Assembly: GCA_965231035.1 (NCBI GenBank)
Contig: OZ246409.1
Location: forward strand, 151,101 to 183,100
Source: an uncultured Muribaculaceae bacterium
GTDB lineage: Bacteria; Pseudomonadota; Alphaproteobacteria; Rs-D84
Direction: 5' to 3'
Length of the DNA: 32,000 nt
Shown: positions 1 through 32,000 of the stretch, one piece after another
Layout of the letters: the number at the start of each line of letters is the position of its first letter
How positions within the stretch are numbered: the first letter of the stretch is position 1
Position numbers and translations under genes: made by a program
Notes under the pieces: model-generated
Seen by the model: only the letters and a program-made list of their open reading frames with translations
Database searches by the model: none
Told to the model about the DNA's origin: nothing

Positions 1-327
1 ATAACCAGCAGTACAAGTCGTTTTTATAGTAGAATAAGCAGTTGCAATATATGTACCATCTGTAGTTTGTATTGGGCACTGATTTCGTGCGGTTAATCCA
101 GTATCACCAGATCTATAACCTGTTGGACACAATGTGCGTCCATAATTTACTGCGGGGTTATTTCTTGTAAAGCCAGTGCAATAATAGGTTGCAGTACATG
201 TTGTGCAAGCTGAACCATTCCAATAAGTTCCAGCTGAACATGTTACTTTGGCGGCAAAAGCATCGTTTGCAAATGTGACTGCAAACACACAAAAAAAGAC
301 CCGCAGAAAAATTCTGAGTTTTTTCAA
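1..327 (-). CDS. Cys-rich repeat exported protein, second paralog; N-terminal 109 codons only, continues past the window edge
   Basis: Not in the ORF track because it has no stop in the window. The reverse-strand frame is open from 327 to 1. TTG at 327-325 has GGGGAG 5 nt upstream and an in-frame stop at 363-361, with no other start codon between. It translates (M)KKLRIFLRVFFCVFAVTFANDAFA/AKVTCSAGTYWNGSACTTCTATYYCTG...LCPTGYRSGDTGLTARNQCPIQTTDGTYIATAYSTIKTTCTAGY. That is a signal peptide followed by the same entry module and 60-aa unit (Cys offsets 0/17/38) as the 2416-aa protein. Confidence 0.65.
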   Translation of the reverse strand, partial: MKKLRIFLRVFFCVFAVTFANDAFAAKVTCSAGTYWNGSACTTCTATYYCTGFTRNNPAVNYGRTLCPTGYRSGDTGLTARNQCPIQTTDGTYIATAYSTIKTTCTAGY

Positions 328-347
328 ATATACTCCCCTTGTTAAAC

Positions 348-377
348 ATTCTAGAAAAAACTATGCAAAACTCGCAA
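348..377 (-). promoter_or_regulatory. Candidate sigma70-type promoter for the downstream paralog
   Basis: The reverse strand reads TTGCGA (377-372), an 18-nt spacer, then TAGAAT (353-348), about 20 nt upstream of the TTG start. Confidence 0.3.
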
Positions 378-395
378 GGTAAAAATTTTAATTTT

Positions 396-3300
396 TTACA
401 TATTATCGTCATAAACTGAATATTGGGTACCTTGTGAATTAACACGTAAAGACCCCTTGGTATCAGTTGTCATATTTCCATAATAACTTGTGCCATCAAC
501 TTTTACATTTAACGATGGTGTGGTTTTTTTATCGCTACGAAGATAAACTTTTTCATCGTTAACATGTAATAATTTTCCACAATCTCCAGATTCATCTGCG
601 CCCAAACCATAACCAATTGTCATAGTACCAGCAGGACATGCTGTTCTGGTAATTGAATCATTTGCAGACCAATAACCAGTTCCAACATCCACACAAGATC
701 CATCAGATAAATAATACCCACCTTGACATCCACCAACTGTACACAAACCAGTTACAGTATTATCACTGTTCCAAACGGCTGTTGACCAAGAACTTTGATA
801 TTCGCCGCCACCAGCAGAACATGCAGCGTCACAGAAAGACAAGCCAGGCACACTGGTTGTTGTTCCATCCTGACAAGCTGAGCAATAACCAGATGCAGCT
901 GTGCTGTATGAACCAATTGTGCAGTTTGTACAAGTTGATGCCCCTATATCTGCATAGGTTCCAGCCAAGCATTCAAACAATGGTCCAGTGCTGCCATAGC
1001 TTACAAGTGTAGAAGGACAATAGTGTCCCGCAGTGCAAGTTGTTGCCGTTGTATCATTTGCCGTGGCAATATAAGTACCTGCCGTAGTCTGCCATTTACA
1101 TCCTGTTTGTGCGGTTACGCCAGTTCCACCATCATCGTAATTGATTGGACATTCAGTTCTTGTTCCAGTGCTGCCATAATTAACCAACGAAGCAAGACAA
1201 TAATACCCAGCAGTACATTTTGATTGTGTCGTTGTGTTAGCTGTTGCTATAAATCTTCCAGCTGTCGTTTGAATCTGACATTGAGTATTTGCAGTTTTAC
1301 CCGGGTCTGTGTTTGCGGTATATCCACCAGGGCAAGATGTACAACTGCTTTGACCCGACCCAGACCACAATGTGCCTGTACATTGTATAATTGAACCGGT
1401 ACTACCATATGTGACCAAAGCAGTTGGACAATAGCTGCCAGCAATACAATCAACTTGTGTTGTAGAATATGGGGTGTCAATATATTTACCACCAGTTGTT
1501 TGCAATGCACACTGATTTTCTGAATAAAGACTCGTACCGCCAGCTGTGTAACCTGTTGGACAAGCTATCAAAGATCCTGTGTCACCGTAAGTAACCAATG
1601 TGGACGGACAATAATATCCTGATAAACATCGATTCTGAGAAGTGGAATTAGCGGTTGGAATGTAGAAACCTGAACTTGTTAAAATTTTACACTGGTTTTG
1701 TGCAGAAAGCCCCGTGCCACCATTTACATAATTTGTTGGACATGCAACCTGGGGTCCTGTGCTACTCCATCCCACCAGACCACCGGGACAATATGTTCCA
1801 GCGGCACAAATTGTTTCAGTTGTAGCATTTGATGTCGCAATATAATATCCGGCCGTTGCTTGAAATTTACATCCGCTTTTTGATGTTACGCCTGTACCAC
1901 CTTTATCATAATTAGTTGGACAAACAGTTATAGATCCGGTGCTGCCATAATTTATTGATGCAGAGTCACAATAGTATCCAGATTCACAAGTTGTTAATGT
2001 TATATCATTTGCCGTTTTAATATAACTTCCCGCGGTTGTTGTCCATTTACATTCAGTTATTGAGCCTTTACCTGTTCCGCCATTTACATAATTTGTTGGA
2101 CATGCTACAACCGAGCCAGTGCTGCCATAAGTAATCAAAGTTGCCGGACAATAATTACCAGCAGTGCAGGTTGTTTGTGTTGTTGCCCCTGCAGTTGCAA
2201 TATAATACCCTGCGTTTGTTTGCAATGCACACTGATTCTGTGCAGAAAGACCAGTTCCACCTTTATCATAATTTGTTGGGCAGGTCGATCTGGTTCCGGT
2301 GCTGCCATAATTTACTAATGCAGCCAGGCAATAATATCCAGTTGTACAAGTTGTTTGTGTGGTCGAATTTGCAGTTGCAATCCAATTTCCCGCGGTTGTT
2401 TGAATTTGGCATTGTGATTGTAATGTTTTACCAGCTGTCGTGTTTGCATCATATCCAGTTGGACAAGTGGTGCAACTGGACGCGCCCGCCGCCGAATATG
2501 TTGCACCTGTACACTGAGTTCTGGAACCTGTGCCGCCATAGGTAACCAATGCCGCAGGGCAATAATATCCAGCCAAACAATCAACCTGTGTCGAAGAGTT
2601 TGGTGTATCTATATACTTACCTGCTGTTGTAGTAAGTTGACATTGAGTGATTAAAGTTTTTCCAGCTGTTGTATTATTTGTATATCCTGTTGGACAGGCA
2701 GTACAGCTGGACGAACCAGATCCAGAGTATGTCGCACCAGTACATTGCCCTCTGACTCCAGTACTACCATAATTTACTAAACTTGCAGGACAATAATATC
2801 CAGCCGCGCACATTGTTTGTGTTGAATCATTAGCAGTCGCAATATAATAACCAGCATTCGTTTGTATCTGACAATCCGTTTGTGCTGCGGCGCCAGTTCC
2901 ACCATTCATATATCCTGTCGGGCAGGTTGTTAAACCTTGATCAGATGTGCTAGTACTGAATGTTCCACCTAAACAATAACTTCCAGCTGTACAAGTCGAA
3001 CAAGAACCTGAATTGGCTGGTAAATACTGTCCCGCACTGCAAGTAATAGAAGTAACTGTCCATTGAGCATACAATGTAGTAATAGTTGTCGAATCCCAAG
3101 ATTTTGCAGATGCACCAGAAGAGGTGTAATACTGTGTTCCGCCACTGGCTGAATCATAGTAACCATTAAATGTATAACCTGTGCGAGTTGGCATAGTTGC
3201 ACTTGGCATTGCCGCGGCATATGTAACAACAACCGAATCTGTACCCCCAGAACCACTCTCTTTATTAAATGTTATGGTATATGTGTTTGGGGCGCACGCG

Positions 3301-6300
3301 TTATATTCATCAAGAGAATATCCTGCTATACAATTAGCAGAACAATTGTTAGTTACACTATTATCAGTATTCCAAACGGCGGTTGCCCAAGAGCTTACAA
3401 ATTCATTACTGTTTGAACATGTTGTCTCGCAAGCATTAGGAGTAAGTTCACCCGTAGTCATTCCATTTTGACAAGCTATACACGAACTTGCGCCATCAGA
3501 ACTGTATGACCCCGCCATACAATTTTCACAACTAGAGGAACCTGATACAGAGTATGTTCCTGCCGAACATTGTGTCATATCACCAGTGTTGCCATATGAA
3601 ACCAAAACAGCCTGGCAATAATAACCAGCAGGACAAGTTGTTGTAGAAGTGTCATTTGCTGTTGCTATATAATTTCCAGCCGTAGTTTGTATCTGACATT
3701 GAGTTATATCTGTTTTACCAGCATCGGTATTTGATGTATATCCAGTCGGACATGCAGAACAAGTTCCCGATCCAGATGTTGAATATGTTGCACCTGTACA
3801 CTGTGTTCTGCTACCTGTGCTGCCATAATTAACTAATGATGCAGGACATGAATATCCAGCAGTACAAGTTGTCGTACTGGTGTCATTTGCTGTGGCAACA
3901 TAAGTACCAACAGTTGTTTGTATCTGACATTGTGTCGCAGATGTTTTTCCACCAGTCGTATTGGCTGTGTAATTTGTTGGACATGCTGTACAACTGGATG
4001 CTCCAGATTCCGAATATGTTGCACCAGAACATTGCACTTGTGCACCAGACCCACCATAACTTACCCATGCTGCGGGACAGTAATATCCAGCTGGACATGT
4101 TGTTGTTGTTGTATCGTGAACATTCTTAATATAAGTCCCCGCAGTTGTATAGAATGTACATTGATTTTGTGCAAACATTCCAGTTCCACCATCATCATAG
4201 TTGGTTGGACATGGTGACATAGCACCTGTATCACCATAATTTACAGTTGTTCCTGGACAATAATATCCCCCAGGGCAAATTGTTTCAGAAGTATCTTGTT
4301 CATTTGCAATATAATAACCATCAGTTGTTTGGAACATACATTCATATTCAGATGTTAAGTTACCGCCACCATCATCATAATTTTCTGGACAAGATGCTAT
4401 ACCTTGATCTGATTCTGTGCTGACATTATAAGTTCCACCGACGCAGTAGCTATCCGTAGGACAGTCAGAACAAGTTTCTAAATTCACTGGTAAATAAGTT
4501 CCAGCATTGCATGTTACAGATGAAAGTGTCCACTGGGCATAGAGTGTTGTAGATGATGTTTTATCCAAAGATTTTGTGGATGTACCTGTTGCGTCATAAT
4601 ATTGTGTTCCCCCGCTTACAGCATCATAATAACCAATAAATTTATATCCAGATTTTGTTGGTGTGGTTACACTCGGCATAGCAGAGTCATACGTAGCTGA
4701 TACGGATGAAGTTCCACCAGTTCCAGATTGTGCATCAAAAGTAATGTTGTATGTATTTGCTGTCCAATGTGCATATAATGTTGCACTAGAAGTTTTATTC
4801 CATACACTCGCAGATGCACCAGAAGATGTGTAATACTGGGTTCCACCACTTATCGCATCATAATAACCAGCAAACGTATATCCTGTTCTTGTTGGCATAG
4901 TTGCAGATGACATTGCAGAATTATATGGTGCAATAACAGATGCAGTGCCACCAGTTCCACCTTGTGCATCAAGTGTTACTAAATACATAGTTGGCGAACA
5001 TGTACCTCCTGAAATACCATACCCAGCAGCACAACTTACTACTGCGCATATATTAGAAACTTCATTACTGCTGGAATCCCAAGTTGCCACGTCCCATTCT
5101 GTTTCATAGCCAGTATAATTAGAGCAGTTTATATCACATTCTGTTAACCCTTCATCGGATGTGGTTGAACCACCTTGACATGGAATACATGAATCCGAAG
5201 CATCTTCACTGTATGATCCAACTGCACAATTATTGCATGTTGACGAACCAGATAAAGAATAAAGCCCAGCAGGACAACCAGTTGAACTGCCAGTACTTCC
5301 ATAATTAATCAATGAAGCAGGGCAGTAATATCCAGCAAAACATGTCGTTAAAGTTGTATCATTTGCGGTTGCAATATATGTTCCAGCAGTTGTTTGTATT
5401 TGACACTGATTCTGAGCAGTTAAACCAGTTCCACCATCATCATAATTAGTTGGACAGGATGATAAACCAGCGTTTGCAGATGTTGAACGTGTTGCAGTCA
5501 CACCTGTGCAATAATTATTTGATAAACAAGTAGAACAAGCACGACTGGTCTCGGTTGTATTATATAAAAAGTAATTACCAGCAGAACAAGTCAAACTCCA
5601 AGGACAAGCATTAGCCCCACTACCAGTTCCAACATAGCTGGCAGCACTTGGTTTATTAGAACAACTGGAACATGTTTCAGCACCAGAACCATAGTAATAA
5701 TTATGTGCAGCTTTATAGCTTCCAGATGAGCAGGTGCTAACAGTATTACTATTTGCGTTCGCAATGTATTTATCCGCTGTCAATATTGTGCTAGGGATAT
5801 AACATGATGTAGCAGAAGTAGCACTTGAGGCCGAGGTTGTATAATTACTGCCCAATGTTGTACATGCTGTAATACCTTGAGCAGAGCTGGCGTTATAATA
5901 ATATCCTCCACCAGGGCAATAACTACCTGGAGAACAATTTATACAATAGCTGCTATCTGCGGGCAAATATTGACCAGGATTACATGTAATGAAATTCGGT
6001 GTGTATTGTGCATATAATGTTGTGTCGTATGGTATCGGCCATTCGGAGATCAAAGGTTGACCAGAAGCGTCATATATATAATCACCATAATAATCATCCT
6101 CGTAATACCCCTGAAAGGTATAATTATTTATAAAAGGGGGGCCTTGCCATGTCAACTCTGGCAATGAATCGCCATATTGAACTGTTAGAGGACCAGAATC
6201 ATATTGTCCACCTTGTCCCCCCGCATCATCAAAAGTTATTGTGTATGTATTTGCTGAACATGTTGCATTATAACTACCATTATTAACTATATTGCCATAA

Positions 6301-7646
6301 CCTTCATTACAAGATGTTGTGTAGGTACAAACATTACTTACAACAGATAACGAACAACTTGCATTAACTGCAGCACATGCAGTACATGGATTTGCAACAC
6401 CTGTGCTGCCATATGAAATTAATGCAGCTGGGCAAGAATTATTCGCAGGGCATGTTGTTGCAGTTGTTGCATTTGCGGTTGCAATATAAGTACCAGCAGT
6501 TGTTTGAAATTTACACTGATTTTGTGCAGTCAGAGAACTGCCACCAGATGTATAATTCGTAGGGCATGTACTTAATCCACCTGTTGCACCATATCCACCA
6601 TAACTAACCAACAACCCTGGACAATAATAACCACCACCCGGACAAGATGTTTGTGTGGCAGAATTTGCAGTTACTACATAAAATCCCGCAGGAACATTCA
6701 TCTGGCACTGTGATGCTGATGACTTTTGAACGGCAGTATTTGCATTATAACCTGATGGACATGTGGTACAGCTGGATGCACCACCAGATGCATATGTTGC
6801 ACCTGTACATTGAATCATATTTCCAGCAATACCATAAGGAATCAAAGTCGCCGGACATTGATATCCGGGTGGACATGATATCTGGGTGGTTCCCCCAGCA
6901 GTTACATAATACCCGCCCGTAGTTTGAAATTTACATTGACTTTGTGATGTTACCGAAGTTCCACCATTAACATAGTTGGTAGGACAAGAATTTATACCTT
7001 GGTTTGAAGCACTTGTAGTAAAAGTTCCACCAGTACAGTAACTTCCCGCAGTACAAGCAGAACAACTGGTGGCATTAGCAGGTAAATAAGTTCCAGCACT
7101 GCATGTTACAGTGTTTGCTGTCCAATGTTCATACAAGTATGTTGAATCTGAAGAAATAGTTGTTGGAGATGGTAAAACACCACTTGCAGGTATTATCTGT
7201 GTTCCACCACTGGTCGCTGTATAATATCCTGCAAAAGTATAATTTGTTCTGGTTGGAATTGTAACACTGGTGATTGTTGTACTGCCATCTGTCCATCTTA
7301 CACCAAGTATTTCATAAATATATCCAATACCACTGTTTGTAGTGTTAGAATAATTTCTCAATGTAATTTCATATGTTGGTCTAGGACAATAATTTGACCC
7401 TGGACAATAATATCCTTGTCTCCCTGTATAGTTATCATAATCCTGACAACTACAACATCTGTTATCTGTCGCTTCTTCATTAATTTCTTCGCCTGCACAA
7501 CCATCATCAGTGCCGTTACACAAGTAATATCCTTCGACACAAGAGCTATAATCTTTGTAAACAGGGCAGCTATAACCAGCAGCAAACGCATTACCGGCAA
7601 AAAGTACCATTAATAAAAACGTAAAAAGCCTTGCAAATCGTGGCAT
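396..7646 (-). CDS. Giant exported cysteine-rich repeat protein (2416 aa): Flg_new/InlB-B-repeat-like modules plus ephrin-receptor-like (GCC2_GCC3-type) Cys-rich units; putative surface adhesin or host-interaction protein
   Basis: Single uninterrupted ORF. The N-terminus MPRFARLFTFLLMVLFAGNAFA/AGY looks like a Sec signal peptide. Five Cys-free modules match the Listeria-Bacteroides repeat pattern (YTITFD..GG......P..PT+.GY.F.GYY......LYAQW). Units such as CTGATYSGSGSSSCTACPTGYTNNTTAGKTLITQC resemble the C..C..G.Y......C..CP.G pattern of ephrin-receptor-like repeats. About 157 Cys by hand count. Confidence 0.9.
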   Translation of the reverse strand: MPRFARLFTFLLMVLFAGNAFAAGYSCPVYKDYSSCVEGYYLCNGTDDGCAGEEINEEATDNRCCSCQDYDNYTGRQGYYCPGSNYCPRPTYEITLRNYSNTTNSGIGYIYEILGVRWTDGSTTITSVTIPTRTNYTFAGYYTATSGGTQIIPASGVLPSPTTISSDSTYLYEHWTANTVTCSAGTYLPANATSCSACTAGSYCTGGTFTTSASNQGINSCPTNYVNGGTSVTSQSQCKFQTTGGYYVTAGGTTQISCPPGYQCPATLIPYGIAGNMIQCTGATYASGGASSCTTCPSGYNANTAVQKSSASQCQMNVPAGFYVVTANSATQTSCPGGGYYCPGLLVSYGGYGATGGLSTCPTNYTSGGSSLTAQNQCKFQTTAGTYIATANATTATTCPANNSCPAALISYGSTGVANPCTACAAVNASCSLSVVSNVCTYTTSCNEGYGNIVNNGSYNATCSANTYTITFDDAGGQGGQYDSGPLTVQYGDSLPELTWQGPPFINNYTFQGYYEDDYYGDYIYDASGQPLISEWPIPYDTTLYAQYTPNFITCNPGQYLPADSSYCINCSPGSYCPGGGYYYNASSAQGITACTTLGSNYTTSASSATSATSCYIPSTILTADKYIANANSNTVSTCSSGSYKAAHNYYYGSGAETCSSCSNKPSAASYVGTGSGANACPWSLTCSAGNYFLYNTTETSRACSTCLSNNYCTGVTATRSTSANAGLSSCPTNYDDGGTGLTAQNQCQIQTTAGTYIATANDTTLTTCFAGYYCPASLINYGSTGSSTGCPAGLYSLSGSSTCNNCAVGSYSEDASDSCIPCQGGSTTSDEGLTECDINCSNYTGYETEWDVATWDSSSNEVSNICAVVSCAAGYGISGGTCSPTMYLVTLDAQGGTGGTASVIAPYNSAMSSATMPTRTGYTFAGYYDAISGGTQYYTSSGASASVWNKTSSATLYAHWTANTYNITFDAQSGTGGTSSVSATYDSAMPSVTTPTKSGYKFIGYYDAVSGGTQYYDATGTSTKSLDKTSSTTLYAQWTLSSVTCNAGTYLPVNLETCSDCPTDSYCVGGTYNVSTESDQGIASCPENYDDGGGNLTSEYECMFQTTDGYYIANEQDTSETICPGGYYCPGTTVNYGDTGAMSPCPTNYDDGGTGMFAQNQCTFYTTAGTYIKNVHDTTTTTCPAGYYCPAAWVSYGGSGAQVQCSGATYSESGASSCTACPTNYTANTTGGKTSATQCQIQTTVGTYVATANDTSTTTCTAGYSCPASLVNYGSTGSRTQCTGATYSTSGSGTCSACPTGYTSNTDAGKTDITQCQIQTTAGNYIATANDTSTTTCPAGYYCQAVLVSYGNTGDMTQCSAGTYSVSGSSSCENCMAGSYSSDGASSCIACQNGMTTGELTPNACETTCSNSNEFVSSWATAVWNTDNSVTNNCSANCIAGYSLDEYNACAPNTYTITFNKESGSGGTDSVVVTYAAAMPSATMPTRTGYTFNGYYDSASGGTQYYTSSGASAKSWDSTTITTLYAQWTVTSITCSAGQYLPANSGSCSTCTAGSYCLGGTFSTSTSDQGLTTCPTGYMNGGTGAAAQTDCQIQTNAGYYIATANDSTQTMCAAGYYCPASLVNYGSTGVRGQCTGATYSGSGSSSCTACPTGYTNNTTAGKTLITQCQLTTTAGKYIDTPNSSTQVDCLAGYYCPAALVTYGGTGSRTQCTGATYSAAGASSCTTCPTGYDANTTAGKTLQSQCQIQTTAGNWIATANSTTQTTCTTGYYCLAALVNYGSTGTRSTCPTNYDKGGTGLSAQNQCALQTNAGYYIATAGATTQTTCTAGNYCPATLITYGSTGSVVACPTNYVNGGTGKGSITECKWTTTAGSYIKTANDITLTTCESGYYCDSASINYGSTGSITVCPTNYDKGGTGVTSKSGCKFQATAGYYIATSNATTETICAAGTYCPGGLVGWSSTGPQVACPTNYVNGGTGLSAQNQCKILTSSGFYIPTANSTSQNRCLSGYYCPSTLVTYGDTGSLIACPTGYTAGGTSLYSENQCALQTTGGKYIDTPYSTTQVDCIAGSYCPTALVTYGSTGSIIQCTGTLWSGSGQSSCTSCPGGYTANTDPGKTANTQCQIQTTAGRFIATANTTTQSKCTAGYYCLASLVNYGSTGTRTECPINYDDGGTGVTAQTGCKWQTTAGTYIATANDTTATTCTAGHYCPSTLVSYGSTGPLFECLAGTYADIGASTCTNCTIGSYSTAASGYCSACQDGTTTSVPGLSFCDAACSAGGGEYQSSWSTAVWNSDNTVTGLCTVGGCQGGYYLSDGSCVDVGTGYWSANDSITRTACPAGTMTIGYGLGADESGDCGKLLHVNDEKVYLRSDKKTTPSLNVKVDGTSYYGNMTTDTKGSLRVNSQGTQYSVYDDNM
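972..2924 (-). repeat. Array of ten Cys-rich units (aa 1575-2225), lengths 60, 77, 77, 60, 60, 60, 60, 60, 77, 60 aa
   Basis: Unit-initial Cys at aa 1575, 1635, 1712, 1789, 1849, 1909, 1969, 2029, 2089 and 2166; the exit module starts at 2226. No indels are needed and the Cys offsets are the same as in the other arrays. The 60-aa consensus is CPTNY[DV].GGTG..AQNQC..QTTAG.YIATAN.TT.TTC.AGYYCP..LV.YGSTG.... Confidence 0.85.
3057..3284 (-). repeat. B-repeat module 5 (aa 1455-1530)
   Basis: TYTITFNKESGSGGTDSVVVTYAAAMPSATMPTRTGYTFNGYYDSASGGTQYY...TLYAQWT. At the DNA level, 3115-3212 is 79/98 identical to 4819-4916 (module 3) in my by-eye alignment. Confidence 0.75.
3570..4391 (-). repeat. Array of four Cys-rich units (aa 1086-1359), lengths 60, 60, 77, 77 aa
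   Basis: Unit-initial Cys at aa 1086, 1146, 1206 and 1283; the exit module starts at 1360. Cys offsets are 0/17/38/44 in the 60-aa units and 0/13/16/34/55/61 in the 77-aa units. Confidence 0.8.
4527..4988 (-). repeat. B-repeat modules 3 and 4 in tandem (aa 887-963 and 965-1040)
   Basis: MYLVTLDAQGGTGGTASVIAPYNSAMSSATMPTRTGYTFAGYYDAISGGTQYY...TLYAHWTAN, followed by TYNITFDAQSGTGGTSSVSATYDSAMPSVTTPTKSGYKFIGYYDAVSGGTQYY...TLYAQWT. Confidence 0.75.
6003..6248 (-). repeat. B-repeat module 2 (aa 467-548), Flg_new-like, Cys-free
   Basis: TYTITFDDAGGQGGQYDSGPLTVQYGDSLPEL...NNYTFQGYYEDD...TTLYAQYTPN. Confidence 0.6.
7116..7376 (-). repeat. B-repeat module 1 (aa 91-177), Flg_new-like, Cys-free
   Basis: TYEITLRNYSNTTNSG...IPTRTNYTFAGYYTATSGGTQI...STYLYEHWTAN. 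Confidence 0.6.
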
Positions 7647-7676
7647 TTATTTATTTCTACTCTCTTAATCTTATGC

Positions 7677-7706
7677 ATTATAGAAAAAATACCAAATGTG
7701 TTGCAA
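7677..7706 (-). promoter_or_regulatory. Candidate promoter of the giant gene
   Basis: The reverse strand reads TTGCAA (7706-7701), an 18-nt spacer, then TATAAT (7682-7677). A purine-rich AAGAGAG lies about 13 nt upstream of the ATG at 7646. Confidence 0.45.
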
Positions 7707-7727
7707 GACAAAAACCTTCTAGAAACA

Positions 7728-7755
7728 TTGACTTTTGCAATCAAGGTGCTAAAAT
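7728..7755 (+). promoter_or_regulatory. Candidate promoter of rnpB
   Basis: TTGACT (7728-7733), a 16-nt spacer, then TAAAAT (7750-7755). The predicted start, about 7 nt downstream, coincides with the 5' end of helix P1. Confidence 0.5.
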
Positions 7756-7762
7756 CAAAAAT

Positions 7763-8060
7763 ATCAGATAAACAGGACATAGCTGGCGGTTTCCGTCAGA
7801 GGAAAGTCCGGACACCATGGGACAGCATAGCGGCTAACGGCCGCGCGGGGCAACCCGACGATCAGAGCAACAGAGACGAGTCGATTAAATTCGAGTGAAA
7901 CGGGCAATCTCTATGCGGTGCAACTTCAAATAGGTTCTCGTACAATCCGTCCCAGATTGAGAACGGGTAGAAGGCTTGACATTTGCAGTAATGCAAAATG
8001 CAGATTAATTATGTCCACCATAGCAATATGGAACAGAATCCGGCTTATCGTTTATCTGAC
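7763..8060 (+). ncRNA. rnpB: RNase P RNA, bacterial type A, compact (about 298 nt)
   Basis: Conserved P4 strands GAGGAAAGTCCGG (7799-7811) and ACAGAATCCGGCTTATCG (8033-8050). Also CAACAGAGA, GTGAAA, AAATAGG and GGGTAG..GCTTGA blocks collinear with E. coli M1 RNA. P1 pairs tcagataaac (7764-7773) with gtttatctga (8050-8059), and P2 pairs ggacat with atgtcc (8011-8016). Confidence 0.88.
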
Positions 8061-8065
8061 TTATT

Positions 8066-8096
8066 AAAAAACGCGCCAAACGGCGCGATTTTTTAC
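8066..8096. terminator. Bidirectional intrinsic terminator shared by rnpB (+) and tolA (-)
   Basis: Stem CGCGCC (8072-8077), loop AAAC, stem GGCGCG (8082-8087). It is flanked by an A-run upstream and a T-run downstream, so there is a U-tract on both strands. Confidence 0.8.
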
Positions 8097-8812
8097 ATAA
8101 TCTTTCCACTTATCGGATAGAATGTTAATTGGATTTTTTCCCACTTATCAAATTCTGAAACAGGTAACATTTTGAAAGGTTGGCAAGTTTTAACAGCACT
8201 GCGAATTGTTTCCAAAACATATGCGAACGCAGGATCACTGCTTTCACGTGCCGCAGATTCAAACCACAAATCACGAACAGTTCCATTTTGATACATTGTC
8301 AAATGTGCAACTGCACGAATATCGGTAATGTCACTGCGTCCTGTATCAACTGTCCAACAACGGGTCAGGGCAACACGCAAAGCATCAACAACCGAAACAG
8401 TCATCGTGCGATTTAATGAAACAGTTTCACGATTTACGCGAACTGTCATTAATTTCTTTGGTAAATTTTTATCACTTTTGGTGGTTGTTTTCTTTTTTTC
8501 TGCAACCATACTGGGGGTTTTTATCGGTTTATCATCACCGAAATCTTCATCAGCTTTGGCCTTTTTATTTTTTGACTCTTGCTGTTTAGTTTCTTGGATA
8601 TCGGGTGTATCGGTATTATAAAGTTTGGTTTCATCACCAGTAACTTTTACATGATTCAAATCTATTTCCATAATTTGAACACGATCTGGGGCAACCAATT
8701 GTGCGCGTTTTATAACAATCACAAACGAAGTAATCATAAATGCAACAATTACCAAATGCCCCAAAACGGACATCAAAATATTTTCAGAAGAAAAATGCTT
8801 ATTATCATTCAT
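8093..8812 (-). CDS. tolA: TolA-like protein (N-terminal TM anchor, Lys/Glu-rich linker, TolA/TonB-type C-terminal domain)
   Basis: TM segment VLGHLVIVAFMITSFVIVI, a charged linker (KQQESKNKKAKADED..KKKTTTKSDK), a C-terminal globular domain, and a position directly after tolR. Confidence 0.6.
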   Translation of the reverse strand: MNDNKHFSSENILMSVLGHLVIVAFMITSFVIVIKRAQLVAPDRVQIMEIDLNHVKVTGDETKLYNTDTPDIQETKQQESKNKKAKADEDFGDDKPIKTPSMVAEKKKTTTKSDKNLPKKLMTVRVNRETVSLNRTMTVSVVDALRVALTRCWTVDTGRSDITDIRAVAHLTMYQNGTVRDLWFESAARESSDPAFAYVLETIRSAVKTCQPFKMLPVSEFDKWEKIQLTFYPISGKIM

Positions 8813-8817
8813 TTGTA

Positions 8818-9219
8818 TTATTTATCAAGCCTGGTACGAAGCCCAACACGTTGGAAACCAGCATCTTTCAGACGACCCATCATAGACATCACCGCACCAT
8901 AATCTGCGTGTGAATCACCGTTTATCATAATTGTCAGATCGGCATTTTCTTTACGCATCGCGGCAATTTTATTAACAATTTCATCGCGTTCCATTGGGCT
9001 GGCACCCAAATAATATCGACCACCGGAATCAACACTGATTTGAATTGCGTGATCATTACCGGTCAGACTGGAAACACCCGCACGTGGCAAATCCAAATCA
9101 ATTCCCGTTGTCATCATTGGTGTCGTGACCATAAAAACTGCCAACAACACCGTCATAACGTCTATCATTGGGGTCAAAGACAAATTTACATCCGAACGTC
9201 TTGAATTTCTTCGTGCCAT
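8818..9219 (-). CDS. tolR: TolR/ExbD-family biopolymer transport protein
   Basis: N-terminus MARRNSRRSDVNLSLTPMIDVMTVLLAVFMVTTP...DLDLPRA matches the ExbD/TolR signature; 133 aa. Confidence 0.85.
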   Translation of the reverse strand: MARRNSRRSDVNLSLTPMIDVMTVLLAVFMVTTPMMTTGIDLDLPRAGVSSLTGNDHAIQISVDSGGRYYLGASPMERDEIVNKIAAMRKENADLTIMINGDSHADYGAVMSMMGRLKDAGFQRVGLRTRLDK

Positions 9220-9220
9220 A

Positions 9221-9787
9221 TTATTTATACTCCGATTTTAATTTTGAATATATCAACGTATCACAAACGCCACAACATTTTGCATATGAACTTTGACGTG
9301 TTATTCCCTCAAGCACATAATTATTTTTCTTTGCTATATTTTCAGATTTTATATTATCTGAATCAATTTCCATTTGTATTCTGTTAAAGCCTAATTCAAA
9401 AATCTGTTTTTCCAGTGCTTTCAAAGCTTCTGTCATAAAACCATGACCTGTCTCGGAATCTGATAACCAGTACCCAATTTCACAGCTGGCAACATCCCAA
9501 GGATTTATATTAAAAAATCTAATTCTTCCTATAAATCTATCATTTTTAAAAATTCCAAAACAAAAACCTGTTTTATTATTCCATTGTTCATCACGTTTTT
9601 GTAACTGTTTAAGCATATCATCTGGATTTTTTATATATTCAATAAATCCCTGCCATTGTTCCAAACTTTCACGCGAAGCATCAATAACATCAAATATCAT
9701 TTGCGCATTTTTTTGTGACGGTTCAATGCGACGCAATTCAAGCCGTTCTGTTTTTATAATTTCTGGAAAATTAGACAACTCTATCAT
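9221..9787 (-). CDS. GNAT N-acetyltransferase, RimJ/RimL-like
   Basis: 188 aa. Contains TERLELRRIEP...IGRIRFFNI......EIGYWLSDSETGHGFMTEALKALEKQIFELGFNRIQMEIDSDNIKSENIAKKNNYVLEG, which is typical of Acetyltransf_3-type GNATs. Confidence 0.75.
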   Translation of the reverse strand: MIELSNFPEIIKTERLELRRIEPSQKNAQMIFDVIDASRESLEQWQGFIEYIKNPDDMLKQLQKRDEQWNNKTGFCFGIFKNDRFIGRIRFFNINPWDVASCEIGYWLSDSETGHGFMTEALKALEKQIFELGFNRIQMEIDSDNIKSENIAKKNNYVLEGITRQSSYAKCCGVCDTLIYSKLKSEYK

Positions 9788-9800
9788 ATTAAAAACTTTT

Positions 9801-10295
9801 TTATTTTTTTGTCTTCATATCTTTTACTGCATCGTCCAATTTGTTATACAAATCATCTGACCTTTTGGAAAAATATTGATATGCAACCGCTGCTGGAACC
9901 GCAGCAATTAAACCAAGTGCGGTTGTGCCCAATGCAGTTGCAAGTCCTGGTGCAATAACACCAATACTGACCGATTGATTCGCACCAATGGATGCAAAAG
10001 AATCCATAACACCCCAGATTGTTCCAAATAATCCAACGAATGGTGCAACATAAGACAACATAGACAAGAACCATAAATTTTTATCAAAAGGTCTGATTAG
10101 CCTATCTACAACAACATCCAAATTGTCGCCATTTTTAACTTTGGTTGGATTTAATCTTTCAAATTTCCACATGCGAATTTTCTCGATTATAATCGCCCAG
10201 GATATAACGCTGCCTGCGACCAGAATCAGCGATATTGCCAAAACCATAAAATCGCCTTTGGTAAACAGCGAAAGAAGTGAAAAGTTATTTGTCAT
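9801..10295 (-). CDS. tolQ: TolQ/ExbB-family proton channel subunit, short form (164 aa)
   Basis: Three TM segments. The conserved TM2-TM3 region is APFVGLFGTIWGVMDSF...APGLATALGTTALGLIAAVPAAVAYQYF. It sits in ybgC/tolR/tolA context. Confidence 0.8.
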   Translation of the reverse strand: MTNNFSLLSLFTKGDFMVLAISLILVAGSVISWAIIIEKIRMWKFERLNPTKVKNGDNLDVVVDRLIRPFDKNLWFLSMLSYVAPFVGLFGTIWGVMDSFASIGANQSVSIGVIAPGLATALGTTALGLIAAVPAAVAYQYFSKRSDDLYNKLDDAVKDMKTKK

Positions 10296-10307
10296 TTGTT
10301 TTCCTTT

Positions 10308-11114
10308 TTATTTATTATTTTCATTTAAATTAAACTTTACATATTTTTCAGTCAAGGATTTTAATTCATCAACTGTTGGTTTAATATAAAAAAGCCGCTT
10401 TCCATTTGTTAATTCATTTGAAAGTTCCAAACGATTCTTACCAAAAAAACTTACCAAGGTTTTGTAAGCTTTCATATCATTAACTTTTGGGATAAATATA
10501 ACAATTCCCTTTTTACTATCATTATATATTCCATTTGTTTTTAGAATTTCTTCTATCTTGTCAAAATTTTTATTAACAGAATTCAAAAAATTCTTAACTT
10601 TATCTACATTAGAATAAATTCTTTTATAGGCATCTTTTGATTCTGAATCATCAGCTAAAACACCCATATCTTTGTTTATAAAATTCCGTTGTGGACCAAT
10701 TTTAACAGAAATTACTGGATATTTATTTTTTCTAATATCACCGTATTTATTATCCAATGCAAAAGCAATCTGTTTTAATTCATCACTTTCATAATATTTC
10801 ACAATATCTTTACTTGAACCTTTATTTAAATATGCATCTTCGCTTACACCAAAAAACGGGTACCATTTGCCAGTTGGCACATCTTTTTTGCCTCCTATAC
10901 CGCTGGATAAATAAAAAGGTATACGGAACCCATTTATATTCACAACTACTAAAACACGGTCAAGAATATTTACAAATTGAGATGAACCTTTAAATAAAGG
11001 CAATGTTTTATCTAATAAACCATTGCTCCCGGCACTGTAAGTTTCAAACGGAATTTCTTCCAAAAAAACATCGTGATTGGCGATTTTTGTTAAAATTGCA
11101 TTGGAACTATACAT
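10308..11114 (-). CDS. Hypothetical protein, 268 aa, no motif recognised
   Basis: Long ORF in operon register, with a 2-nt gap to ybgC and a 12-nt gap to tolQ. It is very AT-rich compared with its neighbours. No signal peptide or TM segment is evident. Confidence 0.6.
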   Translation of the reverse strand: MYSSNAILTKIANHDVFLEEIPFETYSAGSNGLLDKTLPLFKGSSQFVNILDRVLVVVNINGFRIPFYLSSGIGGKKDVPTGKWYPFFGVSEDAYLNKGSSKDIVKYYESDELKQIAFALDNKYGDIRKNKYPVISVKIGPQRNFINKDMGVLADDSESKDAYKRIYSNVDKVKNFLNSVNKNFDKIEEILKTNGIYNDSKKGIVIFIPKVNDMKAYKTLVSFFGKNRLELSNELTNGKRLFYIKPTVDELKSLTEKYVKFNLNENNK

Positions 11115-11116
11115 TT

Positions 11117-11494
11117 TTATTTCAATATTTTTATAATATCTTCTGGTATGCGTTTTGGCTTCATATCGCCACCAATATATGCCGCAGTACCAACGAGTAT
11201 AGCATAAACATCGTTGTCTTTCACGAACTTTTGTTCAACATTCAGTGATGCCGCGCCCAGTTTTGCCAATCTGGTTTCAACAACAAAATCATCCGCCAAC
11301 CGTAATGGTTTAAGATATTTCATATTCAGTTCTTTGATAACAAAACCAATATCGCCATTTTTTGGCACAGTGTCCATCATCCACTTCATTCTGGCACGTT
11401 CAGCAATTTCAACATAACGTGCATGGTAAACAATACCACCAGCATCTGTATCTGCATACGCAATAGAAAATGGAAATTTATGTATTCTATTCAT
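11117..11494 (-). CDS. ybgC: Tol-Pal-associated acyl-CoA thioesterase (4HBT/hotdog fold)
   Basis: 125 aa. FSIAYADTDAGGIVYHARYVEIAERARMKWM matches the YbgC/4HBT N-terminal active-site motif. It lies upstream of tolQ. Confidence 0.85.
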   Translation of the reverse strand: MNRIHKFPFSIAYADTDAGGIVYHARYVEIAERARMKWMMDTVPKNGDIGFVIKELNMKYLKPLRLADDFVVETRLAKLGAASLNVEQKFVKDNDVYAILVGTAAYIGGDMKPKRIPEDIIKILK

Positions 11495-11986
11495 TTATAT
11501 ATCGCCAATCTTTTTAATATATTCCAAGGTCTTTATATCACGCATGCGGCGGAATACATTTTTATATGTTTTGGGAATTTGAAAATACAACTCTTCGATG
11601 GCTTCGTCAAGTGTTAACCATTTTACCTTTTTCTTTACTTCAATTATTTCAACAATTTCAGCGGTAAATATAAAGTTTGTTTGTTCTAATTTATTTTGGT
11701 TTTTAAATTCAATTAACTCAGCAATAGGATTTGGTGATAGTTTTACAGTTATTCCAACTTCTTCGATTATTTCGCGTTTAAGAGCCTGTTCAATAGTTTC
11801 ACCAATTTCCACACCGCCACCAGGTACACGATAACCAATTTTATTATCTGGACAGAACAGGGCGATTTTATTTTCAGAATTAAAAATCACAGCACGCACG
11901 GCGATGCGTTCTTTTTTTATCTTTCTATCCGATACTGGCAATTCCAAAGATTCTTCTGTCAAAGTTGCAATTATTGGTATTTGCAT
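11495..11986 (-). CDS. Nudix hydrolase
   Basis: Complete Nudix box GGGVEIGETIEQALKREIIEEVGI (G-x5-E-x7-REUxEExGU); 163 aa. Confidence 0.85.
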   Translation of the reverse strand: MQIPIIATLTEESLELPVSDRKIKKERIAVRAVIFNSENKIALFCPDNKIGYRVPGGGVEIGETIEQALKREIIEEVGITVKLSPNPIAELIEFKNQNKLEQTNFIFTAEIVEIIEVKKKVKWLTLDEAIEELYFQIPKTYKNVFRRMRDIKTLEYIKKIGDI

Positions 11987-11989
11987 TTT

Positions 11990-12985
11990 TCATTTTTCCA
12001 AACCCAAATGGTTATATCCTGCATCGGTGATAACGCGACCGCGTGGGGTGCGTTGGATAAATCCTTGCTGCATCAAATACGGTTCAATTACATCCTCTAT
12101 CGTGTCGCATGGTTCTGATAAAATTGCTGATAAATTTTCAATTCCAACCGGGCCACCGGCATAATGTTTAACAATTGCCTTCATATAATCACGGTCAATA
12201 TCATCCAGTCCACGACCATCAATTTTTAGTTGAAACAATGTAGTTTTTATTGTGTCGCCGGTGATTGTTTTAACGCCAGTTGCAGACGCAAAATCGCGTG
12301 CACGTTTCAATAAACGGTTTGCAATTCGCGGCGTTCCACGTGCACTAATTGATAAAACATTCGCCGCAGATTGATCAATCTGAATTTCCAAAATATTAGC
12401 ACTGCGCATAATAATTTTTGCCAAATCATATGGTTCATAAAAATTCAATCTCAGGTCAATTCCAAATCTGTCCCGCAGCGGATTTGACAGCAGACCCGTA
12501 CGAGTTGTTGCACCAACCAAAGTAAATGGGGGCAGGTCAATGCGAACACTTTTGGCACTGGGACCTTCGCCCAGCATAATATCCAATTTGAAGTCTTCCA
12601 TTGCAGAATATAAAACTTCTTCGATTGCGGTTGGCAAACGATGAATTTCATCAATAAATAAAACATCCATTGGTTCCAACGATGTCAATATTGCCGCCAG
12701 GTCACCTTGCTTGGTCAACATAGGTGCAGCGGTCGCACGAAAGTTTGTTCCCAATTCATTTGCAACAATATGTGCCAATGTGGTTTTTCCCAATCCCGGA
12801 GGACCGTATAGCAGCACGTGATCCATAGCCTCGGCCCGATTGCGCGCAGCATTTATAAACACGGACAAGTTTTGTTTCAAACCATCCTGACCCACAAAAT
12901 CCGATAGTTTCTTGGGACGAATGGTCGCCGCCATTTCATCTGGGACATTTGCATCTAAAAATCTTTCGTTTGTTTTGTTTTCCAT
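11990..12985 (-). CDS. ruvB: Holliday junction branch migration helicase RuvB
   Basis: Walker [10 protein letters not shown], Walker [10 protein letters not shown], and RuvB-wide similarity ([12 protein letters not shown]..., ...GATTR.G.L..PLRDRFG). I prefer the ATG at 12985 (MENKTNERF...) to the track's GTG at 13015, which would overlap the upstream gene by 29 nt. Confidence 0.92.
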
Positions 12986-12986
12986 T

Positions 12987-13646
12987 TTACAGCAACTTAT
13001 CTTCTTCGTTTTCACGACCTACATATGCTTTCAGGTCGTTGTATAATTGACGCAAATCTGCTGGCTGGATATAATTTGCATCTGCATTCTTGATACGAAT
13101 TGTTTCCAAATCTATCTGTGCTTGCTTTTTCAAAACTTGGGTCAAGTGCGTTCCAAATGCACGCGCGTCATCGGATTCCGCCGCGCCTTGCAACAGTAAC
13201 CCACGGTTTGGACGTGGTGATAAAAATGCAAAGTCAGAAATAGATGGGTCAGGAGATACCAATGCAAAGCCTGAAACTTCGGGTCGGCGCATCATTGCTT
13301 GCAAAACATACCACGCCCCCAATTGATGCCCTGCCAGCCATATTTTATCACTGTCTTCGTTATGATTTTGAATCCAATCAATTACAGTTGCAATATCCAT
13401 CATATTGTCAGCAGTTGTTCCCAATGACCCTTCGGAATCATTAACGCCACGATAATCAAATCGAACAACTGAAAAGCCAATATCCATAAAAGCACGAAAC
13501 ATCGCATAAGAAATACGATCGTTCATATGGTATTTTTGACGCGGATTACCAGACAATACGACCGCCAGTGGGGCAGCTTCGACCCCGGATTTATGATACA
13601 CAGCATGCAGTTTTCCAGATTCCCCAGTGATTATTATATCAACCAT
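12987..13646 (-). CDS. Alpha/beta-hydrolase-fold protein with a substituted nucleophile (probably non-catalytic)
   Basis: 219 aa. [16 protein letters not shown] and the overall layout resemble small alpha/beta hydrolases of the COG2945 type, but the nucleophile elbow reads LAGHQLGAW (Gln108, codon CAA at 13325-13323) instead of G-x-S-x-G. Confidence 0.6.
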
Positions 13647-13675
13647 TTATATACCTTCCTTAATATTACACGTCA

Positions 13676-13705
13676 GTTATAGAACATTCGGAATGCAATT
13701 TTCAA
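13676..13705 (-). promoter_or_regulatory. Candidate promoter of the nine-gene hydrolase-ruvB-tol operon
   Basis: The reverse strand reads TTGAAA (13705-13700), an 18-nt spacer, then TATAAC (13681-13676). An SD AAGGAAGG lies just upstream of the ATG at 13646. Confidence 0.4.
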
Positions 13706-13721
13706 TAAAAATATTTTTGCT

Positions 13722-13751
13722 TTGACACAACTGACGCAAATGTTTTAGAAT
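13722..13751 (+). promoter_or_regulatory. Candidate promoter of the exported-protein gene at 13778
   Basis: TTGACA (13722-13727), an 18-nt spacer, then TAGAAT (13746-13751). Confidence 0.45.
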
Positions 13752-13777
13752 CCATCAAGAGAGAAAAAGGTTACAAT

Positions 13778-14722
13778 ATGAAAAGACTTATTTTTTGCAC
13801 GTTTCTTGCGTGTTTGATGGTAAATGCTGGTTTTGCCGCTAATACAGATAATGTCGCTTATTCTTCCCAAGATTTACAAAATAACGTTTACAGTGAAACT
13901 CCTGTTCAATCTTATTATGCATATCCTGATGATTCTAATTTTATTCCTGAAAACAACTTTATGGAACGTACCGACAGTTTAAATTATGATCAAAATATTG
14001 TTGATGCACGTGCCGCAGAATCAAAAAAACTTCCTGGGGTTTCATTTGCAGAACGTCCTATGATTATCTGTCGTGATTTCGGTTGCACAAAATTGAACGA
14101 TCGTATAACCAGGGCATTTCTGTTCAACAGCATTGCAAATACTTTTATGATGAATTCTGATTCACGTGTTTATATTTGTGAAGCAGATCCATTCAGCCGC
14201 AGCTGTTTGCAATCTGGAATTTCTTTCCCAGTTCGCAGTGGTATTGCAAATGCAATGGTTAAAATACCAAAGGCAACTGTATCCCAAGTAAATATATCTA
14301 CTGGATTATCCAAGGCCACAGTTGGCATGACTTATGAATTTTTGGTAAATGGAATTGACAGAGTTTGCGAGCCAACTATTATGGATATAGTTGTTCCAGT
14401 TAACTCTCAGGCAACACTGGCTAATCGCGAGTTCACATGCAATATGACCAGTGATGGTTTAACCAATGTTTCAATAATGGTTAACATTGATTATATCGAT
14501 TTGGATTATGGTATTTTGGGCGGTTATTATTCACTAGGTCTGCAAGGACCAACAACTGGCGGCGGTACAGGTTACGCTTTGTTCAAAACAGAATATTCTA
14601 CTACTGGTTTAAAATACGAAGCCGCATCTGATAGTGCGTATGGGAAAAATTCTGGTGGTACAGATACTGGAATGTTGACCATTCAACCCGGGGAATACGC
14701 CGTAGAGCCGTTAACAAAATAA
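13778..14722 (+). CDS. Exported hypothetical protein, 314 aa
   Basis: Signal peptide MKRLIFCTFLACLMVNAGFA/ANTD. The mature part has six Cys and a Gly-rich C-terminal region. No family recognised. Confidence 0.7.
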   Translation: MKRLIFCTFLACLMVNAGFAANTDNVAYSSQDLQNNVYSETPVQSYYAYPDDSNFIPENNFMERTDSLNYDQNIVDARAAESKKLPGVSFAERPMIICRDFGCTKLNDRITRAFLFNSIANTFMMNSDSRVYICEADPFSRSCLQSGISFPVRSGIANAMVKIPKATVSQVNISTGLSKATVGMTYEFLVNGIDRVCEPTIMDIVVPVNSQATLANREFTCNMTSDGLTNVSIMVNIDYIDLDYGILGGYYSLGLQGPTTGGGTGYALFKTEYSTTGLKYEAASDSAYGKNSGGTDTGMLTIQPGEYAVEPLTK

Positions 14723-14724
14723 AA

Positions 14725-14754
14725 TTAAAGAGCGGACCCTTGTTCGCTCTTTAA
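14725..14754 (+). terminator. Hairpin, likely a (leaky) intrinsic terminator
   Basis: 10-bp stem ttaaagagcg (14725-14734) / cgctctttaa (14745-14754) with a 10-nt loop, followed by an interrupted T-tract (ttattt). Confidence 0.55.
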
Positions 14755-14768
14755 TTATTTACTATATT

Positions 14769-15437
14769 ATGGTTATGGAAAGAACAATTCTTATCATTGA
14801 CGACGATACAATTTTGCGCAATACACTTGTCAAAGGGTTGCGCGCTGCTGGCTTTAATACACTCAGTGCGGAATCCGCAGAACAGGGCGCAGAAGTACTT
14901 AAAAAGCTGAAAGCGGACGCGATTATATTGGACAGGATGATGACCGGTATTGATGGTTTGTCTTTTTTGAAAGATTTGCGTACACACGGGAACAATACAC
15001 CTGTAATAATGCTTACCGCACTTTCAGGTCCAGAAAATGCAATTGATGGGTTGTCAGGTGGTGCAGATGACTATTTGGCAAAACCTTTCCAGCTTCAAGA
15101 ACTTATCTTGCGCCTTAATAACATAATTAAAAACGCAGCCACCAGTGACAGCAGTTTGCCTGATGGAATGCTTTTTATAGATAAAGAATTCTTTGTAAAA
15201 GACCTAAAAAACAACAATCAGCCAAGGTTATTGGCATTGTCTGGTGAAGAAAAAAGACTGTTAGAACAACTGGTTACCCCGGTCGGCAATACCGCAGCAG
15301 CAGCACCAATGGTTGCAAAACGCTTGCGGAATAAATTAAATAGTGTATTATCAAACGTAGACATAATAACAATCAGGGGAATGGGTTATAAATTAGTTAA
15401 AACTATTGTCCCCGTAAATAAAGGAGAGATATCATGA
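14769..15437 (+). CDS. OmpR-family response regulator
   Basis: Receiver motifs DDD (aa 11-13), IILD55RMM, T83, YLAKPF. The C-terminal end of a winged helix is RLRNKL...TIRGMGYKL. The start could also be the ATG at 14775. Confidence 0.85.
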   Translation: MVMERTILIIDDDTILRNTLVKGLRAAGFNTLSAESAEQGAEVLKKLKADAIILDRMMTGIDGLSFLKDLRTHGNNTPVIMLTALSGPENAIDGLSGGADDYLAKPFQLQELILRLNNIIKNAATSDSSLPDGMLFIDKEFFVKDLKNNNQPRLLALSGEEKRLLEQLVTPVGNTAAAAPMVAKRLRNKLNSVLSNVDIITIRGMGYKLVKTIVPVNKGEIS

Positions 15438-16714
15438 GATTGATACCTCGCGGTTTTTTGTGGAGAACTGTTTTAATGGTTCTGGTGCCATTGGTAATTG
15501 CCCAGGTTATTGTGGCAAATGCCTTCTTTGGTAACCACTGGACACGTGTTCATGCAACTATGGCTCGCAGCTTGTCTGGCGAAATCGCAACTATGGTTAA
15601 TTTGATGGATGCTGGTGAGATGCGTGCTGTGACAACTATGGGTCGCGATACAGGAATTAATTTTTCAGTTAATGAAAAACTGAACCGCCCTGAAAGTAAT
15701 GATAACAATGCACGTGAAACAGGTATGTTGGCTTCGGAACTTTCTTCTAAGCTGAAACGTCCTGCTACAATTTATATGGATAAAGAAAAGCGTTTGGTAT
15801 TCGTTGATGTTCCAACCAAAGATAATCAAACAGCAACTTTTGCAACATCTCTGTACAGAATTTATTCAACCAGCACCGAAGTTTTTATCCTTTGGTTGAT
15901 AGGTTCAATATTAATCGTTGGCGTTTTAATTACACCATTCATAATAATTCACACTCGCAGCATTCGCAGAATTGCACAAGCTGCCAACCGATTTGGTCGG
16001 GGATTGGATGCGCCTGGGTTTGTCCCAAGTGGTTCCAAAGAAATCCGCGAAGCGGCTGTTGCTATGATTAAAATGAAAGAACGCTTAAACAGATACAATC
16101 GCACCAGAACTGATATGTTGAATGCTGTCAGCCATGATTTAAAAGCTCCATTGGCCAGAATGCGTTTAAGTATTGAAACAGGCGATGTAGCCAAAGAAGA
16201 TTTGTTGCGTGATATTGATCGTATGGCAGAAATGATAAATGGATATCTGGCTTTTGCACGTGGTGAAATGCCTGAAATTGAACAAACAACTGAATTACCT
16301 GCAATGCTCATCAGAATTACGCGTGATGCGGCTGGCGACAAAAAAATAATTACTGATTTTCCAGACAGCCCGGTTATGTTCTATGCGCGTCCGATGGCTT
16401 TGGCACGTGCTTTCAGCAACATAATTGAAAACGCTGCACGCTATGCAAAAAAGAAAATTAAGATATCCGAAAAAGATTCCGTTGACCAAGTCGAAATAAC
16501 AATTGAAGATGATGGCCCTGGAATTCCAGACAAGAAAAAAGCCGAAGCACTAAGACCATTTGTCAGATTGGATGATGCCAGAAGTGAAAAAACTGGTGGC
16601 ACAGGTCTGGGATTGTCGATTGCACAAACAGCATTTGAAAATCATGGTGGTCAAATGTTTTTGGAAGACAGCGAATTAGGCGGATTAAAAGTCAGAATAG
16701 TTTTGCCAATCTAA
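15434..16714 (+). CDS. EnvZ-like sensor histidine kinase
   Basis: Two TM segments flank a periplasmic region of about 120 aa. There is a HAMP-like linker, H-box MLNAVSHDLKAPLARM, N-box NIIENAARYA, and G-boxes DDGPGI and GGTGLGLSIA. An ATGA overlap links it to the regulator gene. Confidence 0.88.
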   Translation: MRLIPRGFLWRTVLMVLVPLVIAQVIVANAFFGNHWTRVHATMARSLSGEIATMVNLMDAGEMRAVTTMGRDTGINFSVNEKLNRPESNDNNARETGMLASELSSKLKRPATIYMDKEKRLVFVDVPTKDNQTATFATSLYRIYSTSTEVFILWLIGSILIVGVLITPFIIIHTRSIRRIAQAANRFGRGLDAPGFVPSGSKEIREAAVAMIKMKERLNRYNRTRTDMLNAVSHDLKAPLARMRLSIETGDVAKEDLLRDIDRMAEMINGYLAFARGEMPEIEQTTELPAMLIRITRDAAGDKKIITDFPDSPVMFYARPMALARAFSNIIENAARYAKKKIKISEKDSVDQVEITIEDDGPGIPDKKKAEALRPFVRLDDARSEKTGGTGLGLSIAQTAFENHGGQMFLEDSELGGLKVRIVLPI

Positions 16715-16734
16715 AAAATTTAGGATTTTCAAAT

Positions 16735-18447
16735 ATGAACCTTTATAAATTTGTTTCCCAGGAAATAAATAAAAAGTTGGGATTTACAGCAAACTTGGAA
16801 GTCCCCAAAAATCGTGACTTTGGTGATTTTTCAACCAATGCTGCTATGATTATGGCAAAATCTGCAGGTAAAAATCCACGTGAATTGGCTGGCGAAATTT
16901 TGCCAAAATTGGAAAAATTGAAATTTGTTGAATCTGCTTCTGTTGCTGGTCCTGGGTTTATAAACATAAAATTGCACAATGATTTTATTTGGCAGTCTGC
17001 AAATAAAAAATCAAAAACCAAAAATCCAAATCCAGAAATCATAGATATGGACTATGGTGCTTACAATGTGGCCAAGTCTTTGCACATCGGGCATCTTCGT
17101 ACATCTATTGTTGGCGATACGCTAAACAGAATTGCAAAATTTTTAGGACATAAAACAATTTCCTATAACCACATCGGCGACTGGGGCAGGTCAATGGGGT
17201 TTGTTATTGCTTGGATAAAAAGAATTCATCCAGATTGGCCGTTTTTTCAGGATAAATTTGACTCAAAAGCAGATTTTTCAAAATATAAAATGTCTGTAAA
17301 AGAATTGGATACGTATTATCCGGCTGCAGCCGAGCTTGCAAAAAATGATGAAGAATTTATGGAGCAAGCCAGATTAATTACAGCCGAACTTCAAAAGGGT
17401 CACGCCGGTTATAATGCACTTTATAATGTTTTTATGCCAATATCTATGTCAGCAATGGAAAATGTAATTAAGAAAATTAACATTATGCCATTTGATAATA
17501 ACCTTGGTGAAAAAAATGCCGCAAAATACACGGAACAAATAGAAAAAATACTGCGTGATAAAAAGCTGTTACAAAAAAGTGAAGGTGCGGAAATTATAGT
17601 TGTAAAAAAAGACTCTGATACTGCACCAATGCCACCTGTGTTGTTCTATAATTCACGCGGGGCTGTTCCTTACGATGCTACAGATATTATGGCACTTTAT
17701 TATCGTAAGATTACCGATAACCCAAACAAAATTATTTATATAACAGATATACGCCAACACCTTCATTTTGAGCAATTATTTCGTGTTGCCGAGCTGACAC
17801 AAATGTTTCCAATAGAAAATTTGGAACACCTTGGATATGGAACAATAAATGGTCCAGACGGCAAACCTTTTAAAACACGCGATGGTACCGCTGCTGGATT
17901 GCTGGATGTTATCGAAATGGTAAATGACGCTGTGCAGAATCGTGTAAAAGAAGCTGGTAAAAATTTGGACAACGAAACCATTGAATCGATTGCTTTGGCT
18001 GCTTTGAAATTTAATGATTTGATGCACGATGTAAAGTCAGATTATACTTTTGACCCAGCAACGATAACAAGCTTCGAAGGCAGAACAGGCCCATACATTT
18101 TATATACAGCCGTCAGATTAAAAAGCATTCTGAATAAAGCAAATCATCAGAATTCTGAAATTGTAAATAAAAAGCTGGAATCTGATGAAAGAAATCTTTT
18201 GATTGGAATTCTGGATTTTGAACGCACAGTACAAAGTGCTTTTGATAATCGTGCACCTGACATTTTGGCAAATTATACATATGATTTATGTCAATTAATA
18301 AATACTTTTTATCACAACTGCCCAATTTTACACGAAAGCGTTGATGAACAGACCAGGGCGCAAAGATTGCAAATTACACAAATCGCACTGGGGACATTAT
18401 CGCAGGCAATTGATTTGATGGGTCTTAAAATTCCAAATGAAATGTAG
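16735..18447 (+). CDS. argS: Arginine--tRNA ligase
   Basis: 570 aa. N-terminal ArgRS domain motif (VPKNRDFGDFSTNAAMIMAK), class I HIGH motif (SLHIGHLRTSIVGD), and a C-terminal anticodon-binding DALR-type region. Confidence 0.9.
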   Translation: MNLYKFVSQEINKKLGFTANLEVPKNRDFGDFSTNAAMIMAKSAGKNPRELAGEILPKLEKLKFVESASVAGPGFINIKLHNDFIWQSANKKSKTKNPNPEIIDMDYGAYNVAKSLHIGHLRTSIVGDTLNRIAKFLGHKTISYNHIGDWGRSMGFVIAWIKRIHPDWPFFQDKFDSKADFSKYKMSVKELDTYYPAAAELAKNDEEFMEQARLITAELQKGHAGYNALYNVFMPISMSAMENVIKKINIMPFDNNLGEKNAAKYTEQIEKILRDKKLLQKSEGAEIIVVKKDSDTAPMPPVLFYNSRGAVPYDATDIMALYYRKITDNPNKIIYITDIRQHLHFEQLFRVAELTQMFPIENLEHLGYGTINGPDGKPFKTRDGTAAGLLDVIEMVNDAVQNRVKEAGKNLDNETIESIALAALKFNDLMHDVKSDYTFDPATITSFEGRTGPYILYTAVRLKSILNKANHQNSEIVNKKLESDERNLLIGILDFERTVQSAFDNRAPDILANYTYDLCQLINTFYHNCPILHESVDEQTRAQRLQITQIALGTLSQAIDLMGLKIPNEM

Positions 18448-18474
18448 GGTATTATAATACCGTATTGATTTTTC

Positions 18475-18503
18475 TTGACTTTTCCGGCATTACAAAGCAT
18501 AAT
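18475..18503 (+). promoter_or_regulatory. Candidate promoter of rplM-rpsI
   Basis: TTGACT (18475-18480), a 17-nt spacer, then CATAAT (18498-18503). Confidence 0.45.
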
Positions 18504-18536
18504 AACTCGGCTTTAATTAAATAAAGGAAAAACATA

Positions 18537-19010
18537 ATGGCAACGACAAAATCGTTAAAGGCTAGCGAATTGGAATCTAAATGGATTCTGATTGATGCGA
18601 CCAATTGCACATTGGGACGTTTGGCTGCTTATGCTGCAAATATCCTGCGTGGCAAACACAAACCAACATGGACACCAAATATGGATTGCGGTGATCATGT
18701 AATTATTATTAATGCTGACAAAGTTGCTTTGTCAGGAACAAAATCAGACAAAACAAAATTCTTTTGGCATTCGGATTGGACCGGCAGTATCAAAGAACGC
18801 ACACTGGGTCAAATGCGCGCAGAAAAACCTGAAAAATTGGTTTTTAATGCTGTTAAACGTATGATGGGCCGCCGCACTGCAGTTGCTTTGGCTGATAAAC
18901 GTCTGACAAAATTGCATGTTTATGCAGGCGCAGAACACAAACACGAAGCACAAAAACCAACAGTTGTTGATTTTGCTGGTATGAATCGTAAAAATAAAAG
19001 GGGCGAATAA
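18537..19010 (+). CDS. rplM: 50S ribosomal protein L13
   Basis: [48 protein letters not shown] is the canonical L13 N-terminus. Confidence 0.95.
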
Positions 19011-19525
19011 TGACAGAAACAAAAAAAGCAACAACTGCTGCTAAAACAGTTAAGAAAGCTGCCCCAGCTAAAAAACCTGCTGTTGCTAAGGCTCCTGCTG
19101 CCGCAAAAAAAGTTTCAGCAAGCCAAACAATAAAATTGGCAAACGCTATTTACGCAACTGGAAAACGTAAAGATTCTATCGCTCGCGTTTACTTGGTACC
19201 AGGCAAGGGCAACATCGTTGTTAACAATCTGCCTATGGCTGAATACTTTAAACGTGCAGTTTTGCAAATGATTTTAAACCAACCTTTTGGTGTCACAAAA
19301 CGCGAAACCAGCTATGACGTTCGCGCAATTGTAAGTGGCGGTGGATTGTCTGGTCAGGCCGGCGCTGTAAAGCACGGTATTTCTAAAGCTTTGGAAACTG
19401 CTGAACCAGAATTACACAATGCTTTAAAGGTTGCTGGATTCTTGACACGCGACAGCCGTGTTGTTGAACGTAAACACTATGGTCGCCGCAAGGCACGTCG
19501 CTCGACTCAGTTCAGCAAACGTTAA
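19010..19525 (+). CDS. rpsI: 30S ribosomal protein S9, with a Lys/Ala/Pro-rich N-terminal extension
   Basis: Core motifs [25 protein letters not shown] and C-terminal [25 protein letters not shown] overlap links it to rplM. Confidence 0.95.
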
Positions 19526-19530
19526 TCACC

Positions 19531-19570
19531 TGTGGTTTGTATTTATCTGCAAAGGTGGATACAAACCGCA
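19531..19570 (+). other. Intergenic stem-loop between rpsI and tig, with no U-tract
   Basis: 12-bp stem tgtggtttgtat (19531-19542) / atacaaaccgca (19559-19570) with one G-U pair and a 16-nt loop, followed by caaaaacc. Confidence 0.4.
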
Positions 19571-19591
19571 CAAAAACCAAAGGTGTTTGTT

Positions 19592-20893
19592 ATGTTTAAA
19601 AAAGAAAAAAACAAAGATTTGCATTATTCTATCAATGGTTTTTTATCTGCTGCTGATATTCAAAAGGCTGCTGATGAAATCTTGTTGGAATATGGCAAAG
19701 ATGCAAAAATGCCAGGCTTTCGCCCTGGACATGTTCCATTGAACGTTTTGCGTCAAAAATACAATGCAACTGCATTTGGCGAAGCAATCGATAAAATGAT
19801 GAACAAAGATCTGAATAATTTTGTTACTGAAAAGAAATTGCGTTTGGCTGGCAGTCCAAAGGCTGATGTTGCAAAATGGGAAATTGGTCAGGATTTGGAA
19901 TACACTTTGGAATTTGATATTTTGCCAACATTGCCAGGCATTGATTTGGAAAAATATACTTTGACCAAAAAGGTTGCAACTGTTCCTGAATCCGAAGTTA
20001 AAAAATCTTTGGAAAATTTACAAAAAAGCCGCAGTGTTGCAGAAAAACAAGAAGCAGGGTATAAAGCCGTAAATGGCGACGTAGCTATTATTGATTTTAC
20101 TGGATTCTTGGGCAAAGAAGCATTCGAAGGCGGGGCAGCCAAAAAACATAATTTGATTTTGGGATCTGGTTCTTTTATTCCAGGTTTCGAAGACCAAATT
20201 ATTGGTCACAAGGTTGGCGACAAATTTGATGTTAATGTAAAATTCCCAAAAGAATATCATGCTGAAAACTTGGCTGGCAAAGATGCCAAATTTGAAGTTG
20301 AAATTCATGAATTACGTCATCACAAATTAGCAGAAATGAATGATGAACTGGCAAAGTCAGTTGGTCAAGAATCTGTCGCAGCATTGACTGAACATATTCG
20401 CAAGATTCTGAACGAACAATATGAAGAAGCTTCGAAACATGAAATGCGTGATGAATTGTTAGAATTATTGGCTGACAAAGTTAAACTAGATTTACCAGAA
20501 ACATTGGTTGACCAAGAATTCAATATGGCAAAATCTGAATTTGATTCTCATGCTGGTCATGAACATGCAAAAGATGCCAAATTTGACGAAAAGAAAGAAC
20601 GCAAAGACGCAGAACGTCGCGTTAAACTTGGTCTGATTTTGGCAGAATGGGGAACCGCAAACAAAGTTGAAGTTACTCGTGAAGACTTGCAAAAGGCAAT
20701 CTGGGAAGAGGCATCTCGTTATCCAGATCCACAACAAGTATTCGAATTCTATAACAAGAATCAAAATGCTTTGTCTATGTTGCGCGGAATGTTGTTCGAA
20801 CGCAAAGCATTGGATGCTATGATTTCACAGGTTAAAACCAAAGATAAAACGGTTAAACCCGAAGAATTGTTCAAACAAGCAGAACCAAAATAA
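19592..20893 (+). CDS. tig: Trigger factor
   Basis: MPGFRPGHVPLNVLRQKY is the ribosome-binding signature region, followed by an FKBP-type PPIase segment (VAIIDFTGFLGKEAFEGG...FIPGFEDQIIGHKVGD). I prefer the ATG at 19592, which has AAAGGTG upstream, to the track's GTG at 19532. Confidence 0.92.
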   Translation: MFKKEKNKDLHYSINGFLSAADIQKAADEILLEYGKDAKMPGFRPGHVPLNVLRQKYNATAFGEAIDKMMNKDLNNFVTEKKLRLAGSPKADVAKWEIGQDLEYTLEFDILPTLPGIDLEKYTLTKKVATVPESEVKKSLENLQKSRSVAEKQEAGYKAVNGDVAIIDFTGFLGKEAFEGGAAKKHNLILGSGSFIPGFEDQIIGHKVGDKFDVNVKFPKEYHAENLAGKDAKFEVEIHELRHHKLAEMNDELAKSVGQESVAALTEHIRKILNEQYEEASKHEMRDELLELLADKVKLDLPETLVDQEFNMAKSEFDSHAGHEHAKDAKFDEKKERKDAERRVKLGLILAEWGTANKVEVTREDLQKAIWEEASRYPDPQQVFEFYNKNQNALSMLRGMLFERKALDAMISQVKTKDKTVKPEELFKQAEPK

Positions 20894-20897
20894 TAAA

Positions 20898-20922
20898 ATC
20901 CGCCAAATTGGCGGATTTTTCT
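20898..20922 (+). terminator. Intrinsic terminator after tig
   Basis: Stem atccgcc (20898-20904), loop aaatt, stem ggcggat (20910-20916), then a T-run. Confidence 0.8.
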
Positions 20923-20950
20923 TGCATTATTGATTTTTTTGCCTTATAAT
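20922..20950 (+). promoter_or_regulatory. Near-consensus promoter of rpsA
   Basis: TTGCAT (20922-20927), a 17-nt spacer, then TATAAT (20945-20950). This leaves a leader of about 85-90 nt before the ATG at 21043. Confidence 0.55.
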
Positions 20951-21042
20951 CCGTGGGCTTTTGCGGGTGGGCGCACTGGCAATCAGAATAACCCCACAAG
21001 ACCGCGTATCATACGTTGGCAAACTTTGTATGAAAAATTTCT

Positions 21043-22731
21043 ATGAAAGATTTATCCAAAGAATTATTTAATCCGATATCTGGCGAAGATTTTATCCAGA
21101 TGTTTAATCAAAATTATGGCAACCAAGAAACTTTGCAGGGCTATGCAACCAAGGGAACAGTCAAAGACATTCGCGGCGATTTCGCGCTGGTTGATGTTGG
21201 TCTGAAATCCGAAGGTCGCGTTTCATTGCGTGAATTTGGTGCTTCTGTTCCAAAAGTTGGCGATATTATCGACGTGTTTGTTGAACGCTATGAATCTCGC
21301 GAAGGTACTGCTGTTCTTTCTTATTCCAAGGCTCGTGCTGAAAAAGCATGGAAAGATTTGGAAAAAGCAGTTGCCGAAGGTGTTGATCCAGAAGGTACAA
21401 TTATTGATGTTGTTCGTGGTGGATTCACTGTTGACATCAATGGCGTGTTTGCATTTATGCCATCATCACAAGTTGATAACAAACCTATACGTGATGCAAA
21501 ATCATTAATCGGTCTGAAAGACAAATTCCGCGTTTTGAAAATGGACGCTTTGCGCACAAACGCAATCGTGTCACGTCGCGCAATTCAATCTGATTCTATT
21601 GCTGCCGCACAAAAAGAAGCCATGAAAAATATTGGCCTGGGTGCAATTATCGAAGGAACAGTAAAGAACATCACAGATTACGGTGTATTTGTTGATCTGG
21701 GTGGAATTGACGGTTTGTTGCACGTTACAGATCTTTCTTGGAAACGTGTAAATCATCCTCGTGAATTGGTTCATGTTGGCCAAAAAATCAAAGTCAAAGT
21801 TATCCAGTTTGATCCTGAATCTCATCGTATTTCATTGGGTGCAAAACAATTGGAAGAAGATCCTTGGGATAAAGCATCTCGTGCTTTCAATGTTGGCGAT
21901 ACATTAACTGGCAAAGTTTCTTCTTTAACAGATTATGGTGCATTCGTTGATTTGGGCAACAATATTGAAGGACTGGTTCATATGTCCGAATTGTCTTGGA
22001 CAAACAAAAACGTACATCCAAGCAAAGTTTTGCAAAACGGCCAAGAAATAACTGTTATTGTTTTGGGTATTGACCAAGACAAACGTCGTATTTCTTTGGG
22101 ATACAAGCAATTGCAATCCAATCCTTGGAAACACTTCGCAGAAACACACAAAGTTGGCGATGTTGTAACCGGACCAATCAAGAACACAACTGAATTCGGT
22201 TTGTTCGTTGCATTGACACCTGAATTGGACGGAATGGTTCACATATCTGATTTGTCTTGGGATAAATTAGACGAGGAAGAACTGAAGAAGTTCACCAAGG
22301 GTCAAGAAGTTACAGCAAAAATCTTGGACATCAATCCAGAAAAAGAACGTATTACTTTGGGCATTAAACAAATGACCGAAGGCAGCGACAATAAAACAGT
22401 ATCTATTAAAAAAGGCGCTGTTGTACGTGGAACAGTTTCCGAAGTTACAGATGAAGAACTGATCTTGGATTTGCCAGGCAATGCAAAGGGTGTTATCCGT
22501 CGTACAGATTTGTCCCGTGAAAAGAATGAACAAGATACAAACAAATATAAAGTTGGCGATGCAATCGAAGCATCTGTTGTATCTGTTGAAAACAACACGG
22601 TTAAATTGTCTGTCCGTGCACTGCAAGTTGCAATGGAAAAACAAGCCGTTAAAGATTATGCAAACCAAGCAGATAGTGGCTCAGTCCTGGGCGACATCTT
22701 GGGTGCTGCAATCGAAAACAGCAAAAAATAA
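21043..22731 (+). CDS. rpsA: 30S ribosomal protein S1
   Basis: 562 aa with six S1-domain repeats (for example G.V..I.DYGVFVDLGG.DGLLH.....W). Confidence 0.95.
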   Translation: MKDLSKELFNPISGEDFIQMFNQNYGNQETLQGYATKGTVKDIRGDFALVDVGLKSEGRVSLREFGASVPKVGDIIDVFVERYESREGTAVLSYSKARAEKAWKDLEKAVAEGVDPEGTIIDVVRGGFTVDINGVFAFMPSSQVDNKPIRDAKSLIGLKDKFRVLKMDALRTNAIVSRRAIQSDSIAAAQKEAMKNIGLGAIIEGTVKNITDYGVFVDLGGIDGLLHVTDLSWKRVNHPRELVHVGQKIKVKVIQFDPESHRISLGAKQLEEDPWDKASRAFNVGDTLTGKVSSLTDYGAFVDLGNNIEGLVHMSELSWTNKNVHPSKVLQNGQEITVIVLGIDQDKRRISLGYKQLQSNPWKHFAETHKVGDVVTGPIKNTTEFGLFVALTPELDGMVHISDLSWDKLDEEELKKFTKGQEVTAKILDINPEKERITLGIKQMTEGSDNKTVSIKKGAVVRGTVSEVTDEELILDLPGNAKGVIRRTDLSREKNEQDTNKYKVGDAIEASVVSVENNTVKLSVRALQVAMEKQAVKDYANQADSGSVLGDILGAAIENSKK

Positions 22732-22736
22732 ACAAA

Positions 22737-22758
22737 GGGGCATTTTGCCCCTTTATTT
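22737..22758 (+). terminator. Intrinsic terminator after rpsA
   Basis: Stem ggggca (22737-22742), loop ttt, stem tgcccc (22746-22751), followed by tttattt. Confidence 0.8.
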
Positions 22759-22784
22759 ATATTAACCAATCAAAAAAATCTGAC

Positions 22785-23333
22785 ATGAAAGAAATAATTG
22801 TTCTTATGGGTGGCCCAGGTAGCGGTAAGGGCACAGTCGCGGAAAAGATTTGTGATTATATCAAAGTTAATAAAATTGAAACTGGCGCTTTGTTCAGATC
22901 TTTGCCTGCAGATTCCGAGATATCAAAAATAATATCAACTGGTACATTGGTTCCAGACACTGAATTATTCAAGTTAATTGAATCCAAAATTTATAAAACC
23001 CAAGATATACTTCTTGATGGATTTCCCAGAACATTACCACAAGCAAAATGGCTGATTGAAAACTATTCCGATGACTTTTCTATAAAAATAATCTATTTGG
23101 ATATTCCAGAAGAAATTATGAAACAAAGAATAAAAAATCGCCTGAATAATGGGTCAACAAGATCTGATGATAACAATGATTCTGTAATATTAAAACGTTT
23201 GGATAATTTTCAAGAAATTACCATACCTGCTATAAATTGGTTGCACGAAAATGAAAAAATAAAGTTTTTTTATATTGATGCAACACCAGATAAAGAAAAC
23301 GTTATTAAACAAGTCTATAGAATATTAAATTAA
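22785..23333 (+). CDS. adk: Adenylate kinase family NMP kinase, short-LID type
   Basis: P-loop GGPGSGKGT, LLDGFPRTLPQAKWL, and a short LID segment NGSTRSDDNNDSVILKRL; 182 aa. Confidence 0.7.
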   Translation: MKEIIVLMGGPGSGKGTVAEKICDYIKVNKIETGALFRSLPADSEISKIISTGTLVPDTELFKLIESKIYKTQDILLDGFPRTLPQAKWLIENYSDDFSIKIIYLDIPEEIMKQRIKNRLNNGSTRSDDNNDSVILKRLDNFQEITIPAINWLHENEKIKFFYIDATPDKENVIKQVYRILN

Positions 23334-24214
23334 GATCTTTTTCTTTTTACAAAAGAATATAAACCATATCCACCCAACAGCATAACAATAAATATGAATA
23401 TTATCCATGCTGCTTGTACACTTTCAGCAAATGGCAGTTTTACATTCATTCCATAATATCCAACAACAATTGTTGGTGCGATTAAAATAATATTCCACAT
23501 AGTCAAACGATTAATGTAGGTATTTGAATCCATGTTAATCACACTTTCGAATGTTTCTTTGATGGATGCTAGCATTTTTGTGTAACTGGTAACAACTTCT
23601 ATTGCCTGGTGCAGTTCAATACGAACATCTTCGGATAATTCTTTATTATCTTCTTCTTTGATAAAGCCACGCATTTTTTCAAGCTTTTCCAAAACGGCTA
23701 AATTACCTTTTAAACCAGCCATATACAAAGTATAACTGTTTTCAACTTCCAGCAAAGCCATCAGCTCTTTTTTGCGAATTTTTTCTTGCAACACTTTCTT
23801 TGAATCGAAAACCTTTTTATTCAGTTGTTTCAGGAATTTCAAATAAGACTCAGCAATATAATACAATATATTTATAATAAAAATTTCCCGCGATGTTTTT
23901 TCTGACTTTTTTATTTTATCCAAAATATCACATCTTTTACGACAAACAGTTATAACACGTTTATCTGTATAAATAATAGATAACGGCTCGGTATGCCACA
24001 TTGTATCTGTTTCGCGATTAACAATAGGAAATCGAACAATTATAACCTTATAATCATCTTCATGCTCGACACGGGGTTGTTCATCAGGATCCAAAATATC
24101 GGATATTGTGTCTTCATCAATTTTATATTCTCTTTGAAGTTTTTCAAAATCTTCATGATCAGGATTACCAACATTAACCCAAGAGAAACTTTTTAACTTT
24201 TCTGTATCAAACAT
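23330..24214 (-). CDS. corA: CorA-family magnesium/cobalt transporter
   Basis: C-terminal signature YGMNV (VVGYYGMNVKLPF) between two TM helices; 294 aa. Confidence 0.85.
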   Translation of the reverse strand: MFDTEKLKSFSWVNVGNPDHEDFEKLQREYKIDEDTISDILDPDEQPRVEHEDDYKVIIVRFPIVNRETDTMWHTEPLSIIYTDKRVITVCRKRCDILDKIKKSEKTSREIFIINILYYIAESYLKFLKQLNKKVFDSKKVLQEKIRKKELMALLEVENSYTLYMAGLKGNLAVLEKLEKMRGFIKEEDNKELSEDVRIELHQAIEVVTSYTKMLASIKETFESVINMDSNTYINRLTMWNIILIAPTIVVGYYGMNVKLPFAESVQAAWIIFIFIVMLLGGYGLYSFVKRKRS

Positions 24215-24238
24215 TTTAAACCTTATAATATTTTATGA

Positions 24239-26008
24239 TTATTTTATAAAACCTTCGGATTGCAGCTTCCACATTTTTGCGTAAATTCCATTTTTCTTTT
24301 TTATCAGCTGTGAATGTTTACCACTTTCAACGATTTTACCCTTGTCCATTACAATAATTCTGTCCATTTGTCTCAGTGTACTTAATCTATGTGCAACTGC
24401 CAAGGTTGTTCTATCGCGCATCAGATTTGCAAATGATTTTTGTATTGCCGTTTCTGTTTCAGAATCCAATGCACTGGTTGCTTCGTCTAAAACCAGAATA
24501 GGGGCATTTTTTAATATTGCATGTGCAATCGCAATACGTTGACGCTGACCACCGGATAAAGTTATTCCGCGATCACCAACATATGTTTCATAACCATGTT
24601 CTGTACGCATTATAAAATCATGTGCGCGTGCTTGTTTCGCCGCAGAAATAATATCTTCCTTTTTTACACTTTTTTTACCATAGCTGATATTTTCCCCAAA
24701 AGTGCGGTTAAACAAAACTGATTCTTGGGGAACAAATGAAATATTGTTTCGCAAAGATTCTTGCCGAACATCAGAAACATTTTTTCCATCAATTTTGATT
24801 GTTCCAGAATTAACATCATACAGACGCATTAATAAATACAACAATGTAGATTTTCCAGCACCAGAAAGTCCAACAATTCCAACTTTTTCGCTAGATTTTA
24901 TGTGTAGATTCAAATTATGAACAACCCATTCATCCTTGTACTTGAATGATACATTATTAAAATCTATCTGTGTACTTTTGGGTTTCAATTCAGTTGCATT
25001 CTTTTTATCTGTGATATTTACTGACTTTGATATACTTGCATAGCCTTGGCGTGCCGACGCCCAATTTTCTGTAATATCCGGCAAAGACCAAGTAAATTCA
25101 CGAACCAAGTTCATCATCATAAAAAATGCAGTTATTGTAAATGCAATATCCGGTAAACCAATCTGACCAAGACCATAAAGCCAAGTAATTATGAAAAGCA
25201 AACAAGCAATACAAAACTTTTCAAATAAAAACGGTACAGCCCAGAATTTTCTGACATAATAGTTTGATTTTTGTCTTGCTGCGGCGTGTTTATCTCTGAA
25301 TATATTCAAATATTTTGTTTCGTCAAATTTGTGTGAAAATAATTTTATATTTAAAAAATTAGAAACAGAATCAACAAATTTTCCCACCAAAATTGAACCT
25401 TGCTTAGTAGCATAAACCTCGGCATCTGTCATGTCTTTTAAATGAAAACTGCACCAAATCAAACGAAATCCTGCAACAACTATAAACAATGTAAGAACAG
25501 CCCAATGAACATGAGATAACATAGAAATATTTATAATAACAGATGCAATTAACGTTATAAATATTTTTGGATATTCCATAGTTATTTTTGCGTAATTGTT
25601 CAGAACATAATTTGCCTGTTCAACTAAAAATCCAGAAGAATTATCTTTAAAAAAAGCCACTGATTGTTGTGAAATATTTTCATAAACTTTTTCAGACATA
25701 TGTTTTTTTATAATTGGTCTTAATTTTCCGCTTATCCAAGATTCTATTATTTCCAAGACCAGAAAAAAAGCATGTAAAGATACAACCAACAAAACAATAG
25801 GTAATAAAACAGATAATAAATTGTTTGCAACACCAAATCCAGAAACACCAACCTCATCCAAAAACCATTTAACAGTAAACTGATTTATAACACTGTTAAA
25901 AATATCAACAGCAGCCATGGCAATAACGCTGAATATAATATAAGGCCAATATCTTTTTAAGGATTGTTTATAAAATCCAAACAAAGTCTTAGGAAACAAA
26001 CTCTTCAT
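24239..26008 (-). CDS. ABC exporter, fused permease/ATPase (ABCB/MsbA-like)
   Basis: N-terminal six-TM domain. Walker A GLSGAGKST, signature LSGGQRQRIAIA, Walker B ILVLDEATSALD, H-loop AHRL. Confidence 0.88.
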   Translation of the reverse strand: MKSLFPKTLFGFYKQSLKRYWPYIIFSVIAMAAVDIFNSVINQFTVKWFLDEVGVSGFGVANNLLSVLLPIVLLVVSLHAFFLVLEIIESWISGKLRPIIKKHMSEKVYENISQQSVAFFKDNSSGFLVEQANYVLNNYAKITMEYPKIFITLIASVIINISMLSHVHWAVLTLFIVVAGFRLIWCSFHLKDMTDAEVYATKQGSILVGKFVDSVSNFLNIKLFSHKFDETKYLNIFRDKHAAARQKSNYYVRKFWAVPFLFEKFCIACLLFIITWLYGLGQIGLPDIAFTITAFFMMMNLVREFTWSLPDITENWASARQGYASISKSVNITDKKNATELKPKSTQIDFNNVSFKYKDEWVVHNLNLHIKSSEKVGIVGLSGAGKSTLLYLLMRLYDVNSGTIKIDGKNVSDVRQESLRNNISFVPQESVLFNRTFGENISYGKKSVKKEDIISAAKQARAHDFIMRTEHGYETYVGDRGITLSGGQRQRIAIAHAILKNAPILVLDEATSALDSETETAIQKSFANLMRDRTTLAVAHRLSTLRQMDRIIVMDKGKIVESGKHSQLIKKKNGIYAKMWKLQSEGFIK

Positions 26009-26035
26009 CTACAATCCCCAATTTATACAAGTTGT

Positions 26036-26064
26036 ATTCTATCACAAATTGGGACTTTTTTCAA
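26036..26064 (-). promoter_or_regulatory. Candidate promoter of the ABC exporter-corA unit
   Basis: The reverse strand reads TTGAAA (26064-26059), a 17-nt spacer, then TAGAAT (26041-26036). An SD GGGGA lies before the ATG at 26008. Confidence 0.45.
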
Positions 26065-26088
26065 AACACTATGAAATTAAATAAAAAA

Positions 26089-26165
26089 TGGTCGGGGTAG
26101 CGGGATTCGAACCCACGACCCCTTGCACCCCATGCAAGTACTCTACCAGGCTGAGCTATACCCCG
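26089..26165 (-). tRNA. tRNA-Pro (anticodon GGG), with encoded CCA
   Basis: The reverse complement folds as acceptor CGGGGUA/UACCCCG, D-arm GCUC..GAGU, anticodon stem CUUGC/GCAAG with loop AUGGGGU, T-arm GUGGG-UUCGAAU-CCCGC, discriminator A, CCA; 77 nt. Confidence 0.9.
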
Positions 26166-26284
26166 ACATCCGTGAATTTATACAATTACAATTTATTAAA
26201 ATCAAGTGCATATTTTCCACTTGCACGAATCGGTGCATTGTGATTAGTATTCGGCATATAAAAAAACTCAAAGGGAGATGTCTG

Positions 26285-26662
26285 GTGATAGTTGGAATTG
26301 GTATAGATATGGTCGAGTGCCAAAGATTCCTGGATTGGTCGGCATTCAAAAAACAGAGAATATTTACAAAAAAAGAATTAGAGTATGCTGAAAACGACAA
26401 CGCAAATGTCGAAAAGCATTTGGCAAATTTTTGGGCCGCACGCGAAGCTTGCTTGAAAGCTATGGGAACAGGGTTCGGTGAAGAAATTGCCTTTTCAGAT
26501 GTTTCTGTTATCCACACAGACTCTGGCAAACCAGAACTTCTTATCATCGGCGGTGCCAAGGCTGCATTAAAAGAACTGGCAGGTTGTACTGCACGTGTTC
26601 ATCTTTCTATAACAGATCAAAATGATTATTCAGCTGCAATAGTAATAATAGAAAATCAATAA
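26285..26662 (+). CDS. acpS: Holo-[acyl-carrier-protein] synthase
   Basis: (M)IVGIGIDMVECQRF...FTKKELEYA...HLANFWAAREACLKAMGTG...SGKPEL...HLSITDQNDYSAAIVIIE. GTG start at 26285 with AAGGGAG 7 nt upstream. The track's longer ORF from 26123 overlaps the tRNA. Confidence 0.85.
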   Translation: MIVGIGIDMVECQRFLDWSAFKKQRIFTKKELEYAENDNANVEKHLANFWAAREACLKAMGTGFGEEIAFSDVSVIHTDSGKPELLIIGGAKAALKELAGCTARVHLSITDQNDYSAAIVIIENQ

Positions 26663-26674
26663 AATCTTAGAATT

Positions 26675-26707
26675 AAAAATGCCGCAATTTTTGCGGCATT
26701 TTTTTAT
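26675..26707. terminator. Bidirectional intrinsic terminator shared by acpS (+) and the 573-aa gene (-)
   Basis: Stem atgccgcaa (26679-26687), loop ttt, stem ttgcggcat (26691-26699), flanked by an A-run and a T-run. Confidence 0.8.
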
Positions 26708-28425
26708 TCTGAATAATTACTGTCTGGTGATGGTGCCTGATAATTTTCATCAGCAACAAATCTTCTTTCGCCAGAAACATCATAAGTTGGTTTTCTTGGA
26801 CCCATTTCTGGTGCTGAGGCTGGTTGCATCATTTGCTGAGGTTCTTCTGCCGGTAGTGCAGGTGGCATTGTATTTCCAGAATCATCTGATTGAATTGGCA
26901 GTTCAGGTGCCTGTTGTGGTTCTATGACAACTTCTGGGGCTGATGCTTCTGCTGTTTCGTTTATCACTGCTGGTGCAGGTTGTGGTTCTGTAACAACAGG
27001 TTGTTCAACTTCAACCGGAGCAGGTTCTGCAACTTCTGCTGGGGCTGCTTTTTCAGCCTGGATAAATGGACTTTCGACATTTGCCTCTTGGACAACAACT
27101 GGTGCTTCTTCAACAGCTTTTGGTTGTTCTGAAATTGATTCTTGGACAGATTGTTTTGCCAAATCCGGAACTGTATCAACTGTTCTTTTTTGATACATCC
27201 AAAGTGTAAAAACTGATAAAACAATTAATACGACCAATAAAACATAATACAAAGCATTTGGACGCTTATGATGTTCAATCATTATTTGTTCTGGACCAGA
27301 AATAGGCGATATAGGTCTGACAACAGGTTGTGGTGTCGGAATTGGTGTAATAGTTTCCAATACAGGAACTTGTTTTGGTTGTTCTGGAATAATAACAGGT
27401 TCTGGGGACAAAGTTTGCCCGATGGTCGGCGGAACAAAAGACAAAGGTGCCGATGGTATCTCTGCAACAACTGGTTTTACAACAATTGGTTCTGTATGTA
27501 TAACTGGTGCAAGAGCAGGTTGTTCCAAAGGTTTTTGAGTAAAACTGAAATCAATAGGCTTAAAAGCTATTCCTTGGTCCATAATCTTTGGGTCTTGATC
27601 AAACAACGGTTTTACTTCTTCTGACATTTCTTGTGCCTTTGGTTCTTCTTTCTTAATTTCTTTTCTTGTTTCGTCTTTTTTATCCAGTATACGACGCGCA
27701 ATTTCTGCATCTTCTTCGGCCACAGCCATACGTCTTTGAGCATTCTTCAAACGTTTCATCGCACGTTTCAGTTTTGCATTAGTCGCATCAATCTGAGATT
27801 CAGTTTTTAATATCTTGGCTGCAGATTGTTTGGTTGGCTCTTTACCAACTTGTTTTTTTTGCTTTGATAATTTATCACGCAACTTTTTCAATCTGGATTG
27901 CAGCTCTCGCATAGTTTCACCAGTTTTTGAAATTGTTTCACGTGTTTTTTTGATTATTTCTGTGGATGCAGCCAATCTGTCAGCAGCAGCACGTTTTATC
28001 GAAGAATTTCTGAAATCTGATAAATCTTCCAGCGCAAATGTTAAATCTGCAGATTTTTTGTAATCGTTTATAAGTTTGTCATAAACCGCCAGACCACTGT
28101 ATTCAATATCCAGCTTTTGATATTTATTATCAACCTTTGGACGGATTGTTTCTAAATCCACACCAAAGTCATTTGCCAATATATCATCCCATTTGCGATC
28201 CCCAATCGGATTTATAATCAACAATACATTTGGCTTTCTGTCATCAAAAGTCTTATCTAAAACAAATACCAGCTTTTCTGCACCGTCATAATAAGCCGTA
28301 AAGTCGTTCCCAGAAATACTAAAATCCTTGGGCGACAGTTTTGTTTGTGTATCTGCCGAAGTCTTTGGCGGGGTTTTGGTCAAAGGCTTTGTTTTAACTG
28401 AAATGTTTTCTCTCTCTTTTTTCAT
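26704..28425 (-). CDS. Bitopic membrane protein: N-terminal globular region, coiled coil, Pro-rich linker, TM helix, Pro/Glu/Ala-rich C-terminal tail (573 aa)
   Basis: Heptad-like charged segment (RETISKTGETMRELQSRLKKLRDKLSKQKKQ...KLKRAMKRLKNAQRRMAVAEEDAEIARRILDKK). Single TM ALYYVLLVVLIVLSVFTLWMY. Low-complexity PAPAEVAEPAPVEVEQPVVTEPQPAP. The start is 3 nt after the gcrA stop. Confidence 0.75.
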   Translation of the reverse strand: MKKERENISVKTKPLTKTPPKTSADTQTKLSPKDFSISGNDFTAYYDGAEKLVFVLDKTFDDRKPNVLLIINPIGDRKWDDILANDFGVDLETIRPKVDNKYQKLDIEYSGLAVYDKLINDYKKSADLTFALEDLSDFRNSSIKRAAADRLAASTEIIKKTRETISKTGETMRELQSRLKKLRDKLSKQKKQVGKEPTKQSAAKILKTESQIDATNAKLKRAMKRLKNAQRRMAVAEEDAEIARRILDKKDETRKEIKKEEPKAQEMSEEVKPLFDQDPKIMDQGIAFKPIDFSFTQKPLEQPALAPVIHTEPIVVKPVVAEIPSAPLSFVPPTIGQTLSPEPVIIPEQPKQVPVLETITPIPTPQPVVRPISPISGPEQIMIEHHKRPNALYYVLLVVLIVLSVFTLWMYQKRTVDTVPDLAKQSVQESISEQPKAVEEAPVVVQEANVESPFIQAEKAAPAEVAEPAPVEVEQPVVTEPQPAPAVINETAEASAPEVVIEPQQAPELPIQSDDSGNTMPPALPAEEPQQMMQPASAPEMGPRKPTYDVSGERRFVADENYQAPSPDSNYSE

Positions 28426-28428
28426 TTC

Positions 28429-28986
28429 TTACTTTTTCTTTGATGGAGTGAACTGATATGCGCATTTACAATGTTCATAACAATAAGGTTTTCCTACGAA
28501 CACTTGTTCGCCACAAAAATGAAAGCTTTCTGAATCTGGATCACCAATAGGCCAACGGCACTGATCTTGGCGTAAATTTGCCATTCCCAGTGAATGCTGA
28601 ACAATCCGCTGGTGCATTGCCAGATTCTTTGGTGATGATTTATCCAATTTGGAAACTTTTTCAGCGACTGGTTTTGCGGCTGTTTTCTCGTTTTCTGCTT
28701 TTTTTGCCGGCTTTTTCTCAGAAACTTGCTTTGCCCCAGGTTTTGCCACAGACTTTACAGAAGATTTTTTCGCTGCAACCGGTGTTTTCGGCTTTTTTGC
28801 AACTGCTTTTTCCACAGTTTTTGCACTGACGCCACCGGCCTTGGAATTCCAACCCAATCTGTTTAATTTACCAACAATAGCATTCTTGGACATACCCAAT
28901 CTTTTGCCAATTTCTGCGGTTGACAGACCTTTACCAGTTAATGCTTTTAATTTTTTAAGCGTTGTAGTATCCCAGCCTTTGCTCAT
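28429..28986 (-). CDS. gcrA: Cell-cycle transcriptional regulator GcrA
   Basis: N-terminus W....LKKL...GLSTAEIGKRLGMSKNAIVGKLNRLGW, a Lys/Ala/Pro linker, and C-terminus QCRWPIGDPDSESFHFCGE.V..GKPYCYEHCKCAYQ. This is the characteristic GcrA architecture. Confidence 0.9.
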   Translation of the reverse strand: MSKGWDTTTLKKLKALTGKGLSTAEIGKRLGMSKNAIVGKLNRLGWNSKAGGVSAKTVEKAVAKKPKTPVAAKKSSVKSVAKPGAKQVSEKKPAKKAENEKTAAKPVAEKVSKLDKSSPKNLAMHQRIVQHSLGMANLRQDQCRWPIGDPDSESFHFCGEQVFVGKPYCYEHCKCAYQFTPSKKK

Positions 28987-29013
28987 TTATAAGTTCCTTC
29001 ATTTGATTATTAA

Positions 29014-29022
29014 TGGTATAAT
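29014..29022 (+). promoter_or_regulatory. Extended -10 promoter element for the prepilin peptidase operon
   Basis: TGgTATAAT (TG at 29014-29015, TATAAT at 29017-29022), about 40 nt upstream of the ATG at 29061, which has an SD GGGGA. Confidence 0.4.
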
Positions 29023-29060
29023 TCTAGCATAGTTACGAATCGAAGGGCAAGGGGAAAAAC

Positions 29061-29525
29061 ATGTTTTATTACTTGATTTTTGCAATTTTATTACTGGCAG
29101 CAGCGTGGTGCGCATTTCAGATGTCAGTATCTGATTTTCGACGCAGAATTATCCCAGATGCCTATCTTTTCCCATTTATGATTTTGGGATTGTTGGTTGT
29201 AACTTTTTTCCCTTGGGTTTCTTCAACTAGTGACTCGGTTATTGGTGCTGCTTTTGGGTATGCAATGGGATCAGTTGTAGGATTTATCTTTGAAAAAGTG
29301 AAAAAGAAAAAGGGCGAATTTTCGCCAATCGGTATGGGTGATGTAAAATTGCTGGCGGCTGGGGGAATTTGGCTGGGGTTGACAGGTTTAGCAATGGCAA
29401 TTATAATTTCTTGTATTTTTGGTGGAATTTGGGGGATGCGCAAAAAAGAAAAATATATCCCATTTGCACCATTCTTTTTCATGGGTGGAATTTTGTCTTT
29501 GATTAGCCTTTGGTTTTTGGTATAA
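29061..29525 (+). CDS. A24-family prepilin peptidase (CpaA/TadV-like, no methyltransferase domain)
   Basis: 154 aa polytopic membrane protein with both aspartyl motifs: SDFRRRIIPD and GMGDVKLLAAGGIWLG. Confidence 0.8.
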   Translation: MFYYLIFAILLLAAAWCAFQMSVSDFRRRIIPDAYLFPFMILGLLVVTFFPWVSSTSDSVIGAAFGYAMGSVVGFIFEKVKKKKGEFSPIGMGDVKLLAAGGIWLGLTGLAMAIIISCIFGGIWGMRKKEKYIPFAPFFFMGGILSLISLWFLV

Positions 29526-29542
29526 TCTGTCAAAGAGAGAAT

Positions 29543-30523
29543 ATGAAAAAAGTTTCAATTTATCTTTTGGCGGGCTTTGCTCCATTTTCATCTGCATTTG
29601 CAGTTGATTTTCCGGCTGGGAATAATGTTCAGCCTTTATCAAAATATGGCGAAATTCAGAACGTCAGCAACTATTCATCAAATCCAAATTGGAATCATAA
29701 CGGCGCATACAATCAAACTATGCCGACACCTGTTTATGTCCAAGGGGCGGCGGTAAGCACCGAAGAATGTCAATCACTTGTATCTGGACTTGTTGCATCT
29801 GGGTGCAGTATGCAAAACAATTGTGTTGGTGTAAAATTAAATGATATAAAACCAACAATTATGGTTCAATTATCCCAAATGCCAGAACACAATTATGTTA
29901 GTGCTTGTGGCGGTTATATTGATTCAGCATTTAATTCTTATGTTTTAAATCAGGGCGTCGTCGTAAAACCAGTGACTTTCCCAAATGCTGTTTTTCCAGG
30001 AAGCAATTCTGAACAAGAAGATTTTAAAATAAAAAATCCTTATGCGATGAAGTATCCCGAATGGAATGGTGAAAAATGGTTTCAAGGTATTGTTGATCGT
30101 TCCCAAGAATTAGGTGCTTTGCAGGCAAAAAATGCAGAAGATACAACTTTGGTTGCAACAGATATGCCAAAAACTGCTGCGGATATGACATTTGAACAAA
30201 AGATTGCAAATTCAACCGAGGGTTATGAACAGTGGAAGGCAAAGTATGAATGGGTCGAAGATTCTGATGGTAAAAGACAATGGGTATGTACCAAGAATTG
30301 TGCATATCAAACTTTGAGTATAGAAAGTACAAAATCCGCATTACAACGCGAATCCGAAGAATTAACCAAACAAAAAGAAGTTGATAAACTTAAAATGACC
30401 AGGGATGCTTATTGTAAAAAATATCAACAAGAGCCCGAGTGTAATGAAAATAAAAATAGTACTTATACAAATAATAATACTGGATCTATAAAAGTTAAAT
30501 TGAAAGGTTTTGTAAAAAAATAA
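29543..30523 (+). CDS. Exported hypothetical protein, 326 aa
   Basis: Signal peptide MKKVSIYLLAGFAPFSSAFA/VDFP, with the ATG at 29543 preferred over the track's start at 29510. Several Cys pairs and a charged, coiled-coil-like C-terminus. It starts 17 nt after the peptidase gene. Confidence 0.7.
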   Translation: MKKVSIYLLAGFAPFSSAFAVDFPAGNNVQPLSKYGEIQNVSNYSSNPNWNHNGAYNQTMPTPVYVQGAAVSTEECQSLVSGLVASGCSMQNNCVGVKLNDIKPTIMVQLSQMPEHNYVSACGGYIDSAFNSYVLNQGVVVKPVTFPNAVFPGSNSEQEDFKIKNPYAMKYPEWNGEKWFQGIVDRSQELGALQAKNAEDTTLVATDMPKTAADMTFEQKIANSTEGYEQWKAKYEWVEDSDGKRQWVCTKNCAYQTLSIESTKSALQRESEELTKQKEVDKLKMTRDAYCKKYQQEPECNENKNSTYTNNNTGSIKVKLKGFVKK

Positions 30524-30532
30524 AAACTAGAA

Positions 30533-32000
30533 ATGAAAAAAATTATAGTAGCGTTTTTTATAATCTTTTCTGCGAATGCCTTTGCATCGACTGGTTTTGA
30601 TAATTGCAAAAATAAAATTGAGACAGCTTTTTCTGTGGCATTAAATTCTTCTAAGCTGAATATTAACTCCAGCACAGTTGGCGATGATATTGCTAAAATA
30701 CTGCAACCAGTATTTAATAATACATTACTAAAAGATCCAGATTGTATTGCTGCTAAAGACGAATTATTAGAGTATAAATCTGCTGACCTCAGCATTAGTA
30801 TGTATGGAAGAACTATTGAGATTAGCTTAGAATTTTCTTCAACTAACGAAGAAGTTCCAGGCGGTATAAAATACACATTTCCATGGTATGGTATACTGGT
30901 TGTAAAGAAGGGTTCTTTAGATAAATTTGCAAGTGCAGAAACACCTTTAATTTCCAGTGTTTATATGAAAAATAATTCAGATATATTTTTTCCAGAATCC
31001 AATAATGGTGTTTTTATGGGAATGACTTCGGGATGTACCAGTGGAAATCATATGGCAAATGACAATGATGTCATTAATCGTGCAGCACACATAACCAGGG
31101 ATGAAAATGATAGCTTCTGGAGTGGCAATGATTATTACATTTATAATGGCAAAGATGTTTATTGGGGAACTGCAACTTTGGTTGGTGAAGTTGCACTTGC
31201 GGTTCTTACTTTTGGTGTAAGCGCAGGTGTCCAAGGTGGTGCTAGTGCCGTTGCTGCTGCACCTGGTGCAGCAAAAGCAATAGAAACTGCTGTTAAAGCG
31301 GAAGAGGCCGCAAAATTGGCTTATGATGCAGCTAGCGGTGCGGAAAAAGTTGCAAAAGCTGCTGAATTGGCAAAGGCTACTAAAGCTGCAAAAATTGCGC
31401 GTGCTGAAGGTAAAATTATAATAAAAGCAACAACCGGATTACCAGAATATATGAAGGCTGGTGGAAATTCTGCACAAATAATTGGTGAACTTGGTCGTGT
31501 TGTTAGTGTTTCTAGACCCCTTACTTTTTCCGATAAGATTTGGAGATTGGCTCGCGGTGCCCAATATGCAATAAGACCTAAAGGTATTCTGACATCTGTT
31601 AAAGCAATGTCTTGGAAGAAAAAACTAACTATAGCTGCGGCGACTACGGCTGTAGGAGTTGGTGCGGCAAGTTTCGGTAAAGATCTTTTAAAAACAGTTG
31701 GTAATTATTCAGAAGCCGAACAGGAACTTGCTGACGGTGTTAAATTTAATGCTTATGGATTATTATCTGCCGATGATCTTGAAGGACGAGAAAATGAACT
31801 ATCTCATGGTTCATATATAAAATTTGATATTCCTAGCCCTGATGACGATGATGATGTACGAAATGAAGCCGAAGCTTTTGCAGAAGCTTTCAAAAGTGAT
31901 ATAGACGAAGTGAATATTAATGGATTATGTGATTTGGATATTTATGTAATTCGACCAGCTGTTGGTGAAAACCAACAAGTATATTATCTTATTTTGACAG
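30533..32000 (+). CDS. Exported/membrane hypothetical protein, at least 489 aa (runs off the window)
   Basis: Not in the ORF track because it has no stop in the window. I translated 30533-31999 by hand and found no stop codon. Signal peptide MKKIIVAFFIIFSANAFA/STG. Later there is a hydrophobic stretch TATLVGEVALAVLTFGVSAGV, an Ala/Lys-rich amphipathic region, and a second hydrophobic stretch LTIAAATTAVGVGAASF. It starts 9 nt after the preceding gene. Confidence 0.7.
   Translation, partial: MKKIIVAFFIIFSANAFASTGFDNCKNKIETAFSVALNSSKLNINSSTVGDDIAKILQPVFNNTLLKDPDCIAAKDELLEYKSADLSISMYGRTIEISLEFSSTNEEVPGGIKYTFPWYGILVVKKGSLDKFASAETPLISSVYMKNNSDIFFPESNNGVFMGMTSGCTSGNHMANDNDVINRAAHITRDENDSFWSGNDYYIYNGKDVYWGTATLVGEVALAVLTFGVSAGVQGGASAVAAAPGAAKAIETAVKAEEAAKLAYDAASGAEKVAKAAELAKATKAAKIARAEGKIIIKATTGLPEYMKAGGNSAQIIGELGRVVSVSRPLTFSDKIWRLARGAQYAIRPKGILTSVKAMSWKKKLTIAAATTAVGVGAASFGKDLLKTVGNYSEAEQELADGVKFNAYGLLSADDLEGRENELSHGSYIKFDIPSPDDDDDVRNEAEAFAEAFKSDIDEVNINGLCDLDIYVIRPAVGENQQVYYLILT

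Follow-up and report, generated by a model that had tools for sequence, protein, structure and literature searches.

A giant cysteine-rich protein with a Sec-type signal peptide, InlB-type B-repeats and predicted disulfide-ladder units, from a large family of Rs-D84 alphaproteobacteria

The question raised by this locus is what kind of protein a bacterium with a very small genome makes from a single gene of 7.25 kb, and what such a protein may do. The host genomes, Enterousia-like alphaproteobacteria of the order Rs-D84, are ~0.85-0.92 Mb in size, and the giant gene alone makes up ~0.85% of its 849-kb contig. The Enterousia/Rs-D84 lineage is widespread in human and livestock guts, with reduced genomes of under 1 Mb, and is fermentative and probably partner-dependent (PMC12306168). 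In the window, the whole 32,000-nt stretch of DNA that was analysed, the gene lies at positions 396..7646 on the minus strand. It is an intact ORF with an ATG start that encodes 2416 aa, and its frame is unbroken over 7.25 kb. The identical protein was called on 8 contigs and is deposited at NCBI as HNY25310.1, where PGAP names it 'InlB B-repeat-containing protein'.

An exported protein of 2416 aa with about 157 Cys had been proposed from the sequence alone, and this was confirmed. The translation contains exactly 157 Cys and 20 CxxC motifs, and the N-terminus, MPRFARLFTFLLMVLFAGNAFA followed by AG, shows the basic, hydrophobic and A-x-A layout of a putative Sec signal peptide. The composition is biased (T 16.5%, G 11.9%, S 11.7%, A 9.6%, Y 8.2%, C 6.5%). 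Charged residues number 132 for D+E and 60 for K+R, so basic residues are few and acidic patches occur locally. Lipoprotein anchoring was rejected because the giant protein has no lipobox. The idea of N-glycosylation was also dropped, as 42 N-x-S/T sequons were counted against 38.8 ± 5.2 in shuffled sequences. From the N-terminus to the C-terminus, the gene divides as follows.

7581..7646, minus strand: predicted signal peptide, aa 1-22 (MPRFARLFTFLLMVLFAGNAFA followed by AG), read from the sequence; N-terminal pattern present in 59 of 76 family members
7386..7580, minus strand: N-terminal Cys-rich domain, aa 23-87, 9 Cys, beginning with the family motif AGYxCP.Y..Y.SC..GYY
7104..7385, minus strand: Flg_new (Listeria-Bacteroides / InlB B-repeat) module 1, aa 88-181; PF09479 23.6 bits, E = 5.8e-5, scanned alone
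6258..7103, minus strand: Cys-rich region 1, aa 182-463, 24 Cys; start unit, 60/77-aa units and a 46-aa CxxC...C cap
5985..6257, minus strand: Flg_new module 2, aa 464-554; PF09479 24.1 bits, E = 3.8e-5
4998..5984, minus strand: Cys-rich region 2, aa 555-883, 28 Cys; closes with an end unit
4998-5276, minus strand: end unit of region 2, aa 791-883; Ephrin_rec_like 24.9 bits against a gathering score of 23.1
4512..4997, minus strand: Flg_new modules 3 and 4 in tandem, aa 884-1045; PF09479 39.0 and 40.9 bits
3294..4511, minus strand: Cys-rich region 3, aa 1046-1451, 34 Cys; start unit, two 60-aa and two 77-aa units, end unit
3294-3569, minus strand: end unit of region 3, aa 1360-1451; Ephrin_rec_like 25.3 bits, E = 1.3e-5
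3042..3293, minus strand: Flg_new module 5, aa 1452-1535; PF09479 37.9 bits
693..3041, minus strand: Cys-rich region 4, aa 1536-2318, 60 Cys; start unit, eleven 60/77-aa units, end unit
693-971, minus strand: end unit of region 4, aa 2226-2318; Ephrin_rec_like 22.7 bits
399..692, minus strand: family-defining C-terminal domain, aa 2319-2416; stop codon at 396-398

This map establishes an anatomy of four rods of predicted disulfide-ladder units, opened by start units and closed by end units, with five Flg_new modules spliced between the rods. The N-terminal Cys-rich domain (aa 23-87) had no match in Pfam or NCBIfam. The Flg_new modules were matched by Pfam at the positions predicted earlier, both in the whole protein and in single modules. 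The whole protein scored 95 bits (E = 3e-27, 5 stretches; gathering score 27), and the Cys-free stretches scanned singly gave 23.6, 24.1, 39.0, 40.9 and 37.9 bits against the same gathering score. TIGR02543 reached 25.7 on the whole protein against a cut-off of 20.95. The curated scores for Flg_new / List_Bact_rpt (PF09479, TIGR02543) were thus exceeded, and the protein belongs to that family. Membership in class 1 internalins (NF033188, NF033189) was rejected: the two models scored 64.5 and 55.7 bits, with cut-offs of 1050 and 1600, the alignment was confined to the B-repeat part, and no Pfam LRR was found.

Cys spacing between these modules is strictly periodic, with 60-aa units that hold 4 Cys and 77-aa units that hold 6. 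The spacing is C-x16-C-x20-C-x5-C, with or without a leading C-x12-C-x2. The even Cys count proposed for each unit held in every Cys-rich region (24, 28, 34 and 60) and in the C-terminal domain (2), and failed in the N-terminal domain, whose 9 Cys make the total odd. Units are mutually 40-73% identical at the protein level, which rules out their recent tandem expansion. The sole DNA tandem repeat of the gene lies in Cys-rich region 3 (period 231 bp, 2.1 copies, 73% matches).

The likeness of these units to ephrin-receptor-like domains was recovered by Pfam only in part. Three 93-aa end units, scanned alone with Ephrin_rec_like (PF07699), gave 24.9, 25.3 and 22.7 bits, close to the gathering score of 23.1, and the whole protein gave 22.6 bits, just under it. 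The 60-aa units gave no match and a pair of 77-aa units reached only 9.2 bits (E = 1.4); no Pfam model detected the main 60/77-aa units.

The predicted fold agreed with the proposed ephrin-receptor/TNFR likeness of the Cys modules. AF2 modelled aa 1533-1788, comprising a start unit and three repeat units, at a pLDDT of 95.8 as beta-hairpins only, with short strands; the alignment used for structure prediction left out the paralog row from outside the window. The best Foldseek match in PDB was Chlamydomonas Mst1 (E = 4e-5 to 3e-3, probability ~1), followed by ELAPOR1 (E = 7e-3) and by the CRDs of Eph receptors (EphA2/A4), the TNFR family and CaSR (E = 0.3-1). These eukaryotic structural matches were ~20% identical, and TM-scores to Mst1 were 0.2-0.3. 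As modelled, the 60/77-aa units have the same disulfide-ladder fold as Mst1 and the ELAPOR1, Eph and TNFR CRDs. On the AF2 fold and the Foldseek matches they fall within the TNFR / ephrin-receptor CRD structural class, the disulfides being predicted. Searches of PDB with the whole protein (phmmer) gave no matches, and a profile built from the unit alignment gave nothing significant.

The family to which the protein belongs is best seen at its C-terminus, a soluble beta domain that ends in YSVYDDNM. The pattern of the domain is …GYW…TR..C..G.TTIGYG.GADE..DCG+.L…K.YLRS.KKTTPSLNV…YYGNM…YSV.DD.M, and the giant protein carries the family signature (GLTTIGYGAGADE..DCG+…YLRS.KKT.PSLNV…YYGNM…YSV.DD) at its end. 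A profile of the domain matched 690 cluster representatives, and in nearly all of them the match lies at the very end of the protein; the family comprises at least 690 clusters. Residues 2318-2416 scored 152.8 bits against this profile, of which the sequence itself is a part. The domain is common to 76 of the 120 top homologs, and 59 of these 76 members have a signal peptide followed by AGYxCP.Y..Y.SC..GYY, as the giant protein does; its locus, from tolA-like/rnpB to secA, is also that of the family. In 21 distinct clusters the 60-aa tail is identical while lengths range from 1799 to 2668 aa. A few homologs (e.g. P0012, P0039 and P0061) have more domains after the C-terminal domain. The family occurs in reduced-genome MAGs of Enterousia-like type (order Rs-D84), most of which come from animal guts. 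The architecture, noted earlier as unfamiliar in an alphaproteobacterium, is not a one-off: of the 120 top homologs, at least 9 carry both PF09479 and PF07699, and the family numbers several hundred clusters. Searches of the literature on Enterousia, Rs-D84 Cys-rich proteins, Listeria-Bacteroides/InlB B-repeats and bacterial Ephrin_rec_like turned up no account of this family.

AF2 folded the C-terminal domain into six beta-strands at aa 2356-2412 (pLDDT 88-94). The model of aa 2226-2416 was poor except for the last ~60 residues (mean pLDDT 60) because homologs were not alignable upstream. The domain had no match in Pfam (E <= 10) or NCBIfam (E <= 1), its fold had no Foldseek match at E < 0.3 in PDB or BFVD, and its alignment profile gave nothing significant against PDB. 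As T9SS cargo (TIGR04183 / PF18962) the protein was rejected, since neither NCBIfam (E <= 1) nor Pfam (E <= 10) matched the C-terminal 99 aa. An autotransporter or other T5SS protein was rejected as well: Pfam and NCBIfam found no barrel domain, and just ~60 residues of the C-terminal domain are modelled with confidence, where a barrel takes ~250-300 aa.

The gene lies in a conserved locus, tolQ-tolR-tolA–rnpB–[giant]–secA, with a tandem paralog downstream. It has its own promoter-like site and ribosome-binding context, and rnpB and a bidirectional terminator lie between it and tolA. Two further features of the window belong here.

7677..7706, minus strand: promoter-like site TTGCAA-18 nt-TATAAT, ~30 nt upstream of the ATG and inside the 117-bp gap from the giant gene to rnpB; a consensus match only, at 10/12 positions
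1..327, minus strand: start of the tandem paralog, which runs off the window; TTG start at 327-325, Shine-Dalgarno AAGGGGAG at 340-333, signal peptide KKLRIFLRVFFCVFAVTFANDAFA followed by AKV

The full paralog is ~864 aa long and is made of the same 60/77-aa units as the giant protein, together with an end unit and the C-terminal domain, but has no Flg_new. Recent gene conversion between the two genes was ruled out because their DNA is at most 75% identical. Positional orthologs at the tolA-secA locus occur in Hadza-gut relatives and in two 'Zod_Metabat' MAGs. In the comparison with a human-gut relative, flanking proteins are 60–91% identical and the giant protein only 28%. The species of this relative, a sister species, has three alleles (1799, 2443 and 2664 aa) with flanks 98.7-99.1% identical in DNA; the alleles are conserved over ~530 bp at the 5' end and 1754 bp at the 3' end, and their middle is mosaic. 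This within-species mosaicism is that of the sister species; the allele of the window itself does not differ among the 8 contigs on which it occurs. Relatives have further copies at other loci, and at least 11 species representatives have two or more family copies per genome. The family is large and uncharacterised, with constant ends and a middle that is reshuffled between strains.

We consider it probable, with room for doubt, that the giant gene product is a Sec-exported, heavily disulfide-bonded, rod-like surface protein and a member of a lineage-specific, fast-evolving Rs-D84 family. The surface-protein reading is favoured by the signal peptide, the even Cys per unit, the AF2 hairpins and the extracellular type of the Foldseek matches, and likewise by conserved termini around a variable middle and by mosaic alleles between near-identical flanks. 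The intact gene with its own promoter-like site, the five Flg_new modules, the size of the family, the shared locus, the multiple copies per genome and the reduced, probably partner-dependent host lineage also speak for it. The chain would be exported by the Sec system, folded oxidatively in the periplasm and then brought to the cell surface. The invariant termini may serve export, envelope attachment or both. A stiff, protease-resistant rod would keep the B-repeat modules off the cell, where they could attach to the surface of a partner or host. The middle may change fast through recombination among its own diverged repeats and with paralogs, which suggests that immunity, phages or changing partners exert diversifying pressure. 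As to function, 'adhesin or surface coat' is our best guess. Several points count against this explanation, among them the further domains that follow the C-terminal domain in a few homologs and the lack of variation in the window's own allele. About 78 disulfides in an anoxic habitat stand against a lineage whose published genomes are without respiratory chains (PMC12306168). Searches of Pfam and NCBIfam pointed to no type of outer-membrane translocation or anchor, and the C-terminal domain appears to be without a known relative.

It is possible, if on balance unlikely, that the protein is a protective, antigenically variable coat and not an adhesin. Dense, protease-resistant Cys-rich rods would then shield a fragile reduced-genome cell, and their variation would help it to evade IgA or phages, a functional parallel to the VSPs of Giardia or the surface antigens of ciliates. 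The conserved termini and mosaic middle would fit, as would the several paralogs per genome, the richness in Cys and CxxC (6.5% and 20 motifs), the association of the disulfide-ladder fold with robustness in Mst1 and the gut habitat of most relatives. Against it, there is no sign of expression switching or silent cassettes, the DNA of the paralog gives no hint of recent gene conversion at its identity of at most 75%, and Flg_new modules occur more typically in proteins that bind or act as spacers. Moreover, membership in the Giardia VSPs was rejected: no VSP match was found in Pfam at E <= 1, and the C-terminus is a soluble beta domain, with no transmembrane segment or CRGKA tail. A tentative extension, to which we give much less than even weight, is a bacterial counterpart of protist variant surface proteins. 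Rs-D84/Enterousia-like symbionts would be coated with disulfide-laddered rods from a dedicated hypervariable locus, the body being rebuilt by recombination with paralogous copies and the invariant N- and C-terminal domains serving a novel export or anchoring system. If this is true, ~78 disulfides per molecule are made and kept by an anaerobe reported to be without respiratory chains.

A released or secreted soluble protein, such as a matrix or biofilm component or a shed binder, is improbable. It would account for a signal peptide that is accompanied by no recognisable anchor (lipobox, LPXTG, beta-barrel or transmembrane segment), but a strictly conserved C-terminal domain that ends hundreds of variable proteins argues for a cell-bound or machinery-bound function.

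Still less likely is the view that the protein was recently acquired from a eukaryote, whether protist or animal, and mimics host ephrin-receptor/TNFR-type receptors; mimicry or transfer from a protist had been raised in the sequence-only reading. Every solved structural match is eukaryotic, and Ephrin_rec_like is held to have emerged in eukaryotes, its rare bacterial cases being read as horizontal transfer (PMC6993872). This eukaryotic bias partly reflects which structures have been solved, however, and the matches combine ~20% identity with low TM-scores while sequence-profile searches of PDB gave nothing significant. The closest relatives are bacterial, and the closest homologs, some of them outside the family, have bacterial features (Flg_new, prepilin-type N-termini). 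The termini are conserved and specific to the family, the chromosomal locus is conserved, and the units, by their identity to each other, are old and diverged. The proposal of protist origin therefore found no support. That the gene is an assembly artefact or a decaying pseudogene of low-complexity repeats, as its repetitive, biased composition and MAG source might suggest, has a negligible chance, given the uninterrupted frame, internal DNA repeats at most ~75% identical with no exact repeats of 30 bp or longer, the identical protein on 8 contigs and at NCBI, the conserved Cys spacing and the very confident AF2 model.

The giant protein, read as a rod-like surface protein, is a prime candidate for mediating, or shielding, the contact of these bacteria with their host, with partner cells or with phages, because of its large gene share, its tandem paralog and copies elsewhere, and its position as the fastest-evolving spot in a conserved neighbourhood. 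Its new conserved C-terminal domain could mark an undescribed sorting or anchoring route. The protein also indicates that TNFR/ephrin-receptor-type disulfide-ladder rods are a major component of bacterial surface proteins, one that for the most part escapes Pfam; such domains are regarded in the literature as essentially eukaryotic.

Among known systems, the InlB B-repeat and Listeria-Bacteroides repeat proteins share with the giant protein the Flg_new (PF09479, TIGR02543) module, of which the giant protein has five bona fide copies. The giant protein differs in having no LRR, inter-repeat region, GW or LPXTG anchor, in being mostly a Cys-rich rod and in its host, a diderm alphaproteobacterium. 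The giant bacterial adhesins (RTX/T1SS, autotransporters and Bap/SiiE-type) also have multi-kilobase genes and strain-variable tandem extracellular modules on a long stalk. Disulfide-rich modules are unusual for bacterial adhesins. The giant protein has a predicted Sec signal peptide and not a T1SS signal, and no RTX repeats, beta-barrel or Ig-like repeats; as a T1SS RTX adhesin it was rejected on its N-terminal Sec-type signal and on the lack of any RTX or haemolysin-type Ca-binding match.

The mastigoneme protein Mst1 of Chlamydomonas (PDB 8wa2, 9b4h, 8tx1), the best structural match to the modelled 60/77-aa units, is part of an extracellular filament and has tandem ephrin-receptor-CRD-like domains whose disulfide ladder is credited with mechanical robustness (PMC10602792). 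Unlike the bacterial protein, Mst1 is a glycoprotein of a eukaryote and has nine Ig domains as well as a polyproline-II helix. With the ephrin-receptor-like and TNFR-type CRDs (PF07699, TNFR_ELAPOR1_6th PF23091, NCD3G PF07562), compared here in ELAPOR1, EphA2/A4, TNFR1, OX40, CD40 and CaSR, the units share a predicted beta-hairpin and disulfide architecture, but their 60/77-aa spacing is their own and there is no receptor context. Giardia VSPs and ciliate surface antigens, set apart from the giant protein by its lack of a sequence-family match and of the tail features given above and by its bacterial host, offer a functional likeness: they too are Cys-rich multigene families with CxxC motifs, a conserved terminus and a variable body, and some of these organisms are anaerobic gut dwellers.

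The ORF at 396..7646 of the window (reverse strand) ran uninterrupted from an ATG start and encoded a giant protein of 2416 aa. Its main residues were T (16.5%), G (11.9%), S (11.7%), A (9.6%), Y (8.2%) and C (6.5%), with 132 acidic (D+E) and 60 basic (K+R) residues. The Cys count was exactly 157, in agreement with the hand count of about 157 in the sequence-only reading. As read by eye, the N-terminus, MPRFARLFTFLLMVLFAGNAFA followed by AG, is arranged like a Sec signal peptide. A promoter-like TTGCAA-18-TATAAT was located ~30 nt 5' of the ATG. Nowhere in the window was the GC content higher than in this gene (40-43%), which fits its Gly/Ala/Thr/Cys codon content. Upstream of it were the following features.

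7764-8063, forward strand: RNase P RNA (rnpB), bacterial class A (217.8 bits), between the tolA-like and giant genes
8072-8087: strong bidirectional hairpin terminator between the giant gene and the upstream tolA-like gene, apparently serving both rnpB and tolA
8093-11494, reverse strand: ybgC-(268-aa unknown ORF)-tolQ-(GNAT acetyltransferase)-tolR-tolA-like

Since the RNase P RNA and the terminator separate it from the tolA-like gene, the giant gene is probably its own transcription unit. No tolB or pal was present downstream of the Tol cluster of the window, and the giant gene fills that position. GC falls to 29.5% at 10-11 kb, where the 268-aa ORF lies; both this ORF and the GNAT gene are missing from the Tol cluster of L082, a human-gut relative, and therefore look like insertions.

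Flg_new (PF09479), the Listeria-Bacteroides or InlB B-repeat family, scored 95 bits against the whole protein in Pfam, over five stretches. Scanned singly, each of the five Cys-free stretches matched it (23.6, 24.1, 39.0, 40.9 and 37.9 bits), precisely where these modules had been predicted. A 'start unit' (C.AG.YLP.....C..C..G.YC.GG) headed all four Cys-rich regions, directly after a Flg_new module, and 93-aa 'end units' terminated regions 2, 3 and 4 (aa 791-883, 1360-1451 and 2226-2318). A 60-aa unit contained four Cys (C-x16-C-x20-C-x5-C; consensus CPTNY..GGTG...Q.QC..QTT.G.YI.TAN.TT.TTC.AGYYCP..L..YGSTG), and a 77-aa unit was the same core with C-x12-C-x2 in front. Pairwise identities of 40-73% among these units indicate that they are old copies. 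Regions 1-4 held 24, 28, 34 and 60 Cys, the C-terminal domain 2 and the N-terminal domain 9, the last accounting for the odd total; CxxC motifs numbered 20.

In the DNA of the gene, TRF detected one weak tandem repeat (period 231 bp, 2.1 copies, 73% matches), and self-BLAST gave internal repeats of at most ~75% identity and no exact repeats of 30 bp or longer. An artefactual gene was rejected, as the repeats were diverged and the identical protein was called on 8 contigs and recorded at NCBI (HNY25310.1, 'InlB B-repeat-containing protein [Alphaproteobacteria bacterium]'). The sequence is thus already public, with generic annotation only.

Ephrin_rec_like (PF07699; Pfam gathering score 23.1 bits) scored 24.9, 25.3 and 22.7 bits against the three end units and 22.6 bits, slightly below gathering, against the whole protein. 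Matches were confined to the end units: a pair of 77-aa units, where such matches had been expected, reached 9.2 bits (E = 1.4), and the 60-aa units gave no score. An AlphaFold2 model of aa 1533-1788 (start unit, one 60-aa and two 77-aa units; 20-row alignment) consisted of short beta-hairpins only, with mean pLDDT 95.8 and pTM 0.71. In Foldseek searches of the PDB with this model, the top match was Chlamydomonas mastigoneme Mst1 (8wa2, 9b4h, 8tx1; E = 4e-5 to 3e-3), followed by ELAPOR1 (E = 7e-3) and, lower, by EphA2/EphA4 ectodomains, many TNFR-family receptors and the CaSR cysteine-rich domain (E = 0.3-1). TM-scores were 0.2-0.3, as expected for flexible rods, at ~20% identity. The ephrin-receptor-like assignment therefore held at the level of fold and not at that of Pfam profiles in the 60/77-aa units.

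Among 5.8 billion proteins searched, more than 512 proved to be relatives. A ~100-aa C-terminal domain (…GYW…TR..C..GLTTIGYGAGADE..DCG+.L…K.YLRS.KKTTPSLNV…YYGNM…TTYSV.DDSM) was common to 76 of the top 120 homologs, 59 of which also began with a signal peptide and AGYxCP.Y..Y.SC..GYY. When the domain profile was scored against 1.84 billion cluster representatives, 690 proteins had E <= 1e-3, 401 <= 1e-10 and 145 <= 1e-30. The domain nearly always formed the very C-terminal end of its protein, the longest of which had 5143 aa; comparison with Pfam, NCBIfam, PDB sequences, PDB folds and BFVD gave no match. Its AF2 model (aa 2356-2412) was a confident six-stranded beta domain (pLDDT 88-94). In the homologs P0012, P0039 and P0061 further domains follow, such as a ~110-aa extension or leucine-rich-repeat-like repeats, which indicates a folded module and not strictly a terminal sorting peptide. 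The 60-aa tail was identical in 21 distinct 90%-identity clusters whose lengths ranged from 1799 to 2668 aa.

Closely similar 60/77-aa-type units were also seen in giant proteins outside the family (P0003/P0010, P0022/P0034, P0105), some with prepilin-type N-termini (GFTLIEI…) and some with DUF7631 (PF24634) repeats. This indicates a wide distribution of the disulfide-ladder unit among metagenomic bacteria, most of it outside the coverage of Pfam. Literature searches found no published description of the family. We rate the protein as a giant modular bacterial protein, probably of the cell surface, that is built from disulfide-ladder cysteine-rich domains and ends in a conserved C-terminal domain of a novel kind.

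With the C-terminal alignment as query, one genome of each GTDB species was scanned; 135 encoded relatives were confirmed, with record titles of uncultured Alphaproteobacteria and of 'Rickettsiales' of the UMGS set (uncultured human-gut species). Candidatus Enterousia carriers came from chicken, human (Hadza, Brazilian), yak, sheep, deer, buffalo and mouse gut or rumen. Among the 80 entries listed, no fewer than 11 assemblies were represented by two or more family loci; a few matches in bins labelled as Bacteroides or Muribaculaceae could be due to mis-binning. The C-terminal domains nearest to that of the giant protein (70-73%) were in two 'Zod_Metabat' MAGs, a label we take to mean Zodletone spring, an anoxic sulfidic site. 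The window itself is housekeeping alphaproteobacterial chromosome of ~39% GC (GcrA, RuvB, TolQ/R, ArgRS, L13/S9, trigger factor, S1). Enterousia (order Rs-D84) have genomes of 0.75-1.0 Mb and a fermentative metabolism with no respiratory chains, and were proposed as obligate symbionts or parasites, in a paper that makes no mention of giant Cys-rich family proteins (PMC12306168).

The homolog P0020 (2664 aa), on a 915,865-bp human-gut contig, had the gene order of the window: L13-ArgRS-HK-RR-x-hydrolase-RuvB-x-YbgC-TolQ-TolR-TolA-like-[giant]-…-SecA-DnaE-RsmH. Flanking proteins were 60-91% identical by BLAST, except the NUDIX-position ORF, which had no match between the two loci; the giant proteins shared 28% identity with many gaps. 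Two more genomes of the P0020 species carried alleles of 1799 and 2443 aa within flanks of 98.7-99.1% DNA identity. The three alleles had common ends (~530 bp at 5', 90-93%; 1754 bp at 3', 98%), were rearranged mosaics in between, and only one had a recorded Flg_new match. Directly downstream of the giant gene lay a second family member of ~864 aa (TTG start at window 327, good Shine-Dalgarno), with the same 60/77-aa units and C-terminal domain and without Flg_new. The giant-paralog-SecA arrangement recurred in both 'Zod_Metabat' relatives, the first gene encoding only ~880 aa in one of them. Family member P0023 was at a different locus.

Elsewhere in the window we observed the following.

23001-26000: low GC (30-34% vs ~39% elsewhere), spanning CorA and ABC-transporter genes
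26092-26165, reverse strand: tRNA gene overlapping the 5' end of the next ORF
26123-26662, forward strand: phosphopantetheinyl transferase (ACPS) ORF, whose listed TTG start is, given this overlap, probably too far upstream
26704-28425, reverse strand: 573-aa protein whose N-terminal half is a charged coiled coil and whose long C-terminal half is rich in Pro, Glu and Val, with one transmembrane segment (ALYYVLLVVLIVLSVFTLWMY); no Pfam match and only weak coiled-coil-type matches in NCBIfam
28429-30523: GcrA cell-cycle regulator (reverse strand), then, on the forward strand, type IV prepilin peptidase (Peptidase_A24) and an exported protein of 337 aa that has scattered Cys and matches no family

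The last locus may be a relic of a Tad/Flp pilus or T2SS-like locus, with possible relevance to the exit of large proteins from the cell.

The giant protein is an exported, modular, Cys-laddered rod bearing B-repeat modules, and belongs to a large family specific to its lineage, in which the ends are invariant, the middle varies and recombines, and the locus is conserved. It would be on, or attached to, the surface of a cell presumed, from the adjacent Tol genes, to be diderm. The termini would serve export and anchoring, the rod would give reach and protease resistance, and diversifying selection may have produced the variation. We favour an adhesin or contact fibre of a partner-dependent cell; the main rival holds that the protein forms a VSP-like protective variable coat. 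Some 78 disulfides would have to form in an anaerobe reported to be without respiration.

The sequence-only reading had further raised mimicry of, or transfer from, a protist. Structural neighbours solved so far are eukaryotic without exception, and Ephrin_rec_like is regarded as having emerged in eukaryotes (PMC6993872). Yet identity to these neighbours is just ~20%, the nearest relatives in sequence are from bacteria (among them proteins outside the family that have prepilin-type N-termini and Flg_new), PF09479 and PF07699 occur together in at least 9 of the top 120 homologs, and the termini and chromosomal locus are family-specific. Recent transfer from a protist thus lacks support; an ancient exchange is conceivable. 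The observation made in that reading was confirmed and its interpretation borne out in part.

Mst1 was the best structural match to the Cys modules, at ~20% identity. The Mst1 domains matched here are described as closely resembling the cysteine-rich domain of the ephrin receptor, and in the extracellular filament of Mst1 a disulfide ladder is reported to confer robustness (PMC10602792).

Follow-up and report, generated by a model that had tools for sequence, protein, structure and literature searches.

Among cysteine-rich repeats, the Ephrin_rec_like module, known from ELAPOR1, SCUBE and the Eph receptors, follows the motif C-x2-G-x-[FY]-x(6-8)-C-x2-C-P-x-G-x-[FY], and the B2 module of TNFR cysteine-rich domains is pinned by crossed 1-3/2-4 disulfides. 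Variant surface proteins (VSPs) of the anaerobe Giardia contain numerous CXXC motifs and end in a transmembrane helix with a CRGKA tail, and these CXXC-rich proteins have been reported to bind metal. In bacteria, the Cys-rich hairpin region of Myxococcus xanthus TraA has been put forward as a presentation stalk stiffened by disulfides (PMC12045341), and Flg_new of gut-associated microbes has been described as adhesin-like or as a stalk domain (bioRxiv 10.1101/2021.12.07.471604; PMC9723798). The 'CysRRep' repeats, with the spacing Cx6-9Cx5-7Cx8-11Cx7-8CC, have been reported to mark gene transfer across domains (bioRxiv 10.64898/2026.06.07.730663).

The locus described here lies in a 32-kb window (the whole stretch of DNA analysed) whose host is an uncultured alphaproteobacterium, probably gut-associated and with a small genome. 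It encodes a modular protein of 2,416 aa with 157 Cys, counted by script on the translation. On balance, the repeat units, of which this protein is largely composed, are likely to be disulfide-stapled hairpin modules that together give an adhesin-like surface fibre its stiff stalk.

Gene, protein and domain layout

The protein is read from one ORF (Table 1), and since its number of cysteines is odd, at least one of them must be unpaired. A promoter-like element is situated ~30 nt 5' of the ATG. The N-terminus, read by eye, displays a basic n-region, a hydrophobic core and an AFA-A site, many relatives have an N-terminus of identical type, and export via the Sec pathway is predicted from these residues. 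The cap that follows bears the motif AAGYSCP.YK.YSSC, which is common to relatives. Beyond it, the layout consists of four super-repeats, each passing from Flg_new through a head module and n units to a tail module, and then of a conserved C-terminal domain. Flg_new (PF09479), which lies between the cysteine blocks and not in the units, scored 95 bits in five stretches over the whole protein, above the 27-bit cut-off, and TIGR02543 scored 25.7 bits against a cut-off of 20.95. The region singled out by the first-pass annotation, 972..4391, corresponds exactly to aa 1086-2225 and contains 14 of the 18 units together with the block C tail, one Flg_new domain and the block D head.

The C-terminal domain is the most conserved part of the family and was found at 105 loci in GTDB species genomes. 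AlphaFold2 modelled it with a pLDDT of 95.2 and a pTM of 0.83; no fold match was obtained in the PDB, nor any family in Pfam and NCBIfam. This beta domain probably attaches the protein to the cell envelope or serves to bind a conserved partner.

Table 1. Features of the locus, with positions in the window
Feature	Position	Strand	Basis or remark
Tandem paralog, start	1..315	-	Continues beyond window; start near 315 deduced from upstream reading frame
Gene for cysteine-rich modular protein, 2,416 aa	396..7646	-	One ORF, ATG start; stop codon 396-398
Promoter-like -35/-10, TTGCAA-18-TATAAT	7677..7706	-	10/12 matches in consensus scan; consensus match only
Putative Sec-type signal peptide, aa 1-22, MPRFARLFTFLLMVLFAGNAFA, cleavage before AG	7581..7646	-	Read from sequence
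N-terminal cysteine-rich cap, aa 23-90, 9 Cys	7377..7580	-	Cys positions
Flg_new (Listeria-Bacteroides repeat) domain 1, ~aa 91-176	7119..7376	-	Pfam PF09479; end motif YEHWT; boundaries approximate
Block A, aa 182-465: head, three deviant units, end module	6252..7103	-	Cys-gap grammar; HMM matches 204-280, 280-354, 357-421
Block A deviant units, 59, 81, 60 aa	6810-6986, 6567-6809, 6387-6566	-	Cys-gap grammar
Flg_new domain 2, ~aa 468-549	6000..6245	-	Pfam; end motif YAQYT; boundaries approximate
Block B, aa 555-885: head, divergent unit aa 588-655, canonical 60-aa unit, tail	4992..5984	-	Cys gaps, HMM
Block B canonical 60-aa unit, aa 731-790	5277-5456	-	Cys offsets
Flg_new domains 3 and 4, ~aa 888-1040	4527..4985	-	Top Pfam stretch 966-1038; end motifs at 958 and 1036
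Block C head module, aa 1046-1085	4392..4511	-	Cys gaps 13,3,6,18
Block C units, 60, 60, 77, 77 aa, aa 1086-1359	3570..4391	-	Cys offsets, HMM; TRF 231-nt pair 3619-4103
Block C tail module, aa 1360-1451	3294..3569	-	Cys gaps 13,3,13,3,14,4,25,4,12
Flg_new domain 5, ~aa 1455-1530	3057..3284	-	Pfam; end motif YAQWT at 1526
Block D head module, aa 1536-1574	2925..3041	-	Cys-gap grammar
Block D units, 60, 77, 77, 60, 60, 60, 60, 60, 77, 60 aa, aa 1575-2225	972..2924	-	Cys offsets, HMM
Block D tail module, aa 2226-2318	693..971	-	Cys-gap grammar
Conserved C-terminal domain, aa 2319-2416, ...GYGLGADESGDCG...YLRSDKKTTPSLNV...YSVYDDNM	399..692	-	Family conservation

Register, age and cysteine pairing of the units

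All 15 unit-initial cysteines named by the first-pass annotation were recovered by script, at residues 731, 1086, 1146, 1206, 1283, 1575, 1635, 1712, 1789, 1849, 1909, 1969, 2029, 2089 and 2166, with offsets of exactly 0/17/38/44 where the next unit begins 60 residues later and 0/13/16/34/55/61 where it begins 77 residues later. The resulting Cys-gap string, [17,21,6,16] or [13,3,18,21,6,16], has zero exceptions in these units. The deviation of the three N-proximal units, which start at residues 221, 280 and 361 and measure 59, 81 and 60 aa, was likewise confirmed, as was the tally of 16 indel-free units among 18. An HMM built from the units gave 19 matches in the protein, far beyond chance; the 18 units listed before had independent E values between 1e-20 and 1e-34, and the 19th is the weak, divergent unit of block B, which had been absent from the earlier list. 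The strict register asserted earlier is exact within the 15 units here but does not extend across relatives, where several core spacings occur and unit lengths of 56 and 78 aa were seen in one close relative.

The earlier proposal that the 77-aa form arises from the 60-aa form by a 17-residue insertion in the first loop did not withstand alignment. MAFFT placed the extra residues mostly at the N-terminal side, aligning C16 of the 77-aa unit (CPTGY) with C0 of the 60-aa unit (CPTNY), from which it follows that the 17 extra residues are a 16-residue N-terminal module, C-x12-C-x2, together with a single residue of loop 1. From C17 to the next C0, the last two thirds of each unit comprise a C-x-A-G-Y-Y-C hairpin and a YGSTG turn.

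Comparison of the units with one another revealed an identity of 43-73% in protein and 56-71% in DNA, a median dS of 1.2-1.3 with a minimum of 0.73, and a dN of ~0.3-0.4 (dN/dS ~0.3, denoting purifying selection), while TRF detected only one repeat pair (231 nt, 3619-4103). No indels are present in the 15 units here or in nine units of the tandem paralog. The units are old and divergent yet free of indels, which points to selection on length rather than to recent duplication. The alternative that recent tandem duplication or gene conversion produced the exact lengths as a side effect, with no structural constraint behind them, draws on the slightly higher best similarity among units within the protein (0.55-0.79) than to units of the paralog (0.50-0.76) and on the different spacings in other family members. 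It is extremely improbable, given the low DNA identity, the high dS (median ~1.3) and the single TRF pair, and given that the 60/77 grammar is shared by the paralog and by a different species; judged from the divergence figures, recent duplication appears largely refuted.

The pairing of the cysteines was approached through their covariation in 119 other proteins, which contribute 641 homologous units. Cys55 is accompanied by Cys61 or Cys74 in 486 of the 641 units (neither in 128, discordant in 27), and these two partners are mutually exclusive (209 versus 278 units). Joint presence of Cys38 and Cys51 was observed in 138 units, joint absence in 500 and discordance in just 3, while Cys34 goes with Cys13 or Cys16 in 638 of the 641. 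The pairs 0-17 and 38-44, put forward in the first-pass annotation, match this paired gain and loss, which supports a scheme of sequential disulfides that includes both; the actual disulfide chemistry is thereby presumed. Alternatively, the cysteines could bind Zn or Fe instead of forming disulfides, the modules being metal-stabilised knuckles. The C-x2-C of the 77-aa units, heads and tails would suit such a role, and the relatives come from a lineage of anaerobic gut fermenters that lack respiratory chains (PMC12306168), in which oxidative folding may be limited and stable extracellular disulfides are therefore not assured. No DsbA/DsbB or VKOR oxidative folding system is encoded within the 32-kb window of the ~0.85-Mb contig. 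Metal binding is nevertheless quite unlikely, because across the 641 units cysteines come and go two at a time, with alternative partner positions, and not as quartets, the 60-aa unit lacks C-x2-C, conserved His/Asp co-ligands are absent in the units and Pfam gives no match to the Giardia VSP family.

Predicted fold, relatives and proposed function

AlphaFold2 modelling of three consecutive units (77+60+60, aa 1706-1915) yielded a pLDDT of 92.8 and a pTM of 0.78, with the consistent fold per unit that had been anticipated. In both 60-aa units of the model, a helix occupies offsets 14-16 and strands occupy offsets 18-20, 25-26, 36-37, 42-43, 48-50 and 58-59, while the 77-aa unit has the same elements moved by one residue and an extra hairpin. 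This recurrence at the same offsets upholds the earlier view of a structured module in fixed register as opposed to low complexity. Foldseek neighbours in two libraries were mostly ELAPOR1, TNFR-family and Eph-receptor ectodomains and TNFR-like proteins of poxviruses and iridoviruses, none of them significant for the units (best PDB E 0.18, BFVD E 6.8e-3, TM 0.2-0.4). Rod-like multi-module proteins superpose poorly. A beta-solenoid, to which each stacked unit would contribute one or more coils and which the first-pass annotation had suggested, would be in keeping with the strict periodicity, the Gly/Tyr/Thr-rich composition and the pTM over three units, which implies a fixed inter-unit geometry. 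However, the model consists of short, local beta-hairpins with DSSP strands of 2-3 residues and long loops, and the top Foldseek matches include TNFR-type rods only, with no beta-helix or solenoid, making this architecture very unlikely.

In the favoured stalk reading, the units would be small disulfide-stapled beta-hairpin modules, distant relatives of ephrin-receptor-like and TNFR-like repeats, joined head to tail so as to make a rigid, extended stalk of presumed rod shape and length. The 60-aa unit would comprise a 16-residue loop closed by Cys0-Cys17 and then three short hairpins, the middle one with Cys38-Cys44, and the 77-aa unit would have one more hairpin module in front (C-x12-C, then x2). 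The cysteine modules would serve as a length-quantised spacer, with contacts made by the Flg_new domains or, in relatives, by other inserted domains, and the whole would constitute a fibrillar, adhesin-like protein presumably located at the surface of a small-genome alphaproteobacterium and presumably adhesive.

The tandem paralog, called as 851 aa (L001:10359-12914), has a like head, tail and C-terminal domain and nine more exact 60/77 units. Relatives occur in small-genome gut Alphaproteobacteria (Rs-D84, Ca. Enterousia), many of them with two or three loci per genome, and among 1.84 billion sequence clusters just 397 contained the unit. A close relative, whose RuvB is 89% identical, has a syntenic ortholog pair that measures 905 + 454 aa, compared with 2,416 + 851 aa here, and contains a sub-threshold discoidin-like insert; the size difference is the kind of copy-number plasticity commonly seen in surface fibres. 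Even the closest full-length homologs do not exceed ~50% identity, against 74-89% for neighbouring housekeeping proteins. Tandem paralogs, multiple loci, a repeat number that differs greatly between close species and this low identity would also fit a protein that is mainly a variable surface coat against phage, immunity or predation, with the repeats as a cheap, expandable and protease-resistant cover. A coat in place of an adhesin is nonetheless unlikely, as the identical protein is present on 8 assembled contigs (longest 848,746 bp), so that no within-population switching is visible, and the Flg_new domains point to binding functions; a coat would, moreover, be compatible with the adhesin reading.

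Both the unit and the C-terminal domain qualify as confident domain families that are uncatalogued, and with its 60-aa and 77-aa versions the unit would offer a clear natural case of a disulfide rod of quantised length. Because a genome of ~0.85 Mb retains two adjacent fibre genes (7.3 kb and at least 2.6 kb), dependence on them is probable, which makes them obvious candidates for attachment to host or partner. It is conceivable, albeit doubtful, that the 60/77-aa module and the unmatched C-terminal domain represent an undescribed surface-fibre system concentrated in gut small-genome Alphaproteobacteria of the Rs-D84/Ca. Enterousia type, in which quantised disulfide rods serve an obligate host- or microbe-attached anaerobic life. 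Stable extracellular disulfides would then exist where they are unexpected, in an anaerobic habitat, and if the disulfides are real, the lineage must form and keep them anaerobically. The Rs-D84/Enterousia group is a widespread, uncultured, small-genome part of human and animal gut communities. In the surface-fibre-system reading, related units would occur in other gut bacteria as well, and each copy would take up ~1% of the DNA of a <1 Mb genome.

Comparison with known systems

Two cysteine-rich families were considered and set aside. CysRRep repeats, which are likewise cysteine-rich, occur in secreted proteins and are common to bacteria, phages and eukaryotes, have a spacing incompatible with 0/17/38/44 or 0/13/16/34/55/61 and are a different repeat. 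A Giardia-type VSP was rejected on account of the missing Pfam match, the soluble beta C-terminus ending in DDNM and the 60-aa units without CXXC.

Ephrin_rec_like (PF07699, formerly GCC2_GCC3) reached 22.6 bits on the whole protein at 1363-1400, in the block C tail, below the gathering cut-off of 23.1; on isolated parts, the block D tail scored 22.2 bits and a 77-aa unit 9.5 bits, and the 60-aa units gave no match. A homologous protein (P0105) scored 288 bits in 15 stretches. The motif, here as C-x2-G-x-Y-x7-C-x2-C-P-x-G-Y, occupies the first half of each 77-aa unit (CTGATYSGSGSSSCTACPTGY) and recurs in heads and tails, but is absent in the 60-aa units, which start with CPTNY, and the 48-residue Ephrin_rec_like model has no counterpart to the C-terminal two thirds of the units. 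ELAPOR1 and Eph ectodomains are among the top Foldseek neighbours, none significant. TNFR cysteine-rich domains (A1/B2) are likewise small disulfide-pinned hairpin modules strung into a rod, a likeness that on the model's side is predicted, whereas there is no sequence match to the units and structural matches are non-significant (TM 0.2-0.4). A TNFR domain has six Cys per ~40 aa with 1-2, 3-5, 4-6 connectivity; the units, of 60 or 77 aa, contain 4 or 6 Cys, with no Pfam match to TNFR_c6, and their covariation favours sequential single-disulfide modules over the crossed B2 pattern.

TraA offers an analogous bacterial surface case of a long Cys-rich hairpin region. TraA bears a MYXO-CTERM tag and one variable head, whereas the protein here has a folded beta C-terminus and stalk segments that alternate with Flg_new. 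A recognisable adhesive domain and a cell-surface anchor also belong to the fibrillar-adhesin definition of Monzon et al. (bioRxiv 10.1101/2021.12.07.471604). No known adhesive or anchor family was detected in Pfam/NCBIfam, nor any lipobox, beta-barrel or sorting tag, and the conserved C-terminal domain is the candidate anchor. Fibrillar adhesins with Flg_new or Big stalks are alike in great length, signal peptide, tandem stalk repeats of varying number and the presence of Flg_new, and the long protein with a rod-like run of repeated stalk domains that Monzon et al. define corresponds here to 2,416 aa with 18-19 units and five Flg_new domains; the stalk module differs from theirs in being cysteine-based and uncatalogued.

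The giant gene and its surroundings

The giant gene consists of a single long minus-strand ORF of 2,416 codons with an ATG start, whose product has 157 Cys residues and a high content of Thr, Gly, Ser, Ala and Tyr. Its N-terminus reads as a putative Sec-type signal peptide (MPRFARLFTFLLMVLFAGNAFA/AG), and the identical protein is carried by 8 assembled contigs, the longest of 848,746 bp. Two opposite-strand ORFs with TTG starts inside the gene (653..1012 and 2141..2545) were without support and were set aside. Five Flg_new domains (Listeria-Bacteroides repeat, 95 bits) represent the sole family recognised above cut-off by Pfam and NCBIfam, and no anchor or adhesive domain of known type was found in these two libraries. 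One or two Flg_new domains precede each of the four cysteine blocks (A to D). Each block starts with a head module (Cys gaps 13, 3, 6 and 17/18); blocks B, C and D are closed by a tail module (gaps 13, 3, 13, 3, 14, 4, 25-26, 4-5 and 11-12), and block A by a module unlike that tail.

The surrounding genes point to an alphaproteobacterial chromosome with a G+C of 32-40%, and comprise ruvB, a NUDIX gene, ybgC, tolQ, tolR, a TolA-like gene, argS, rplM-rpsI, tig, rpsA, cmk and corA, as well as two-component system genes and the gene for the cell-cycle regulator GcrA. The Tol and RuvB proteins are 74-89% identical to those of MAGs that carry the conserved C-terminal domain described below; this identity and GcrA suggest that the window belongs to the Rs-D84 (Candidatus Enterousia) group. 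In about 18 related loci the ruvB-ybgC-tolQ-tolR-TolA-like cluster lies immediately upstream of a gene encoding the same conserved C-terminal domain as the giant gene. We weighed a functional connection with the Tol system and rejected it, since in the window the cluster and the giant gene are separated by an opposite-strand RNase P RNA gene and a hairpin resembling a terminator. These two elements and a promoter-like site suggest that the giant gene is transcribed independently, with the synteny reflecting a preserved gene order and no functional tie. Small genomes tend to retain gene order.

The 239-aa TolA-like protein matches the TolA C-terminus at 23.1 bits, under the cut-off of 59.45; it shows 52-74% identity in about 18 related loci and is probably a short TolA. 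A 268-aa ORF with neither a family match nor a tblastn match in 80 related loci lies in a low-GC stretch (about 0.32 vs 0.40), perhaps as a recently acquired gene. L003, the locus of the MAG Zod_Metabat.497, is the only related locus to share the GNAT gene that lies between tolQ and tolR. Beside GcrA, a prepilin peptidase (Peptidase_A24) is followed by a 337-aa ORF without family match that overlaps its end, and these genes may form the start of a Tad-type pilus locus. The 573-aa ORF beside the tRNA-Pro gene gave weak coiled-coil-type matches only.

Coordinates of features in the window and in related loci (positions refer to the window unless a locus is named)
Feature	Position	Strand	Remarks
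Giant gene	396-7646	-	2,416-aa protein
Conserved C-terminal domain	399-692	-	~98 aa
Promoter-like site	7706-7677	-	just before the giant-gene ATG
RNase P RNA, bacterial class A	7764-8063	+	217.8 bits; flanked by the TolA-like and giant genes, divergent to the latter
Bidirectional terminator-like hairpin	8072-8087		after the RNase P RNA gene
239-aa protein	8093-8812	-	N-terminal membrane helix, Lys-rich linker, weak TolA C-terminus match
GNAT gene	9221-9787
268-aa ORF	10308-11114	-	inserted between ybgC and tolQ
tRNA-Pro (GGG)	26089-26165	-
573-aa ORF	26704-28425	-
GcrA cell-cycle regulator	28429-28986	-
Prepilin peptidase	29061-29525	+	by GcrA
337-aa ORF	29510-30523	+	by GcrA
Tandem paralog	1-315, continued in L001:10359-12914	-	851 aa as called; start below about window position 315
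Syntenic ortholog in Zod_Metabat.497	L003:7571-10288		905 aa; includes units of 56 and 78 aa
P0003, relative	L082:6001-17379		3,792 aa

Anatomy, age and predicted fold of the repeat units

A script run on the translated protein found Cys at all 15 unit starts listed in the first-pass annotation, and reproduced the Cys offsets (0/17/38/44 at a spacing of 60 residues to the following unit, 0/13/16/34/55/61 at a spacing of 77) as well as the lengths of 59, 81 and 60 aa for the three N-proximal units; the repeat coordinates 972..4391 translate precisely to aa 1086-2225. A unit HMM recovers all 18 of them (independent E-values 1e-20 to 1e-34) and adds a weak, divergent one at aa 588-655. Pairs of 60-aa units have 43-73% amino-acid identity (mean 55%), pairs of 77-aa units 62-70%, with base identity of 56-71%. 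Tandem Repeats Finder returned just one 231-nt pair, so that DNA-level repeat tools are of little use on this gene.

The 77-aa form had been described as the 60-aa form with a 17-residue insertion in the first loop, a description that MAFFT alignment corrects. Cys0 of the 60-aa unit (CPTNY) pairs with Cys16 of the 77-aa unit (CPTGY), and the 17 extra residues therefore resolve into a 16-residue N-terminal piece, C-x12-C-x2 (CTGATYSGSGSSSCTA), and one residue added to loop 1 (GGT-G versus NTTAG). On this alignment the 77-aa form is the 60-aa form plus one predicted hairpin module in front, and not the product of a loop insertion.

AlphaFold2 modelling of aa 1706-1915 (77+60+60) with a 16-row alignment gave a mean pLDDT of 92.8 and a pTM of 0.78. 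In the model, both 60-aa units are assigned by DSSP a helical turn at 14-16 and short strands at 18-20, 25-26, 36-37, 42-43, 48-50 and 58-59, and the 77-aa unit shares this pattern, moved by one residue, with an additional hairpin within its 16 N-terminal residues. The DSSP string thus repeats across the three modelled units, as expected if each adopts a consistent fold, and this unit-by-unit pattern, in units that are old yet free of indels, upholds the fixed structural register proposed earlier. The further suggestion of a true solenoid is very improbable, as no beta-helix or solenoid appeared among the Foldseek matches in the PDB or the viral library.

Pairwise Nei-Gojobori estimates (median dN 0.41 and dS 1.31 for 60-aa units, 0.29 and 1.22 for 77-aa units) indicate that the unit copies are old and under purifying selection, and a comparison of 15 units revealed no indels. 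Recent duplication as the source of the exact unit lengths is contradicted by the lowest dS of any unit pair, 0.73, and is extremely unlikely. The tandem paralog, directly downstream of the giant gene, adds nine units of exactly 60 or 77 aa and has the head, tail module and C-terminal domain in common with the giant gene product. A syntenic pair of 905 and 454 aa occurs in the close relative Zod_Metabat.497 (RuvB identity 89%), where the units are mostly exactly 60 or 77 aa, with one exception each of 56 and 78 aa. Among 120 homologs the core spacings take several discrete values (18/39/45/61, 20/40/46/63, 16/37/43/59 and 17/38/44/60). Length therefore appears to be constrained within a subtype rather than being an absolute property of the fold. 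Between units and tail, the L003 ortholog also carries an insert with a hint of an F5/8 type C (discoidin-like) domain (17.7 bits vs a cut-off of 28.2).

Cysteine pairing and family relationships

Cys occupancy was scored by placing 641 homologous units from 119 other proteins on the unit HMM, numbered as in the 77-aa unit. Cys55 accompanies Cys61 or Cys74 in 486 units, neither side of the pair is present in 128, with 27 discordant; no unit has both Cys61 and Cys74 (209 versus 278 units). An alternative pair, Cys38/Cys51, is complete in 138 units, absent from 500 and discordant in 3, and nearly always stands in place of Cys55. Cys34 occurs with Cys13 or Cys16 in 638/641 units, and Cys0 is accompanied by Cys13 in 167 and by Cys6 in 48. 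The occupancy table thus indicates that cysteines are gained and lost as neighbouring pairs. Such pairwise turnover fits sequential disulfides a-b, c-d and e-f, including the pairs 0-17 and 38-44 (60-aa numbering) put forward in the first-pass annotation, for which it is indirect evidence, and argues against four-ligand metal sites; metal binding by the cysteines in place of disulfides is accordingly considered quite unlikely.

Isolated 60-aa units matched nothing in Pfam or NCBIfam, isolated 77-aa units reached 9.5 bits for Ephrin_rec_like, and the tail modules fell just below threshold for the same Pfam family (22.2-22.6 bits vs 23.1). In the relative P0105, Ephrin_rec_like is matched at 288 bits across 15 stretches, and TNFR_ELAPOR1_6th is matched as well. 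The front part of the unit retains the motif C-x2-G-x-Y...C-x2-C-P-x-G-Y; the remainder is uncatalogued. These scores and the motif point to the unit as a divergent offshoot of the ephrin-receptor-like/TNFR-like module class. Searching PDB sequences with the full-length protein and with the unit profile yielded nothing relevant (sole match a nanobody CDR, E 0.38), and Foldseek with the unit model gave no significant match (best PDB E 0.18, TM 0.2-0.4). The non-significant PDB ranking is headed by ELAPOR1, followed by 4-1BB, OX40, TNFR2, p75NTR, CD40, DcR3, DR6 and Eph-receptor ectodomains, and poxvirus and iridovirus TNF-receptor-like proteins lead the viral library (best E 6.8e-3).

An exhaustive unit-profile search of 1.84 billion cluster representatives retrieved 397 clusters at E <= 1e-3, 183 at <= 1e-10 and 65 at <= 1e-30. 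Among the 150 matches listed, P0003 has the most matched stretches (34), followed by the 2,416-aa protein (22). P0003 has units of about 75 aa with Cys74 instead of Cys61; its prepilin-type N-terminus and gene neighbours (dockerin, cadherin-like, LytR) suggest a Gram-positive gut bacterium as its source, so that the module family seems to extend across more than one phylum of gut bacteria.

The C-terminal domain and a probable adhesin-like surface fibre

Conservation within the family is highest in the C-terminal ~98 residues (...GYGLGADESGDCG...YLRSDKKTTPSLNV...YSVYDDNM). In the AlphaFold2 model they form a small beta domain (pLDDT 95.2, pTM 0.83) that matched no PDB fold (best E 2.2, TM < 0.25), and the domain has no Pfam or NCBIfam match. 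In the relative P0061 a similar domain sits internally. A scan of one genome per GTDB species detected 105 loci with the domain, nearly all in uncultured gut Alphaproteobacteria of human (UMGS, Hadza), chicken, horse, ruminant and mouse origin, with two or three loci in several genomes. The carriers include Candidatus Enterousia and MAGs titled 'Rickettsiales', and the closest matches are those of two MAGs labelled Zod_Metabat. For Enterousia (order Rs-D84), of a lineage described as anaerobic, genomes under about 1 Mb without TCA cycle or respiratory chains have been reported (PMC12306168); papers on this genus, that one included, make no mention of the 2,416-aa protein or its relatives.

The best-supported reading of the 2,416-aa protein is a Sec-exported, adhesin-like surface fibre. 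Its cysteine-stapled hairpin modules would form a stiff spacer of quantised length with Flg_new domains in between, and envelope attachment is a candidate role of the conserved C-terminal domain. Unit number differs greatly between close species, and tandem paralogs occur, both of which fit the behaviour of an adhesin-like fibre; the same protein might serve as a variable coat rather than an adhesin, an alternative that is unlikely, though compatible with the fibre reading. In gut-associated microbes, Flg_new domains have been described as stalk or adhesin-like elements (bioRxiv 10.1101/2021.12.07.471604; PMC9723798). Overall, we regard the protein as a probable bacterial fibre stalk made from a TNFR/ephrin-receptor-like cysteine repeat, plus an unmatched C-terminal domain, in a poorly understood gut lineage. 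The 'CysRRep' repeats described in a preprint were considered and rejected as counterparts, as their cysteine spacing differs from that of the 60/77-aa units. The closest bacterial functional analogue is Myxococcus TraA, a proposed cysteine-rich presentation stalk (PMC12045341).
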